Assembly (NCBI GenBank): GCA_963796275.1
Contig: CAWCKY010000001.1
Location: 1,216,001 to 1,280,000, forward strand
Reading direction: 5' to 3'
DNA: 64,000 nucleotides
Source of the DNA: an uncultured Acidobacteriota bacterium
GTDB lineage: Bacteria; Acidobacteriota; Blastocatellia; RBC074
In this document: piece by piece, positions 1 through 64,000 of the stretch
Position numbering within the stretch: position 1 is the first letter of the stretch
How the letters are laid out: each line of letters opens with the position of its first letter
Notes under the pieces: generated by a model
Told to the model about the DNA's origin: nothing
What the model saw: only the letters and a program-made list of their open reading frames with translations
Database searches by the model: none
Position numbers and translations under genes: made by a program

Positions 1-886
1 GGGGCAACACGTTTGACAACATGCCCGGGATGTTTCGTGAGACTGCGCCCAGGCGGGCGGTGACTGTCAGACCGAGGGTAATCTCATCGGCACCCGTCAA
101 CCGATTAAGATAGGCAGCTATTGCTGCGATGATGAGCTGGGACAAGGTTGCATTGGTGCGGTTCGCAACAGCCCGCAGCATATCCGCATCTGCAGATTGA
201 ATATACGCAGTCTGGCGTAGAAAGCTGCTTGACTTGACTGGTGGTTGGTTTGCCAGACTGACTGGCTCTGGCATCTCAGCCAAACATTCCAGCCAATACC
301 GCCGATCCTTCACGAAATGCTCAGAGGCGCGATACGCCTGTTCGTTCTCGATCAGAAGTTGCAGAGAATCAAAAGCTCTCCCACTGTCAGTTAGATCATT
401 CGCAATCGATGAGTAGACTTCCGCGACACGTCGCGCTATGAGCCAGACGCCAATGCCATCATTTACAATATGATGATATCTCTGGTACCAAAGAAATCGC
501 TCGGGGCCGATTTTGAGTAGGGCGAAGTTGAAAAGCGGATCGCGTGCCAGATCGACCAACTGACCAAAATCGGCCCTCATCCAGCTCTCGGCAGCCTCCT
601 GGGGTGCCGATTCAGCACTAAAGTCTATAAATGGTATCGACCACTTCTGAGCACAATATATGATCTGCCGCGGGGGATTGATTTCTTTCGATATCTGAAC
701 ACGAATAGCTTCGGTCTCGACGAGGACCTGTCGCAACGCAGCCTCGAATACAGCTGGATCAATCGCTCCATGAATTTCTGTATACTGACCGATGTTGAAA
801 ATGGGATTATCGGGATCTACCACCTGAGCCAACCAAATTTCGCGCTGAGCGGCTAGGAGTGGCTGGTCGAGGGAATTAATTAACAT
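1..886 (-). CDS. Non-ribosomal peptide synthetase, N-terminal (starter-type) condensation domain; runs off the window's left edge
   Basis: Not in the ORF track. Manual translation from ATG 886 (GGAG RBS upstream) gives MLINSLDQPLLAAQREIWLAQVVDPDNPIFNIGQYTEIHGAIDPAVFEAALRQV... and later WYQRYHHIVNDGIG (HHxxxDG motif), as in EntF/DhbF-like starter C domains. Confidence 0.9.
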   Translation of the reverse strand, partial: MLINSLDQPLLAAQREIWLAQVVDPDNPIFNIGQYTEIHGAIDPAVFEAALRQVLVETEAIRVQISKEINPPRQIIYCAQKWSIPFIDFSAESAPQEAAESWMRADFGQLVDLARDPLFNFALLKIGPERFLWYQRYHHIVNDGIGVWLIARRVAEVYSSIANDLTDSGRAFDSLQLLIENEQAYRASEHFVKDRRYWLECLAEMPEPVSLANQPPVKSSSFLRQTAYIQSADADMLRAVANRTNATLSQLIIAAIAAYLNRLTGADEITLGLTVTARLGAVSRNIPGMLSNVLP

Positions 887-1215
887 TGCGATACTCCGCT
901 GTTAGATATAACTTTATAAATGCTCCGGCTATTCTGTACGTGGGGATCACTGAGCATGAGACAAAGCGGGACATCAACTATGTGGGCAATGCGTTTGTGA
1001 CCAGGGCCAGCAGAAAGCGACGAATGCTTTGTTGCAGCAGCACACGCCAAAATCGTGGGGAGCCGGTTGAAAACTGTTCATAAGGGCACAAAGGGTAGGG
1101 CACAGAAAGGAACAGTCAGTTGTGACGTTACAATTATAATTTATAATTATAATTGACAAACTCTACCACACTGTTCTGGGGATCAACATAAGAGATAAAT
1201 AAAAAGCAAAGCTTA

Positions 1216-1231
1216 TGCAAAAGCCATGCCC
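1216..1231 (-). promoter_or_regulatory. Putative sigma54 -24/-12 promoter for the NRPS
   Basis: Minus strand GGGCATGGCTTTTGCA matches TGGCACG-N4-TTGCW with exact GG/GC spacing. Confidence 0.55.
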
Positions 1232-1555
1232 TGATACTCTTAGTGCGAGCTTGTCGGAACCAAGACTCAGATAACAAACAAAATGCCCTTTTCTTTTGAA
1301 TTGAATCAGTTATGCTTTCTTTTTCTCACAAACTCGCCACTTGACTTTATGCGAACGAGTCTAATACATGGGTGTATATAATCTGTCTAGTGCAAAAGAT
1401 AATGTGTATTAAGATTGAACATAAGCAATTGCATTAAAATTGACATTTTCGAATATAGCCAATGAACGACGAAATCGGTGCATCTTCATATTTCGTCTCA
1501 TCGGCACGATAAATAAGGTGGAGTAAAATGGCTATCTTTAGCCGATAAATAGGCA

Positions 1556-1571
1556 TGGCATCTAACTTGCT
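1556..1571 (+). promoter_or_regulatory. Putative sigma54 -24/-12 promoter for the CHAT operon
   Basis: TGGCATCTAACTTGCT with exact spacing, ~230 bp upstream of ATG 1798. Confidence 0.6.
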
Positions 1572-1797
1572 ATGAAGGGTAATTTGGATATCCTGTAAAG
1601 TGGATTGCTTCCTTCGGAGCTTGAACTCTCACGCCAGTGCGCAGTAAGATGAACGGGATATAGGTAGTGCCGTAATCTTATCGGTCGACCAATCTACCTA
1701 GTGGTAATCTTTAGTTGCCCCCCGGTTTGCAGGGTGTTAGATCCTAAATCAGGCTCTGAAATAGGAGTATTAACTTTACCTTTAACGGAGGCATCAA

Positions 1798-4700
1798 ATG
1801 ATTCACCCGCTGCCAAGATCAACTCGAGTTATGTTTCGTTCATGGATTGTCTATCTCGGACTCGGACTCACATTCTCTATCAGCCTGCTATTGATGCCCA
1901 ATGAAATTCGAGCATCTCGAAGTACGTTCGCCGTAAGCAATGAAGTGAAGGCTTACGTTGGCGTGGTCGGTTTGGCGCAGGAGAATCAGCAGAACTTGCA
2001 AACCGAACTGGGAAAGCCGATTGAACGAAAGCTGGCTGGTGGCGACTCTCATTATTATGCTTATCAACTCACGCTGGCTAACGGTCAATCTGCCAGGCTG
2101 GTCGTTCATCAAAAGGGGATCGACGTCCTGGTGAAGCTCTTTGGTCCGGATGGGAAACAGATCGCGGAGTTTGACTCTGAAGCCACGACGCAGGGACAAG
2201 AGACCGTGTCGTGGGTAGCGGAAGTGGCGGGGAGCTACCGGGTGGATGTGGTGGCGAAACAGAAGGATGCGGTGGCCGGACGCTATGAGATCAATGTGGC
2301 TGAGGTGCGCGTAGCGACTGAGAATGATCGAGCTCTGTATGAATCGGACAAGTTGTATGCGGAATCAGGCAGACTCTTAGCTAAGTTTGATGAGGCGCGC
2401 CCGCTAGCTGAACGTGCATTGGAGATTCGGGAACGGGTGTTGGGGACGGAGCACTACGATGTCGCTCGCGCTCTCAATCGTCTCGCCAACATATATTTGT
2501 TCAACGATTATTTCACGAAAGCGGAGCCGTACTATCAGCGTGCGCTAGCTATCTCGGAAAAATTGCTCGGCCCCGAAAATTCTTTTGTGCTTGGTTGTCG
2601 CGACAATCTTGCCCTCGCTTATAAGCAGATGGGCGACTATTCAAAGGCAGAACCGCTTTATCAGCGCACGCTAGACATCAGGCAAAAATCGTTGGGACTC
2701 GAACATCCTCTCGTCGGCCTCTCTGTTGATAATATTGCCAACATCTATACTTTGAAAGGCGACTACGGCAAGGCGGAACCTCTATATCAACGTGCGCTGG
2801 CCATCGCGGAGAAAGCACTGGGACCAGAACACCCCGGTATCGCTCGTCTTCTCAACAGCATAGCCCTTCTCTATTATTACAATGGTGACTACACCAAGGC
2901 AGAGCCGCTCTATCTGCGTGCCCTGGCCATCGGGGAGAAATCTTTGGGAGCTGAGTCCTCCGAAGTGACTGGATATGTCTACCAAAGTCTCTCGTTTGAA
3001 CTCGGCGAGTATCTCTTCAATCTCGCGGTCTTATACCGCGACCAAGGAAACTTTGACAAGGCAGAGCCGCTCTTTCAACGCGCACTGACCATATCGGAAA
3101 AATCGCTCGGGCCCGAAAACTCCATTTCCGCTAAGGTCCTACACCACTCCGCCATTCTCCATCGCAAGAGAGGCGACTTAGCCAAGGCGGAGTCGTTATA
3201 TGAACGCGCGCTGAAGATGGCGGAGAAGACGCTGGGGCCTGAACACCCTGATATCGCGATTACTCTCGGTGACTCTGCTTTCCTTTACGAGGCAAAAGGC
3301 GATATCGCTCAAGCTGTTGCGTCTCTGTCTCGCGCCAATGCCGTTGTCGAGCGCGATCTCACGCGCAATCTTGTTTCCGGTTCCGAACGACAGAAACTCG
3401 CTTACCTCTCTTTCTTCGCGAAACAGACCAATCTTTCACTGGCAATCTCGCTCCATAGCCAGGCTGCGCCGAACGATCCGCAGGCATTAGATCTGGCTCT
3501 CACAACTTTGTTGCGTCATAAAGGGCGCGGTCTCGATGCAATGACCGATACCATCGCCATTTTGCGGCGTAATGCCACACCGCAAAATCGAGCGCTCTTC
3601 GATAATCTCAAGGAAACCAGCTCGGAATTGGCCTCGCTGAAACTCAAAGATTCAGGCGCGGGGGACGTAGAAACTTACCGGAAAAGAATTAAGGATCTGG
3701 AAGGTAAGGTTGATGATCTGGAAAATGAACTCAGCTCTCGTAGCCAAGAGTTTCAGGCGCAAACGCGACCGATCACGATCGCATCAGTCCAAGCTGCGCT
3801 TCCAGCGGACAGCGCGCTAATCGAGTTTGCCTTGCACACGCCGCTGGACCCAAAGACTGAGGAGAAAAAACAGGCGCGCTACGTCGCCTATATACTCACG
3901 GCGAAAGGTCAACCCAAGTGGGTAGCCCTTGGCGAAGCTGCTAAGGTCGATCGGGCAGTGGATGTCTGGCGCGAAGCATTACGCGATCCAAACCGGACAG
4001 ATGTCAAACTGCTCGCGCGCGACGTGGATGAGAAGGTGATGCGCCCTGTTCGATCTTTACTTGGTGAAACGCGCCGACTCCTGATTGCGCCCGATAGTAT
4101 GCTAAGTCTCATACCATTCGCTGCCCTCATCGATGAACAGAATCAGTATCTGCTTGAGCGTTTCTCTATCAGCTATCTGACCAGCGGGCGTGATTTGTTG
4201 AGGCTGCAAACGCCACAGCCGAGCAAGACGGGCCCGCTTGTAGTTGCCAATCCCGACTTCGGCCGATTCGCTACAATCGCTATGCGGACAGATCGGGGCG
4301 CCGGAAATGCGCGAGCACAGATTGATCCGACACAGATATTCTTCCAGCCGCTGCCGGGCACCGAAGATGAGGCATTGGCGATCAAAACCCTGTTACCGAA
4401 GGCATCGGTGTTGAGACGGGAACAGGCTACCGAAAGGGCGCTCAAACAGGCAAGTGGGCCGCGCATCCTGCATATCGCAACGCACGGCTTCTTCCTAAAT
4501 AATCAGGATACTGCACCTGTAGATGATAACCCTTTGCGTGTTAGTTCCGAGGAAACTGGCGAACCGGCCAGTCCTTACACGGTTCAGCTTGAATCCTTAC
4601 CAGTGCTCGAAACCGCTCAAGAGAAGGTCAAGGGATTCAGGTCGCGGGGCTTGAATGCCTATATCGTCAAGACCGAGGTGAATGGCAAAGGCACCTTCTT

Positions 4701-5331
4701 CCGCGTGCGCGCCGGAAATTTTCGGACTCAAAACGAGGCTCTGAAATACGGTGCTAACCTGCAGGATAAGGGGGTTGTCAGCGATTACTTCGTCGCACGT
4801 TATGAGTCGCCGCAGCGAGGTTTACAGCTGCCAGCCGGTAATGACAAATTGCGGCTCAGCAAGTTTGCGACGCTAGTCGAAGACCCATTGCTGCGCTCTG
4901 GCCTCGCGCTGGCTGGAGCTAACCAGGGTAAAAGCGGAGAAGAAGATGACGGTATCTTGACAGCGCTGGAGGCGGCTTATCTAGACTTATTTGGAACAAA
5001 ACTGGTAGTCCTTTCCGCGTGCGATACGGGTGTAGGGGAAGTTAAGAAAGGCGAAGGTGTTCAGGGGTTGCGGCGCGCGTTTGTACTGGCCGGATCAGAG
5101 AGCCAGGTGATGAGCCTCTGGCCGGTCTCGGACGAAGCGGCCAAAGATCTGATGATCCCTTATTACAAGGCCCTCCAGCAGGGAGAAGGGCGGGGTGAAG
5201 GCCTGAGGCAAGTGCAGTTGCGAATGCTACACGGCCGAAAGGACCAGCGACATCCGTTTTACTGGGCAGCATTCATTCAATCCGGGGAATGGGCGAACTT
5301 GGAAAAAGGTAGCGATCTTGGAAAAAGGTAA
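1798..5331 (+). CDS. Exported TPR-CHAT (caspase-like) protease with N-terminal PPC-like domain and a SPOR domain inserted in the CHAT domain
   Basis: N-terminal hydrophobic segment; kinesin-light-chain-type TPRs (AEPLYQRALAI..LGPEHP); catalytic HIATHG and LSACDTG; C-terminal HPFYWAAF; SPOR-like YTVQL...FFRVRAGNFRTQNEA. Confidence 0.9.
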   Translation: MIHPLPRSTRVMFRSWIVYLGLGLTFSISLLLMPNEIRASRSTFAVSNEVKAYVGVVGLAQENQQNLQTELGKPIERKLAGGDSHYYAYQLTLANGQSARLVVHQKGIDVLVKLFGPDGKQIAEFDSEATTQGQETVSWVAEVAGSYRVDVVAKQKDAVAGRYEINVAEVRVATENDRALYESDKLYAESGRLLAKFDEARPLAERALEIRERVLGTEHYDVARALNRLANIYLFNDYFTKAEPYYQRALAISEKLLGPENSFVLGCRDNLALAYKQMGDYSKAEPLYQRTLDIRQKSLGLEHPLVGLSVDNIANIYTLKGDYGKAEPLYQRALAIAEKALGPEHPGIARLLNSIALLYYYNGDYTKAEPLYLRALAIGEKSLGAESSEVTGYVYQSLSFELGEYLFNLAVLYRDQGNFDKAEPLFQRALTISEKSLGPENSISAKVLHHSAILHRKRGDLAKAESLYERALKMAEKTLGPEHPDIAITLGDSAFLYEAKGDIAQAVASLSRANAVVERDLTRNLVSGSERQKLAYLSFFAKQTNLSLAISLHSQAAPNDPQALDLALTTLLRHKGRGLDAMTDTIAILRRNATPQNRALFDNLKETSSELASLKLKDSGAGDVETYRKRIKDLEGKVDDLENELSSRSQEFQAQTRPITIASVQAALPADSALIEFALHTPLDPKTEEKKQARYVAYILTAKGQPKWVALGEAAKVDRAVDVWREALRDPNRTDVKLLARDVDEKVMRPVRSLLGETRRLLIAPDSMLSLIPFAALIDEQNQYLLERFSISYLTSGRDLLRLQTPQPSKTGPLVVANPDFGRFATIAMRTDRGAGNARAQIDPTQIFFQPLPGTEDEALAIKTLLPKASVLRREQATERALKQASGPRILHIATHGFFLNNQDTAPVDDNPLRVSSEETGEPASPYTVQLESLPVLETAQEKVKGFRSRGLNAYIVKTEVNGKGTFFRVRAGNFRTQNEALKYGANLQDKGVVSDYFVARYESPQRGLQLPAGNDKLRLSKFATLVEDPLLRSGLALAGANQGKSGEEDDGILTALEAAYLDLFGTKLVVLSACDTGVGEVKKGEGVQGLRRAFVLAGSESQVMSLWPVSDEAAKDLMIPYYKALQQGEGRGEGLRQVQLRMLHGRKDQRHPFYWAAFIQSGEWANLEKGSDLGKR

Positions 5332-5962
5332 TCAGCAAGGAGGTTCGTCAAGGTTTGTGAAAACCCAGCCTGAATCAGACCCATTAGAAGCGTTCTTCGA
5401 CTATCTCGGTCCTGATCCGAGCCAAGCCGGGGAGAAGTACGAGACCCTGCGCCGTGTCCTCATGAAATTCTTCGAGTGGCGTGGTGCGCTCTCCCCTGAC
5501 CATCTCACTGATCTTACCTTCGACCGTGTCGCCGGCAAGATAGCGGCAGGGGAACAGATTCAAAACATAAATGGGTATTGCCAGAAGGTCGCGTATTTTA
5601 TCTACCTTGAATGGGTCAATCGAAGTCAGGATGATAAACACGAAGCCCTCGGCGATGACGAAAGTCTCCCACTAGTACAGGCGGTTTCCAATGATGAGTT
5701 CGAACAAGAGGAGAACCGCTTCGAGTGCCAAAAGAGATGCCTTCTGGAGATGCCCGACGAAAGCCGTGATGTGATCCGTGAATATTTTGCCGGTGAGGGG
5801 CGTGATCGGATCAACCGCCGCGAAGAAATGGCCGCACGCATGGGAATCAGCCGCTCTGCCCTGGGAAATCGAATTACACGATTGCTTAGTAAACTCAGAG
5901 AATGTGAACGCAAATGTTTGGGAATCTTTCAAGATGGCGCACGTTTTGCCGACATGAATTAG
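5318..5962 (+). CDS. ECF-type sigma-70 factor
   Basis: Region 2-like (DLTFDRVAGKI) and region 4 HTH (EEMAARMGISRSALGNRITRL); overlaps the end of the CHAT gene. Confidence 0.75.
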   Translation: MEKGNQQGGSSRFVKTQPESDPLEAFFDYLGPDPSQAGEKYETLRRVLMKFFEWRGALSPDHLTDLTFDRVAGKIAAGEQIQNINGYCQKVAYFIYLEWVNRSQDDKHEALGDDESLPLVQAVSNDEFEQEENRFECQKRCLLEMPDESRDVIREYFAGEGRDRINRREEMAARMGISRSALGNRITRLLSKLRECERKCLGIFQDGARFADMN

Positions 5963-6129
5963 GTAGTATGTCACTTGTTAGTAGGAAGGATGACATAGGA
6001 CTGTAATTTATTATTAACATCATCCTTTCAAAATGGGAAGTTTAGGTTATCAGCAATACTTATAATATGTTAGTTGCGCTGACAGTCAGGTAAACCACAG
6101 ACTATCTTAAAATTAAATTAAAGGCTCCC

Positions 6130-7098
6130 ATGGAAGAAAGATTAAAAACCGAACAACAAATGATTCGATACCTGTTGGGCGATATGTCCATTGAAGAGCA
6201 GATCGCGATGGAGACCGGGTACTTCACCGATCCAGAAAGTTTTAATTTGCTCCAGGCTGTCGAACAGGATCTCATCGAAGGTTATATAAATGGCAAGCTT
6301 TCGGCTGCAGGTCGAGTGAAGTTTGAGCGTCATTTTCTGAGCACTCCTGCCCGTCGAGATCAGGTGCGGTTTTTTCAGACCCTGGTCAAAGTCGTACCTA
6401 TTGAAATTGATCAACAAGTTGTGGAGCAGCCGGTCAGACTCGCGGCTCTTGATTCTATTGACCTGGGACGGAAGAGCTCGTGGTGGGAATCTATCATGTC
6501 CCCATTCCGAGGACCGCGATTGGCCATGGGTATGTCGTTTGCCGCCGCAATGTTAATTCTGGCAGTTGCAGGGACATGGCTGATCGTCGGGAACCGCAGT
6601 GGGAACGATGGACAGATCGCGTCTGTCAGTCCCACTTCTTCACCCGAGACCGTGCAAGCGCCGAACCCGGATCAACCGGATGTCCCGTCAAAAGATAATG
6701 AAATAGATGGGGAGAAGCCGATCACTCCCAAACCGTCATCGAAGCCGGTCACCGCTTCTTTCGTTTTGAATATTCCTGGATTGAGGGATATTAATAAAGG
6801 TAGTACAGCGCCTCAGGTTTGGCGCATTCCGTCCAACACCGATTTTGTTCAAATGGCCTTCAACCATAAAGGTGACCCATACGGGAACTACAGAGTCTCA
6901 TTAAATTATATCTCTGGTAAGCAGGCCTGGCGCCGGAGCGACATCCAAGCCAATCGCGTGAAATCAGGTACGCTATTGATTGTGAATGTACCTGCAAAAC
7001 GGATTGAAGAAGGTTCATACAGCCTGGAGATCAGCAGAGACAATGTTGCAGGTGAATGGGTAATGTTCCACGAATTTTTGATCGAAGTAGTACGGTAA
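6130..7098 (+). CDS. Putative membrane-anchored anti-sigma factor
   Basis: N-terminal RYLLGDMS..E / YINGKLS..FERHF anti-sigma-like helices, single TM, Pro-rich linker, beta-rich extracytoplasmic domain; directly downstream of the ECF sigma. Confidence 0.7.
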   Translation: MEERLKTEQQMIRYLLGDMSIEEQIAMETGYFTDPESFNLLQAVEQDLIEGYINGKLSAAGRVKFERHFLSTPARRDQVRFFQTLVKVVPIEIDQQVVEQPVRLAALDSIDLGRKSSWWESIMSPFRGPRLAMGMSFAAAMLILAVAGTWLIVGNRSGNDGQIASVSPTSSPETVQAPNPDQPDVPSKDNEIDGEKPITPKPSSKPVTASFVLNIPGLRDINKGSTAPQVWRIPSNTDFVQMAFNHKGDPYGNYRVSLNYISGKQAWRRSDIQANRVKSGTLLIVNVPAKRIEEGSYSLEISRDNVAGEWVMFHEFLIEVVR

Positions 7099-7138
7099 GA
7101 AACGAATTTAAACATTTAATATCAACCCGTAGTCCGAC

Positions 7139-7180
7139 GCAAAGGCGCAAAGGAGAAAGAGAAATCCTTTGCGCCTTTGC
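7139..7180. repeat. REP-like palindrome / possible terminator
   Basis: Perfect 16-bp inverted repeat GCAAAGGCGCAAAGGA...TCCTTTGCGCCTTTGC. Confidence 0.6.
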
Positions 7181-7242
7181 ATTTTTGCGTAATATCTTCG
7201 TTTATTGCAGTATTTTAAACTAACAACCCCAACTCCATTGAT

Positions 7243-8163
7243 ATGATAAAAAATTGGCATGATAAAAAAAGAATTGCAAGTAGTATGGTTAAAATCAGTA
7301 AATTCCTTAGTCTTGTCCTGAGGCATCAACCCGACAAGATTGGGGTGATGCTCGACAAGGCGGGTTGGGTTTCTGTGGAGGAGTTGATCGAAGCTCACAT
7401 CGACCGCGATTTGAATGATAATGATCTGAAAGGCAAACCGCCGGAAGGTTTGAGCGGGGCGCAACTCAAGCGGTGGAAATACAAACGCTACATGCAAGAT
7501 TACCTGGCCTGCGTCGCCTCGGTGGACGACAACATCGGACGCTTCCTCGATTATCTTGATAAAACCGGTCAGGCAAAAAATACCATTGTGATCTATACCT
7601 CGGATCAGTGCTTTTTTCTCGGTGAGCACAACTTTTTCGATAAACGGTTTATGTACGAGGAGTCGCTGCGGATGCCTTTCGTCATACTCTGGCCCGGACA
7701 GATCAAGGCCGCTTCGATCAATAAGAAACTGGTCCTCAATGTGGACTTCGCGCCGACTATGCTGGACGCGGCCGGTGTGAAAATGCCCTCTGATATGCAG
7801 GGCCGAAGTTTCCTGCCGCTCCTGCGCAGCCAGAAACCCAAAGGCTGGAGGACTTCAATGTATTATCGGTATTACCATCCGGGCCATCACAACGTGGCGG
7901 CGCACTACGGTATTCGCACGGAGCGATACAAACTGATCTACTTCAATAAGCTTAATCAGTGGGAACTATACGATCTGAAGAATGACCCGGTTGAAATGCG
8001 CAACATCTACGCCGATCCCGTCAATGCGGGGCTCGTGACGAAGCTCAAGACTGAAATGTACAGATTGAAAAAAGCTCTGAAGGACGAGGATAAGTTTCAG
8101 GAAAATCTGCCGCTTGATGATGTTGGTGGTGGCAGGGTGCGAGCCCGACAATCGATGAACTGA
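7243..8163 (+). pseudogene. Chimeric ORF: N-terminus of RNA 2'-phosphotransferase (KptA/Tpt1) fused to the C-terminal half of a sulfatase
   Basis: ISKFLSLVLRHQPDKIGVMLDKAGWVSVEELI is the KptA N-terminus. From ~7396 the sequence is sulfatase (VDDNIGR, IYTSDQ.FFLGEH, DKRFMYEESLRMP, ELYDLKNDP) with no CxPxR motif. Confidence 0.75.
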
Positions 8164-8193
8164 ATCGCGATATTATGCGATATAAAAATTTAA

Positions 8194-8253
8194 GCCAGGC
8201 TCGCAGATACGCCGAGGAAAAAGAGGTAAAGCTTGGCGTATTTGCGGCCTGGC
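8194..8253. repeat. Imperfect inverted repeat between convergent genes (REP-like/terminator)
   Basis: GCCAGGCTCGCAGATACGCCGAG...CTTGGCGTATTTGCGGCCTGGC. Confidence 0.45.
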
Positions 8254-8286
8254 GTGCGTTTGTAAGCAATCAGTAGCTGCGATTGA

Positions 8287-8649
8287 TTACCAGTACCAGC
8301 GGCGATCACGATCCTGGCGATCATTCTTCTGGCGATAGATGTCCCGGTTTGAGCGATCTAACATTTGATCGAGCCGTTGACGCTCGCGATTACTCAATCC
8401 GCCGCCATCCCGGCGTGAGCGATATTCATAGCGATCGATCCTACGCTGCTGATCATAAAGCCTTCTCGCTTCGTTTCTCGTTAACTCTCCGCTGCGAATT
8501 CCTGATCGAATCCGGTCCCGTTGGAAATCTTGTCTTCGATTGACGTTGCCTGAGCGACGATTTCTGTTCCCGTTTGCCAATCCGGTCAACGGCATAATCC
8601 CAGCGATCATTACTGCGGCGATAACCAACTTAACCAAAGGTTGCTTCAT
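8287..8649 (-). CDS. Secreted Arg/Gln-rich small repeat protein (hypothetical)
   Basis: Signal peptide; repeated GELTRNEARRL..QQRRI / GLSNRERQRL units; AAGGAG RBS. Confidence 0.8.
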   Translation of the reverse strand: MKQPLVKLVIAAVMIAGIMPLTGLANGNRNRRSGNVNRRQDFQRDRIRSGIRSGELTRNEARRLYDQQRRIDRYEYRSRRDGGGLSNRERQRLDQMLDRSNRDIYRQKNDRQDRDRRWYW

Positions 8650-8754
8650 TATTTAAATCTCCTTTTCTCAAAGGTGTGAATGGATTCTTTTTACGTTAAT
8701 CAGCTTGAATAACTAACATTTTTTGCTTTTGCGTTTGCTGTCGTAATCAGTAAT

Positions 8755-8770
8755 AGCAACTCCCGGGCCA
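8755..8770 (-). promoter_or_regulatory. Putative sigma54 promoter
   Basis: Minus strand TGGCCCGGGAGTTGCT with exact spacing, ~105 bp upstream of 8649. Confidence 0.6.
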
Positions 8771-9055
8771 GGCCGTTCTAATGTTTGCTAGCGAGCTGAT
8801 TGGAATGATTCGATGGCGGCGCTGAATCCATAAGTCCTTCATATGCATTCATAACAGAATGTTGCTACTCTCGTTTTTAACCCAGCATTGCTTTTAATTG
8901 TTGAGATTGGTTTTAACTGAACTCTGATCGACAGACTAATTCGTTTGTCCGATAGACGAAAACGTGAGTAGCTTCAGCAAGCTTCATTCTGGAAGAGCGA
9001 GTCAGGGTTGACTGGAGCACCGAAAAGCGACCGATTCTAATGGCGATCGGATCGC

Positions 9056-10408
9056 TTACATCCTCTCCCGTACAGCTTTTATGCTTCCAAGCATGCCGAG
9101 AAGAATAATGAGCAATAGGGAAATGCCTGCTGCAGGCATCAGTACGCCCAGCAGGCATATCAACGCGATCAGCCATTTGGCCGGGTTGAATCCTTTTGGT
9201 TTATATGGAAAACCGGTTTTGCCTTTGGGCCGGCGAATCCACCACATTGCACCACCCGTCACGCTCATTGCTACGATCAACACACAGACGATCACGGCCA
9301 GAATCTTGGTCGCCGTGCCGTAGATCGATCCGATGTGGATTGAGTAGGCTGAGAGCTGCAATTTGGCTGCGGCCGAGAGCTGCCGCCATCGGACTGAATC
9401 CAGCACGGCACCTGAATACTGATCGATATGAAGAATCGTGACCGTTGACGGACTGTCGTAACTTCCCGCATAAACCGTGATGCTATTCTCGGCCGTGTGC
9501 GGGAAATCGATGTAAATCTCTTTTTCGCTTTGCTCCCGCCGCGTTAAGGCGATGATTTCATCGACCTTCACGCGGGCATCGCCGTCTTTCTTGATCGATT
9601 TTGGCGGATTGAGATAGCTCGGCGGATAGGATTTCGTCATATCAGCCATCATCTGATAGCCGCGTGCGAATAGAACCGTGAAAAAGAGGCCGGTCACCAG
9701 TACCAGGAAGGCGAGGAGTGAGAGATAGAAGCCGGGGACCGTGTGCCAGTCGCGCCAGATGACATAACTCTTTCCGCGCAATCGCGGCAGCCAGACGCCG
9801 CGCGTCTGATTGCCGCCGCGGGGCCACCACAGATAAACGCCCGTGATAATCAGGATGATGCCCCAGCTTGTTGCCAGTTCGACGATGATTCTGCCAGTCG
9901 TTCCGGCCAGCAGAGTGCGGTGGATATTGAGGATGACGCCGAAAAGTGAACTGTCATACGCGAGCTGCCCGAGCACGTTGCCCGTATGCTGATTGACGAA
10001 TACCCATGTAAAGCTTTCATGCGCAGTCTCGGCGATGATGGCTGTTGCGCGCGTGGGATCGTCTGAAACGGACACACCATGCACCGTTGCGCCAGAGGGA
10101 AGGGCAGCGGTCGCGGTTGTTAGCTGTTCGTCATATGAAAATGTTTGCGGCTGCGGCTCGACAAACATCAGATGCGGATAGATCACCCGTTCCAGCTCTT
10201 CTTTGAAAACATATAGCCCCCCGGTTAGGGAAACAGCTAGGAGCACGGGCAATACGATCAATCCCGCATAGAAATGCCAGCGCCAGATGACTCGGTAAAG
10301 ACGAGGCTCTTGCCTTCCATTGGTGATGATCTCGTCATGAGCAGCATCAGCCGTAGCCGGTTTAAAATGCTCTTCTGCCACGCTCGTGGTGTTCATCTCT
10401 AGACTCAT
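9056..10408 (-). CDS. PepSY-associated TM helix (iron-regulated membrane) protein
   Basis: WRWHFYAGL, IHRTLL, WRDWHTVPG and IHIGSIYG His motifs; directly downstream of a TonB receptor; start placed at MSLEM. Confidence 0.9.
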   Translation of the reverse strand: MSLEMNTTSVAEEHFKPATADAAHDEIITNGRQEPRLYRVIWRWHFYAGLIVLPVLLAVSLTGGLYVFKEELERVIYPHLMFVEPQPQTFSYDEQLTTATAALPSGATVHGVSVSDDPTRATAIIAETAHESFTWVFVNQHTGNVLGQLAYDSSLFGVILNIHRTLLAGTTGRIIVELATSWGIILIITGVYLWWPRGGNQTRGVWLPRLRGKSYVIWRDWHTVPGFYLSLLAFLVLVTGLFFTVLFARGYQMMADMTKSYPPSYLNPPKSIKKDGDARVKVDEIIALTRREQSEKEIYIDFPHTAENSITVYAGSYDSPSTVTILHIDQYSGAVLDSVRWRQLSAAAKLQLSAYSIHIGSIYGTATKILAVIVCVLIVAMSVTGGAMWWIRRPKGKTGFPYKPKGFNPAKWLIALICLLGVLMPAAGISLLLIILLGMLGSIKAVRERM

Positions 10409-10418
10409 AGATGTTTTG

Positions 10419-12755
10419 TTAGAAACGGTAACTGATGTTCGCTGTAATGGCCCGGCGCAAACCATAGAAACAGTCGCCCCGCGCCAGGCAAGTTGTGACG
10501 TGCACTCTATCGGTCAGGTTGGCGACATTGATCGCCAGTCGCCAGGTTCGAAAATCATAGGATAACATTGCATCGAAGAGGGTATAGGAAGGGGTTTTCA
10601 GTAGGTCGTTCCCATCCCATGATGTGCCGGTGAAGCGCACGCCGCCACCAGCGGTAAGGCTTCGTGAGTCGCCGATGCGGAAGATGCGCGTCGCCCACAG
10701 CGATGCGACGTGCGCCGGCGATGTCGGCAGCCTCTTTCCGAGGTCCGGACCGTTGCTCTTCGAGACGCGCGCATTTGTGAAGGAATAAGACGACAGCAGA
10801 TTCACTCTTCGGAAAACGGTGGCGTTGGCCTCGAGTTCGATCCCGCGCGTACGAGCTTCTCCGATCTGCAGGCTGTTGAGCGGATTGGTCGGATCAGGCG
10901 TGAGCCGGTTCTGTTGCCGCATATCGAAGAGAGCAAGACTTACCAGACCATTCCCGCTTCGCGGCTGGTACCGGACGCCGACCTCTACCTGCTTGCCACG
11001 CAGCGGCTTGTAGGGATTGTTATTGAAGTCGAGGCCCGTCACTGGTTGAAACGACTGCGAATAGTTAACGTAGGGAGAGATTCCGAGACTTGATAGGTAG
11101 ACGAATCCTGCCCGTCCCGTCACAGCTTGATCGTTCTGCCGCCCGGGGGTTACGCCCGCGGATTCGAAGCTGGCCCAGTCCTTGCGTATACCCATCGACA
11201 ATACCCACTGCTCGCGTATTTTGAGCTGGTCGTTGGCATAGATGCCGGTCTGATTCTGTCGTGTGTCGGGTAAGGCGTTCAGAGTTGGATAAGTGTAATT
11301 ACCGTAAACTGGAGTATAGACATCGAGCGCAGGCTCGTCGCTATACCCTTCGAAACCGGTGATCGTCGCCTTCTGATAATCCACCCCGGATAAAAACAGA
11401 TGTTGAAAAGGGCCCGTGCGCCAGCGTTTTTCCATCTGAGTATCAAACGCAAGGCTATTGAGCTCCTGCTTACTTACATAGAGTGTACGGTTGATACTCC
11501 GCTGGTCGTCGTTGAAAGCCGGAATCGGAGCGAATCGGGTATAGAACTCCTGAATGCTTCCGCGGCCGTTAGCGTAATTCAGGTTTTGCCGCACCGAGCA
11601 CCTGTCACTCAATCTGTGTTCGAAGAGATAGCTGATCGCGTTTTGTCTGGTGCTGTACTCATCGATGTCGGGTTCGCCTATGAACGTGTTGGTCGGAATC
11701 TGTCCGTAGACGTGCGGCAAAACCGTACCCTGCCAGGGGAAGAAACCGATCGATGAGCCGCCCTCGTCCTGTTGGAAATTGGTGAGAACGGTCAGCCGGG
11801 TTGCCTTTCCCGGCTTCCAGGTCAGCGATGGCGCGAGCAGCAGACGATCGTCCGGCACATAGTCCACCTGCGTGTTGCTGTCGCGACCGAGGGCGATTAT
11901 GCGATAGAGCCATTTTTCGTCGGTATCGATCGATCCGGTGAAATCGAACGCAGCCTGTTTGCGACCGTAGCTGCCCAGTTGCAGGCTGACTTCCCGGTGT
12001 GAGGTGGCAAGCGGTTTTTTTGAAACCAGATTGACGACCCCATTGAAACTGCCCTGACCATATAGTACCGAAGATGGTCCCCGTAGAACTTCGATCTGCT
12101 CGATGGAAAACGGGTCAGGCCGCGTATTGTTATTGTAGCCATACAACATGCGGATGCCGTTGAGATATTGTCCCCATTCCTCACCGCCGCGGATTGTCGC
12201 CCAATCGCCGCGGCTGTCGAGACCGTATGCTTCCGTGCGCACTCCCGCTGTGTAACGCAGCGCCTCCTGCAGAGTGAGGGGAGATTGGGCCACGAGATTT
12301 TCACGAGTAACAACCGAGGTTGCCTGCGGCGTCTCGACCAGCGGAATGTCTGTCTTCGAAGCCGTGGTAGGGATCTCTCTGATTTTCCCGACCACCTGGA
12401 CTGATTCTGTCATTCCGGGGGGGGCGAGGGCGATCTGCAGATCGAGCGTCTGGCCGGCCGCGAGCGTAATCTCCCGTGACTTCTCGGAGAGGCCGGCGCT
12501 CCGTACTATGACTCGATACGAACCGGGATCGAGATTTTCGATGTGAAAGTTCCCTTCGGCATCGGTCGCCGCCATCTTTTCACGGCCCGATGCAACTTCG
12601 CGCAGAATGATGGTAGCGCCAGCCAAAACAGATTGGGCTGTATCCGTTACTCTCCCCGTCAGCGTTGCAGTAGATTGGGCACGGACGAATAGTGTAATAA
12701 ATACACAACAGAGCAGACCCGCGGCAGTCCGCAGAAACATATTCCTTTTGGTCAT
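10419..12755 (-). CDS. TonB-dependent siderophore receptor (FhuA-like) with N-terminal carboxypeptidase-like domain
   Basis: ETPQATSVVT, IEVLRGPSSVLYG, C-terminal SYRF; signal peptide. Confidence 0.92.
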   Translation of the reverse strand: MTKRNMFLRTAAGLLCCVFITLFVRAQSTATLTGRVTDTAQSVLAGATIILREVASGREKMAATDAEGNFHIENLDPGSYRVIVRSAGLSEKSREITLAAGQTLDLQIALAPPGMTESVQVVGKIREIPTTASKTDIPLVETPQATSVVTRENLVAQSPLTLQEALRYTAGVRTEAYGLDSRGDWATIRGGEEWGQYLNGIRMLYGYNNNTRPDPFSIEQIEVLRGPSSVLYGQGSFNGVVNLVSKKPLATSHREVSLQLGSYGRKQAAFDFTGSIDTDEKWLYRIIALGRDSNTQVDYVPDDRLLLAPSLTWKPGKATRLTVLTNFQQDEGGSSIGFFPWQGTVLPHVYGQIPTNTFIGEPDIDEYSTRQNAISYLFEHRLSDRCSVRQNLNYANGRGSIQEFYTRFAPIPAFNDDQRSINRTLYVSKQELNSLAFDTQMEKRWRTGPFQHLFLSGVDYQKATITGFEGYSDEPALDVYTPVYGNYTYPTLNALPDTRQNQTGIYANDQLKIREQWVLSMGIRKDWASFESAGVTPGRQNDQAVTGRAGFVYLSSLGISPYVNYSQSFQPVTGLDFNNNPYKPLRGKQVEVGVRYQPRSGNGLVSLALFDMRQQNRLTPDPTNPLNSLQIGEARTRGIELEANATVFRRVNLLSSYSFTNARVSKSNGPDLGKRLPTSPAHVASLWATRIFRIGDSRSLTAGGGVRFTGTSWDGNDLLKTPSYTLFDAMLSYDFRTWRLAINVANLTDRVHVTTCLARGDCFYGLRRAITANISYRF

Positions 12756-12885
12756 TCGTTTTCCGTTATACGGCTGCTTGTGAGAGCAACCCAAGGTTTG
12801 TCATTTCATAGGCGGTGTGGCAGGATGACCCTCGCACACTGCCCGCGATGTTGCCAGAACAGACCGGTTCAGTTGTTGCAATATG

Positions 12886-12916
12886 AGCCTCCGGCGTGCC
12901 GCGCCGGGGGCTTTTT
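12886..12916 (+). terminator. Rho-independent terminator-like hairpin
   Basis: AGCCTCCGGCG-tgccg-CGCCGGGGGCT followed by a T run. Confidence 0.5.
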
Positions 12917-13077
12917 CCTGATACCTTTTCTCAATTTTTATAGAGCTAGTGAGTTACCCAGCTCGATGACCCCACGTTATTCTTACCCCGCACCTACCTC
13001 TCCGGGATAAATATCCGGTAATAAATTTCTTTGAAAACTAGATGTCATGAGATCTAAATAGATAAGTTAGCTGAAGT

Positions 13078-13092
13078 TGAAAATCATTTTCA
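13078..13092. promoter_or_regulatory. Fur-box-like operator
   Basis: Perfect 7-1-7 inverted repeat TGAAAAT-C-ATTTTCA, close to the Fur consensus TGATAATnATTATCA, between the siderophore receptor and the divergent gene. Confidence 0.65.
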
Positions 13093-13216
13093 GCTCGCTG
13101 CGATATTATAGACAGCATAAAGGCGTGTCAAGCATTTACTTGCTGCCAGTAACTGTCGCGCATACAATGGCAAAGATGAGGCAGTATCTGTAAAAAATAA
13201 TCTGGAAAAAAATTGG

Positions 13217-15901
13217 ATGAAGAGTGATTTCGATCTAGCAATTATCGGTTCTGGGTTTTCCGGTTCGCTGATGGCGATGATTGCGCGGCGCACGGGTCGA
13301 TCGGTCATTCTGTTGGATCACGGCGGGCATCCGCGATTCGCCATTGGGGAGTCGACCTCGCCGCTAATGAATCTGATCATCGAGCAATTGGCTGATCGCT
13401 ACGACCTGCCGCGACTGAAACCGCTCGCCACCTGGGGGGAGTGGCAGCGCACCTATCCGCAACTTGTTGGGGGGCTTAAACGCGGGTCCACCTTCTTCAA
13501 ACACGAATCGGGCACACCCTATCGGACAGCTCCGGATCATTCGAATCAATTACTTATATCAGCCAACCCGAACGATGAGGCCGCCGACACCCACTGGCTA
13601 CGCTCTGATGTTGATTATTTTCTGTTGCAGGAAGCCATTTCATGCGGAGCGGAATATCTTGATCAAACACGACTGAACTCCCTCGAATGGGCGGGTAGCG
13701 ACGGGGCAAACGGGGCAAACGGAGCAATCGGGGCAAACGGAGCAATACTTCGTGGTGAACGGCGCGGACGAGCTGTTAATCTGCGCGCGCGTTTTATTGT
13801 CGATGCCAGCGGCCCGCGCGGATTCTTGAGCAGGGCGCTCAATCTGAAGGAGCGGGCTTTTGCTGATTTTCCGGCGACCCAGGCGCTCTATTCACATTTC
13901 ATTGGCGTCCATCGATGTGAGGGGATGCCGGATTACGAAGTCGAAATAGATCCGCCGTACCCGATGGATGATTCGGCCGTACATCATGTTTTTGACGGTG
14001 GTTGGATGTGGGTTTTGCGTTTCAACAACGGAGTGACCAGCGCTGGGATCGCCGTAACCGAAGATATGGCGAGAGAGTTGAAACTGGCGGAGGGTGAAGC
14101 CGCTTGGCAGCGATTCCTTGCGCGATTCCCCTCGATCGCCGAGCAGTTTGCCGGCGCGCGAGCGATTCGAGAATTCACCTGGATGCCCCATCTGACGTAT
14201 CGTTCCGAGCTGGCTGCCGGGGACGGCTGGGCTTTGCTTCCGTCGGCCGCGGCATTCATCGATCCGCTTTTCGGTCCGGGGATGCCGATGTCGGTGCTCG
14301 GCATCGAAAGGCTCGGCCGGTTACTGGAGCATGACATCGCGGATTGTGAGGTTAATGACAGACTACGCGAATATAGCCGGGTGACGCTTATGGAAGCCGA
14401 TCATACGGCTGATTTCGTTGCTGGCTGCTATGCCGCGTTCCCGCATTTTGAACTCTTTACATCACTCTCGATGGTTTATTTTGCGGCCGCCAGCTTCTGT
14501 GAAATGGCCCGCAGATTGGGACGAAACCATCTAGCGCAGCGTTTTCTGGCCGTGGACCGACCGGCCTTTGCTAATGCTTCTGGCAGCCTGAGTCAAATTT
14601 TGCGTCACAACGAATGCCTTGACTCGATCCTATTTGCCGCTCAGGTGAAACAGAATATCGATACGCTGAACATAGCCGGGCTTTGCGATCAACGCAAACG
14701 AAACTGGTACGATGTGGATATTGAAAATATGATCCGATGCGCCGATAAGCTGGAGGTTACGTCAGATGAGATGGGAAGATTTTTGCGGAGCGCGAATTGG
14801 GCGCAAAAAGCCGTCCAACTTCATCAGGATCACACGAAGCAGCTGATTCAATCGGGGCAACTGCGCCAACGTTCGATCCGGCTATCCCATAATCTTTCCC
14901 GGGATGAAGCAGAATCTGGTGGCGATATGGTTGGATCCTGCCCGGCATTTCAGCTGATGCTCGAAGACGCCTTGAACGTTGCTCCTACCGATGTCACTGT
15001 TCTCCTGCGCGGAGAAACGGGGACGGGCAAGGAGCTGCTCGCCTACGCGATTCACCAGCACAGTTTACGCAGGCTCGGCCCATTCGTCATCGTCAATTGC
15101 GCGGCGTTGCCGCCTTCGTTGATAGAAAGCGAACTGTTCGGGTACGAGAAAGGCGCTTTCACCGGTGCGTCGCTGCGAAAGCCCGGGCGGTTCGAACTGG
15201 CGGATGGGGGAACCATCTTTTTGGATGAGATCGGTGAAGTGCCGCTGGAGATACAGGGAAGATTCTTGCGCGTGCTGCAGACCGGCGTTTTCGAGCGATT
15301 GGGGAGCACGAAGAGCGTCCGCGTCAAGGTCCGTATAATCGCTGCGACCAATCAGCCGCTCGAGCAACTCGTCAATGAGCGAAAGTTCCGCTCCGATCTT
15401 TTTTACCGTCTCAACGTCTTTCCGATCACACTGCCTCCGCTGCGCGAGCGATCAGCCGATATCCCACTGCTAGTTCGGCATTTCGTCGATAAATACAATG
15501 CGCGGTTCAAACGTTCGATAACATCGATCAGCAAACAGTCGCTCCACGCCTTGGAACAGTATGGCTGGCCCGGCAATGTGCGGGAGCTGGAACATCTGGT
15601 GGAGCGCGCCGTCCTCTCCGCTAAAGGTGAGATATTGAAAGTCGCACCACCCGCGATCTGCCTCGAACCTGCTTTACCGGTTAATGAAAGAGACACCCAG
15701 TTGGCCGAACCTGGTGTTTCGGCGCGGCCCGCAACCCTTACTGAGAACGAGTTGGCCCACATTCGAATGGTTTTGCGCCGCACTGGCGGCCGCATTTCGG
15801 GGCCGCAGGGAGCCGCTTCGATTCTCGGCATCCCGCCATCAACGCTTCGCAGTCGAATCAAAAAGCTGGGATTGAAAATCAATCCGGACGGCGCAAATTG
15901 A
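13217..15901 (+). CDS. Fusion protein: PrnC-like flavin-dependent halogenase domain + sigma54-interacting AAA+ domain + Fis-type HTH
   Basis: GSGFSG, IGEST, LKRG, HHVFDGGWMWVLRF and FIDPLF, then GETGTGKE, ESELFG.EKGAFTGA, FLDEIGE, WPGNVREL and a C-terminal HTH, all in one frame. Confidence 0.88.
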   Translation: MKSDFDLAIIGSGFSGSLMAMIARRTGRSVILLDHGGHPRFAIGESTSPLMNLIIEQLADRYDLPRLKPLATWGEWQRTYPQLVGGLKRGSTFFKHESGTPYRTAPDHSNQLLISANPNDEAADTHWLRSDVDYFLLQEAISCGAEYLDQTRLNSLEWAGSDGANGANGAIGANGAILRGERRGRAVNLRARFIVDASGPRGFLSRALNLKERAFADFPATQALYSHFIGVHRCEGMPDYEVEIDPPYPMDDSAVHHVFDGGWMWVLRFNNGVTSAGIAVTEDMARELKLAEGEAAWQRFLARFPSIAEQFAGARAIREFTWMPHLTYRSELAAGDGWALLPSAAAFIDPLFGPGMPMSVLGIERLGRLLEHDIADCEVNDRLREYSRVTLMEADHTADFVAGCYAAFPHFELFTSLSMVYFAAASFCEMARRLGRNHLAQRFLAVDRPAFANASGSLSQILRHNECLDSILFAAQVKQNIDTLNIAGLCDQRKRNWYDVDIENMIRCADKLEVTSDEMGRFLRSANWAQKAVQLHQDHTKQLIQSGQLRQRSIRLSHNLSRDEAESGGDMVGSCPAFQLMLEDALNVAPTDVTVLLRGETGTGKELLAYAIHQHSLRRLGPFVIVNCAALPPSLIESELFGYEKGAFTGASLRKPGRFELADGGTIFLDEIGEVPLEIQGRFLRVLQTGVFERLGSTKSVRVKVRIIAATNQPLEQLVNERKFRSDLFYRLNVFPITLPPLRERSADIPLLVRHFVDKYNARFKRSITSISKQSLHALEQYGWPGNVRELEHLVERAVLSAKGEILKVAPPAICLEPALPVNERDTQLAEPGVSARPATLTENELAHIRMVLRRTGGRISGPQGAASILGIPPSTLRSRIKKLGLKINPDGAN
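13703..13747 (+). repeat. In-frame 9-bp tandem repeat x5 (GAN/GAI)
   Basis: GGGGCAAAC GGGGCAAAC GGAGCAATC GGGGCAAAC GGAGCAATA. Confidence 0.8.
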
Positions 15902-16831
15902 TCAATACTCTACCAGAGGATCGACGACAGCCAGCCCAGCTCTTTCCTTTATAACCGAAAGGTGAGGCAGGAGCGCTTCCTCCAACTCTCCGCTAGTCAC
16001 CGTCGTGGCGCAATGATCAGTTGCGAGCTGTTTCCAGGGCGGCTTCTCACCATAGACGTACTCTCCGAAGACGAGCACCGGTGTTCCGTATCCGACGATC
16101 TGGCGACGATCTGAGGAAAGTTTCCACTCGTCTGCCCAGCCATAAAACCATGCTGCGTCATCGGCGAGCAGCCGGATGCAGGAATGGCTGGCAGGATATC
16201 CGGGAAGCTCATATTCGTGAATAGAAATGCCCTTCGCGTTGTCGAGGTTGAAGTACCAGCGGAGAAGCCACGCCGAGTTGACCGTACTACGGGTCGCCTT
16301 CGATCTCCAGTTCGTGTGATAAAGGCCCGCAGGAGTAGGCGTCGACTTCTTTCCTGTGCTGGTTGGCCCCCACCGCACGAGGCGCCCGAACTCATAGGCG
16401 CCGAAGGCCTGGACGCGCCGCGAAACCAAGAGCAGCCTGGGCGTGTCTCGCGCCTGCTCGACCTCAGATGGGAAAGGCGAGAGATTGACCAGATTGCTGA
16501 CAGACTCTGGTATCAGAAGTGTATCACCCTTTCGGATGTGTCCGGCATCGACCCGGTTCAGTTTGAGAACCGCCGCCATGGTTTCCTCGCCGATTTCAGC
16601 CTTGATCTGCGTAAGGGATTTCGCACCTTTAACAGCATAAGTGCGATAACTGATAGGATTGTTCTCGGGCATTTCGGGCACGAGCCTTGGATCGGAGCTG
16701 AGTCCCGTGGTTGGGGGATCATCGATCGTGATAGCCTCAAGATATCTGGGCGGCACCGTCATCGTGGTAATGAGCAGGAATGCACAGATGAGCCCGAGAG
16801 GCAATGTGCGCGGGATAAAAGTTGTTTTCAT
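15902..16831 (-). CDS. L,D-transpeptidase (YkuD family)
   Basis: TPAG motif and ISIHEY..PGYPASHSCIRL catalytic motif; LysM-like segment; N-terminal signal/TM. Confidence 0.88.
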   Translation of the reverse strand: MKTTFIPRTLPLGLICAFLLITTMTVPPRYLEAITIDDPPTTGLSSDPRLVPEMPENNPISYRTYAVKGAKSLTQIKAEIGEETMAAVLKLNRVDAGHIRKGDTLLIPESVSNLVNLSPFPSEVEQARDTPRLLLVSRRVQAFGAYEFGRLVRWGPTSTGKKSTPTPAGLYHTNWRSKATRSTVNSAWLLRWYFNLDNAKGISIHEYELPGYPASHSCIRLLADDAAWFYGWADEWKLSSDRRQIVGYGTPVLVFGEYVYGEKPPWKQLATDHCATTVTSGELEEALLPHLSVIKERAGLAVVDPLVEY

Positions 16832-16940
16832 CGTAATGAATCCTCCTTGTCCCGCGGATACTATTCGGATCGTGGTTTCTGCAGTAGGACTCTCGCCACA
16901 TTAAATAAATGTGGAATGCCGCCTGAAGCTGAGGCGGGGA

Positions 16941-17373
16941 TCACACAGTTTTGGGTTGAGGGTTCCCCGGTGCGTTTGGTACCGCTGGGAGATCTACTCC
17001 GTGCGCCCAAACCAATTTCCACTTCTCCTGATGCTTTACGAACACATCTACGAATGCCGCTGCGCTTATTTCCTCTTTACCTTCATCATTTAGCGTCCTG
17101 GCCTTCTGCGTTCCGCTCATTACGACCACGTCTGAAAATACGTTCGCCTTCATATCCTCGGACCAGACAGAGAGGATACTCAACGGGTAGTGACTCAATG
17201 GCAGCAAGAAACTCTGGCCTTGAGCGATCGCCTTCCATCGGATTTCTATAGATAAAATTATCCGACAAAATTTGATCCAGCTTGTTTGTGTCTTTACCCT
17301 TTATAGCAGCGAAGATATCGGTCTCAATTCGGAATATTTCGTTTTCAATCGACCCATCATGTTCTTGATTCAT
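16941..17373 (-). pseudogene. NTF2-like (DUF4440) protein, frameshifted
   Basis: ORFs 17086..17373 and 16941..17207 join into one NTF2-like protein if one base near 17179 (GAG-T-ATC) is removed. Confidence 0.7.
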
Positions 17374-17702
17374 AGCTCTTTCTCCTACCTGCTCTGGAAT
17401 CTGACTCCGTGCCTGCTATACCTTGATTGAACACCTAATGGAATCTGTGGAACAAAATAACCCCATATCACGGCTATCACAAGTAGCGCGGCAAAACAGG
17501 TCCGACGATAGTCGAGCTGGACATAAAAGTATCCGCCGACGAGGCGCTCAAAACTGGGCACCTCGCGGCGGTGAATATGTCATTGAGAATATTTCTGACG
17601 ACAGGCTGAGATATCCGCTCAAAGAACTGTCCCGAACATTATAGAAAGAGCCGGATCAGCCGAAGAGGACTCGTAATCTGAGCCGCTAGTTTAAAAGGAT
17701 GT

Positions 17703-19100
17703 TCAACCTCTCCGGATCAATTTCATTCTCCCGCTGGCACCTTTACCGTTTTGCAGTGTGTGTGACCAGGGGCCTTCGAACTGATCGTTGGTCAATTTCA
17801 CATATCCTTCAATAACCCCGCCTTTACCGTCCACCGCCTTGATGATGAACTTTTCGCCATCAAATCTCGGTTCGATCAGCGCTAATTCACTTCCCCCACC
17901 CCCAGGGGATAAAATTTTGCCAGTGAGACGATCTCCGTCGGTGTTGACGATCAGCACTGGACCTTGAGCGCCATCACCTTCTTCGTATCCATTCCCTTTA
18001 TCCAGGGCCACGTCCCACTCGCCGATGATTTTTTCGTTGGGCGACTTTTTTGAGTTATGTTCTTTGCTGCTCTGCTCGATATCGAGTGAGAAGACGGCGG
18101 CGAGGGCACTCGACGCTGTCAAAACCGAAAAAACGGCAGCCAATATAAGAGTTTTACTTCTCTTGCTCACGTGTGGTCTTCGTTCGATCAGTTTCATAAT
18201 GCGTTCCTCCAGAATGTCGGCTTCGAATACGCCGAGAGTGTATGCGGGCTGGTTTACAACCATCGCGGAATCGGCCAACTGCAGCAATGAGCGGGCGTAG
18301 GCCGGCGCATCGAGCAACCTGTCAGTCACCAACTCATCACAAGCCAATTCACGCGTCTCTTTGATTCGTCGTTTGATGAAAATGACTGCCGGGTGAAATG
18401 CAAGCAGTATGCTCAGTAGTTCGTAAATCAGGTTGAAAGTGAAGTCGCGTCGTTTGATATGCGCCATTTCGTGCCCGATCGCCGCGGACAATAGTTCGGG
18501 CGCATCGGAATCGAGCAGAGCCTCAGGCAGAACGATGCACCGTCTCCCGACTGTAAACGGAACGGCGATTTCAGCGGAGAAGAGAAGCGTGACGCCCTTT
18601 AATCCAAACTCTCTCTGGCATTGATCCTTGATCAGTGCGAGCCGTTCGGATATCTCGCGTTCGTTCGAGGCTGCCAGCAGAGCATTCGTCTTTCTCCCGG
18701 CGCGCCATAGCTTGATTCCGTAAAACAGCAACGAGAGCCAATAACAAGCCAACGCCAGCGCGGCGAGGGTCGGCGGCGGGGAGACCGTTCTCAAGCCCGT
18801 GCGAAAATAATCGCTCAGATCGAACGGTGATAGAGTGGGATTTGAATGGCCGCTTGCCACTCGACTTGAGATCGCCCTCCCCAGGGCGGAGCCTTGTACA
18901 TCACCGCTGAGGACCCCAGATGCGCCGAGCAGCGGAATCAGCACGCAAAGTGTCAGCGCCGCAACCCATAAGAAATGGCGTTGGCGCGCCGGGGCATTCC
19001 GCATCAACCGGTCGCAACCAAGCGCCGCAGCCGTGATCACCAGTGGTTGCCACAGGGCGTTGCCGAGAAAAGTCAGGAACCACTGATTAATCGTCTCCAT
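17703..19100 (-). CDS. BlaR1/MecR1-like M56 family metallopeptidase
   Basis: HEMAHIKRRD, RELACDELV, ILEERIMKL; multiple TMs; downstream of BlaI. Confidence 0.9.
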   Translation of the reverse strand: METINQWFLTFLGNALWQPLVITAAALGCDRLMRNAPARQRHFLWVAALTLCVLIPLLGASGVLSGDVQGSALGRAISSRVASGHSNPTLSPFDLSDYFRTGLRTVSPPPTLAALALACYWLSLLFYGIKLWRAGRKTNALLAASNEREISERLALIKDQCQREFGLKGVTLLFSAEIAVPFTVGRRCIVLPEALLDSDAPELLSAAIGHEMAHIKRRDFTFNLIYELLSILLAFHPAVIFIKRRIKETRELACDELVTDRLLDAPAYARSLLQLADSAMVVNQPAYTLGVFEADILEERIMKLIERRPHVSKRSKTLILAAVFSVLTASSALAAVFSLDIEQSSKEHNSKKSPNEKIIGEWDVALDKGNGYEEGDGAQGPVLIVNTDGDRLTGKILSPGGGGSELALIEPRFDGEKFIIKAVDGKGGVIEGYVKLTNDQFEGPWSHTLQNGKGASGRMKLIRRG

Positions 19101-19479
19101 CGCGTGCCTCCTTGGCCTCCAGCATTCGTTGAAGCCGGGCCAGTTTCTCCGGCGTCAATTGGCGCGACTCGACCAGACTCATCACCAGGCTCTCCGCCGA
19201 TCCCCCAAACAACCGGTCGATCAGGTCTTTGGCCGCGCTCCCGGCCACCTGATCGCGCTTCACTGCCGGACGGTAGTAATATGCCCGGTCTTTGAGCGTT
19301 CGCCTGGCCTTTTTCTTCCGCACCAATACGTTGAGCATCGTTTGTACCGTTGTATAAGCCAGCTCCCTTCCCAGCCGCTGCTGCACGGTCTGTACCGTCG
19401 CAGGGCTGGTCTCCCACAACACATTCATGATTTCGGTCTCGAGCGGCGTCAGCCGGTCGCTCTTTTTTCTAGGTGCCAT
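19087..19479 (-). CDS. BlaI/MecI/CopY family transcriptional repressor
   Basis: LTPLETEIMNVLW, LAYTTVQTML, DRLFGGSAESLV. Confidence 0.93.
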   Translation of the reverse strand: MAPRKKSDRLTPLETEIMNVLWETSPATVQTVQQRLGRELAYTTVQTMLNVLVRKKKARRTLKDRAYYYRPAVKRDQVAGSAAKDLIDRLFGGSAESLVMSLVESRQLTPEKLARLQRMLEAKEARDGDD

Positions 19480-19488
19480 TGAAAATCA

Positions 19489-19548
19489 TCTCCTATATGT
19501 ATAGGAGAGTATTCGCTGGTCAGGGATTTGTCAACTAAAGGTTTAGGA
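19489..19548. promoter_or_regulatory. Putative BlaI-family operator pair
   Basis: Palindrome TCTCCTATA-TG-TATAGGAGA and a second box ACTAAAGGTTTAGG, both of form CTA-N6-TAG, immediately upstream of the blaI-like gene. Confidence 0.55.
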
Positions 19549-19632
19549 GCTTGTCGATTATTGGTTGGGATCAGTCCTGACAGGCATTCGTGATTTCTGG
19601 TGATTTCTAGAAGATGGAGAGATCAAAGCACA

Positions 19633-20691
19633 CTATTGCAACCAGCGGCTCAGGTTTTCGCGGACGAAATCATCGTCGGTCAGATGGGGATAATCTCGGC
19701 AGATGCGGTCTATCTCTGCCATCTGGCCGGGCGAAAGTTCTTCGTTTGGGTCCAGGCACCAGCGGCCCGCCATCAAGCCCTGGCGGCAGAGAATTTCGTG
19801 CAGTCCGGCGATGCAGCCGGCGAAATTGTTCTTCGCGTCGAACAGGACCGCATTGGCGTCGGTGATCTCGGCCGATCGCGCCAGCATTTTATAAGCATTC
19901 TGACCGCCGGCGGATCGGCAGTCTTTGATCTCTTTCAGTAACTCGACGGCTCGTTTCGTCCAGACTGCCCAATGGCCCAACAGCCCTCCCGCAAAGCTGA
20001 TCGCGACATTTCCCATCTCGCCCGCGACGCGAAACTCCGTCAGAAGGTCCGCCACGATGTTGTCATCATTGCCCGTATAGAGGGCGACTTCGCTGTAGCG
20101 CCCACTGCTGGCGAGCGCGCGGACAACGTCGAGCGTCTGGTAGCGATTGAACGGCGCGACTTTGATGCCGGCGACGTTCTCTATCTCAAGAAATTCGCGC
20201 CAGAACCCATAGTCCAGCAGCCGTCCCCCGACCGCGGGCTGCAGATAGAAACCGAAGATGGGGATCACCTCCGAGACGCGCCGGCAATGCTCGACCATCT
20301 CCGCTGTCGAGGCTTCCCGCAATGCCGCCAGGCTTAACAGACCGAGGTCGTATCCCAGGTTGCGCGCGATCACCGCTTCATCAATAGCCTGTTTCGTCAG
20401 ACCGCAGACGCCGGCGACCTTGACCAGCCTCCTCCTATTGCGCAGCTCCCATTCGCGCATCGTCTCTGCGCCCAATCGCAACACCAGCTCGAACAAGCCC
20501 ACCTGTCGAATTGCGAATTGTGTGGTATGCACACCGACTGCGATGCCCCCCGCCCCCGCGTCACTATAGTATCGGGTTAAAGCGGCCTGCCTGCGTTTAT
20601 CAAGTTTGCGGTTCTGGTCGAGCGCGAGGGGATGCGCGGGGATCACAATTCCCGCGAGCAGCCGATCTCGCAACTCCTTATCTATCGACAT
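19633..20691 (-). CDS. Dihydrodipicolinate synthase family aldolase/lyase
   Basis: VIPAHPLAL, GVHTTQF, FYLQPAVGG, GIKVAPF (Schiff-base Lys). Confidence 0.85.
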   Translation of the reverse strand: MSIDKELRDRLLAGIVIPAHPLALDQNRKLDKRRQAALTRYYSDAGAGGIAVGVHTTQFAIRQVGLFELVLRLGAETMREWELRNRRRLVKVAGVCGLTKQAIDEAVIARNLGYDLGLLSLAALREASTAEMVEHCRRVSEVIPIFGFYLQPAVGGRLLDYGFWREFLEIENVAGIKVAPFNRYQTLDVVRALASSGRYSEVALYTGNDDNIVADLLTEFRVAGEMGNVAISFAGGLLGHWAVWTKRAVELLKEIKDCRSAGGQNAYKMLARSAEITDANAVLFDAKNNFAGCIAGLHEILCRQGLMAGRWCLDPNEELSPGQMAEIDRICRDYPHLTDDDFVRENLSRWLQ

Positions 20692-21710
20692 CAGAATCTC
20701 CCGTCAGTAACTTCGAACTTCGTAGGCTTGTTCAAACTCGTACCGCCTATTTCAATCCAATGCGCCACCATCTCCATCAACTCGCCCAGGGGGACTTCCG
20801 GATAGCCGAGCAGCCTGTGGCAGAGCGATGCGTTGTTCAGAAGGGCTGTATCACTCTCCACACCCCGAAAAATGGCTTCGCGTTTGAATCTCGCCGCAAA
20901 AAATTCAGCCGCGCGCCGGGTCGATACAATCTCGGGTCCGGTGACGTTCAAGATTCGGGGCGGCGACTGGCATAACTCAAGACAGCGTAAAGCATATGAG
21001 TTCGCATCGCCCTGCCAGACGACGTTGAAGGCGGGGACGGTCAGATCGATTGCGTTGCCCTCATAGACGTTCCGCGCTATGTCAACCAGCACGCCGTAGC
21101 GTAGATCGACTGCGTAATTAAGCCGGAAGATCAGGCACTGCATCCCGAATTCGCGCGAGAAATACTCGAATACTCGTTCGCGTCCCAGACACGATTGGGC
21201 ATATTCGCCCAGCGGATCAGGCGAATCGATTTCAATAGAACCGCCTGATGCCGGCTTGGCAAAACGATAGACATTGCCGGTGGAGAAGGCGACGATGCGA
21301 GCATCGCGATAATGGTGCGCAACATAAGCCGGAATTATGGTATTGCTGACCCAGGTGAGATCGTTGCGATCCAGCGAACCGAACTTGCGGCCCGCGAGAT
21401 AGAGCACATTCTCGCACGCCGGCAAAGTATCCACCTCGGCTTGGTCGAAAAGATCGCATGCGACAGTCTCGACATCATTCTTTTCGAGCTCTTGGCGCGC
21501 CTGCATTGAAGAAAAGCGTGAGATGGCGATCACGCGGCGCTCGATCCCGGCGGCTTGTGATGCGCGTTTGATGCGACGAGCGAGCGATGGCCCCATCTTC
21601 CCGCCGGCTCCTAGAACGACCAGATCACCAGGCAGCCTCCGCATCGCCTCAATGTCGGCTGCATTGGGGGTGGAGAGAAGACTCTCCAGTTGTTCTTCGT
21701 TCTCTACCAT
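20691..21710 (-). CDS. NAD-dependent epimerase/dehydratase family protein
   Basis: LGAGGKMG Rossmann motif, FSTGNVY, RLNYA; translationally coupled to the DHDPS-like gene. Confidence 0.85.
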   Translation of the reverse strand: MVENEEQLESLLSTPNAADIEAMRRLPGDLVVLGAGGKMGPSLARRIKRASQAAGIERRVIAISRFSSMQARQELEKNDVETVACDLFDQAEVDTLPACENVLYLAGRKFGSLDRNDLTWVSNTIIPAYVAHHYRDARIVAFSTGNVYRFAKPASGGSIEIDSPDPLGEYAQSCLGRERVFEYFSREFGMQCLIFRLNYAVDLRYGVLVDIARNVYEGNAIDLTVPAFNVVWQGDANSYALRCLELCQSPPRILNVTGPEIVSTRRAAEFFAARFKREAIFRGVESDTALLNNASLCHRLLGYPEVPLGELMEMVAHWIEIGGTSLNKPTKFEVTDGRF

Positions 21711-21834
21711 ACATGTTCAGATGGAAACAAATTAGGCAAAAAAGGGCAAGAATGGCCAAGACTCAAAGCTCTATGTCTTCGTGCCCTTTAACTATTTTGT
21801 TTCCGTTTTGCCTTCACAGAGCGCCCGGCAAGTG

Positions 21835-23130
21835 TCATATCGCATTTACGATTCCCTCTCGTGTGGCGCTGTTGTTGCGAACCAGAGTCACGACAGCCAG
21901 CATCGCCAGCAACGGAATCAAGCTGGCCACGATCAGTATCGGTTCGAATGAATAGCGATCGGCGACCATTCCTATCAGATAGGTCGCTGCGATCGTGCCC
22001 ACCCCAGCCCCGGTCCCGCTCATTCCGCTGACTGACGCGACCGATCCGGTGGGATAGATATCGGCCGGCAGATTCAATACCATCGTCGAGAGCGCGGCAT
22101 AGGTGAGGGTCGAGATCGCGAAGCAGATGACTATCCAGTAGAACGAGCTGGTGAATGCGGTCGGAATCAACAGGGTCATCCCCAGCGCGCAGATCACGAC
22201 GACGAACTTTCTCGCTGCGCCGACCGACCAGCCGCGCTTGATCAAATAACTCGACAGCCCTCCGCCCGCGAAATTCCCGATATCGGCAGCGACGAACGGG
22301 ACCCAGAATGCCAGCAGGCTATTTTCAAGTTTAAAACCCTTGGCTACCAGGTAGATGGCGAACCAATCGGTGATGAAGAACCAGACCGGATCGGTCAGGG
22401 TCTTGCCGATGATAATGCCCCAGGTCTGCGGCAATGAGAGGAGCGTGCGATAACTCAAACGCTTGCTCGCGCCGGATTCCGCGTTCTTATCCGCACGATT
22501 GGCCATTATGTAGTCGCGTTCCTCGGCGCTCAGACGCGGGTGCTCTTCCGGACGGTGATATAACTTGCGAAACAGTATCAGCCAGATGAAACCGAGCGAA
22601 CCGGTGATGATGAAGGCCGGCCGCCAGCTTCCGAAATAGTGGTAGGCCGACAGGACCAGAATCGGCGCAATTGCTCCGCCGATCGAAGAACCGCTGTCGA
22701 AGAGCGCTACCGCCCATCCGCTCTCACGTTTCGGAAACCATTCGGAGACGGCCTTGGTCGCGCCGGGCCAGTTGGCGGACTCGCCCGCGCCCAGCAGAAA
22801 GCGAAAGAACGCGAAGCTTCGCAATCCCGTGGCCAGCGACGTCAGCATCGCGGCAAGAGAATAGAAGGCTACCCCCAAACTCAACCCCTTTCGCGTTCCG
22901 ATGAGGTCCAGAAGGCGGCCTGAAGCAGTCTGACCGAATGAATAAGCGACGCGAAATGCGATGATCAGCAAGGCGAAATCGGAATTCGTCCATTGATATT
23001 CGGTCTTGATATACGGCGCGAGCACGCTCAATGTCTGCCGGTCGATATAGTTGATGACCGTCGAAAGGAAGAGCAGACCGCCGATATACCAGCGCAGGTG
23101 TTTGATAGGAGCCCGTTTGTCATCCTTCAT
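21835..23130 (-). CDS. MFS transporter, hexuronate (ExuT-like, ACS family)
   Basis: [35 protein letters not shown]; start placed at MKDDK. Confidence 0.88.
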
Positions 23131-23132
23131 CT

Positions 23133-24026
23133 TCACCCCTTGACTCTGATCCCGAGCAGCTTCGCCAGCGTCTCGCCATAGATTTTCCGGCGGCTGGCTT
23201 CGGGCACGCCGCAGGCATCCAGCATAGATTCGTAACCGGCCAGGCAAGCATCCAGATTCTCCGGCAGCTCATCAGTCCCGAAGACCAGTTTTTCAAAGGC
23301 GTAGACCGCCTCGGACGAACTATGCGCCGTCGGTCCCTCCCACCAGAGGTACTCTTTAAAGACGGCCAGATTCTTAGCTTTCTTGAGCAAAGACGACCCG
23401 GTGAGATCGAAGTAGATGTTCCTCTCCCAGCGCGCGACCTCAGCGGCCTCATCGTACCAGGGATTGCCTAGGTGCGCGCCCTGGATCACCAGCTTTGGGA
23501 ACGACCGCGCGATGGTATGCAGGAAAGACGGTCGCATGCGGGCCATCGAGGACGGCTCCGGCTCGTCCGTGTTCGATCCTGAAACTATGCCGGTGTGGAA
23601 TAGCGCGATGAGCCCGAGCGATTGCAGCTTGTCGTATATCGGGAAATAGCCGAAATCATCCCAATTATATTTTGGGGTATGCATCTTGATCCCTTTAAAC
23701 CCTGCATCGGCGAACTGCTTGATCTCACGCAGCGCATTCGGGTCATCCACGCTGATTCGACCGTAAGGGATTATCACATTGGGATGCTGGGCTGCGGCCT
23801 TCCTGATCACTTCGAGGCCCGGCGCAGGAGTGAGAACGCAGGCCATCGCATTGCGCTCAGCGTACACCTTCACCAGCCGGGCGACGTAATCGGGCGCGGG
23901 CTGGTAGTGCTGATGAGAGTCGATGATGAACCTGCGTGGCGGCTGGTATGATGCGTCGAGCGGAATACTCGCCGCACCCGCCGTCATCAGTTTGATAAAG
24001 TTCCGGCGTGAAGTAGTCAGATTCAT
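23133..24026 (-). CDS. Tat-exported amidohydrolase (amidohydro_2 family)
   Basis: SRRNFIK Tat signal; [26 protein letters not shown]. Confidence 0.85.
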
Positions 24027-24314
24027 GCCCGCGAGACTAGGCGAAATTTACAAAAATGTCTATGCGCCAACCAACCTTAACCGCTTGTACAATATATGGA
24101 AAAAACTGAAGGATATGGATTTTGAACTACGGTGATGGTATAAATCAACAGGTACCATCCAAGACGATAATCGTTAAACATACTTATGTCAGCGAAATAA
24201 ATTGCTAAATTCGCAAGCATCACGTCTACCTGGCTTTGCAGGGTTTCACGCTACCCAAAATATATCAATCGAACCGCAAGAACCACAAAACCATACACAC
24301 GCAAGGAGTATCGT

Positions 24315-27300
24315 ATGATTTGTATCGCTCAATCCCCCAACCCTCTAGGCCGTTACATAACTTCATTGGGATCGCTTCTTATACTGCTCGTCGCGTTAGC
24401 GGCCGGAAGCCGCGCCCAGACAACTTTCGGCAGTATAACGGGCAATGTGACGGATAGCTCGGGGGCTGCTGTTCCAAACGTCACCATTGAAGCCACACAC
24501 ATTCAGAGTAACTATCGTTACGCGGCTAAATCCAATGAGGTCGGAAACTATACCCTGCCGCAGTTGCGTGAAGGCGAGTACCGGGTGCGCGCAAACGCCA
24601 CGGGATTCAGCGAATTCATCGCGCAGAACGTTCTGCTTCAGGCGCGTGAAGAGCGGCGTCTCGATATCCGGCTTCAGGTGGGCACATTGGGCTCCGCCGT
24701 CGAAGTAACGGCTGGAGCGGCTCTCATCGAGACTGATACTGCGCGCATCGGGGATTCGAAAAACGCCGAGGCGCTGAAGAGCCTCCCGCTCAGTACACGC
24801 TCGCTCTATTCGTTTCTGGCGCTCACCCCTGGAGTGTTGGGCGCTGGAGGAGGCCAGTCGACGAGAAGATTTGCCGGCAGCCGCGTCAATCAGTCAGAGC
24901 AGTCGATCGATGGCATCACAACCAGCAATGGGTTCGATGGGACACAGATCACTCCGCTGGTGAGCTATATCGAGAGCTTCCAGGAAGTACGCGTCGATAT
25001 GGCGAACAATAGCGCAGATATCGGTTCGGTGGGACAGGTGACGGTGGTCTCGAAATCCGGCACCAATGAGATACACGGTAACGTCTTCGATTACTATGTG
25101 ACGCCCTGGTTTCGCGCGCGTAACCCGTTTGCGGCGGAGCGAGGCGCAGGTGTCAGGCATCAGCCGGGCGGCTCCATCGGCGGCCCGATCGCGATCCCGA
25201 AGGTCTACAATGGCCGGGATCGAAGTTTCTTCTTCTTCTCATTCGAGACATCGCGCGGCAGCAACATCAATCAACTGCTCAACCCGACCGTTCCGCCGGT
25301 TCCATGGAGAAATGGGGATTTCTCGGCCCTTTGTTCCGCCTATGATGCCGCAGGTCTCTGCGACGACGAAGACGGAGTACAACTGATTAACCCGCTTGCA
25401 GATGGAGGCCCGGCTCCATTTGCCAACAATCGGATTCCAATAGGAAGTATCAATGCGGTTTCGCAGCGGATCCAGGACCGATTCTATCCATTGCCCAATT
25501 TCGGCGATCTCAACGTTTTCGCGTCGCAAAACTATCGCGAGCAGAAGAGCAGGCAGTTCGACCCTCAGACCTACTATACGGCGCGCCTCGACCATCGTTT
25601 CTCCAATAATTCGTTCATTTTCGGCCGCTGGACGTGGGCGCGGGAGCACAGCCGGGATTACGAAGCGAACCTTCCTACCATCGGGCAGCGCTGGCAGACA
25701 CGAGACACGCGAGCATTTAACCTCTCCTACACGCACAACCTGAGACCGACCCTGGTCTCGGAGACCCGGTGGGGATTTGCTTATAACGACAATCCCAGGA
25801 ATGGCGCTCTGCTGGGTCAGGAAGTAGTTGATAACCTCGGGATCACGGGTCTCGTCGATAATCTTCCGGATATCAATGGGGTGCTCGATCTGCGGTTCCA
25901 GGGAGTCGGCCTCACGCGCATCACGCAGACGCCGTGGCGCCATCCGGGATTCAAGAACTTCGCGCAGCAATGGCAGCAACATCTCAATTGGTATAGCGGC
26001 CGCCATTCGATCAAATCGGGGTTCATTCTCAGCCGGGTTCGTTTTGAGGATAACCAGGCTCCGGCTGCATTATTCGGCGACGTGCGATTCTCGGACCGTT
26101 TCACCGGTCATCCGTACGCCGACTTTCTGCTCGGCATACCGACGTCCAGCTCGCGCGCCTTTCCGCAGGTCGAGATCAGCCGCCTGCGCTGGGCCTATGA
26201 TTTCTTTGTCGCCGACGATTTCAAGGTAACACCGAAGCTCACTTTGAATATCGGTATGCGCTATGAGTTGCATCCGACGTACAGCGAGGATAACGGGATG
26301 CAATCGACTTTCGATATCGAGAGCGGCAAGATCGTGGTCCCGAACGGGAGCCTCAGCCAGATCAGTCCGTTAATGCCGCGCGGTTATGTGGATATCATCG
26401 AGGCGAGCGATGCCGGGCTTCCCGGCGACCGTTTGATCAAGACCGACAGGAACAATTTCGCACCGAGAATCGGCCTGGCATACCGGCCATGGGATAATGA
26501 CACCGTGATCCGCGCCGGGTTCGGCATCTTTTATGACGTCGTGCCGCGCGCCGAAAATGCCGGTGGCGCGCCTTTCGTGATCAACGAACCGATGTTCACC
26601 AATCCGGCGACCAATCCGAGCGTGATCTTCCCGCTCGTCTTTCCGGATAGCGTTGCAGGGCCGACCACGATCACCATACCGACGGCATTCAATCCGAATT
26701 TGAGGTCTCCATACAGCATGCAGTACAACTTAACGCTCGAGCACCAGCGATGGAATACCGGTTTTCGCCTGTCATACATCGGGACCAATACACGGCAGGG
26801 AGAATGGATGTTCAATATCAACCAGCCGGTTGCCGATGAACGGCTTTTCGCCGACAAGCCCCGGCGTTTTCCCCGATATCCGGGTATCAACTATCTGACC
26901 AACGGCGCTGGTCATCAATACCACTCGTTCGCAGTAGAGGTCGAGCGCCGTTTTGTAAGAGGGCTCTCGTACCAGGCTTCGTGGGTCTGGGCGCGCGACA
27001 TTGGCGATCTGGATCGAGGAGCTGCACCGGAAAACGCATACGATCGCGAGCGTGAACGCGGAGTCTGGCTCGACATACCGACTCACAGGCTGACCGGTAA
27101 CCTCGTATATGAACTGCCGTTCGGTCGGAATAAGCAATGGTTCAAATCAGGTCGAGCTGTTAACGCAATTTTTGGCGGATGGGAGATCAGCGGGATCTAC
27201 AGCTATCATTCCGGCCAGTTCATGACGCCGCTGTGGACGGGGCCTGATCCGACCGGCACGGCCTTCACCACCAGCCGCACTCCGGCGAATGTGACTATCC

Positions 27301-27695
27301 GTCCTGACCAGTTGCGCGATCCCAACCTGCCGTCGTCTGAGCGCACGGTCGAGCGCTGGTTCGATGTCTCGGCTTTCGGAGCGCCTCAGCTGGGACGATT
27401 CGGGACCTCGGCGCGCAATGTTATCAAAGGGCCTGATTCGAAGGTTATGCATGCCGGCCTATCAAAGACTTTCAGCTTTGGTGAGCGGATGCGCCTCCGT
27501 TTCGATATCATCTCGACCAATGTGTTCAATCGTCCCAACTATTCATCGCTCACGGGCGACGACGCGCTCACGGCGGAGGGATTGAATATCTCGCAGAGAG
27601 GCGTGGTCGGGGTACTGACCGGCGTCGGCGACACATCGGACCTAGATTTGAGCGGCCCGCGTTCGTTTCGAGCCGGAATCCGGGTGGAGTGGTAA
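24315..27695 (+). CDS. TonB-dependent receptor (acidobacterial carboxypeptidase-regulatory-like/Oar type)
   Basis: GSITGNVTDSSGA, KSGTNEIHG, NNFAPRIGLAY, C-terminal RVEW. Confidence 0.9.
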   Translation: MICIAQSPNPLGRYITSLGSLLILLVALAAGSRAQTTFGSITGNVTDSSGAAVPNVTIEATHIQSNYRYAAKSNEVGNYTLPQLREGEYRVRANATGFSEFIAQNVLLQAREERRLDIRLQVGTLGSAVEVTAGAALIETDTARIGDSKNAEALKSLPLSTRSLYSFLALTPGVLGAGGGQSTRRFAGSRVNQSEQSIDGITTSNGFDGTQITPLVSYIESFQEVRVDMANNSADIGSVGQVTVVSKSGTNEIHGNVFDYYVTPWFRARNPFAAERGAGVRHQPGGSIGGPIAIPKVYNGRDRSFFFFSFETSRGSNINQLLNPTVPPVPWRNGDFSALCSAYDAAGLCDDEDGVQLINPLADGGPAPFANNRIPIGSINAVSQRIQDRFYPLPNFGDLNVFASQNYREQKSRQFDPQTYYTARLDHRFSNNSFIFGRWTWAREHSRDYEANLPTIGQRWQTRDTRAFNLSYTHNLRPTLVSETRWGFAYNDNPRNGALLGQEVVDNLGITGLVDNLPDINGVLDLRFQGVGLTRITQTPWRHPGFKNFAQQWQQHLNWYSGRHSIKSGFILSRVRFEDNQAPAALFGDVRFSDRFTGHPYADFLLGIPTSSSRAFPQVEISRLRWAYDFFVADDFKVTPKLTLNIGMRYELHPTYSEDNGMQSTFDIESGKIVVPNGSLSQISPLMPRGYVDIIEASDAGLPGDRLIKTDRNNFAPRIGLAYRPWDNDTVIRAGFGIFYDVVPRAENAGGAPFVINEPMFTNPATNPSVIFPLVFPDSVAGPTTITIPTAFNPNLRSPYSMQYNLTLEHQRWNTGFRLSYIGTNTRQGEWMFNINQPVADERLFADKPRRFPRYPGINYLTNGAGHQYHSFAVEVERRFVRGLSYQASWVWARDIGDLDRGAAPENAYDRERERGVWLDIPTHRLTGNLVYELPFGRNKQWFKSGRAVNAIFGGWEISGIYSYHSGQFMTPLWTGPDPTGTAFTTSRTPANVTIRPDQLRDPNLPSSERTVERWFDVSAFGAPQLGRFGTSARNVIKGPDSKVMHAGLSKTFSFGERMRLRFDIISTNVFNRPNYSSLTGDDALTAEGLNISQRGVVGVLTGVGDTSDLDLSGPRSFRAGIRVEW

Positions 27696-27942
27696 GGGCA
27701 GATGTTGTCGATGATATTTCAACCCGGCGCTGCTCGACTGCAGTCGAGCTGACAGCGATCTTCAATTAGCGGGTCGTGAAACCCGGATTGCCGCAAAGCA
27801 CAGAGGCAGCGGGAAGGCAGAGCTTAAGAGGATAGACGAGACTTCGGTCATCCCCTGCCTCCCCCTGCGCCTTCTGAGGTGACTCGGGTTTCTTCTTGAC
27901 CCTTTGCGATAAATAAGCCTGATAACGTATATTTTCTGAAAA

Positions 27943-29592
27943 ATGAAACATACCAAATTACCGATCCTGGTTATGCTCGCCTTAATGCTCAGCGCCGTGC
28001 GGGTCGAGGCCCAGGTTACGCGCGCGCAGGCGGAAGGTGCGCTTCGTAAGGCCGCCCAGTTCTATCGAGAGAAGGTTTCCACAAAGGGCGGCTATCACTA
28101 TTACTATGCCGAAGACCTGAGCTATGGCCGATCCGAGCACGGAGAAGGGCCGACGCAGATAGAAGTACAGCGCGAGGCGACTCCGATCGTGGGCCTTACC
28201 TACCTGCGCGCCTATGACGCCACCGGTGACCGGTTCTACCTCGAGGCGGCGCGCGCAGCGGCGAATGCTCTCGTCCTGGGCCAGCAATGTTCGGGCGGGT
28301 GGGATTACATAATCGAGTTCGATCCGGAGAAGCGCAAAAAATATCCTTATCGCGCCGACCAAAATTGCGAGGCGGAAAACGCGGGCCGGCACTATACGAC
28401 GCTGGACGACAACGTGACGCAGGGCGCCGTGCGGCTGATGATGCGGGTCGATCGCGAACTGAAGTTCGAAGACAAGAATATCCACGAGGCGGTTCTCTTC
28501 TCTCTGGATCAGTTGATGAAAACGCAGTACCCCAATGGCGCCTGGCCGCAGCGCTATTATCAGTTTGCTGATCCCGCTCGTTTCCCGGTGAAGAAGGCGA
28601 GCTATCCGGAATCCTGGTCACGGACGTGGCCGGGGCCGGATTATCGTTTCCTCTATACCTTCAACGACAATACGATCTCAGACCTGATCGACATGTTTCT
28701 GGAGGCCTGGCGAGTCTACGGAGACGACAGGTACCGCCGAGCCGCGGTGAAGGGCGGTGAATTTATCCTCCTGGCGCAGATGCCAGATCCTCAACCGGCG
28801 TGGGCGCAACAATACGATATCGATATGCACCCAGCTTGGGCTCGCATCTTTGAGCCGCCCTCGATCACCGGGGGCGAATCTCAGGGCATCATCCGAATCC
28901 TGCTGGTTCTTTATGCGGAGACGGGCGACAAGAAATATATCGAGCCGGTCCGCCGGGCTCTCGATTACCTGAAACGTTCTGTGCTGCCGTCGGTAGAGAA
29001 TCCGTCGGAAGCTCGCCGCCGCTTCAAAGAGGGGGAACCGGTGCTGGCACGCTTTTCCGAGCTGAAGACCAACCGCCCGCTATACATTACCAAGGGCACG
29101 CGCGTCAGCGTCCTGGGTAACGGAGCGTCTTTGGTGGGCGGGTACCAGCTCAGTTACACCGATGAATCGGTCATCACACATTACTCCGTGCTGGTCAGCG
29201 GCGCACAGCTCGGCGAGATCGAAGCCGAATATAAACGCCTGCTCGATGCCGACCCGGCTACTATCCGGCGTCCGTTGAAGTTGCGCGGCCTGTCGCCATG
29301 GAGCCACAGCGAAACACGATTGTCCGATGTCGGTGAGATCATCGCCAAGATGGACGCCCGCGGGGCCTGGGTCGAGGAGGGTAGTATCGGGAAATCCGAC
29401 CGCGTCGTCAGCGTATTTGCCGCACGCGATATGGTGGTAACCATCGGAGACCGAGTGTTGCCGATCAAAGAGAATGAGACTCTCGCAATCTTTCAGGGCA
29501 CAGAGAGCCCGCGCGGGCGCATCATCCGCTCTGAGACATTTGCGCGCAATATGGATGCTCTATGCTTATTTCTCGAGCAGGCAGGCCGGTGA
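27943..29592 (+). CDS. Pectate lyase, PL10 (pectic acid lyase) family
   Basis: TLDDNVT, QYPNGAWPQ, TFNDN, WAQQYD..MHPAWARIFEPPS; signal peptide. Confidence 0.8.
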   Translation: MKHTKLPILVMLALMLSAVRVEAQVTRAQAEGALRKAAQFYREKVSTKGGYHYYYAEDLSYGRSEHGEGPTQIEVQREATPIVGLTYLRAYDATGDRFYLEAARAAANALVLGQQCSGGWDYIIEFDPEKRKKYPYRADQNCEAENAGRHYTTLDDNVTQGAVRLMMRVDRELKFEDKNIHEAVLFSLDQLMKTQYPNGAWPQRYYQFADPARFPVKKASYPESWSRTWPGPDYRFLYTFNDNTISDLIDMFLEAWRVYGDDRYRRAAVKGGEFILLAQMPDPQPAWAQQYDIDMHPAWARIFEPPSITGGESQGIIRILLVLYAETGDKKYIEPVRRALDYLKRSVLPSVENPSEARRRFKEGEPVLARFSELKTNRPLYITKGTRVSVLGNGASLVGGYQLSYTDESVITHYSVLVSGAQLGEIEAEYKRLLDADPATIRRPLKLRGLSPWSHSETRLSDVGEIIAKMDARGAWVEEGSIGKSDRVVSVFAARDMVVTIGDRVLPIKENETLAIFQGTESPRGRIIRSETFARNMDALCLFLEQAGR

Positions 29593-29633
29593 GCTACCAC
29601 AAGAATGGAATGAACCCTTAATTTGCGGTTTTT

Positions 29634-32600
29634 GTGATGAATTTTTTTGAGTCAATGAACAGCATGAAATGGAAATTGCCAGTTTTGTTCCTGGCTTGCG
29701 GCTTACTTGTTTACTCGTTCTGTAGTGAATCGGCCGTCAGCCGCGCGCAGCGACGCATCGATTTCAACCGCGACATTCGCCCGATCCTTTCTGATAAATG
29801 TTTCGCCTGCCATGGACCGGACGCGCCCAACCAGAAGATCAGGCTGCGTCTCGATTCAGAGGCCGCCGCGACTGCTGATCTGGGGAGAGGCCGTCGCGCA
29901 ATCGTTCCGGGTGATATTGAACGGAGCGAGGTCGTGCGCCGCATCACGGCGAGCGACGAATCGATGCGAATGCCTCCGTCATATTCCGGACATAAATTGA
30001 CTCGAACAGAGATCGATCTGATTATCGACTGGATCAAAGATGGCGCACAGTGGCAGAAACATTGGTCGTTCATCCCGCCTGACAGGCCGGAGCTGCCGCA
30101 AGTCAAAAACAAATCGTGGCCGAAAAACCCGATCGATTATTTTGTGCTGCAACGTCTGGAGCGCGAAGGTTTGGAACCCTCGCCCGAGGCTGATCGCGCC
30201 ACTCTCTTACGCCGTCTGTCTTTCGATCTGACCGGGCTTCCGCCGTCGCTGAAGGAGATCGATGACTTTATCAACGACAAATCGGATTATGCCTACGAAA
30301 AGGTCGTCGACCGTTTGCTCAGCAGCCCACGGTACGGCGAACGGATGGCTTTCAGATGGCTCGATGCGGCCAGGTATGCCGATACGAACGGATATCAGAT
30401 CGATGGGAATCGCGATGCCTGGCGCTGGCGCGATTGGGTGATCGAATCTTTCAACCGCAATATGCCGTTCGACCAATTCGTTGTCGAGCAATTGGCCGGC
30501 GATCTGTTGCCGAACGCTACTCTCGACCAGAAGATCGCCACCGCATTCAATCGCAACCATCGCATCAACGCCGAAGGGGGGATCGTTCCCGAAGAATATC
30601 GCATCGAGTATGTCGTCGATCGCGTAGACACGACATCGACCGTCTTCATGGGGCTGACGATGGGCTGCGCGCGCTGCCATAACCACAAATACGATCCGAT
30701 TACGCAGAAGGAGTATTATCAGCTCTCCGCCTATTTCAACAGCATCGACGAAGATGGGCATTCATTTGACCAGGGGAATTCACCGCCTTTGATCGCCGCA
30801 CCCACTGATGAGCAACAGCGGAAATTATCGCACTACGATCGGGTGATCGAAGAAGCTGAAAATCGAATCGATGTGCTATCACAACAATACGCCGCAAACC
30901 AACGCCGCTGGGAGAAGTCATTGAAATCTTCCGCTCGCGGGAAATCGAAACGACACTGGTTCCCAGAAGAAAATCTACTGGTACATCTTGGGTTCGATCA
31001 AACCAGCATCCCCGTCTTCAACAAATCGGACCGGCCGTATCACGGGCAATCCGACAAGAAGATGGAGATCGGATTCAAGGGAGGCACGCCGCACTACGTG
31101 GTTGCGCCGGCGGGGCAGGGGGTAGCCTTCGACGGAAAATTATCATTCGATGCCGGCTTGCACGCTGATTTCCGTTACAAATCGACTTCTCAGGATTTCC
31201 GTGAGCGTTTCACGATTGCTGCGTGGGTATACCCGGGATCGGAACAGAGCGGCTCAATTGTTACGAAGGTCAGCGACAACCCGGCGGAAACGGAAAATAA
31301 CATCCCGCGCGCCGATGGTTACGGAATCTATTTTCTGAATGGCAAGCTCCATTTCAATATGGTTTTCCGCTGGGGCGAAGATACGCTGCGAGTCGAAACG
31401 GAAAATACATTGCCGGTCAAACAGTGGCATCATATAGCCGTGGTGTTCGATGGATCTGAGGTCTGGGAAGACCGCATCCGTATCTACGTAGACGGGAAGC
31501 AGGAAAAACTGAAATTCAATCAACGAAATTTCTTTCTGTTTTTCGGCAATTCCAGGGAGACGCTGAAGATCGGCGCCGGCGGCGGTCCGCAGGTTCGCTT
31601 CAAAGGCGCGCTTGACGAAGTGCGAATTTATAGCCGCGCCCTCGATACGGATGAGATCGCTCTGCTCGGTTGCGCAGATTCGCTGGAAAAAATCGCAGCG
31701 ATTCCTTCCGCCAATCGAACGCGCGTCCAGGAGTTAAAGATTCATCGCGCCTTCGTCGCGCAAGCCGGCCCGGCAGATGTGAAAGATGCTTACAAAAAAT
31801 TGATCGATCTCAAACAGGAGAGGCTCAATTTTACAGACACCATCCCTACCTTGATGGTCATGGAAGAGTTGCCCGAGCCTCGTCCGACATTTTTGCTCAA
31901 GCGCGGCGCGTATGATGCTCCCGGTGAAAAAGTAGGCCGCGGCGTTCCATTCGCATTGCCGTCGATTCCTTCGTCCTTCCCTGACAACCGTCTCGGTTTC
32001 TCGAAATGGCTGGTCAGCCCCGGTCATCCTCTGACGTCTCGTGTAGCGGTGAACCGGTTCTGGCAGATGCTGTTCGGTTCAGGACTCGTCATCACCGGAG
32101 AGGATTTTGGATTACAGGGAGAATTGCCTGCACACCCGGAATTGCTTGATTGGCTGGCGGTGGAGTTTATGAACCCGGGGCAGAACGGCGGGATGGGGCG
32201 TTCGGGCGATGAACTAAAGAGTCCCATCGCCCAGTCCAACTCCCCAGACCTTCCGTGGAATGTCAAAGATTTGCTCAAGACAATTGTGATGAGCGCCACC
32301 TATCGCCAGGAGTCTAAGATCGACGAACGCCTGCAACAGCGCGATCCGGACAACCGGTTGCTTGCGCGCGGCCCGCGGTTCAGGCTTCCGGCTGAAATGA
32401 TACGCGACCAAGCTCTTGCTGTTTCAGGCCTGCTAGTTGAAAAACTCGCTGGGCCATCGGTAAAACCGTATCAGCCGGATGGTCTATACAAGGACATGGC
32501 ATTTTCCGGTCTCACCGGTTACGAACGTGATAAGGGTGATGGATTGTGGCGGCGCAGTCTTTACACTTTCTGGAAACGGACTGTGCTCACGCCGAATATG

Positions 32601-33005
32601 CAGGTATTCGACGCTTCGGCGCGCGAATTCTGCACGGTGCGGGATACGCGCACAAACACGCCGCTGCAATCGCTCAACCTGATGAACGATGTCACCTACA
32701 TCGAAGCCTCGCGGATGCTGGCACAGCGGATGTTACTGGAAGGCGGGAATTCTCCGACCGCGCGAATCAGTTGGGCTTTTCGACTGCTGACATCGCGACA
32801 ACCGAAAGCCAGAGAGATTGATATCCTGCTGCGGAATCTCGACCAACAGATAGCTCACTTCGCCCGCAATCCGCAGCATGCAGTCAAACTGTTGTCAGTC
32901 GGTGAAATGCGGAATGACAGTAAACTGAATGCATCAGAACTGGCTGCGTATGCAGCGACGGCGAGTCTTATTCTGAATCTCGATGAAGTGATTACCAAGC
33001 AGTAA
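29634..33005 (+). CDS. DUF1549/DUF1553 protein with planctomycete cytochrome c domain and LamG insert
   Basis: [39 protein letters not shown], LamG ([22 protein letters not shown]), TNTPLQSL. Confidence 0.92.
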
Positions 33006-33212
33006 GTGTGTGTTTCTTCGAAGCCATGAAAGATCGTGATTGCCTATGATCTATTCGTAGAGGATGTGCAAATTATGAATGATGTTATAAACGCGCCCCC
33101 TAGGGTTATGGCAATGAATAGGACCCTTTTGGGGCCCTACGATGTAATCGACCTTAATTCAATGCCATTGTCCTTGGGGCTTCAAGTCGAACCAGCAAAG
33201 GTAGATTGACTC

Positions 33213-34667
33213 ATGATGAACCCGCTCAATGATTATCATCTGACGATGACCCGCAGGTATTTCTTCAGCAGATTTGGCCTCGGCCTCGGTACTGCCGCTC
33301 TGGCCTCGCTCCTGAAGGAGAATGTTTTTGGGAGGGGTTTGCCTCAAAATAGCGACGCTTTGAACGGTTTGCCTCATTTTACTCCTAAGGCGAAGCGCGT
33401 GATTTATCTCTATCAAGCCGGTGGGCCGTCGCAGCTCGAGCTCTTCGATCCCAAACCGATGCTTGAAAATCTGCGCGGCCAGAACCTGCCCGAGTCGATT
33501 CGGATGGGGCAGCGATTAACCGGTATGACCGCTCATCAAGCGACCTGGCCGACAGCGCCTTCGAGATTCAAATTCGCGCAACATGGCGAATCGGGAGCAT
33601 GGCTCAGTGAATTGCTTCCCCACACTTCCAAGCTTGCCGATCAATTGTGCTTCATCAAGTCAATGCATACAGAACAGATCAATCATGATCCGGCGATTAC
33701 GTTTTCGCTAACGGGGTTCCAGCTCGCCGGTCGTCCGAGCCTGGGTTCGTGGGTCGCGTACGGACTTGGAAGTGAGAATAAAGACCTGCCGGCATTCATC
33801 GTTATGATATCGGTCGGCAGGACCGGCGGCGATCAGCCTTTATATGATCGGCTGTGGGGAAGCGGATTTTTGGCTTCACGTTACCAGGGTGTGAAGTTTC
33901 ATAACGGTCCGGATCCGGTGCTCTACTTGTCGAATCCTCCGGGCGTGGCTAAGCAAGTGCGCAGGCAATTTCTCGATGATCTTGCGGAAATGAACCGGAT
34001 CAATGCCGAGGAGTTCGGTGACCCCGAGATACTCTCGCGCGTGGCCCAGTACGAGATGGCATATAGAATGCAGACCTCGGTTCCTGAACTGAACGATCTA
34101 TCAAAAGAGACTGAAAAGACCTTTGAGCGGTACGGTCCGGATGCGCGCAAGCCTGGCACCTTCGCGTTCAACTGCATTCTGGCGCGCCGCCTGGTAGAAC
34201 GCGGCGTGCGTTTCATACAGTTGTTCCATCGCGGTTGGGACCAGCACGGGGACTTGCCGAAAAACATAGCGAAACAGTGTCTGGACACGGATCAGCCTTC
34301 GGCGGCCTTAATTCTTGATTTGAAAGAACGAGGTTTGCTGGAGGACACATTGGTGATTTGGGGCGGTGAATTCGGACGGACGGTCTATTCACAGGGTAAA
34401 CTTACGGCCGACAATTACGGGCGCGACCACCATCCGCGCTGTTTCACTGTTTGGCTCGCAGGCGGCGGCATCAAGCCGGGAATTTCGATCGGCGAAACCG
34501 ATGACTTCAGCTACAACATCACTCGCGACCCGGTTCACGCCCATGACCTCAACGCTACCATCCTGCATTGCCTGGGTATCGATCACAAACAGCTAACATA
34601 CAAGTTCCAGGGGAGAGACTTCAGATTGACCGATGTTCATGGCAATGTTGTTACTAAGATTTTATAG
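33213..34667 (+). CDS. DUF1501 family (sulfatase-like) protein
   Basis: TRRYFF Tat-like signal, [32 protein letters not shown]. Confidence 0.92.
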
Positions 34668-34675
34668 CTCGTGTG

Positions 34676-34691
34676 TGGCATCAGCTTTGCT
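34676..34691 (+). promoter_or_regulatory. Putative sigma54 promoter
   Basis: TGGCATCAGCTTTGCT with exact spacing, oriented toward the BON/SRPBCC gene. Confidence 0.45.
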
Positions 34692-34861
34692 CCTCCTTAC
34701 TTAATTCATATTTCTAGATCAGCTTGGATCGGAGACAGACGGATCTGTACCGCATATGGACGTACGTGCGGAGTGCATTGAGATAGTCTCCAGGTCTCTG
34801 GTTGGTTAATAGCAGAAGACTGTGCAAAAAAAAGTTAATTGAAATCAGCATTTTTCAGACC

Positions 34862-35015
34862 TGAGCGCCAGAGGCGCTGGATGTTTATAGTCTTCGATCG
34901 CCAGAGAATCACGAGCTCCGGAGGAGCGACATGTAGGCATTCATATGTCGCTCCTCCGGAGCTCGGGTTATTGTCAGTATCGTGAACTATAGACATTACG
35001 CGCCTCCGGCGCTGA
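34862..35015. repeat. Nested REP-like palindromes
   Basis: Perfect 21-bp IR CGAGCTCCGGAGGAGCGACAT / ATGTCGCTCCTCCGGAGCTCG (34912-34965) inside an outer imperfect IR; the motif TGAGCGCCAGAGGCGC recurs at ~36620. Confidence 0.65.
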
Positions 35016-35093
35016 GATGCGAGACTATTGATTCTGTTGGACACACGCTTCAAATAAATGAGCTGCTGAAAACTATTTTCTAGGGAGGTAAAG

Positions 35094-36389
35094 ATGAGAA
35101 GACATTGGATAAATATGATCGTTCCGAAAGACAAACGTTCGCGGTCTCTCACTAATCGGGCCGAGATGAGCCCGGCGCTGGCGGCGCTCGGCGGTCTGGG
35201 GATGGGGGCAGGTCTTATGTATTTATTCGATCCCGTTCGCGGCAAGCGGCGGCGCGCGCTCGTACGCGACCAGTTGGCGCATGCCGGACATGTGATTGCG
35301 CGATCGATGCCGACGACGTCACGCGACCTGAGGCATCGCGCTTATGGGGTGCTGGCTGAAGGCAGCCATCTATTCCAACACGAGGAAGTATCGAACGAGG
35401 TGTTGGAGGCGCGGGTGCGCGCGAAGATAGGGCGTTCGGTCTCGCACCCCCACGCCATCTCCGTCCAGGTCAGCAACGGGCGAGTCACATTGAGCGGCCA
35501 AGTATTGGACCTGGAAGTGAACCTCATGCTCTCGGGCGTTTCATCAGTGCGCGGCGTTCGAGATGTCGAGAACCTGCTGACGGTTCATACAGAAGACGAA
35601 GAAATACCCAGCCTGCGGGGCGGACGCCCTCGGACCGGCGATCGTTTCGCATTGATGCAGTCCAATTGGTCGCCGACCGCACGGTTATTGACGGGGTTGG
35701 CCGGAGGCGCTCTGATGGCCAATTGTCTATTGAGGCGCGACCCGCTGAGTATTGCGCTGGGCGCGGTCGGATTCGGATTGTTCATGCGCGGAAGTACCAA
35801 TCTGGATATCAAGAGCTTGATAGGCGTCGGCCGCGACTGTCGCGCGGTCGAAGTGCAGAAAACTATAAACATAAACGCGCCGGTCGAAAGGGTCTTCGAT
35901 TTCTGGACAAATTACGAGAACTTCCCGCAATTCATGTCGAGAGTACGCGAAGTGATACCAACCGGCACTGATCGTTCGCGCTGGATCATCGCAGGGCCCG
36001 CGGGCATTCCCGTTGAATGGACGGCAGAGATCACCGAGAAGGTGCCCAACAAGATGCTGGCGTGGAGGTCCATCGCAGGTTCTGCCATCAATCACGCAGG
36101 CATTGTCCACTTTGAGCCCAGGCGTGATAGCGGCACGCGTGTGCAGATCAAGATGTGGTATCGGCCGATCGCTGGAGCGGTCGGGCACAAGCTTGCATGG
36201 CTATTCGGTTCAGATCCAAAAAGCGAAATGGATGCCGACATGGTGCGGATGAAGACGTTCATTGAAACCGGCCATGCGCCGCACGATGCGGCCAGTCCAT
36301 TAACGCGAGAATCCGATTCAGCGCTGAGCCGCGCCCGGACGAATGAAGCAGAAGCCGGTAAAAAATCCCATCTGGCCGGAGGAGCCTGA
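35094..36389 (+). CDS. BON domain + SRPBCC (cyclase/dehydrase) protein
   Basis: GAGLMYLFDP.RGKRRRA, BON domain (GRVTLSG..GVRDVENLL), SRPBCC (ENFPQFM..EWTAEIT); GGAGG RBS. Confidence 0.88.
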   Translation: MRRHWINMIVPKDKRSRSLTNRAEMSPALAALGGLGMGAGLMYLFDPVRGKRRRALVRDQLAHAGHVIARSMPTTSRDLRHRAYGVLAEGSHLFQHEEVSNEVLEARVRAKIGRSVSHPHAISVQVSNGRVTLSGQVLDLEVNLMLSGVSSVRGVRDVENLLTVHTEDEEIPSLRGGRPRTGDRFALMQSNWSPTARLLTGLAGGALMANCLLRRDPLSIALGAVGFGLFMRGSTNLDIKSLIGVGRDCRAVEVQKTININAPVERVFDFWTNYENFPQFMSRVREVIPTGTDRSRWIIAGPAGIPVEWTAEITEKVPNKMLAWRSIAGSAINHAGIVHFEPRRDSGTRVQIKMWYRPIAGAVGHKLAWLFGSDPKSEMDADMVRMKTFIETGHAPHDAASPLTRESDSALSRARTNEAEAGKKSHLAGGA

Positions 36390-36520
36390 AAAGGGAGTTG
36401 ATAGCGCCACGCAATACCTGATAGACTCTGTAGCCATCCAGTAAGTCTCCCCGACGCGGTTTCCTTCATTTGTCGAAATTTCCCAACAGCTTGGGATGCC
36501 GGTAATGCCGGTGCCTATAC

Positions 36521-36536
36521 TGGCATTGTTATTGCC
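36521..36536 (+). promoter_or_regulatory. Putative sigma54 promoter
   Basis: TGGCATTGTTATTGCC with exact spacing, upstream of the CBS gene. Confidence 0.4.
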
Positions 36537-36798
36537 GAATTTATTAACGGGATAAAAAATCAACATAGCTAACTGAGTAGTGTGCAAATTAATAATCACT
36601 GGAATCAAGGTTTGGGCTTTGAGCGCCAGAGGCGCGCGACGTTTTAGTAATCAATCATCCGACGAAAAATACTGTCATCAGATATCTAAACTTCGGGTTC
36701 CTATAGAACCTCGGAGGCTATTGATTGCAATCAAACGTAATTTGCACGTGCTTCAGCTAAATACATGAACCAAAGTGACCTTTAACAGGGAGGATGAA

Positions 36799-37275
36799 AT
36801 GAGAGTACAAGATGTCATGACGAGAAACGTAAAGGCTTGCCAGCCTGAGGCCACTGTGGACCAGGCGGCGATGATGATGTGGGATTACGATTGCGGCGTG
36901 CTGCCGGTGGTGGATTATGACGGAAGGGTGATGGGAATGATCACCGATCGGGATATCGCGATAGCCGCGTCGACACGTGGCCGTCTCACGACGCAGATCA
37001 AGGTGGGCGAGGTCATGTCGGGCAACGTCCATGCTCGTGCAGAGGATGAAGATATTAAATCAGCCCTCAATACAATGCGGCGCGAGAGGGTCCGCCGGCT
37101 CCCGGTGATCAACCGTGAGGGGAAGCTTGCGGGTATTCTATCGATCAACGACGTTGTGCTGCGCGCGGAAGAGTCCAGAGTCGGACGTGTTCCTGATATC
37201 TCACAGGAGGATGTTGTGAGCACGTTTAAGGCTTTGTGCGAACACTCCAGGGCGCACCAGGCTGGAATGATCTGA
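36799..37275 (+). CDS. CBS domain-containing protein
   Basis: Tandem CBS motifs (LPVV..GMITDRDI; VRRLPVI..GILSINDV); GGAGG RBS before ATG 36799. Confidence 0.92.
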   Translation: MRVQDVMTRNVKACQPEATVDQAAMMMWDYDCGVLPVVDYDGRVMGMITDRDIAIAASTRGRLTTQIKVGEVMSGNVHARAEDEDIKSALNTMRRERVRRLPVINREGKLAGILSINDVVLRAEESRVGRVPDISQEDVVSTFKALCEHSRAHQAGMI

Positions 37276-37327
37276 TGAACCGGGAGGATAGAAGGTTTCG
37301 TGCCTTCCGAGCCTCCGGTTTATATTT

Positions 37328-37399
37328 AGACAGGATTTACATAGATGCAGGAAACAACGCAATGCGCGAAATTCCTGATGAATATTGTAAATCCTGTCT
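37328..37399. repeat. Intergenic inverted repeat
   Basis: AGACAGGATTTACA...TGTAAATCCTGTCT. Confidence 0.55.
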
Positions 37400-37591
37400 T
37401 CCCTCTAGGGAGACGGGCGCGACCTCACGACCAATATTTTTCGTGACCTGACTTCGTAAGAATCAGAAACCATTAAAAATTTTTCCACAATAATATTTTT
37501 GAATCTCTCCTGATTGATATGTCTATATGGTAGTCTGCTGCCAATGGCAGGGGGACATTTCCGTTAAGGAAATATTCGAAGGAGGCGTTTT

Positions 37592-38869
37592 ATGGGCCAG
37601 GATGTAACAACCGGGGTGGAAAGCGAAGTAATGGTGACGATCATTGACGCCAGACGCGCGTTGCACGGCATCATGCCGTCGTGGCGGATCGATATTGTTC
37701 TTGCCTCTCTGGTAGCCGAGCCGGAGACGCTCGAAGAATTGGAAGACGCCATCGCGCGGTACGATGCGTCGGTCATCAGCCAGGGGTTTCTCGTTCATCT
37801 GGAGCGCGGCGTGAATGAGACGCCGTGGGATGCGGGAGTCGTAATCATCGATATGACCGCACGGTTGATTGTGGCCGAGACCGAACCGGCGATTTATAAG
37901 CCTGAACGTAATGGATTTACGCTATATTGCGCTGATCCACCGCTCGACTGGTTCAAATCAGCTCAGGAAGAGCTCATCCAAATTCCTTATATGATTTCGG
38001 ATGACTGGCTCATCACAGACACGTTAGACTGCTGGCGCGGAACGGCTGAGCGCCGCAGCAGCGAGCGCTCGGCGAATCCGCACTTCGACGCACGGTCCGT
38101 CCTGTTCGGTAAAATCGCTGAATTCATCGCGCAGCAATGCGCAATCGCGCAAGCTGCCGGGAAGGAAGACCCGATAGCTGAAATCCACGAAGCGTGGCTG
38201 ATGACCCCGCGCGAGGATTTGCGCGGTCAGACGCCGCGCGAAATACTGCTGGCCAGGCTGGAGTTCATCGACCATGATCTGTTCTCCCGCGAGTTGCAAT
38301 GGAGCCTCACTTGCGTCCGCCCGCCGATTTTGAATCATGCATCGGCAGCTTACCGTTACGCCGGGTTCGGCACACACAGCAACTTTGTTTACTTCGAGAT
38401 GATTCGTCACATGCTCGAAGAGTGCTGGAAGCGCACGCGCCCGGACCAGCTCTTGCCTCTCGACGATGAGATAGCGCATTTAGAAGAACAGCAAGTTGAT
38501 TATTTGACCGAAGGGACTGAGATGAGATACACCCCCGGGTGGTTTTTGGAGCAGGAGCGATTGCGCATACCTATCCTCGCACCGGAGGACTTCGAAGACC
38601 TGGGAGATGCGGAATTCACAATTCCGCGTGCCGCTGATGACCCGACATTGAGTATGGAGTTCATGCGCTTGTGTGTTGATCATATGAATGCAGAAGAGAA
38701 CTTCGTTTTCTCCTTATACGCCTCGCGTGAAGAATGGGAATCAGAACGCCACGTCTGGGAGACGCTGCAGTGCCGACCCGAGATCGGATTGACAGGCGAC
38801 GAGAGGATTTACAATGATCGGATGCCGAAGGAGGAAGATGAAATCGATGATGACGAATGGCCTTCCTGA
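37592..38869 (+). CDS. Hypothetical protein (acidic; contains WLxTPxxDLxGxTP motif)
   Basis: 425-aa ORF with AGGAGG RBS; the motif resembles MbcA/ParS/Xre antitoxin C-terminal segments. Confidence 0.75.
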   Translation: MGQDVTTGVESEVMVTIIDARRALHGIMPSWRIDIVLASLVAEPETLEELEDAIARYDASVISQGFLVHLERGVNETPWDAGVVIIDMTARLIVAETEPAIYKPERNGFTLYCADPPLDWFKSAQEELIQIPYMISDDWLITDTLDCWRGTAERRSSERSANPHFDARSVLFGKIAEFIAQQCAIAQAAGKEDPIAEIHEAWLMTPREDLRGQTPREILLARLEFIDHDLFSRELQWSLTCVRPPILNHASAAYRYAGFGTHSNFVYFEMIRHMLEECWKRTRPDQLLPLDDEIAHLEEQQVDYLTEGTEMRYTPGWFLEQERLRIPILAPEDFEDLGDAEFTIPRAADDPTLSMEFMRLCVDHMNAEENFVFSLYASREEWESERHVWETLQCRPEIGLTGDERIYNDRMPKEEDEIDDDEWPS

Positions 38870-38939
38870 GCCCGCGCTGCCGCATAACTGGCGCCCCGGT
38901 CTCAGTCAAGAGATCAAATACACGCGTTTAGATTGTGAT

Positions 38940-39245
38940 TCAATATGAATTGAAATAGGTATAGAAGATAAACGAGAAAAGTAATATCAAAAGTATTATA
39001 TTTACCCACCGCGCGATAACTATACTTTTACGTTCTCTCCTATGGAATTCAAAAAGTTTACTCCTCAATTCATATTTCTCTTTAAAGTCTTTATTGATAT
39101 CGGAAGGATCGTGTTCCAAGATGTCTTGGTAAAATTCGTGTGCATTTTTCAATTCCTCGAAGTCGTCATTTGGCATAAGCTGAGATTCCCCTTTCCCCAT
39201 CCGAAGAGCATGCAACTGCTTCTTGAGAACCGATCTTAATAACAA
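38940..39245 (-). CDS. Hypothetical AT-rich membrane protein (possibly a fragment)
   Basis: 101-aa ORF with C-terminal TM in an AT-rich patch; weak start. Confidence 0.4.
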   Translation of the reverse strand: MLLRSVLKKQLHALRMGKGESQLMPNDDFEELKNAHEFYQDILEHDPSDINKDFKEKYELRSKLFEFHRRERKSIVIARWVNIILLILLFSFIFYTYFNSY

Positions 39246-39383
39246 CCCAGCATAACTTCAACATAAATAATAATCGATCAAAGTTGAATGTCTGATTTAG
39301 ATCGCGATGAGAGAATGCGCGGGACGGCGCTGGTGGTGATAGCGAGCGTGGCGCTCGCGCCGGCGTGGGATATCGTCATCCAA

Positions 39384-39497
39384 GGTAGTCGGTAGTCGGT
39401 AGTCGGTAGTCGGTTGTCGGCTGTCGGTAGTCGGTAGTCGGCTGTCGGTTGTCGGCTGTCGGTAGTCGGTAGTCGGTTGTCGGTTGTCGGTTGTCGG
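39384..39497. repeat. Heptamer tandem repeat GG(T/C)(A/T)GTC, ~16 copies
   Basis: ggtagtc/ggttgtc/ggctgtc units in tandem. Confidence 0.92.
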
Positions 39498-39589
39498 TCC
39501 AGAGATATCAGTTCGAGACGACTCGAATCTTGGACAGCAGCTCGTCTTCAATGGCATTGACTGACAACCTCATGACGAATCAAATTTCG

Positions 39590-42500
39590 TCATGGTACGA
39601 AGATGGTGGTCAGAGGCAGATAGCTCCGTAGGAGCGCCTGATCGATGACGTTGGCTGGTGTGATGGTGCCGATCTGGCTCGGGTTGGCTCTGACAAAGTC
39701 AGGCGGGGAGAGAGTGTAATTGTACGGCAGCTTCGTGAGGTCGATCCATGTGAATCCCAGTGGCGGGTTCCAGACGAGTGCATCGGGATCGACGGGATTG
39801 AGCCGTGCAGGGTCAAAGGGGGTGGGCGCTCCGTTTAATTGCCAGACGCTTCCGCGTTGCGTGATGCGTCCGCCGTTCGAAAACGCGAGCGGCGTTCGAA
39901 CCTCGAGGAACTCGCTGTTCTCCACCAGCACCGCGGCGTTGGTTGTTGAGTTGACCGCCGTCTGAGTGCCGGGAAACGGCGCCGAAGCGATATCGTCGAC
40001 CATTACGTTGTATACGTGAGCATTGCCGAATCGCATGCGCGGCGTGCGCTGCCGGACCAGGATGAAGGCGTTGTGATGGTAAGTCACGTTCAGCCGGCCC
40101 GCGTCCGTCGCTCCGGCGTCGTCACCGTTACCTACCAGACTCGTTTTGTCCTGAGGAATTTCGTGGGTGATGATTTGCTGCACAGATTGGCCCGCCTGGC
40201 GCAGCGAACGATAGTAACTTATTCGTGAGTCGTCGGGATTTGCTTGGTAAAGGCTCTCGAGGTAGTTGATCTGATTGGTGACCTCGTTCTCGAGATCGCC
40301 CGTGAAGCGGTTGAACGAGAGGGTCACGAGGTCCGCTCCGCGCACGACATCGACCTGTCCATCGTAGGATTTGGCGAAGTCGCAGTGGTCGATCCAGACG
40401 TTGCGCCCGCCGCTTATCTCAATGAAATCCCACCCCTGGAGGTCGTACGCCCCCTGAGTGACGTCATCCCATTCCCAGAGACCGCGGAATTTGAGATTGC
40501 GAATGATTATGTTCTGCGTCCCGTTGATGTTCAATATCCCGTGTCTGATAGTGGCGCCGCGATCCGAGAAGAGCGTCTTGTTCGAAGCAACCCTGATCAC
40601 GCCAAGATTCGAGGCGATGAGTTCAGGATTGATGAGCGGGCGGCGGCTCTGATTCTGGTTGTTGAGCGCACCGAGGTCGACGTCTGTCCGCAGTTCGATG
40701 ACCAGGGGATCCGCGCTCTGCAAATACATCTGGAGCGTCTGCGCCGGATCGGGTGTGGTCGAATCGATCACCTTATAGTGCGACGTATCCGATGGATCGA
40801 CAAGTCCGCCGCCGGTAGTGCCTTGGCCACCCCCCTGGCCACCCCCCTGGCCACCCCCCTGGCCACCCCCTTGGCCACCCCCTTGGCCACCCATCTGACC
40901 AATTGTCGCAAACCCTTCCATTACGAACGTCGCCAACGGAGGCAGTTGAGTCGCCGGGTCTGTCACTGAGAGGATTGCCGTCGCGCTGAGAGTCGCCTCG
41001 CTGAGGCTGCTGACAAGCACCGTGTAGAATCCCGTATCCGTGGGCTGAACGTTCTGCAGGGTGAGCGTCGAACTAGTGGCGCCGGGAATATCGGCACCGT
41101 TTTTCCGCCATTGGTAGTTGATCGTGCCTGTTCCACCGGATCCGTGCGCCACCACCGTGAAATTGATGGTATCGCCGATACTCCCCAGGCGGCTCTGCGG
41201 CTGTTGGTCGATCAGAGCTCCCCGCGTAAAGACAGTCAGTGTCGCGGGCTCGCTGGCGAGGAACCCGAAGGTATTCGTAACCACAACCGAATAAGAACCA
41301 GAGGAATTGAGCTGGACATCGCTCAGCACAAGCGACGGCGCGGTAGCGCCCGGGATCGGTGAGCCGTCCTTCAACCACTGATATGACGGTGGCGGTATGC
41401 CCCTGCTGGTGACGTTGAAGGTCACGGTATCACCGGCGAATGCCACCCGGCTCACGGGTTGCGCCAGGATCGATACGGGCGAGGCGATCGGCGTGGCGCG
41501 CAGAGTCAGAAGAGCCGGCGCGCTGGAGATCGAACCCACTCCATTGCTAATCTTCACGCTGTAGTACCCCGAGTTCGACAACTGCAATCCCGCGCGAGCG
41601 AGCGTCGCATTGATGGCACCTGCAATGGGCGCACCGTCTTTGAGCCACTGGTAGGAGAGCATCGGTGAACCGCTAGCGGTAACGGAAAATGTCACCGCAT
41701 CACCGATTGTAGCGACGTTCGGGATGGGTTGCGTGACAATCATCGGCGCCCCGCTATCGGAGACGATCGTCAGCGTGGCCGCCGCGCTCGTCGCTGATCC
41801 TGTTGAATTACTGACGGTGACGCGATAGTCGCCCGCGGCGCCCGCCTCAACCGCGGGCAGGAGCAACATCGGCCCGGTCGCACCCGGTATCGCGACGCCA
41901 TCTTTCGACCACTGGTAAGAGGGCTCGGGCAGGGCCGACGCCCCGACCGTGAAGATCGCGTCCTGGCCGGCAGACAGGGTCTGGCTCATCGGCGGACTCT
42001 TAATGAACGGCGATGTCTGCGGGACCCATCCGCCGAGCACGAAAGTCGGATCGCTCCACTGGTTCGCCTCGGCGTCGGTAAGCTGGCGCGAGGATGAGAT
42101 TCGCTGGCTCACATCGAGAAGCGCTCCATCAAAACCTGTGCTGCGATATTCCCAGAATCGGACCGTACTTGAACTGGTCGCGTTGTTGAGCAACCATCCG
42201 GCCGGCGATATATGCGATCCCATAGCCGAATTGATGTGAACGACCTGGCTGTCCGGGAAGACATTGGGATCGATGCGCGCGAGGAAGGTTCCCGTCACCC
42301 CGGTCGACGCGCTGAAGCGGCAGTTGACGTAAACAAAGCCGGGCTGATTCTGCGGTGTCCTCGCCTGCACAAAGTAGCTGTCGGATCTCACGTTCCGGAA
42401 CTCAGAGTTCAAGAAATAAGCCGAGGCGTTGCCCCAAATGAAGTCGACATCGCCTTCGATGTAACAATTCTCAACATAAGCGGAGCCGTTGAGCTGCAGC

Positions 42501-45500
42501 GTGTCCTGGAAACTGTAGAAGTCGGAGTTCCGGATCTGAGAGCGAGCGGCGTTGGTCCGGATGGTCTCAGCCTGTGAACCGCCCTGCGGCGTCAGGTTGC
42601 GAACGGTCAGATTTTCGATAGTCCAATCGTTGGCATCCACCCAGATTACGCTGCGCGAGTTCGGGTTGAAGTTCGCGTTATTTGCATATGCGATGACCGT
42701 CTCCAGCCGATCTTCACCGCGCAAGGTGATCAGCGGCCTATTGCTGTTGATGCGTATCAGCTCTTGATAGAGGCCTTTACGGATGAAGATCAATGTGCGC
42801 TGGGCATTGCCCGCCGGCACGAAATCGATCGCTCCCTGAACCGTGGCGAAATCTCCGCTACCGTCGGACGCGACCACCAGCGTCGTCGCCCCAGCGGCCG
42901 GCGCAGATGCGCTGGTGCTGAACCGCCATGCGTCCTGTCCGGCGATCCCTGCGAAAACGCCGTTCGCCGTCCTGAAGACCCCTGGATCGACCGTGACAAA
43001 ATAGGTTTTGTTATAAGAGAGCGCGACGTGCGGCGTGATGAGCGCGGTATTTCCACTCACAATCACGGGTAGATAGTTATATACGCTTCCGCCGATCGTC
43101 TTTGTCTGGGAAGGAACCCCCAGATCGATCGTATCGACAACCTCGGTCGTCGCGGCATCGCGAATTCGGATGAGGCCATTCGCGCCCAGCAAAGGCGCAA
43201 CCCCAAATGTGATCTTGAGCGGCGCGTCGATAGGCAGGTTTGACGCGCCGTCCGACGGGAAGAGAGAAGTCACGGCGAGGGCGGGATCGATCACGGTGAG
43301 CGTCGCCGCAGGACTGGTCACCGATCCGCCCCCATTGCTCACCAGTACGGAGTATGCGGCGGCATCCGCAGCCTGCACGTTATTGAGGATGAGGGCGTCC
43401 GCGGTTGCGCCGGGAATATCCACGCCATTCTTTAACCACTGATAGGTTAATGGAGGCGTGCCGCCCGCGACCACGGAGAAGAGCGCGGTCGAACCGAGAT
43501 TGAGTGTCTGCGAGACCGGTGGCGTGACGATTGAGGGTGGAGAGATAACCGTCAAAACGGCCGGGGCGCTCGTAACACTGCCGGCAACGTTCGTCACATT
43601 CACGGTATAGCTGCCGGCGTCAGCTGGACTGGCGCTGGCGATCGCGTACGTAGCATTTGTAGCACTCGCGATCTCAAGGTCATTCCTGCGCCACTGATAG
43701 CTGAGAGGTGGGGTGCCGGCAGCCATAACCGTGAACTGCACCGCTGCGCCAGCGACCACAGCCGCGGAAGCCGGTTGCATGGTGATTGTCGGCGGCACGG
43801 GCGAGGTGGTGACGATCAACGTCGCCGGATCGCTCACTGCCGAGCCCGCGCCATTACTTACGATTGCTGTATACGTGCCCGCATCGCCGAGCTGGACGCC
43901 CGGTATGCTCAAAACCGGTCCGGTCGCGCCGGCGATCTCCGCACCGTTCTTCCTCCATCGATATGAAAACGGCGCGCTGCCGGCGACTGCGACGGTGAAC
44001 TCCGCAGGCTGTCCGACCAGAATCGTTTGCGACTGCGGTTGTAATGTGATGACTGGTGGAGCGAGGTTGACCACCACCGTGACCACATCGCTGGTGATAC
44101 TTCCAACAGGATTGGTCGCCGTGAAGGCGTAGCTTCCGGAGTCGGCGACCCGGACATTGCTGAGCGTGAGCGTCGTGCTGGTGGCGCCCGCGATCGGAAC
44201 TCCGTCCTTGCTCCATTGGAATGTGAGCGGGGCGCCCCCCGAAGCCGCGGCTGTGAGAGCCACGCTGTTGCCCTCGATAACTGTCGCACCGGTCGGCTGT
44301 GCGGTGATCGCCGGCGGAGCGAGACCTAGAGTCGCCGAAAGGTTTTTAAACGTGATCGATGAGGCGAAGTTTGAGCTTCCCACACGCCAGCCGAAGTAGT
44401 CGAAAGTCGCGTCGGGCGCCCCGCTGGTCTCCGTGGTCGAGAAGTTGTACGCATCACCCAACGGATCGCCCGCAATCGATGCGGTGAGACGAGTCTCCGT
44501 CGCAGAGAGACGCGTCAGCGAATAGGTCAGGACGTAATCGGTGTTGTCCGCAAACGACCGAGCCGTTCCTCCCCCAGCCCCGATCGTTGTGAAATCAGCG
44601 CCGGTGTTGAAGACGTTGTTAGAAGTGGTTGTCGTCCTTCGGTTGAGTGTGAAGGCAGTGCCACCCCCGACCGTTGAGATAGAGGTGAAGAGACCGTAAC
44701 CTGTGTCGCCGATGTAGGCCGCGTTCGATGTGCCGCCATTATCTGCCGGCCGCGAACCCTTGGAGTCGAGGATACCGAATCGAAGCCCGGGCGACGGTGA
44801 CGCGATCGCAGCCGGGTTGAGGCCTGTAAATGAGAATGTGACGCTCACGTTCAGAGTGTCGCCTATTCCCAGCGTGACGGGCGAACCCGCGCTCGTGAAA
44901 TAAGCGGAGATCATGTCCGCGCTCGTCGTGTTCCAGGTGAATTGAGCCGAGCCAGTTGTTACCGCAGCCGCAGTGCTGCCCTGAGCCTTGAGCCACGTGG
45001 CGGAGGCTGGCGGAGCCATCGTGAGGCGTTCACCGTCCGCGAAATCGTCGCTCATAACTACCAGGCCTGCCGGCGAGGTAACGCTGAGGGCTGCCGGCCT
45101 GCTCTCGATACTTCCGGCGGAATTGCTTACGACGACGCTATAAATGCCGGCATCGGGTAACTGGACGTTCGTGAGCCCAAGCGTCTCCGTCGTTGCCCCC
45201 GCCATTGCCGCCCCGTTCTTCCGCCACTGGTATGCTAGCGGCGGCGTGCCACTCGCCGCAACGGTAAGACTCGCACTCGATCCGGCCAGAACCGCCTGCG
45301 AAACGGGTTGCGTGATGATAGCCGGCGGAATATCAGGCTTCGACGCCAATGCCACTGCCGATGTCACGATCCGGTTCAACCCCTTCTGATCCCACGAAAG
45401 TATCATCGTGCCTGGGGGGCCTCCGGTTACTGCGGCTTGAGTCGATCCTGCGATGCCGAATCTGCTTCGCACCGCTGTGAACCGTTCGAGTTGGTTCGAT

Positions 45501-46117
45501 CCGGGTGTGAGCTCAATGGTTCTGGTGCTCTCGCACGCCGCGATATCGACGACCCATGAGTTCGCCGGCGCATCGATCGTAGTCCTTATCGGTCCCGTGT
45601 CGATGTTCCTGGCGTTGGCGGCGACCGCCGCGGGCGCGCCGGGCTGGACACCAAAAAGCGATACCGCTCCTCCTGCAGCCACATCGATTATTCCGGTGAA
45701 ACTGACCGAGATTTCGTAAGAGCCAGGCGTGGGCAGCTCAGAGCCGGTCAAGTAGAATATCTGCGTCTCCAATGCAAGTAATCCCCAAGACACGGCATGA
45801 GAATTCGGTGCCGCATGCATCGAGACCCCATTGAATGTCACCGTCGCGATGCCGCTCTTGAAGAGGATGAAGTCGTCGGTCGATACCGCTACAACCAGTG
45901 CCCGATCAAGGCCGCTGCCAATAGCATGGCTCCAAGAGATCGAACGCGTGTTTCGGGCGACCCCCGAAGAACTGGAGCCGTCGAACGTGATTCCCGCCGA
46001 TGCCGGCGTTGCAGCGAAGATCAACAAGAGAAGTGATAGAACAAGCTGAAACTTCCCGGCGAACGAGCGAAATAGTCTTATACGGTGAGTAATCACCTCG
46101 AAGCTGGATATCTTCAT
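39590..46117 (-). CDS. Giant secreted Ig-repeat protein with pectin methylesterase (CE8) and pectate lyase (PL1) domains
   Basis: Signal peptide; ~9 I-set Ig repeats (YQW.K.G..I.GAT..DAG.Y.V); Big_5-like domain; CE8 motifs (GDFATVQGAI, FQDTL, EGDVDFIWG, FLAR); PL1 motifs (NIIIRNL, NVWIDHC, RTPRMRFG.AHVYN). Confidence 0.9.
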   Translation of the reverse strand: MKISSFEVITHRIRLFRSFAGKFQLVLSLLLLIFAATPASAGITFDGSSSSGVARNTRSISWSHAIGSGLDRALVVAVSTDDFILFKSGIATVTFNGVSMHAAPNSHAVSWGLLALETQIFYLTGSELPTPGSYEISVSFTGIIDVAAGGAVSLFGVQPGAPAAVAANARNIDTGPIRTTIDAPANSWVVDIAACESTRTIELTPGSNQLERFTAVRSRFGIAGSTQAAVTGGPPGTMILSWDQKGLNRIVTSAVALASKPDIPPAIITQPVSQAVLAGSSASLTVAASGTPPLAYQWRKNGAAMAGATTETLGLTNVQLPDAGIYSVVVSNSAGSIESRPAALSVTSPAGLVVMSDDFADGERLTMAPPASATWLKAQGSTAAAVTTGSAQFTWNTTSADMISAYFTSAGSPVTLGIGDTLNVSVTFSFTGLNPAAIASPSPGLRFGILDSKGSRPADNGGTSNAAYIGDTGYGLFTSISTVGGGTAFTLNRRTTTTSNNVFNTGADFTTIGAGGGTARSFADNTDYVLTYSLTRLSATETRLTASIAGDPLGDAYNFSTTETSGAPDATFDYFGWRVGSSNFASSITFKNLSATLGLAPPAITAQPTGATVIEGNSVALTAAASGGAPLTFQWSKDGVPIAGATSTTLTLSNVRVADSGSYAFTATNPVGSITSDVVTVVVNLAPPVITLQPQSQTILVGQPAEFTVAVAGSAPFSYRWRKNGAEIAGATGPVLSIPGVQLGDAGTYTAIVSNGAGSAVSDPATLIVTTSPVPPTITMQPASAAVVAGAAVQFTVMAAGTPPLSYQWRRNDLEIASATNATYAIASASPADAGSYTVNVTNVAGSVTSAPAVLTVISPPSIVTPPVSQTLNLGSTALFSVVAGGTPPLTYQWLKNGVDIPGATADALILNNVQAADAAAYSVLVSNGGGSVTSPAATLTVIDPALAVTSLFPSDGASNLPIDAPLKITFGVAPLLGANGLIRIRDAATTEVVDTIDLGVPSQTKTIGGSVYNYLPVIVSGNTALITPHVALSYNKTYFVTVDPGVFRTANGVFAGIAGQDAWRFSTSASAPAAGATTLVVASDGSGDFATVQGAIDFVPAGNAQRTLIFIRKGLYQELIRINSNRPLITLRGEDRLETVIAYANNANFNPNSRSVIWVDANDWTIENLTVRNLTPQGGSQAETIRTNAARSQIRNSDFYSFQDTLQLNGSAYVENCYIEGDVDFIWGNASAYFLNSEFRNVRSDSYFVQARTPQNQPGFVYVNCRFSASTGVTGTFLARIDPNVFPDSQVVHINSAMGSHISPAGWLLNNATSSSTVRFWEYRSTGFDGALLDVSQRISSSRQLTDAEANQWSDPTFVLGGWVPQTSPFIKSPPMSQTLSAGQDAIFTVGASALPEPSYQWSKDGVAIPGATGPMLLLPAVEAGAAGDYRVTVSNSTGSATSAAATLTIVSDSGAPMIVTQPIPNVATIGDAVTFSVTASGSPMLSYQWLKDGAPIAGAINATLARAGLQLSNSGYYSVKISNGVGSISSAPALLTLRATPIASPVSILAQPVSRVAFAGDTVTFNVTSRGIPPPSYQWLKDGSPIPGATAPSLVLSDVQLNSSGSYSVVVTNTFGFLASEPATLTVFTRGALIDQQPQSRLGSIGDTINFTVVAHGSGGTGTINYQWRKNGADIPGATSSTLTLQNVQPTDTGFYTVLVSSLSEATLSATAILSVTDPATQLPPLATFVMEGFATIGQMGGQGGGQGGGQGGGQGGGQGGGQGTTGGGLVDPSDTSHYKVIDSTTPDPAQTLQMYLQSADPLVIELRTDVDLGALNNQNQSRRPLINPELIASNLGVIRVASNKTLFSDRGATIRHGILNINGTQNIIIRNLKFRGLWEWDDVTQGAYDLQGWDFIEISGGRNVWIDHCDFAKSYDGQVDVVRGADLVTLSFNRFTGDLENEVTNQINYLESLYQANPDDSRISYYRSLRQAGQSVQQIITHEIPQDKTSLVGNGDDAGATDAGRLNVTYHHNAFILVRQRTPRMRFGNAHVYNVMVDDIASAPFPGTQTAVNSTTNAAVLVENSEFLEVRTPLAFSNGGRITQRGSVWQLNGAPTPFDPARLNPVDPDALVWNPPLGFTWIDLTKLPYNYTLSPPDFVRANPSQIGTITPANVIDQALLRSYLPLTTIFVP
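40821..40892 (-). repeat. In-frame 12-bp tandem repeat x6 encoding GGQG
   Basis: (t/c)tggccaccccc units at the start of the PL1 domain. Confidence 0.85.
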
Positions 46118-46639
46118 GGACTCACAGTGCCTGGCTAAATTTGAATTTGTTTTATCTTGTGACTAATCGTGCAGCCAATTCCTCCCATCTACACCCCTTC
46201 CGTTTTGCGCACCATAAATCGGTAGATGAGGCAATGCCCTGAAATCTATCGGGCATTATATGAGACTCAACAAGAAGAACTGATCAGTGAAGAAAAGTCT
46301 TGCATTATCGGTATATCCGCCATTCTCATCCCGTCTCCCATTCGACTCAAGATTTGTGAGGAAGCTTGCCCTAAACCTGATCAGACATCGCTAGTATTTG
46401 GTTAATATGCATGACCCCATAAAACTTATCCGGTATTTGTCTTATTGCGCAACAAATACTCCTAACCTCATTTTTTGTCAACATCAATTTCCTCATTTCG
46501 CGAAGGAAATGTTATGAAAGGGGCCGATGCTATAAATCACCGGGCGAGCGGGCCTCCGATTACTCCGATTACTATGAAATCCGCCCGTCCGGAGCGAAGA
46601 GCTTTCCCCTCATTTTTCGGGGCTTGTTACGGATTGAGC

Positions 46640-47003
46640 CTTTTCCTTTCCGGACACACGATTTCTGACCGCCTGAAGGCGGAAACACGGATATTGCGTT
46701 TGGAGTTCCGTGTTTCGCGGTCTTCCTTTCCGCACGCGATTTCTGACCGCCTGAAGGCGGAACTCCGAACACGGATATTGCGTTTGGAGTTCCGCGTTTA
46801 CGCGGTCTTCCTTCCGCACACGATTTGACCGCCTGAAGGCGGAAACACGGATATTGCGTTTGGAGTTCCGTGTTTTGCGGTCTTCCTTTCGCACACGATT
46901 TGACCGCCTGAAGGCGGAAACACGGATATTGCGTTTGGAGTTCCGCGTTTACGCGGTCTTCCTTTCCGCACGCGATTTCTGACCGCCTGAAGGCGGAACT
47001 CCG
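46640..47003. repeat. BIME-like array of alternating inverted REP units, ~75-82 bp period, 5 copies
   Basis: GACCGCCTGAAGGCGGAA at ~46667, 46745, 46827, 46902 and 46981, alternating with the inverted variant GGAGTTCCG(C/T)GTTT(A/C/T)(C/-)GCGGTC and near-constant linkers. Confidence 0.85.
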
Positions 47004-47021
47004 AGCTCGTTTTCTTTATCG

Positions 47022-49286
47022 TTAAGGGACGCGAATCTCGTCTATGTTAGCCAGGTCCTGGCCATTTGATTGAAAGATGATTTGGTTTCCCCCGCCAGGA
47101 GCGAGGTTTACGTTCACCACTATCCCGGCCCAGGTCGTCCACGAACCTGTCGGGTTAAAGGTGATGCTTTGTGGCGCTCCGTTGATGATCAACTGGCCAG
47201 TGCGCGAGGTGGCCACACCCAACGCATAACGAATTCGCAAGGTTGTATTGCCGCCCGATCCGCCATCAACGGTATTGAACTGCAGGAAACCGCCATTTAC
47301 CGAGAAGTTGACGTAGCCTGTGCCGTTGAATCCACCGTTGGTAGACTCAAAAACGGTGCCGCCGCCAAATTGCGCCGATTCCGCCGGGAATATTGTTGAA
47401 CTGGGCGGAGGCGGGCCACCGACCAATACAATGTTGGGTGTCGGCGGTGTGCCCATTCCGTTGCCCAAAAAGAAGCTCGGGTGCGGCGGCTGGTTATAAG
47501 CAGTATTCTGCCAGGCAATCGCAACGCGGTATTGTGCGTCGTGCATCAGCGTGTATATGCGGTTGTTTGCGACCGCAGTCGTGGTATAGATGCGCAAGGC
47601 AGTGTTCCCCTCGTTGAAAACTACCTCTTCGCGCCAGTCGCCCAAGAGATCGGCGGACAAATTCGGGGTCGCTTTGGTGCCGTTGATGGACGACGCGCCT
47701 GAGGCGGTAAGCAAACGCGTATCCCCGCCCGTGCCATATTTGTCGATGTGGTTACTGTCGAGCAGCTCCCGCACAAAGTCGCCGTCCCACCAGATAAGAA
47801 AGTTGACTGAGCCGGGATTGCGCCCGACGTTCCCGCCGAAGGCGTTAAATAGGCTGTTCATGCCTTCGCCGGCGCCCCAGAACTCGGCGCCTCCGTTACC
47901 GGCGTAGACGTCGCCCGCGACGCCGCGGCCCGGCCCTTCGCAGTTGCAGTTGTTAGGTATGGAGAAGAGGATTGCACCGTTGTTGGCATCGCGGAGAGTG
48001 GCGGCGGGACCTGCGGAGCCTTCGTGGATCTGCCAGATTTCCAGGCCCGGGCGCGTTGGGACGAGGTCGCCAACGTGCAGGGCGTCGCCGTGGGCATAAA
48101 AACTTGTCGTGTAGCGCCCGCTGCCGTTCTCATTGAGAGTCATACCGCCATAGATGATCTCCTGGCTTCCGTCGCCATCAACATCAGCCACCGAGAGCGA
48201 ATGATTACCTCTTCCCTCCCAGTTAGAACCGGAAGTGGCGCTGTTGAAGAGCCACCGCAAGGTCAGATTGCCGTTGCGGAAGTCCCAGGCTGCGATCTTA
48301 GAACGTGCATAGTAGCCTCGCCCCATGATAATGCTGGGACGCTGGCCATCTAAATAGGCGGTGCCGGCCAGGAACCGATCGCCGCGGTTACCATAATTGT
48401 CTCCCCAATCAGCGATGTTACCGCGGGCCGGCTCAAAGTTGGCCGTGGCCCTCACGGCGCCGGTCTGACCGTCGAATACAGTCAGAAACTCAGGACCGGT
48501 GAGTATCCGACCGGCAGTGTTGCGGTGATCTGCGTTAACATTTCCGATGACCTGGCCCGTCCCGCTGCGTGTGCCATCGGCGGTCTTACAGACTACCTCG
48601 GCTCTGCCGTCTCCATCATAGTCATAAACTTGAAACTGCGTATAGTGCGCGCCTGCGCGTATGTTGCGACCTAGGTCTATGCGCCACAGACGTGTGCCGT
48701 TGAGCTCGTAGGCATCAATAAAAACGTTGCCTGTATAGCCGTCCTGCGAGTTGTCCCGCTGATTGGATGGGTCCCATTTGAGGACGATTTCGTATTCACC
48801 ATCACCGTCGAGATCGCCCACCGAAGCATCGCCAGGGCTGTACGTATATGACTCGTTCGCGGGAGTTGTGCCGCCGGCCGGGCGTTGTAGCGCAACGCGA
48901 ATATAGTTTTGTGTAAAAGCGTTGGCCGGCAGTGTGTAAGAAGGACTATCGGCTTGCTCTACCCCATTAACCACTGCGCGCACGAAGTACCTGTTAGATT
49001 GGCTCAGGTTGGCCGTTCCGTCAACGAAGTTGGTGCTCGATGTTACCGTTGTACTGTTGAGTCTGGTAACCGCCCCGCCTCCTGTCGAACGGTAAATGTT
49101 AAATCCGATGTTTGCCGTCGCCTCTGTACCTGACAATCGCCATCCGACATACACCTGCGTGCTGCCGGTGCGAACTGCAACAACACCGCGACTCAAGTTC
49201 TCCATCTGATATTGTGCGAATGCAGCGCTCGCACAGAAAAACAACACTCCGATAGCTAACAACATTTTCGGCTTAGTGGTGTCCAT
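47022..49286 (-). CDS. Rhamnogalacturonan lyase PL11 (YesW/YesX-like) with C-terminal CBM35/CBM6
   Basis: QMENLSRGVVAV, GDLDGDGEYEIVLKWDP, NIRAGAHYTQF, GRGYY, YNQPPHPSFFLG; C-terminal CBM (GFNGTGYVNF). Confidence 0.92.
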   Translation of the reverse strand: MDTTKPKMLLAIGVLFFCASAAFAQYQMENLSRGVVAVRTGSTQVYVGWRLSGTEATANIGFNIYRSTGGGAVTRLNSTTVTSSTNFVDGTANLSQSNRYFVRAVVNGVEQADSPSYTLPANAFTQNYIRVALQRPAGGTTPANESYTYSPGDASVGDLDGDGEYEIVLKWDPSNQRDNSQDGYTGNVFIDAYELNGTRLWRIDLGRNIRAGAHYTQFQVYDYDGDGRAEVVCKTADGTRSGTGQVIGNVNADHRNTAGRILTGPEFLTVFDGQTGAVRATANFEPARGNIADWGDNYGNRGDRFLAGTAYLDGQRPSIIMGRGYYARSKIAAWDFRNGNLTLRWLFNSATSGSNWEGRGNHSLSVADVDGDGSQEIIYGGMTLNENGSGRYTTSFYAHGDALHVGDLVPTRPGLEIWQIHEGSAGPAATLRDANNGAILFSIPNNCNCEGPGRGVAGDVYAGNGGAEFWGAGEGMNSLFNAFGGNVGRNPGSVNFLIWWDGDFVRELLDSNHIDKYGTGGDTRLLTASGASSINGTKATPNLSADLLGDWREEVVFNEGNTALRIYTTTAVANNRIYTLMHDAQYRVAIAWQNTAYNQPPHPSFFLGNGMGTPPTPNIVLVGGPPPPSSTIFPAESAQFGGGTVFESTNGGFNGTGYVNFSVNGGFLQFNTVDGGSGGNTTLRIRYALGVATSRTGQLIINGAPQSITFNPTGSWTTWAGIVVNVNLAPGGGNQIIFQSNGQDLANIDEIRVP

Positions 49287-49779
49287 AGTTCCTCCTGATG
49301 AATTTTCTGTGCATCCTCATTTCTAGTCTTCTACCGCGAGACACTAATCTATCTACTCAACAGCAGTCGTTTGTTGTCGCACAGTACAAAACTTCAGAAA
49401 GAGGAAATCCGCAGACTTTATAGGCGCTCGTGGGTTTTCCGACGGTAAAGCTAACCGCAATGACCTGGTACTCACCTAGAGGTTACCGACGGCTGTCCTG
49501 ATTTTATTGGCTTTTCCAGGCTTCCAGGTAGCGGCTTTTTATGACTGAAATCTTCTGATCTATTCCAAAATACGCGTGCATTTTAGGCTAAAATGCACGC
49601 ACGTCAAGCGCAATTTGTTTTGATGTAGGAATAGATAGACAGAAGCGGTTGGTGTCGATAGGCAGGCGAAGGCTCGGATTGTTCGCAATTTTACTGCTCC
49701 CCTACCTAATCGAGCGCACTTATTGCAGGTTGATTTGAGGGAAAGATATAAGGGAAAGCCTTCCTCTATTTTTAGCGAA

Positions 49780-51000
49780 ATGGCATTTAAATATCGCCGG
49801 TTCAATAAGTCGCACTGGCTGACCTCTACCGTCTTCGGTATCGGGATGGCGTCATTTTTCAGCGATCTCAGCCATGAGACGGCGACCTCGGTACTACCTG
49901 CGCTTCTTGCTTCGATGGGAGTGGCAGCTGGCGCACTCGGAACGATCGAGGGTGTTGCTGACGGTTTTTCAAGTGCGGCCAAGCTCTACGGAGGTTGGTT
50001 GTCCGATCGACTTCAGCATCGCAAGCCCCTTTGCGCATTCGGTTACGGAGTGATGGCTATCGCCACAGGAATCATCGCTTTCGCAACGACCTGGGTTCTG
50101 GTGCTGGTTGGTCGTAGCCTCGCCTGGATCGCACGCGGTTTGCGCACACCGGCTCGCAAAGCGCTGCTGGCTGAAGCCGTTACGCCGCAGACGTACGGAC
50201 GCGCCTTTGGCTTCGAGCGCACGATGGACACACTCGGGGCGGTCGTTGCGCCGCTCATTTCACTGGGATTGTTGAGCCTCGGACTGGTTCACCGGCAATT
50301 GCTCTGGATTTCTGTGATTCCCGCATTGCTTGCGGTTGCCTCCATACTTTTCCTGGTGCGTGAAACGAAGGATCGTATACCGAGCCCGCATCCATTCCTC
50401 GCATCAATGCGTGGTCTACCAAAACGATTCATACGGTTTCTTTATGGGGTTGGGTTATTCGGTGCGGGAGACTTTGCGCATTCGCTTATGATTCTCTACG
50501 CAGTGGCGGCCATCACGCCAAGGCTGGGCGCGGCAGGTGCCGCATCTGTCAGCGTCGGTCTCTATGCCCTCCACAATCTGGTTTATGCGGGCGTCTCTTA
50601 CCCATCGGGCGTGCTGGCGGACCGAATGAACAAGCGTCTTCTACTTGCCTTTGGTTATGGGCTTGGCGCGGTGACGGCGATTCTGTTTGCTCTCGGAATC
50701 AGCTCCTTGCCGCTACTGGCTCTCGCCTTCATTTTGGGCGGGGCTTACGTCGGCATCGAAGAGACCTTGGAGGACTCACTCGCCGCCGAACTGTTACCTG
50801 AGACGATACGGGGCACGGGGTTCGGCACTATGGCGGTCGTTAACGGCATGGGAGATTTCGTCAGCAGCCTCTGCGTAGGTTGGTTATGGGCAGTCTTCGG
50901 TCCGGCGGTCGGATTCGGCTTCGCAGTTGCGCTAATGGGAGCGGGTGCTGCGGTCGTTTGGATAACTAGTAAGCGTCCCGGCATCGCGGGTGAAGCGTAA
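49780..51000 (+). CDS. MFS transporter
   Basis: SFFSDLSHE, GWLSDRL..RK, GRAFGFERTMDT; 12-TM pattern; start uncertain (49723 or 49780). Confidence 0.88.
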   Translation: MAFKYRRFNKSHWLTSTVFGIGMASFFSDLSHETATSVLPALLASMGVAAGALGTIEGVADGFSSAAKLYGGWLSDRLQHRKPLCAFGYGVMAIATGIIAFATTWVLVLVGRSLAWIARGLRTPARKALLAEAVTPQTYGRAFGFERTMDTLGAVVAPLISLGLLSLGLVHRQLLWISVIPALLAVASILFLVRETKDRIPSPHPFLASMRGLPKRFIRFLYGVGLFGAGDFAHSLMILYAVAAITPRLGAAGAASVSVGLYALHNLVYAGVSYPSGVLADRMNKRLLLAFGYGLGAVTAILFALGISSLPLLALAFILGGAYVGIEETLEDSLAAELLPETIRGTGFGTMAVVNGMGDFVSSLCVGWLWAVFGPAVGFGFAVALMGAGAAVVWITSKRPGIAGEA

Positions 51001-51159
51001 TTTTCAAGTGTAGATTGTAAAGATTACGTCCGTAGCTCTTAGTCTACGGCACGAGGACACATCCTGTAGAACTTCGACTCGCGCATTGCCCGCAGCCGGT
51101 TCAAGCAATATGGACAACTCCTCGGACGCAGTTCGTAAGCTTCTATCCCATTTATTTAA

Positions 51160-52566
51160 TCACTTCGTCGCTGCGCCGTTGAGCAATTCCGTGAATGGCC
51201 TTCCCTCCGGTTCTGGGAGCTTCAGTTTTAACAAACTTGCAATGGATGGGGCCAGATCGATCATCCGCGCCAGAGGCATCTTCGCGCCGCTTCGCACGCC
51301 CGGCCCGTAAATGATCAGCGATGCGCGCATCCGAGGGTCGGTCGGAAGGTAGCCGTGCGTTCCTTTGTATGTTTCCCCGGAATCGCGCACTTCCGCTCCG
51401 GTCAGCGTGTCGTCGAAGGAATATCCCGGGGCGGCTTCCAGCATCAGCGCCGCCTGGGGGACCGCTTCCATCTTGCGAAGTTCGTTGCGTGTGACTATCT
51501 GTTTGATCGGGCTATTTTCCTCCTTCGCCCATTTGGAGAAGATGGCGTTGACCTTCGCTTCGGTCTCCTTGTCATTCGTGTCCTTCAAGATTATGGCGCA
51601 TGAACCGCCCGCGGGCCACGATGCAGCCTTCCACGCCGTTGCCTTTCCCGCCGCGTCGAGCGTGATCAATCCTTCTTTGGCCAACGGCACGTTGGGCGAG
51701 AAGCGCTTACTGATACTGGCGAAACCGTGATCGGAGACGATGAAGAAAGTCGTCCTCTCGAAGATGCCGGCCTGTTTGGTCGCTTCTAGGATGCGACCAA
51801 TGTACCCGTCTTCGCGCTCGGCCATTTCGATGCCGGGTTTCGTACGAGGACCGTTGCGGTGGTGCGTGCCGTCCAGTTCGATCAGATGAAGCAAAAGCAG
51901 GTTGGGGCGATAGTTTTTGATGATGAACTCGCTAACCGAAGTCAAGCGCTCATCAACGCTACTGTCTTTCTTCAGATCGGGTCCGAGCGCCTTCTCCAGA
52001 AGTCCCGGCGTTGAGTGTTTGGCTGTCCACTTCCACGTCGGCGGATTTTCGCCCGGTTCGAAAATCTCCGGAACGTTGTAATCGATCTCTGCGTCCACCG
52101 TCACGGGCCAACCGACGGCGGCGGTGGTAAGCCGCGCTTTCTTAGCGACCGTCCAGAGCGTTTCCGCCGTCAGCGCTTTTGCGTACCAGTACCAGTATCG
52201 CGTCTGCGGTTCACTCGGAGCTTCGAAGATGCGGTTTTGGACGATGCCGTGCGCCGCCGGCCGCAATCCGGTCACCATCGTTGTATGCTGTGGATAGGTC
52301 ACCGTAGGATAGACTCCCTCCATACCTTCTGCGTATGCGCCGCCCTGTTTCATCAGTGTCAGCGTCGGTACGCGCAGCCCCAGCTTCTCCGGGGCGGTGT
52401 AATAATCCGGCGGCATGCCATCCACCGAAATCAGTATGACGTGATCCGGGCGCTGGGCTTGTGTCGTTTGGCTGGCGCTCAACGCCTGGCCAAAGTCGAT
52501 GATCGATCCGCACACGAGCAGCAGAACTGCCACCGCTGTTATGCATGAACGAAGTGCTCTGGTCAT
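51160..52566 (-). CDS. Alkaline phosphatase superfamily nucleotide pyrophosphatase/phosphodiesterase
   Basis: LISVDG, PTVTYPQHTTMVTG, IVSDHGF, GTHGY; start placed at MTRAL. Confidence 0.88.
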   Translation of the reverse strand: MTRALRSCITAVAVLLLVCGSIIDFGQALSASQTTQAQRPDHVILISVDGMPPDYYTAPEKLGLRVPTLTLMKQGGAYAEGMEGVYPTVTYPQHTTMVTGLRPAAHGIVQNRIFEAPSEPQTRYWYWYAKALTAETLWTVAKKARLTTAAVGWPVTVDAEIDYNVPEIFEPGENPPTWKWTAKHSTPGLLEKALGPDLKKDSSVDERLTSVSEFIIKNYRPNLLLLHLIELDGTHHRNGPRTKPGIEMAEREDGYIGRILEATKQAGIFERTTFFIVSDHGFASISKRFSPNVPLAKEGLITLDAAGKATAWKAASWPAGGSCAIILKDTNDKETEAKVNAIFSKWAKEENSPIKQIVTRNELRKMEAVPQAALMLEAAPGYSFDDTLTGAEVRDSGETYKGTHGYLPTDPRMRASLIIYGPGVRSGAKMPLARMIDLAPSIASLLKLKLPEPEGRPFTELLNGAATK

Positions 52567-52720
52567 AACCGTTCGCTCCTTATCTATGTTGTATATATGC
52601 TGTGCAATTGAATGTGGCGCGATGGTAAGGCATGGCACTCATGCAGTAAAGCTTTCACCAATCGCTGCAAGCGTGTTTCAGATATCCGAATAATTCCTCT
52701 ATGCTGAGCATGGTTATGTT

Positions 52721-53119
52721 ATGAGCAGATCAAATAAGGGTTTTGACCTCGAAAAATTCTTCGTCGCGCTTTCCGATCGCAATCGTCTACGCCTGATTAA
52801 CCTGTTAGGGGACGATGAGGTTTGTGTGTGCTTCTTCACCGAAGTCTTGAAGATGCCACAGCCGAGGGTCTCGCGGCACCTCGCCTACCTGCGCCGCGCG
52901 GGGATAGTGGCGGCGCGTCGAGAAGGGAAATGGATGCACTATCGCCTCCTTCCTCCGGCCGACGAACACGCCTCGCAGATCCTTCAAAACGTGCGTGAAT
53001 ATCTGGCGAGCAATCGGGAGATGCAGCAGGATCGGGCGAGGCTGATCAAGGTTTGCTGCGCGCCTACGCTCCCGGTGCAATTGCAGGGCGCGCCACTACC
53101 CGCGAGTCTACAAGCCTGA
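52721..53119 (+). CDS. ArsR/SmtB family transcriptional regulator
   Basis: ALSDRNRLRLI, EVCVC, QPRVSRHLAYLRRAG, REGKWMHY. Confidence 0.92.
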   Translation: MSRSNKGFDLEKFFVALSDRNRLRLINLLGDDEVCVCFFTEVLKMPQPRVSRHLAYLRRAGIVAARREGKWMHYRLLPPADEHASQILQNVREYLASNREMQQDRARLIKVCCAPTLPVQLQGAPLPASLQA

Positions 53120-53564
53120 GTGAAACTTTATTTCGGTATGAAAACCGGCCGCCGGACAGCTGGAAAGTTCGAGGCGGAAGAATTTGTTGAATCAAATCTG
53201 CCGTGAGTATAACAACTGCAAACTGAGATTATATCCGGCGTCGCACCTATGCCGCCGAACCTGGTCGAGAACATCCTGCAAAACGTTTTCATTGGCCGTT
53301 TTCAGGTTGGAGACGCGACATTGGTCATATGTTGAGTATGATATCGTCGGTAACGCTCGAGCCGATAACCATCAAAATCCACACGCGCGCTTAGGTTGAG
53401 ACCGAGGAAGTATTTTCATGTCCTCGCATCAAAAATTAATTTGAATCGAAACGTATCATAATCGGTTTGAGGATATATAATATTTATGATTTTGTCCCTA
53501 CTCACTTGAATACCAGTACTGTATCTGTATCTACATTAACCCCGTTACATAAAAGGACTTCCTA

Positions 53565-54611
53565 ATGTATTTCAAGAGACATCTTCGAAGAACTACCCTG
53601 CTTTTACTCGCATCGTTAGTGATCAGTTCTACACTCATTCAGATCGCCGCTCAGAATTCACCCCAATCGCCACAACCAATTCCTGCCGTTCAACAGACCG
53701 GCGATCAATCGCAAAAACCGGGCCGCCCGGGGAAAGAGAGTGAGCCGCAGGATCTCAGCAGTGAAACAATCAAGATCGACACTGAATTGGTTCAGCTCGA
53801 TGTCACCGTGATTGACCAGAATAACAATCCTATATTTGGTTTGGGTAAGAATGACTTTACGGTTTATGAAGATAAAGTGAAGCAGCAGATAGAGTCTGTC
53901 AATCGTGAGGAGATTCCCGTCAGCTTTGGTATTGTCATCGATACCTCCGGCAGTATGCGTAATAGGCTTCAGACTATCACGGACGCATCGGTCGCTTTGA
54001 TTAAACAGAAACGAGCTGAGGATGAGGGGTTTGTCGTTCAATTTAAGGCTGAACCCGAAATAGTTCAACCATTCACCCAGGACGAGAGTGATCTGCAGTC
54101 CGCCCTGGAAGAACTTTACACTAGTGGTCCCACCGCCTTACTCGACGCCATCATCCATTCCTCTGATTACGCCAATAAAAATGGGAAACAGCGACGCAAA
54201 GCGATTGTCGTCATCAGCGATGGGCTGGAGAAAAACAGCGCAGTAAAGGAAAAAGAAGTGTTAGCCGCGATCAAAGAGAATGAAGTGCAACTCTATATGA
54301 TCGGCTTCCTCGACAAGGAAGAGGCAACCAATCCCTTCTATAAATCTCCGAGGCAGAAAGCCAAAGACTTGCTGGAAAATCTGGCCAACGATTCAGGCGG
54401 TCGCGCCTTTTTTCCCAAGGACATCAGTGAAATACCAGCGATTGCCGCCCAAATCGCCAAAGGTCTCCGCACCCAATATGTCGTCAGTTATTATCCCGCC
54501 AATACTGCGCGGGACGGGACGTTCCGCATAGTGCAGGTGGAAGTTAACAAAGACAACCAGACAATGATTGCTCGTTCGCGAGTGGGATACTACGCGCAAG
54601 CAGATAAATAA
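53565..54611 (+). CDS. VWA domain protein (acidobacterial VWFA-related)
   Basis: MIDAS motif [23 protein letters not shown]; signal peptide. Confidence 0.9.
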
Positions 54612-54789
54612 CCTGACTTCATTGCTAACCAAACAGAATCGAAAACGAAGGTCGACTGCGTCGTCGTATATAAAAGAGTGTCCGCATCCTGCGCGAAAAA
54701 CTTATTCCCAGAAAATACTTCAAGATACGAGTGGGCCATCGATTGGACAGGCGTTTTGATGTTAGCGCAGTACGCCGCCAGGCATCAGA

Positions 54790-55911
54790 TCATGGCCTTG
54801 AGCGGCCGAACATACGGCACACTAGCTCGGTACCTATGGCGCTGGTCATGAGGCGTTCTTTGCTGTCACCGAGTAATCGTTGCGTCCAGTTGACGAAACC
54901 GCCGTCAGCGAGCGCAAACTGCTCGCCGCGATCGTTCTTCGCTTTTATGTGAAAACAAGGGCCTTCGTAATATCCGAGTCCGGTCAGACGATATAGATTG
55001 AAACTCAAGCGGACTCCTTCGCGCTCCTCGCGCAATGGAGCGCATACATATTGTTCGAGCAAACCCATCTGTACTAGTAAATGCTTGGGTAAATCGAATT
55101 GCGCCAGATTCTCACTGGGCACAGCGAATGATCTGGGCCATGCGCTCGAGAGCTTCTCGATCAAGCGCTCCGAACTTGTATAGTCGCTCGCGCGCACGAA
55201 TGTTCTTATTTCATCTCTGCTAATCCCGAACACAGAGCAGAGATGCGCGACTACGCGCGTGTCGGAAAGTTCGACCTCAATATCTTCGAACCCGAAGTCC
55301 ATTGCCGACAACTTTTTCAAAAGTGTCAGGTAATATCCGATATGGTCTCCAAGGGCGGCCGTCTCAAATGAAAAAGATCCCGTGTCGCGCGCCGCGCTCA
55401 CCAAGCTGAATAGCTTGAAATGGGCGGTAAAACCCGCCGTCTTTGGCGCCGGAAATCTGACCACTCGCTGGCTGGCGCATAGTCGGGTAGTCTCTTTTCT
55501 GCTCTTGATATCTTTGCGGCGGCGAACGCACTCAAGCGCTAATCCAACGGTCGGATCAGCGGCGCATTCATATGCCCTGATCGAGCTTAAGACATTTCCT
55601 TGATCCAGCCCAGTGAGTGTCGCGATCGCCCCCAGCGGAGTCAGGGGTGACAACTCCATCGCTTCGAATTGCGGCGCAACACTATAACTAACATGTTCCA
55701 CTTCGTTCAGTAGCCGTCCGTCTAATCCACAGGGTTGAGTAACCATGTGGGAACGCGTCAGGTGAGATGATTCGATCTTACCGACTCGCCTCTTTAAAAC
55801 TGTAAGCAGTAAAGAATGAAGCTCCGCCCCCGAGAGTTTTTCTGAAAGAAGGTCGACCAGATCGTCTACTCCCAAGTCTCTGATAATTCGCTGCGCTATC
55901 TGTTCGCTCAT
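54790..55911 (-). CDS. Hypothetical protein, possible class II aminoacyl-tRNA synthetase catalytic-core paralog
   Basis: 373-aa ORF; QRVVRF..HF, GLGYYEG..F, ADGG and SAIGTE resemble HisRS/HisZ motif 2 and motif 3 regions. Confidence 0.6.
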   Translation of the reverse strand: MSEQIAQRIIRDLGVDDLVDLLSEKLSGAELHSLLLTVLKRRVGKIESSHLTRSHMVTQPCGLDGRLLNEVEHVSYSVAPQFEAMELSPLTPLGAIATLTGLDQGNVLSSIRAYECAADPTVGLALECVRRRKDIKSRKETTRLCASQRVVRFPAPKTAGFTAHFKLFSLVSAARDTGSFSFETAALGDHIGYYLTLLKKLSAMDFGFEDIEVELSDTRVVAHLCSVFGISRDEIRTFVRASDYTSSERLIEKLSSAWPRSFAVPSENLAQFDLPKHLLVQMGLLEQYVCAPLREEREGVRLSFNLYRLTGLGYYEGPCFHIKAKNDRGEQFALADGGFVNWTQRLLGDSKERLMTSAIGTELVCRMFGRSRP

Positions 55912-56138
55912 GATTTCAAGTCTATCTCTGTTAAAAAAATGATGTAAGCGGTATGGATTGAATGTTGGCCTTCAACGGATTTGTTTGACAAATTGGTCAC
56001 GTCTGCTCTGCTCAAAAGTTTCACGATTCACTCCTGAGAAAGGTGCGCAAAAATCGATTCGCAATTGAACGCGTGAGTGAATCGTGTGTAAATGAAAATA
56101 GCCACCGATGAGGTGGCTGTAACACTTTGTGTTTTTTA

Positions 56139-56184
56139 GGTGGGCCAGGACGGAATCGAACCGCCGGCGCACGGATTTTCAGTC
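56139..56184 (-). pseudogene. tRNA-Phe 3' half remnant (att-like)
   Basis: Reverse complement GACTGAAAATCCGTGCGCCGGCGGTTCGATTCCGTCCTGGCCCACC contains the GAA anticodon loop, T-arm and acceptor 3' strand; no D-arm or 5' acceptor strand upstream. Confidence 0.75.
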
Positions 56185-56288
56185 GTGTGGTCAATCAGCG
56201 AACTGAATTGAAAATAAAAGAGAGCCCTGGGTACACAGCAAAGTAGACGAATGTCTGAAAAGCCCCTACCTGTCTGATCCGTTTAGAA

Positions 56289-56320
56289 CCCCACTATAAC
56301 GCGTTAGCGTCATAGTGGGG
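56289..56320. terminator. Hairpin downstream of the lasso precursor
   Basis: CCCCACTAT...ATAGTGGGG stem. Confidence 0.5.
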
Positions 56321-56344
56321 AGGAGTAACTTCCTGCGCTACCTT

Positions 56345-56370
56345 CCTTCAACTGGATAACCAGTTGAAGG
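56345..56370 (-). terminator. Stem-loop immediately after the lasso precursor stop
   Basis: Perfect 11-bp stem CCTTCAACTGG-ataa-CCAGTTGAAGG. Confidence 0.65.
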
Positions 56371-56373
56371 ATG

Positions 56374-56544
56374 TTAAGCTTCCTCGTCTTCGTAGATTGC
56401 GAACGGCTGCCAATAGTATCCGGGAGAGGCGGCAAATTCTCGCGGGCCTCGCGGCGCGTTTTCTTGAATCAATTCGCTGGCAGAACCAAGTTCGACGATA
56501 TCTATTTCCAGAGGTTCTGTACTATTTTGTTCTTGAGGTTCCAT
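56374..56544 (-). CDS. Lasso peptide precursor (A), 56 aa
   Basis: Below the ORF-track cutoff. AAAGGAG RBS; MEPQEQNSTEPLEIDIVELGSASELIQENAPRGPREFAASPGYYWQPFAIYEDEEA; leader motif IVELGSASEL; acceptor Glu; follows the cyclase on the same strand. Confidence 0.82.
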   Translation of the reverse strand: MEPQEQNSTEPLEIDIVELGSASELIQENAPRGPREFAASPGYYWQPFAIYEDEEA

Positions 56545-56681
56545 ACTATTCTCCTTTCTGTTATTTGTAGCATCACCTGAGTGGCGCGATGCGTGATTTA
56601 AACTCCGAGGGGGTAATTCGTCAACCTCCGTAGAAGTTTGTTAGTGAAACAATGGCGAAATCTAGTCGGGATCGGAACATC

Positions 56682-58637
56682 TCATGCTCCCTCAAATTGA
56701 GTCGAAGGCGCGTTGCTTCTTCCGGCGTAGTGATGTTCTATTGAGCGCAACCAAATCTCCAAAGATACAACATTGGAAAAAGCATCCAGCTCGAGCTCTA
56801 TGCCATGCCGAGCCTTATCAAGCGCCGACATCATCTCTTTATAATCAACATACCCGCGTCTGACTACGCGCGCATCATCGAGCATCGATTTAATTGCGAC
56901 CCATTCCTGCGCCAGACCGCGACAGAGTGTTTCGCTGACCGATCCTTTGCCTTTTCGCCGGAGGATTGTATCGGGCAGGATATCTTTTAGGGCTCTGCGC
57001 ATTAAAGGTCTAGTCTCGATCGGTTGGAGTTTCTGCTCGAGGGGAATGGCCATCACGAATTCCACCAGCGGGCGATGCAGAAATGGAAAAGTCTTGACGT
57101 AGCTGTGCGGATCACGATGCCCCCACGTGAGAGCAGAAATCGCATACATTAGTGATGAAGCTTGTGCCTGCTGGCTCGGCAAGCGATAACCGAACGGATC
57201 AGCGGGCAGGAGTAAGCGCGCAATAAAATCGGTCCTTTTGGCGAAATCTCGATTTACCCAGGCGGGAATCCGAAATTGATTCTGCAATCTTGCCTTGATC
57301 GAGGTGGACAGAAATGGGACCACGCCTTCCTGCCATAAGAGATCCCAATAAGTTTTGCGCAAAATTTGACTCCACTCCTGTAGTCGTCTATGCAGTCTAA
57401 GGGGTTTTATTCGATATATTAGTATCCCTATCTGTGCTGCGGGCGCGGGCGCGCTCCATAACAACTGGTCCCCGCCGAGCCCGCTCAAAAGGATGCGCGC
57501 CCCTTCCGCATTCATCGCACGCCCCACATGCGCCTGCGCTCCGTAAGTGCACAAACTTGCGCTCGGCCTCTCTATGAATTCGTCTTTCGGAGACGCTAAA
57601 TGAATCCAATGTCCCCGTCGCAAGAAGTGATACCCGGTTTCGCCACGCTTCTTCTCAACCGCCTCAATAAAACGGCGATCATAAGAGGTCTCTCCGTCAT
57701 CCAGATAAGAGATCGTTTTTAAATGCATTGCCTGACGGCTTTCTTCCGCCAGGATCCTGTCTGCCATGCAAACTATGGACGACGAATCCAATCCACCGCT
57801 TAATTCCGCCCATACGGGCCCATCCGCTCGCAAGCGACATCGCACTGCCTCCCGAAACAATTGGCGGAAGTGGTCCGCATATTCCTCATCTCGTTGATAA
57901 CGTATCTCTTTTTCCGTATCAGGCCGCCAGAATCTATGAGTTCGCACCTGGCCCTTATGAACAGACACGACAAAACCCGGTTCCACCGAAAAAACCTTGC
58001 GATATGGCGTGCGATATAATTCTGGAAATATTGCCAAATAGCCTGCGACAAACTCATCGTCAACCTCCAACTCGATGCCGGATGACTTGATCAATGCCTC
58101 AAGCGTCGACGACCAAATAAGCCCGCTATTGTCGGCGTGATAGTAGAGCGGACGGACGCCGAATGGGTCGCGTGCTAATAGCAGCGTTTTCGTTGCGTTC
58201 GTCCATAAAGCTAGCGCGAAATCGCCGATTATCTGCTGCAAGAAAGTTTTATCCCATTTGAGATAAGAGGACATCACCAGCGCAACATCAGTGGTGTCTC
58301 CGTTCAAGCCGTGGGGGAAATATCTTAGCAGGTCGTCACGATTGTCCAGACGACCATCCCATACGAGGATATCCCCCTGCGGTGAAACTAACGGCTGAAT
58401 TTCGAGTCGCGATTCTAGATCGGTAGGAAAAGCGCGAAAACAAAGACCGACGGAATCCTGTATCACTTGGCGCCCACCATCCGGCCCTCGTGGAATCAAG
58501 TCGCCGCTTAATCTAACCAGGGTACTTGTATTAATTGGCCCGTCGTTGAAGTTGATCAGCCCGCCGATTCCGCTCATAAAGTACCTTAGCAGTGGAGAAA
58601 AAATCTGTCTTGATATCAGCCGATAAACCGGACTCAT
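56682..58637 (-). CDS. Lasso peptide macrolactam synthetase (C; asparagine synthetase-like)
   Basis: MSGIGG (no catalytic Cys; alternative start 58577), WDGRLDNR, ARDPFG.RPLYY, ELSGGLDSSSI, SGLGGDQ, PFLHRPLVEF. Confidence 0.9.
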   Translation of the reverse strand: MSPVYRLISRQIFSPLLRYFMSGIGGLINFNDGPINTSTLVRLSGDLIPRGPDGGRQVIQDSVGLCFRAFPTDLESRLEIQPLVSPQGDILVWDGRLDNRDDLLRYFPHGLNGDTTDVALVMSSYLKWDKTFLQQIIGDFALALWTNATKTLLLARDPFGVRPLYYHADNSGLIWSSTLEALIKSSGIELEVDDEFVAGYLAIFPELYRTPYRKVFSVEPGFVVSVHKGQVRTHRFWRPDTEKEIRYQRDEEYADHFRQLFREAVRCRLRADGPVWAELSGGLDSSSIVCMADRILAEESRQAMHLKTISYLDDGETSYDRRFIEAVEKKRGETGYHFLRRGHWIHLASPKDEFIERPSASLCTYGAQAHVGRAMNAEGARILLSGLGGDQLLWSAPAPAAQIGILIYRIKPLRLHRRLQEWSQILRKTYWDLLWQEGVVPFLSTSIKARLQNQFRIPAWVNRDFAKRTDFIARLLLPADPFGYRLPSQQAQASSLMYAISALTWGHRDPHSYVKTFPFLHRPLVEFVMAIPLEQKLQPIETRPLMRRALKDILPDTILRRKGKGSVSETLCRGLAQEWVAIKSMLDDARVVRRGYVDYKEMMSALDKARHGIELELDAFSNVVSLEIWLRSIEHHYAGRSNAPSTQFEGA

Positions 58638-59398
58638 CAGGAACGGCTTAGGGCGTGAAAGAACGTCTGTACTTTCGGGTGATCGTTGACCACCTCTCCT
58701 TGAACTTCGACCCAGGCATGTCCATAAAAGGGCATTTTATGAATGCCAATGACCATTTCAGCAGGCGCGCCAATGCTTCGCAGCAGACAAGTGGTCGCCG
58801 CTGAACGTTGCAGACAGAGAGATTTTTTAGAGTACCAGGTGCAGGCGCGGACCAGTCTCGAGCAGATATATGCAATCATCTCAGAATCTGGAGCCCCGCC
58901 GTTAATCGGCCAACCGGACACGATGCGCCGAAGTGCGTTAATGCCGATCAGTTTGAGCACCGCATCCACTATCAAGAGTGCGACCAGAGCAGCAGGAATG
59001 TGAAGTTTCAGCTTTAAAAGTATCTCAATCAGGAAGCGCAATCCGTTCACTACACGTTGAGTCACTATCCCGCCGAGCCATTGGACGTCGACACTCGCTG
59101 ATATCGCAGAAGATTGCAGGAGCCCTTTCTCAGTCAACTTATTGATAAGTTCGTCAACGATCGACCCAATACGTGACGGCACAGAGGCATTGATCTCCGT
59201 ACTTGCAGCGCTAACGAGCTCTGCACGCGACAGACCGGAGTCGCTTGTTGCGATCTTGTGCAGAATTAACGCACCCGTTTTGTTGATGCTCAGGACCTTA
59301 TCTTGTCCGAAGTCGAGTAGTATGCACCCGTCCTCAGTGACTGGTGAGACATAGACATTCGGAGCTAACCGAATCTTCGTGAGGGGTGAAGGTGTCAT
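58637..59398 (-). CDS. Lasso peptide fused B1-B2 (RRE + leader peptidase)
   Basis: PqqD-like N-terminus (ILLD...SINKTGALIL); C-terminal CLQRS..HAWVE..VND Cys-His-Asp transglutaminase-like motifs. Confidence 0.92.
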   Translation of the reverse strand: MTPSPLTKIRLAPNVYVSPVTEDGCILLDFGQDKVLSINKTGALILHKIATSDSGLSRAELVSAASTEINASVPSRIGSIVDELINKLTEKGLLQSSAISASVDVQWLGGIVTQRVVNGLRFLIEILLKLKLHIPAALVALLIVDAVLKLIGINALRRIVSGWPINGGAPDSEMIAYICSRLVRACTWYSKKSLCLQRSAATTCLLRSIGAPAEMVIGIHKMPFYGHAWVEVQGEVVNDHPKVQTFFHALSRS

Positions 59399-59571
59399 AC
59401 GTACAAGGTAATTCGGATAGATTTCGCTCGATCAATAGAATTAACCATCAGGCTACACATTAAAGAAGATATATAGCTGTAATGCAACAGAGCCGGAGGT
59501 GAATGTATAGGTATGTAAAGTTGAATGAAAACGGCCACCCTTTGGCGGCCGTAAACTGTTTATTCTATTGA

Positions 59572-59616
59572 TGGCCAGGGGACGGTATCGAACCGTCGAC
59601 ATACGGAGTTTAAGCC
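59572..59616 (-). pseudogene. Second, more degenerate tRNA-Phe-like 3' half remnant
   Basis: Reverse complement GGCTTAAACTCCGTATGTCGACGGTTCGATACCGTCCCCTGGCCA; direct repeat of 56139-56184, including the adjacent hairpin. Confidence 0.6.
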
Positions 59617-59670
59617 GGGTGGCCAAACAGTGAACAGAAAGTGGGATACCACAAACTATCACCAATGCCA

Positions 59671-60982
59671 TCATTTATCGTGGTCATCTTTCCCGTTATA
59701 GCCGTCATTGTCGAGAGGCCGCAGGAAGTTCTTGAAGGCCCAGCTGGCCACCTGTCTTCCCTGCTTTCGCGCCGCTTCGTCCGCGAAGCGGAAGTGGATG
59801 CCCTCGTAGATACGGGCGTCGACCACTTCCTCCGCTGCATCGGAGAAGCGTCTATAAGTGCGCGTGTCCTGAATGGTCGGCCCCAGGTTGGTGGTCGTCA
59901 CTGAGAAGGTCATGTCGGTCCGTCCCGAAGAAGAGCGTGAGGTGAATTGACCAGCGGCGCTGGTAACGTTGTTTGCGCCCGAGGTGTAGTCAGGATAGGG
60001 CGGGGTGGCGATGAGCGGCAGCCAGGTTGAGTCGCCGGCCGTCCGCGAGTTGCCGTCGTTGTTACCCTCTTGAATGGCGGTGACTGGCCGCCAGAAAACA
60101 TAGTAGTTCTTACTGTTCCAGGAAGTGATTTGTGCATCGGCCATCGCCATGTCAGCCAGGGCAAAGAGCCGGGCACTTCTGGCAATGTCGTCGACTTGCG
60201 TGCCGGCGATGTCCCTGAGCACCTGGTTCCAGACCACAACGTAGTTACCGGCCCAGAAATGGGCCAGGTCGGTCTGCTCGGGGGTGCGTGAGCTGTTGTT
60301 AAGGGCCCCCAGCGCTTTAACCTCGTTATAGTCCCTGGCGTACTCGCGGCTCGTCAAAGCGGGCGGCGGCGCGGCGCGGAATTGTGAAGGTCTGGTTAAG
60401 TGTGAAGGGGGTGACGTTGCCCAGCCACGGCGCGAGCATCGGCAACAAGGCCGGTGGCGTCGGGCGCCAGACGCCGGGATCGGTGCCGCCGATGAAGGGC
60501 GGCGGCGGCGGAACAGGGAAACTCCCGTCACATGCCCGCAGGGCGATGATCCCGGCGGCGGCTATTGCTCCCACCTCTACCCCGGGATCGTTCGCGGCAA
60601 GACCATGGTCGGACAGATATTGTTGGTAGGTCGTGTCGAGGGACTCGGCCTGAGCTGGAAAGCGGTTGACGAGCACATCGTGCGCGGCTTTGGCGGCAGC
60701 CGCCACCGGGGAGCCGGAGGCTCCCTTGATCTCCACGTAATATGGTTCGTACCGCTTCTCGATGGCCTGGACGGCGTCGTAAACGGCGGCCTGGACCATC
60801 GCAATGTCGAGGACGCCGGTCGGGCCTGGACGTGCGGCTGTCACGGTCGCTTGCACGGCGATCGCATTCCAATCGGCTACAGCATCGGCGCTGACGCTGG
60901 CGGGAGTTGCAAGCAAGATGACGAAGATGGCGATCCTCCGCCAGGTCTGAAGTTTCAGTATATTTGTAGTTGTGTATTTCAT
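59671..60982 (-). pseudogene. Vanadium-dependent haloperoxidase/PAP2-family secreted protein, frameshifted
   Basis: N-terminal half (DAVADWNAIA, AVYDAV) and C-terminal half (SKNYYVFWRP, PPYPDYTSG, ARIYEGIHFR) are in different frames; shift near 60397, with further local indels near 59920-59950. Confidence 0.8.
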
Positions 60983-61287
60983 TGGAAGCCTCCTTTTAAC
61001 AACATTTTTAAAACATTTAACAGATTGAGCGGACAGAACATGCAGTATGGTCAATCGTTTTGTACCAAACCCACCAGGCCAACGAGACTATCCAACCTCT
61101 TGGACAGTAAGAGGCGAGGCATGGGCCAAATTGCTCTGGCCACCGACTTACACTAAAATGATCTGTTCATGTCGCCATTGCTCATCGGCCTATTTCACTG
61201 TGTACACTAATCTCAAGGCGGCGAGGAAATCCTTCCAGAGTGGCGAAAAATTTCGGAAAAAGATGAGAAAAAGTTCGGTAAGCCATT

Positions 61288-63232
61288 ATGAATCACTCGG
61301 CCAAGCACTTTTACGAATTCGGCCCGTTCCGGCTGGATATCGGCGAGCGCCTCTTGCTCCGCGATGGAGAAGAAGTCTCGCTCACACCCAAAATTTTTGA
61401 CCTCCTCCTAGTACTGGTCGAAAACAGCGGACACATTCTTGAGAAAGACGCGTTAATGAAAGCTATCTGGCCTGATGTCGTAGTAGAGGAGACGAACCTG
61501 ACGCGCAACGTCTCCACGCTAAGGAAAGCCCTGAGCGAAAGCTCGGACGCGCGTCCATACATCGAGACAATTCCCTGGCGCGGGTACCGCTTTGTCGCAA
61601 GCGTAAAGGACGTAACTAATTACAACACAGAGATGGCAATTGCAACGCCGTCCTCGCCGCCGATTCTGAGCGAAACGGAGGAGCGAGGCTCGCGAGGTGG
61701 AGAAATCTCTCCCGCAGGCCCCGCGTCAAGTACCGGGACTCTAGTTACCTTGATCAGGCGGCGTAAGGTCGCTGCCGGCGCCATCGCCCTGGCGCTCCTG
61801 GGTGTCGGCAGCTGGGCGCTCTCTCTGAGCATCGAGACCCACACGCCGATTGAATCGCTGGCTGTCTTGCCATTCAGCAGTGGTAGCGCTGATCCGCAGG
61901 CGGTATACCTGAGCGATGGAATCACTGAGAGCCTCATCAATAATCTGTCGCAGCTGCCAAATCTGCGTGTGATCGCGCGAACCACCGCTTTCCGCTACAA
62001 GGGCCAAACGTCGGACCCCTCCAAAATAGGACGCGAACTTAATGTCAAAGCAGCGCTCACTGGGAAAGTTCTCCTGCATGGCGACACTCTGATCGTCCAG
62101 GTAGACCTGGTGAACGTGGCGGATGGCGCGCAACTCTGGGGTCAACAGTACTCACGGAAACTTTCGGATATTTTCGCGCTTCAGGGAGAGATCGCGACGG
62201 ATATCGCCGAGGAGTTGCAAGCGAAACTGACGGGCGAAGAGAAGAAGCTATTGGCTAAACGTTATACCAATAATACCGACGCATATCAGCTCTATTTGAA
62301 GGGCCGCTATTTCTGGGATAAGAGGACGGAGGATGGGTTCAAGAGAGCCATTGATTATTTCCGACAGGCGACTCAGAAAGATCCACAATATGCACTGGCA
62401 CACACAGGTTTGGCAGACTCTTACATAGGGCTGACATTCTATAACTATCTTCCTCCCAAAGAGGCGATGCCGCAGGCGAAGGCATCAGCGCTGGAGGCGC
62501 AGAAGTACGATGACATGCTTGCTGAAGCGCACGTATCGCTGGCGCATGTCAAAGTGAATTATGAGTGGGACTGGGCGGGTGCTGAGAGCGAATTCAAGCG
62601 CGCCATCGTGCTCAACCCGCGATACCCAACAGCGCACCAGTGGTATGCTATTCATTATTTAACTCCGCAGGGGCAGCTGGAAGAGGCTCTTGCCGAAATG
62701 AGCCACGCCAGGGATACTCGATCCGCTCTCGCTCGTCATGAACACCTTTCTGGGTGCAACCCTTTATTACGCTGGTAAGTACGATCAGGCGATCGGGCAA
62801 TTTGTTAAAACGCTTGAACTGAATCCCGACTTCGGTGTAGCGCACTGGCACCTGGGGCTTGCTCTTGTGCAGGAGGCGCGATTCGAGGAAGCAATCGCCG
62901 AGCTAAACAAGGCCGTCACTCTTTCGGGGGGCAGCCCGCTCATGAAGGCGGCGCTCGGGCATGCCTATGCGGCTTCGGGTAGAAGAAGCGAGGCAATGAA
63001 TATCCTCACTGAATTACAGAAGTCGGCGGAACGAAGCTACATCTCAGCGAGCGAAATCGCGGCGATTTATGCGGGCCTGGGCGAGCGGGATCGCGCGCTG
63101 GACTGGCTTGAGAAAGCTGCGGAAGAGCGCGCATTCCACCTGGTCTACCTCAAAGTGAGGCCGGAGTTCGCCCCACTGCGCTCCACCCCTCGGTTTGAAG
63201 AATTGTTTAGGCGCATCGGTCTCGCACCATGA
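61288..63232 (+). pseudogene. Winged-helix (CadC/ToxR-type) + TolB-like + TPR regulator, frameshifted
   Basis: YEFGPFRLD, YIETIPWRGYRF, SLAVLPF, DAYQLYLKGRY; TPRs continue in ORF 62738..63232 after a +1 shift near 62712 (GCCAGGGATACTCGATCCG). Confidence 0.82.
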
Positions 63233-63654
63233 GTTGCTTGAAGCTGGAGGTGATCGGAGCCCAAGAGACTCCCGATCAAGCACCTGTTTACGGAGGGACG
63301 AGCCACCGGCACAGTGCTGCTCTGGATTTCGTGCTTCATGAATCGCTGATCATCCACTTTATTTTGAATTGGCTACCCGAGCGTGCCATCACCATCCTGA
63401 GGAATTGCCGCAAAGCCATGAAGAAGACAAGCAGGCTGCTGCTTGTCGAGACGATCATAACTGTCGGGAATGACCTATATGTCGGAAAGTTTGTGGACTT
63501 CATCATGTTAACGATCAGGCGGTCAGAAAGAACAGAGGAGGAATCTGAGAATCTCCTTCAGGAGGCCGGTTTCCATCTCAACCAAGTCGTGCCAACAGTT
63601 TCACCCTTCGGCATGAGCATCATCGAAGGAGTATTGGATGATGGGAAGCACTGA
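63229..63654 (+). pseudogene. C-terminal fragment of a class I O-methyltransferase
   Basis: ILNW..ERAITILRNCRKAM...RLLLVE..ERTEEE..LLQEAGF; the SAM-binding N-terminal part is absent. Confidence 0.65.
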
Positions 63655-63779
63655 AGGTATTAATCAGTTGGCGGAGGAGCGGTAGGCTGGTTGGTTGAGT
63701 GATGAGCTAGACCGCAAAAATCAAGGAAGTAGGATAGAAGGCCAGCTTTACAGAATCTTCCGACGTCAAGCGCCTTTGG

Positions 63780-63850
63780 TGAGCGCTTCAATCCTTTCCA
63801 TGATCCCTACCTGGCCGATCCGTACCTATTCTTCGCGGAGGCCCAGAACC
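63780..63850 (+). pseudogene. Possible cytochrome P450 N-terminal remnant
   Basis: ERFNPFHDPYLADPYLFFAEA resembles bacterial P450 N-termini; the similarity is quickly lost. Confidence 0.3.
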
Positions 63851-64000
63851 GCGACTCCCGTCTCCTCAGCGCCAGCGAGGCAGCATATACACGCTCAGAT
63901 GTCGCGGAGCTTGCGAGCTTTCTCTAACCAGAGCTATATACATTCCGCGCCGCTGGCACTGCCCAGATGCTTTACCACAAAATCGGATGGGATCAGCCGT

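What the first reader, a model, noticed from the sequence alone, without database searches (positions are those of the whole stretch)
13217..15901. Halogenase fused to a sigma54 enhancer-binding protein: an enzyme-as-sensor transcription factor
Seen: one uninterrupted 894-aa frame joins a full PrnC-type flavin-dependent halogenase (FAD GxGxxG, conserved LKRG lysine region, HHVFDGGWMW, FIDPLF) to an intact AAA+ domain (Walker A/B, GAFTGA) and an HTH. The linker looks helical and FhlA-like. Known: bEBP input domains are normally REC, GAF, PAS, V4R etc.; I know of no characterised halogenase input domain. Inference: it may couple substrate binding, halogenation or FAD redox state to sigma54 activation. 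It lies divergently from a siderophore receptor/PepSY pair across a Fur-like box, and the window holds several sigma54 promoters, including one before an NRPS.
Basis: partly seen in the sequence, partly recalled or inferred. Interest (0 to 1): 0.85.

Follow-up and report, generated by a model that had tools for sequence, protein, structure and literature searches.

The report
Halogenase-like sensor fused to sigma54 activator
This soil acidobacterium, like relatives in its family, has a gene switch whose input part is a copy of a halogenase-type enzyme from the gene cluster that the switch most likely controls, an input type I found described in no paper.

Summary
Window 13217-15901(+) is one 894-aa frame joining a PltM/CtcP-type flavin-halogenase-fold domain (1-530), a variable low-confidence linker, and an intact sigma54 activator (AAA+ with GAFTGA, then HTH_8).

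It is not an artefact. Full-length fused orthologues occur in 13 further genomes of the same acidobacterial family and in 69 protein clusters. Contigs from other metagenome runs bridge the junction. The fused clade is monophyletic, indicating a single origin.

Unfused orthologous activators (~400 aa, heptad-repeat N-terminus) sit beside tandem GCGAtATaTCGC palindromes, a -24/-12 promoter and a small heptad protein-OMP-MFS operon. That operon runs on into a cluster ending in the standalone halogenase paralogue. So the fusion put a copy of a regulon enzyme onto the regulon's own activator.

The fused domain keeps the FAD motif and the catalytic Lys. It has lost a Ser that is near-invariant in the subfamily (Gly in 67 of 69 fused; Ser in 128 of 130 relatives). 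This favours a ligand/flavin sensor over an active halogenase.

The neighbouring TonB receptor/PepSY pair is not a conserved partner and shows no sigma54 signals. In this genome the predicted targets lie on other contigs. The window has no NRPS and no excess of sigma54 motifs. I found no paper on this architecture.

The parts
13217..15901 (+). Whole gene: 894-aa halogenase-fold / sigma54 enhancer-binding protein fusion
   Evidence: Uninterrupted ORF. Domains by Pfam. Fused orthologues at 73-79% identity over the full length in 13 genomes.
13217..14806 (+). N-terminal PltM/CtcP-type flavin-dependent-halogenase-fold domain (residues 1-530), including the C-terminal helical subdomain
   Evidence: PDB sequence search: CtcP E 4.8e-51, PltM E 6e-45. 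Foldseek TM to target 0.80-0.84. pLDDT about 90.
13247..13264 (+). GSGFSG dinucleotide (FAD) binding motif, residues 11-16
   Evidence: Conserved in 66-67 of 69 fused proteins (two sequences are gapped here) and 125 of 130 family representatives.
13478..13480 (+). Lys88 codon, aligned with catalytic Lys87 of PltM
   Evidence: Alignment. PltM K87A is inactive (PMC6424973 passages). Lys in 66 of 69 fused, 47 of 47 standalone and 129 of 130 representatives.
13697..13741 (+). GAN tripeptide-repeat expansion in a surface loop (about residues 161-175)
   Evidence: Present only in the window protein and shorter in P0002 and P0003. pLDDT below 50 at 162-172.
14003..14020 (+). W-M-W-V-L-R (residues 263-268), the subfamily's variant of WxWxIP
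   Evidence: L and R in 69 of 69 fused and 47 of 47 standalone. L in 128 and R in 95 of 130 representatives. CtcP and PltM have IP.
14255..14284 (+). FIDPLFGPGM (residues 347-356): Fx.Px.Sx.G-type motif with Ser replaced by Gly353 and Thr by Pro354
   Evidence: Position 353: fused G 67 of 69, standalone S 47 of 47, family representatives S 128 of 130.
14807..14929 (+). Variable Q/R-rich linker (residues 531-571)
   Evidence: pLDDT below 50 at 538-570. Length and sequence vary among fused orthologues. It replaces the heptad-repeat N-terminus of the unfused activators.
14930..15643 (+). Sigma54-interaction AAA+ domain plus lid (residues 572-809) with Walker A, GAFTGA, Walker B, R-finger region and sensor II
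   Evidence: Pfam E 1.6e-67. Motifs invariant or nearly so in 69 fused proteins.
15740..15868 (+). Fis-type HTH_8 DNA-binding domain (residues 842-884)
   Evidence: Pfam E 5.6e-6. The stretch PxSTLRSRIKKLG is conserved.
13078..13092 (.). It lies about 10 bp downstream of the -10 of a minus-strand sigma70-like promoter and aligns with the -35 region of the orthologues' own promoter.
   Evidence: Its function was not tested. The likeness to a Fur box is recalled (13 of 15 to the 7-1-7 core).
13103..13131 (-). Sigma70-like promoter TTGACA-17-TAATAT pointing at the TonB receptor
   Evidence: 10 of 12 matches, but 1 site found against 1.0 expected, so weak.
9056..12755 (-). Neighbours only, not predicted targets: TonB-dependent receptor (probable ATG at 12755) and PepSY_TM protein
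   Evidence: Pfam. No orthologue of either beside any other fused locus. No canonical UAS or TTGC -12 element upstream.

Best explanation
The gene encodes a sigma54-dependent transcriptional activator (bEBP). Its usual signal-input module has been replaced by a whole flavin-dependent-halogenase-fold domain.

Shown: the fusion arose once inside one acidobacterial family. The N-domain clade is nested among that family's standalone halogenase-like enzymes. The AAA+/HTH half is orthologous to a roughly 400-aa activator with a heptad-repeat N-terminus. In genomes with the unfused activator, its gene lies next to 2-3 tandem GCGAtATaTCGC palindromes. About 100-150 bp further on there is a GG-N10-GC promoter ending in TTGC. 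That promoter precedes a small heptad-repeat protein, a TonB-type outer-membrane barrel and an MFS transporter. In G482 the same strand continues through FG-GAP/ASPIC proteins, an RnfD-like protein, an SsuA-type ABC importer, a PP-loop ATPase and a RaSEA-like radical-SAM enzyme to the standalone halogenase paralogue.

Inferred: the activator binds those palindromes and drives that regulon. The fused domain is a duplicate of a regulon enzyme. It senses the small molecule (probably phenolic or aromatic) that the enzyme handles, possibly together with FAD/FADH2. It transmits this by holding or releasing the AAA+ ring assembly, as regulatory domains of other bEBPs do. Loss of the near-invariant motif Ser, with the FAD motif and Lys kept, suggests a binder or pseudo-enzyme rather than a working halogenase.

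In this genome the fused gene has moved away from its regulon and acts in trans. Palindrome pairs with -24/-12 motifs sit before TonB-type barrel genes at G000 C6:2826050 and C4:693348. Further palindrome clusters lie at C6:2174970 and C7:253446.
For: - Architecture and intact motifs.
- Conservation: 13 further genomes carry full-length fused frames among 86 family genomes searched. 69 fused clusters.
- Single origin: only 1 of the best 150 representatives at 50% clustering is long enough to be fused. The fused N-domains form one clade (SH-aLRT 100) inside family-f1 standalone enzymes. In the EBP tree, 13 of 14 fused halves form a clade (98), with unfused G455 nearest.
- Orthologous replacement: at E <= 1e-110, 5 of 5 fused genomes have only the fused copy. 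5 of 5 genomes without a fused gene have a roughly 400-aa orthologue at 66-73% identity; in one of them (G488) it is the split form. In G000 the fused gene is the only orthologue (65% against at most 55.5% for paralogues).
- Split intermediate: in G488 the activator gene starts 1 nt after the halogenase stop.
- Regulon: the palindromes plus -24/-12 motif lie beside the activator gene in 8 of 11 fused loci with upstream sequence. They lie downstream of the gene in 1 more (L067), and in 4 of 4 unfused loci and the 1 split locus. The small heptad ORF follows the promoter in 12 loci.
- In G000: 24 palindrome pairs against 3 in a reversed-sequence control. The four best pairs are intergenic; two precede intact TonB-type barrel genes and a third precedes a fragmented one. 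The genome has rpoN.
- Sensor rather than enzyme: Ser353 is Gly in 67 of 69 fused, but Ser in 47 of 47 standalone and 128 of 130 diverse representatives. Phe91 becomes Ser in 57 of 69. [quoted passage not shown]
- Allostery in relatives: CtcP dimerises through the FAD domain, the family has an FAD sensor loop, and the substrate cleft is formed with the C-terminal helical region that here leads into the linker (PMC12400496 passages).
Against: - There are no binding, expression or activity data; no RNA run was listed.
- The window's own upstream region has neither the palindromes nor a TTGC -12 promoter, so regulon assignment in this genome rests on sites elsewhere. With about 44 strong bEBPs in the genome, another activator could use those sites.
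- One G000 candidate promoter (C7:364340, before the heptad ORF) has 11-nt instead of 10-nt spacing and no clear palindrome. The sigma54 motif at C7:253601 points at the 3' end of a convergent gene.
- Lys88, the FAD motif and half of all N-domain columns are strongly conserved. That fits an active enzyme as well as a sensor.
- G000 lacks the standalone halogenase, PP-loop and radical-SAM genes, so the fused domain might have to supply catalysis there.
- The whole subfamily has W.W.LR instead of WxWxIP, so even the standalone enzymes are not proven halogenases.
- The role of Ser353 is taken from a review sentence and from recall of PrnA, not tested here.
Confidence: 0.6

Rival explanations
1. 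Bifunctional trigger enzyme. The N-domain is a working halogenase (or flavin monooxygenase). It converts a precursor into the actual inducer in cis, or couples turnover to activation. This would be a PltM-to-PltR type signal pathway collapsed into one polypeptide.
For: The FAD motif and Lys88 are conserved (66 of 69). The closest solved relative, PltM, makes chlorinated phloroglucinol that switches on pyoluteorin genes, probably through PltR (PMC8003664 passage). G000 has no other copy of the enzyme. The N-domain is under strong purifying selection.
Against: Ser353 of the motif said to occur in all active FDHs is Gly in 67 of 69 fused proteins and Ser in 128 of 130 relatives. The next residue is Pro or Ala instead of Thr. 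Phe91 near the Lys is also changed. I saw no flavin reductase in the clusters, but I did not search for one specifically.
Confidence: 0.22
2. Flavin/redox or oxygen sensor. The domain reports the FAD/FADH2 state rather than an organic ligand. This would resemble the flavoprotein NifL acting on NifA, but in cis.
For: The FAD-binding motifs are conserved. PltM and CtcP show FAD-dependent loop movements, and these enzymes bind free FAD(H2) reversibly (PMC12400496 passages).
Against: The helical substrate-cleft subdomain is retained at high confidence and conserved, which a pure flavin sensor would not need. The regulon looks like uptake and processing of a compound, not a redox response.
Confidence: 0.1
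3. Passive scaffold. The domain only supplies dimerisation or stability. Control comes from elsewhere, for example the small heptad-repeat protein acting as a PspA-like anti-activator.
For: CtcP forms dimers through the FAD domain. The unfused orthologues have no ligand-binding domain at all, only heptad repeats like those of the small first-gene protein. One metagenome variant keeps the domain and the HTH without the AAA+ (P0078).
Against: Active-site Lys and FAD motifs would not stay conserved in a mere scaffold. There is no tool support for a contact between the small protein and the activator.
Confidence: 0.06
4. Assembly artefact or recent one-off deletion joining two genes.
For: Split and unfused arrangements exist in relatives.
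Against: 13 further genomes, 69 protein clusters and independent metagenome contigs carry the same junction in frame. The fused clade is old enough to have diverged to 66-88% identity.
Confidence: 0.01

Closest known systems
PltM (phloroglucinol halogenase) with the regulator PltR of Pseudomonas protegens
   Same: PltM is the second-best solved sequence relative (E 6e-45) and shares the fold including the C-terminal helical region. Its product is a transcriptional signal (PMC8003664). So a halogenase of this type is already known to feed a transcription factor.
   Different: There the enzyme and the LysR-type regulator are separate proteins and the enzyme is active. Here the domain is covalently joined to a sigma54 AAA+ activator and lacks the motif Ser.
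CtcP (tetracycline 7-halogenase)
   Same: Best solved relative by sequence (E 4.8e-51) and by fold (TM to target 0.80). It has the dimeric FAD domain, the FAD sensor loop and the helical substrate-cleft subdomain.
   Different: CtcP is a biosynthetic enzyme with WxWxIP and Ser-x-Gly intact, and it has no regulatory output domain.
XylR/DmpR/MopR-type bEBPs (V4R effector-binding input domain); recalled, not tested here
   Same: One-component sigma54 activators in which an N-terminal domain binds an aromatic effector and relieves repression of the AAA+ domain. This is the mechanism I propose. V4R-type activators also appear among the nearest paralogues (Pfam PF02830/PF06505).
   Different: Their input domain is about 200 aa and is not an enzyme fold. 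Here it is a 530-aa flavoenzyme fold.
PspF/PspA (recalled)
   Same: The unfused orthologues resemble PspF. They have no sensory domain, the gene lies next to its sigma54 operon, and the operon's first gene encodes a small helical-repeat protein.
   Different: No contact between the small protein and the activator was supported here. The heptad protein is unrelated in sequence to PspA; only a weak IcmQ hit was seen.
NifL-NifA (recalled)
   Same: A flavoprotein controls a sigma54 activator.
   Different: NifL is a separate PAS-FAD protein acting in trans. Here a halogenase-fold flavin domain is in cis.
Trigger enzymes such as PutA (recalled)
   Same: A metabolic enzyme fold and DNA-binding regulation in one polypeptide.
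   Different: PutA is a repressor with full catalytic activity. No sigma54 AAA+ example with a halogenase fold was found in print.

Membership tests
Bacterial enhancer-binding protein (sigma54 activator) | AAA+ domain with Walker A and Walker B | tested here: met
   Sigma54_activat E 1.6e-67. GETGTGKE at 599-606 is invariant in 69 of 69 fused proteins; IFLDEIG at 667-673 is invariant except its last residue (Gly in 68 of 69).
Bacterial enhancer-binding protein (sigma54 activator) | GAFTGA sigma54-contact loop | tested here: met
   GAFTGA at 646-651, conserved in 68-69 of 69.
Bacterial enhancer-binding protein (sigma54 activator) | C-terminal Fis-type HTH | tested here: met
   HTH_8 at 842-884, E 5.6e-6, above the curated cut-off.
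Bacterial enhancer-binding protein (sigma54 activator) | Host encodes sigma54 | tested here: met
   Sigma54_DBD at G000 C3:1419712-1420188, E 4.5e-58.
Bacterial enhancer-binding protein (sigma54 activator) | Upstream activating sites plus -24/-12 promoter at target genes | tested here: inconclusive
   Found beside the orthologous gene in 14 of 17 loci, and at several places elsewhere in G000. Not found in the window itself. Binding is untested.
Bacterial enhancer-binding protein (sigma54 activator) | ATP-dependent open-complex formation | not testable with these tools
   Needs biochemistry.
Named bEBP equivalogs (NifA, FhlA, NorR and others) | Score above NCBIfam equivalog cut-off | tested here: not met
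   NifA 354 against 529; FhlA 346 against 830; NorR 338 against 476. All matches cover only the AAA+/HTH part.
Flavin-dependent halogenase (PltM/CtcP phenolic type) | GxGxxG FAD-binding motif | tested here: met
   GSGFSG at 11-16.
Flavin-dependent halogenase (PltM/CtcP phenolic type) | Catalytic lysine | tested here: met
   K88 aligns with PltM K87. Lys in 66 of 69 fused proteins.
Flavin-dependent halogenase (PltM/CtcP phenolic type) | WxWxIP motif | tested here: not met
   WMWVLR. LR is the norm of the whole subfamily. The review notes that some FDHs lack the motif.
Flavin-dependent halogenase (PltM/CtcP phenolic type) | Fx.Px.Sx.G motif (Ser) | tested here: not met
   FIDPLFGPG: Gly353 in 67 of 69 fused, against Ser in 47 of 47 standalone and 128 of 130 representatives.
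Flavin-dependent halogenase (PltM/CtcP phenolic type) | Fold with the PltM-type C-terminal helical region | tested here: met
   Foldseek: CtcP and PltM, E 1e-28 to 5e-32, TM to target 0.78-0.84.
Flavin-dependent halogenase (PltM/CtcP phenolic type) | FADH2-, O2- and halide-dependent halogenation | not testable with these tools
   Needs an enzyme assay.

The most novel reading that the evidence does not exclude
A flavin-halogenase fold has been recruited as the ligand- and flavin-sensing input module of a sigma54 AAA+ activator. It was captured from the very pathway the activator controls, and its halogenating chemistry was disabled (Ser353Gly, Thr354Pro/Ala). If so, this would be the first transcription factor found to sense through a halogenase-type active site. 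The unfused, split (G488) and fused (this window) forms would be candidate stages of sensor birth from a pathway enzyme, all still present in one bacterial family, though the trees do not place the split form next to the fused clade.
Probability: 0.45. Interest if true: 0.8.

Novelty: new variant of a known kind. Interest (0 to 1): 0.66.

Why it matters
bEBPs are modular, and the known input domains (REC, GAF, PAS, V4R, CARF and others) define what sigma54 regulons can listen to. This finding adds a 530-aa flavoenzyme fold to that list.

The case is unusually well documented by comparative genomics. The donor enzyme, the recipient activator, a split arrangement and the predicted operator/promoter/regulon can all be named, so the hypothesis can be tested directly with a few constructs.

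For the halogenase field, the result marks a large W.W.LR subfamily: 725 representatives at E <= 1e-30. Its chemistry is unproven, and the fused branch may be a natural pseudo-enzyme. The branch points to Ser353, and possibly Phe91, as residues whose change may separate binding from catalysis.

The result also gives a first handle on a widespread acidobacterial uptake cluster (TonB-type barrel, MFS, FG-GAP/ASPIC proteins, SsuA-type ABC importer, radical SAM, PP-loop) whose substrate is unknown.

Tried and rejected
- Neighbouring TonB receptor/PepSY_TM as target: rejected. Neither is found beside any orthologue. The only GG-N10-GC candidate upstream (CGGCACGCCGGAGGCT, 12886-12901, minus strand) lacks the TTGC that is invariant in the 17 promoters collected. 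The single palindrome CCGGGATAAATATCCGG (13002-13018) does not fit the GCGAtATaTCGC consensus. The window holds one site at up to 2 mismatches, inside a coding region, against 4.0 expected.
- Sigma54 consensus scan of the window: 26 hits against 27.6 expected, so no enrichment.
- Rfam on 12000-17000: no match at E <= 0.1. The hairpin at about 12887-12920 therefore stays unexplained.
- Fusions outside the family: the long open frames next to 34-51% relatives in other families (G357, G286, G389, G146) show no AAA+ match within their loci. G005 (896-aa frame) had no locus and was not examined.
- G488 halogenase as sister of the fused clade: not supported. It sits in a basal polytomy, so the split arrangement may be independent.
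- Complex prediction of the small heptad-repeat protein with window residues 520-894: no support (score 0.00). This counts neither for nor against binding.
- The look-up of sequencing runs: no RNA holder was listed, and only small-share DNA holders (at most 0.17) were found, so there is nothing on expression.
- Fur-box reading: near-perfect copies of the palindrome occur at three places in G000. I listed the flanking ORFs of the two other sites but did not annotate them, so the iron link is untested.
- Supplementary files of the PltM and CtcP papers (residue alignments, Supplementary Fig. S1 and Fig. 33) were not seen. They could bear on what Ser353 and Phe91 do.
- Counts include the unpublished genomes G024 (a standalone relative, L017) and G607 (a 402-aa fragment at a contig end, 79% identical, L049). 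No other claim rests on them, and neither is in the trees.


Full report
OBSERVATION. Window 13217-15901(+) is one open frame of 894 codons. Pfam places Trp_halogenase at 188-407, Sigma54_activat at 572-737, AAA_lid_14 at 743-809 and HTH_8 at 842-884. NCBIfam matches many bEBP equivalogs, but only over the AAA+/HTH part and always below their cut-offs. Against solved structures, residues 5-426 match CtcP (E 4.8e-51) and PltM (E 6e-45).

An AlphaFold2 model built on a 149-row alignment has mean pLDDT 80. The N-domain is at about 90 and the linker 538-570 is below 50. Foldseek returns CtcP and PltM (TM to target 0.78-0.84, about 530-570 columns), followed by NtrC1, FleQ and ZraR AAA+ domains.

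IS THE FUSION REAL? Searching with residues 1-540 finds 69 protein clusters of at least 850 aa (counting the window's own protein, P0001) at 66-88% identity. All carry both PF04820 and PF00158 and are labelled Blastocatellia or Acidobacteria by their sources. They are followed by 47 standalone proteins of 495-545 aa at 58-67% identity.

In a sample of 400 genomes of the class, full-length fused frames (73-79% identity by tblastn) occur in 13 genomes beside G000. All belong to the window's own family, of which 86 genomes were searched; four genera in all, counting G000's. In 400 genomes spread over the phylum, the best hits outside the family are at most 51% identical and show no AAA+ match in their loci.

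Of the best 150 representatives of a 1.84-billion-protein library clustered at 50%, exactly one is long enough to be fused. Contigs of other metagenome runs bridge the junction. Counts include the unpublished genomes G024 and G607.

ORIGIN. The C-terminal half (530-894) has roughly 395-405-aa orthologues at 63-73% identity. These have no sensory Pfam domain, and their N-terminus consists of heptads of the type xNQxxIx. Fused and unfused forms exclude each other in the genomes examined. Five of 5 fused genomes have only the fused copy at E <= 1e-110. Five of 5 genomes without a fused gene have one roughly 400-aa orthologue, which in G488 is the split form described below. In G000 the fused gene is the only orthologue.

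In G488 the activator gene starts one base after the stop of a standalone halogenase gene. The fused N-domains form one clade (SH-aLRT 100) nested in the family's standalone enzymes. G585 and then G455/G595 are nearest, and the G488 enzyme is not their sister. In the activator tree, 13 of 14 fused halves form a clade (98) with the unfused G455 protein nearest. Both trees fit a single fusion of the cluster's own enzyme with the cluster's own activator.

WHAT IT CONTROLS. The window's neighbours are not found beside any of the 11 orthologous fused loci fetched. These neighbours are the TonB receptor 10419-12794, PepSY_TM 9056-10465, a YkuD transpeptidase and BlaR1/BlaI.

Those loci share something else instead. 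They carry a divergent TonB-type barrel (OMP_b-brl_4 with CarboxypepD_reg), an MFS transporter, a 170-aa protein and TPR/FG-GAP/UnbV_ASPIC proteins. Their intergenic regions align and contain three elements:
- 2-3 palindromes close to GCGATATATCGC, spaced about 20 bp apart;
- about 100-150 bp away, on the divergent strand, a GG-N10-GC motif always ending in TTGC (for example CGGCCAGGCAATTGCT);
- a TTGAAT-N17-TATTTT sigma70-type promoter for the activator gene.

This module lies beside the gene in 8 of 11 fused loci with upstream sequence, and directly downstream of the gene in L067. It is absent in L062 and in the window. All 4 unfused loci and the split locus have the same order: activator gene, palindromes, -24/-12 motif, small heptad-repeat ORF, barrel and/or MFS transporter. 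The small ORF (64-99 aa, invariant N-Q heptads) follows the promoter in 12 loci.

In G482 the same strand runs on through TPR/FG-GAP, FG-GAP/ASPIC, an RnfD-like protein, an SsuA-type ABC importer, a PP-loop ATPase and a RaSEA-like radical-SAM protein to the standalone halogenase and a second barrel. The halogenase paralogue is therefore a member of the regulon of the unfused activator.

THIS GENOME. G000 has rpoN and about 44 strong bEBP matches. It lacks the standalone halogenase, PP-loop and radical-SAM genes, and the rest of the cluster is scattered:
- The barrel orthologue (77% identity) is at C6:2826413. Palindromes lie at 2826050 and 2826070, and TGGTCAGAGAATTGCC lies about 150 bp further on.
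- A second barrel gene at C4:689877-693113 follows palindromes at 693348 and 693368 and the motif TGGCGGAGAAATTGCT.
- Further palindrome clusters are at C6:2174970 (before a fragmented barrel gene) and C7:253446 (near the 170-aa gene).
- The heptad ORF, a permease, the FG-GAP proteins, the RnfD-like protein and the ABC genes are at C7:361546-372475.

Genome-wide there are 24 palindrome pairs against 3 in a reversed-sequence control. The window itself has no such site outside chance, so the activator must work in trans here.

The TonB receptor next door has a sigma70-like promoter. This fits an operator of that operon, but it was not tested further.

SENSOR OR ENZYME? All AAA+ motifs are invariant in 69 fused proteins. 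In the N-domain the FAD motif is kept, and so is Lys88, which aligns with catalytic Lys87 of PltM. Lys occurs in 66 of 69 fused, 47 of 47 standalone and 129 of 130 diverse representatives.

The whole subfamily reads W.W.LR where CtcP and PltM have WxWxIP. Even the standalone enzymes are therefore a distinct, uncharacterised branch. Only five positions are fixed differently between the fused and standalone groups. One of them is the Ser of the Fx.Px.Sx.G motif. It is Gly in 67 of 69 fused proteins, Ser in 47 of 47 standalone proteins and Ser in 128 of 130 representatives. The next residue is Pro or Ala instead of Thr, and Phe91, three residues after the Lys, is Ser in 57 of 69.

[quoted passage not shown] From recall, the corresponding PrnA residues (Ser347-Thr348-Gly349) form the halide site; I could not confirm this in the texts read.

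PltM and CtcP passages describe a dimer through the FAD domain, an FAD sensor loop and a substrate cleft formed with the C-terminal helical region. In the fusion, that helical region leads directly into the linker. I therefore favour a binding, non-halogenating sensor that gates AAA+ assembly. An active trigger enzyme remains a serious rival, the more so as PltM's product is itself a transcriptional signal.

COMPARISON AND NOVELTY. The protein meets the sequence features that define a bEBP. It is not a member of any named equivalog. It has the halogenase fold but fails two of the motif tests for an active FDH. Four literature searches found no description of a halogenase-type domain on a sigma54 activator. 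Two returned 0 papers, one returned a single unrelated paper, and one returned 390 papers at 2 of 4 terms, with none relevant by title or abstract among the 20 listed. I rate it a new variant of a known kind.

LIMITS. Everything about DNA binding, ligand and activity is inferred. The complex prediction gave no verdict.

Noticed in passing
window 56682-59398 (-): A 651-aa Asn_synthase+GATase protein lies next to a 253-aa PqqD+transglutaminase protein. I scanned 31 ORFs of the window against Pfam (30 of 130-2175 aa, plus the fusion itself) and none is an NRPS.
   Followed up: partly
loci L063-L070, L079, L091-L095 (e.g. L095:9402-9641, = G000 C7:364402-364641): A conserved 64-99-aa protein made of heptads xNQxxIx is the first gene behind the sigma54-type promoter in 12 loci. 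The unfused activators carry the same heptads at their N-terminus, which suggests a PspA/PspF-like partner pair. It belongs to no known family.
   Followed up: partly
L079:9675-12468 (G488): Split arrangement: the activator gene starts 1 nt after the stop of a standalone halogenase gene. The halogenase is not sister to the fused clade in the tree.
   Followed up: yes
protein P0078 (611 aa, one 2-kb metagenome contig): A halogenase-like domain joined to the HTH (67% identity to window residues 835-886) with the whole AAA+ domain missing. It is a possible natural repressor or competitor form.
   Followed up: partly
window 13697-13741: A GAN tripeptide-repeat expansion in a surface loop of the N-domain, seen only in the window and its two nearest relatives. 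Metagenome depth spikes there because of low complexity.
   Followed up: partly
window 12887-12920 (+): A GC-rich hairpin followed by a T-run lies in the intergenic region between the divergent genes. No Rfam match; its function is unknown.
   Followed up: partly
window 13078-13092; G000 C1:593547 and C6:1423014: The palindrome TGAAAAT(C/G)ATTTTCA occurs at three places in the genome. In the window it lies about 10 bp downstream of the -10 of a sigma70-like promoter facing the TonB receptor. It is a possible metal-regulator operator; the flanking genes of the other two sites were not annotated.
   Followed up: partly
window 17703-19479 (-): A BlaR1-like M56 sensor-protease with a BlaI-type repressor gene.
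   Followed up: no
window 39590-49286: A pectin-degradation island: a 2175-aa Ig-repeat pectinesterase/pectate lyase and a family-11 rhamnogalacturonan lyase. A further Pec_lyase ORF is at 27943-29592.
   Followed up: no
window 29634-34667 (+): A PSCyt1/PSCyt2/PSD1 (DUF1549/DUF1553) protein with a DUF1501 partner, a pair typical of Planctomycetes.
   Followed up: no
G000 C6:2175202-2178206 and C7:363382-364054: A TonB-type barrel gene behind a palindrome pair is split into three ORFs, and the ABC permease matches as two overlapping pieces. These may be pseudogenes or assembly errors.
   Followed up: no
standalone operons L073-L080: The halogenase-like enzyme is always preceded by a RaSEA-like radical-SAM protein and a PP-loop (Asn-synthase-like) ATPase, next to an SsuA-type ABC importer. 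This is an unassigned pathway that may be worth its own study.
   Followed up: partly
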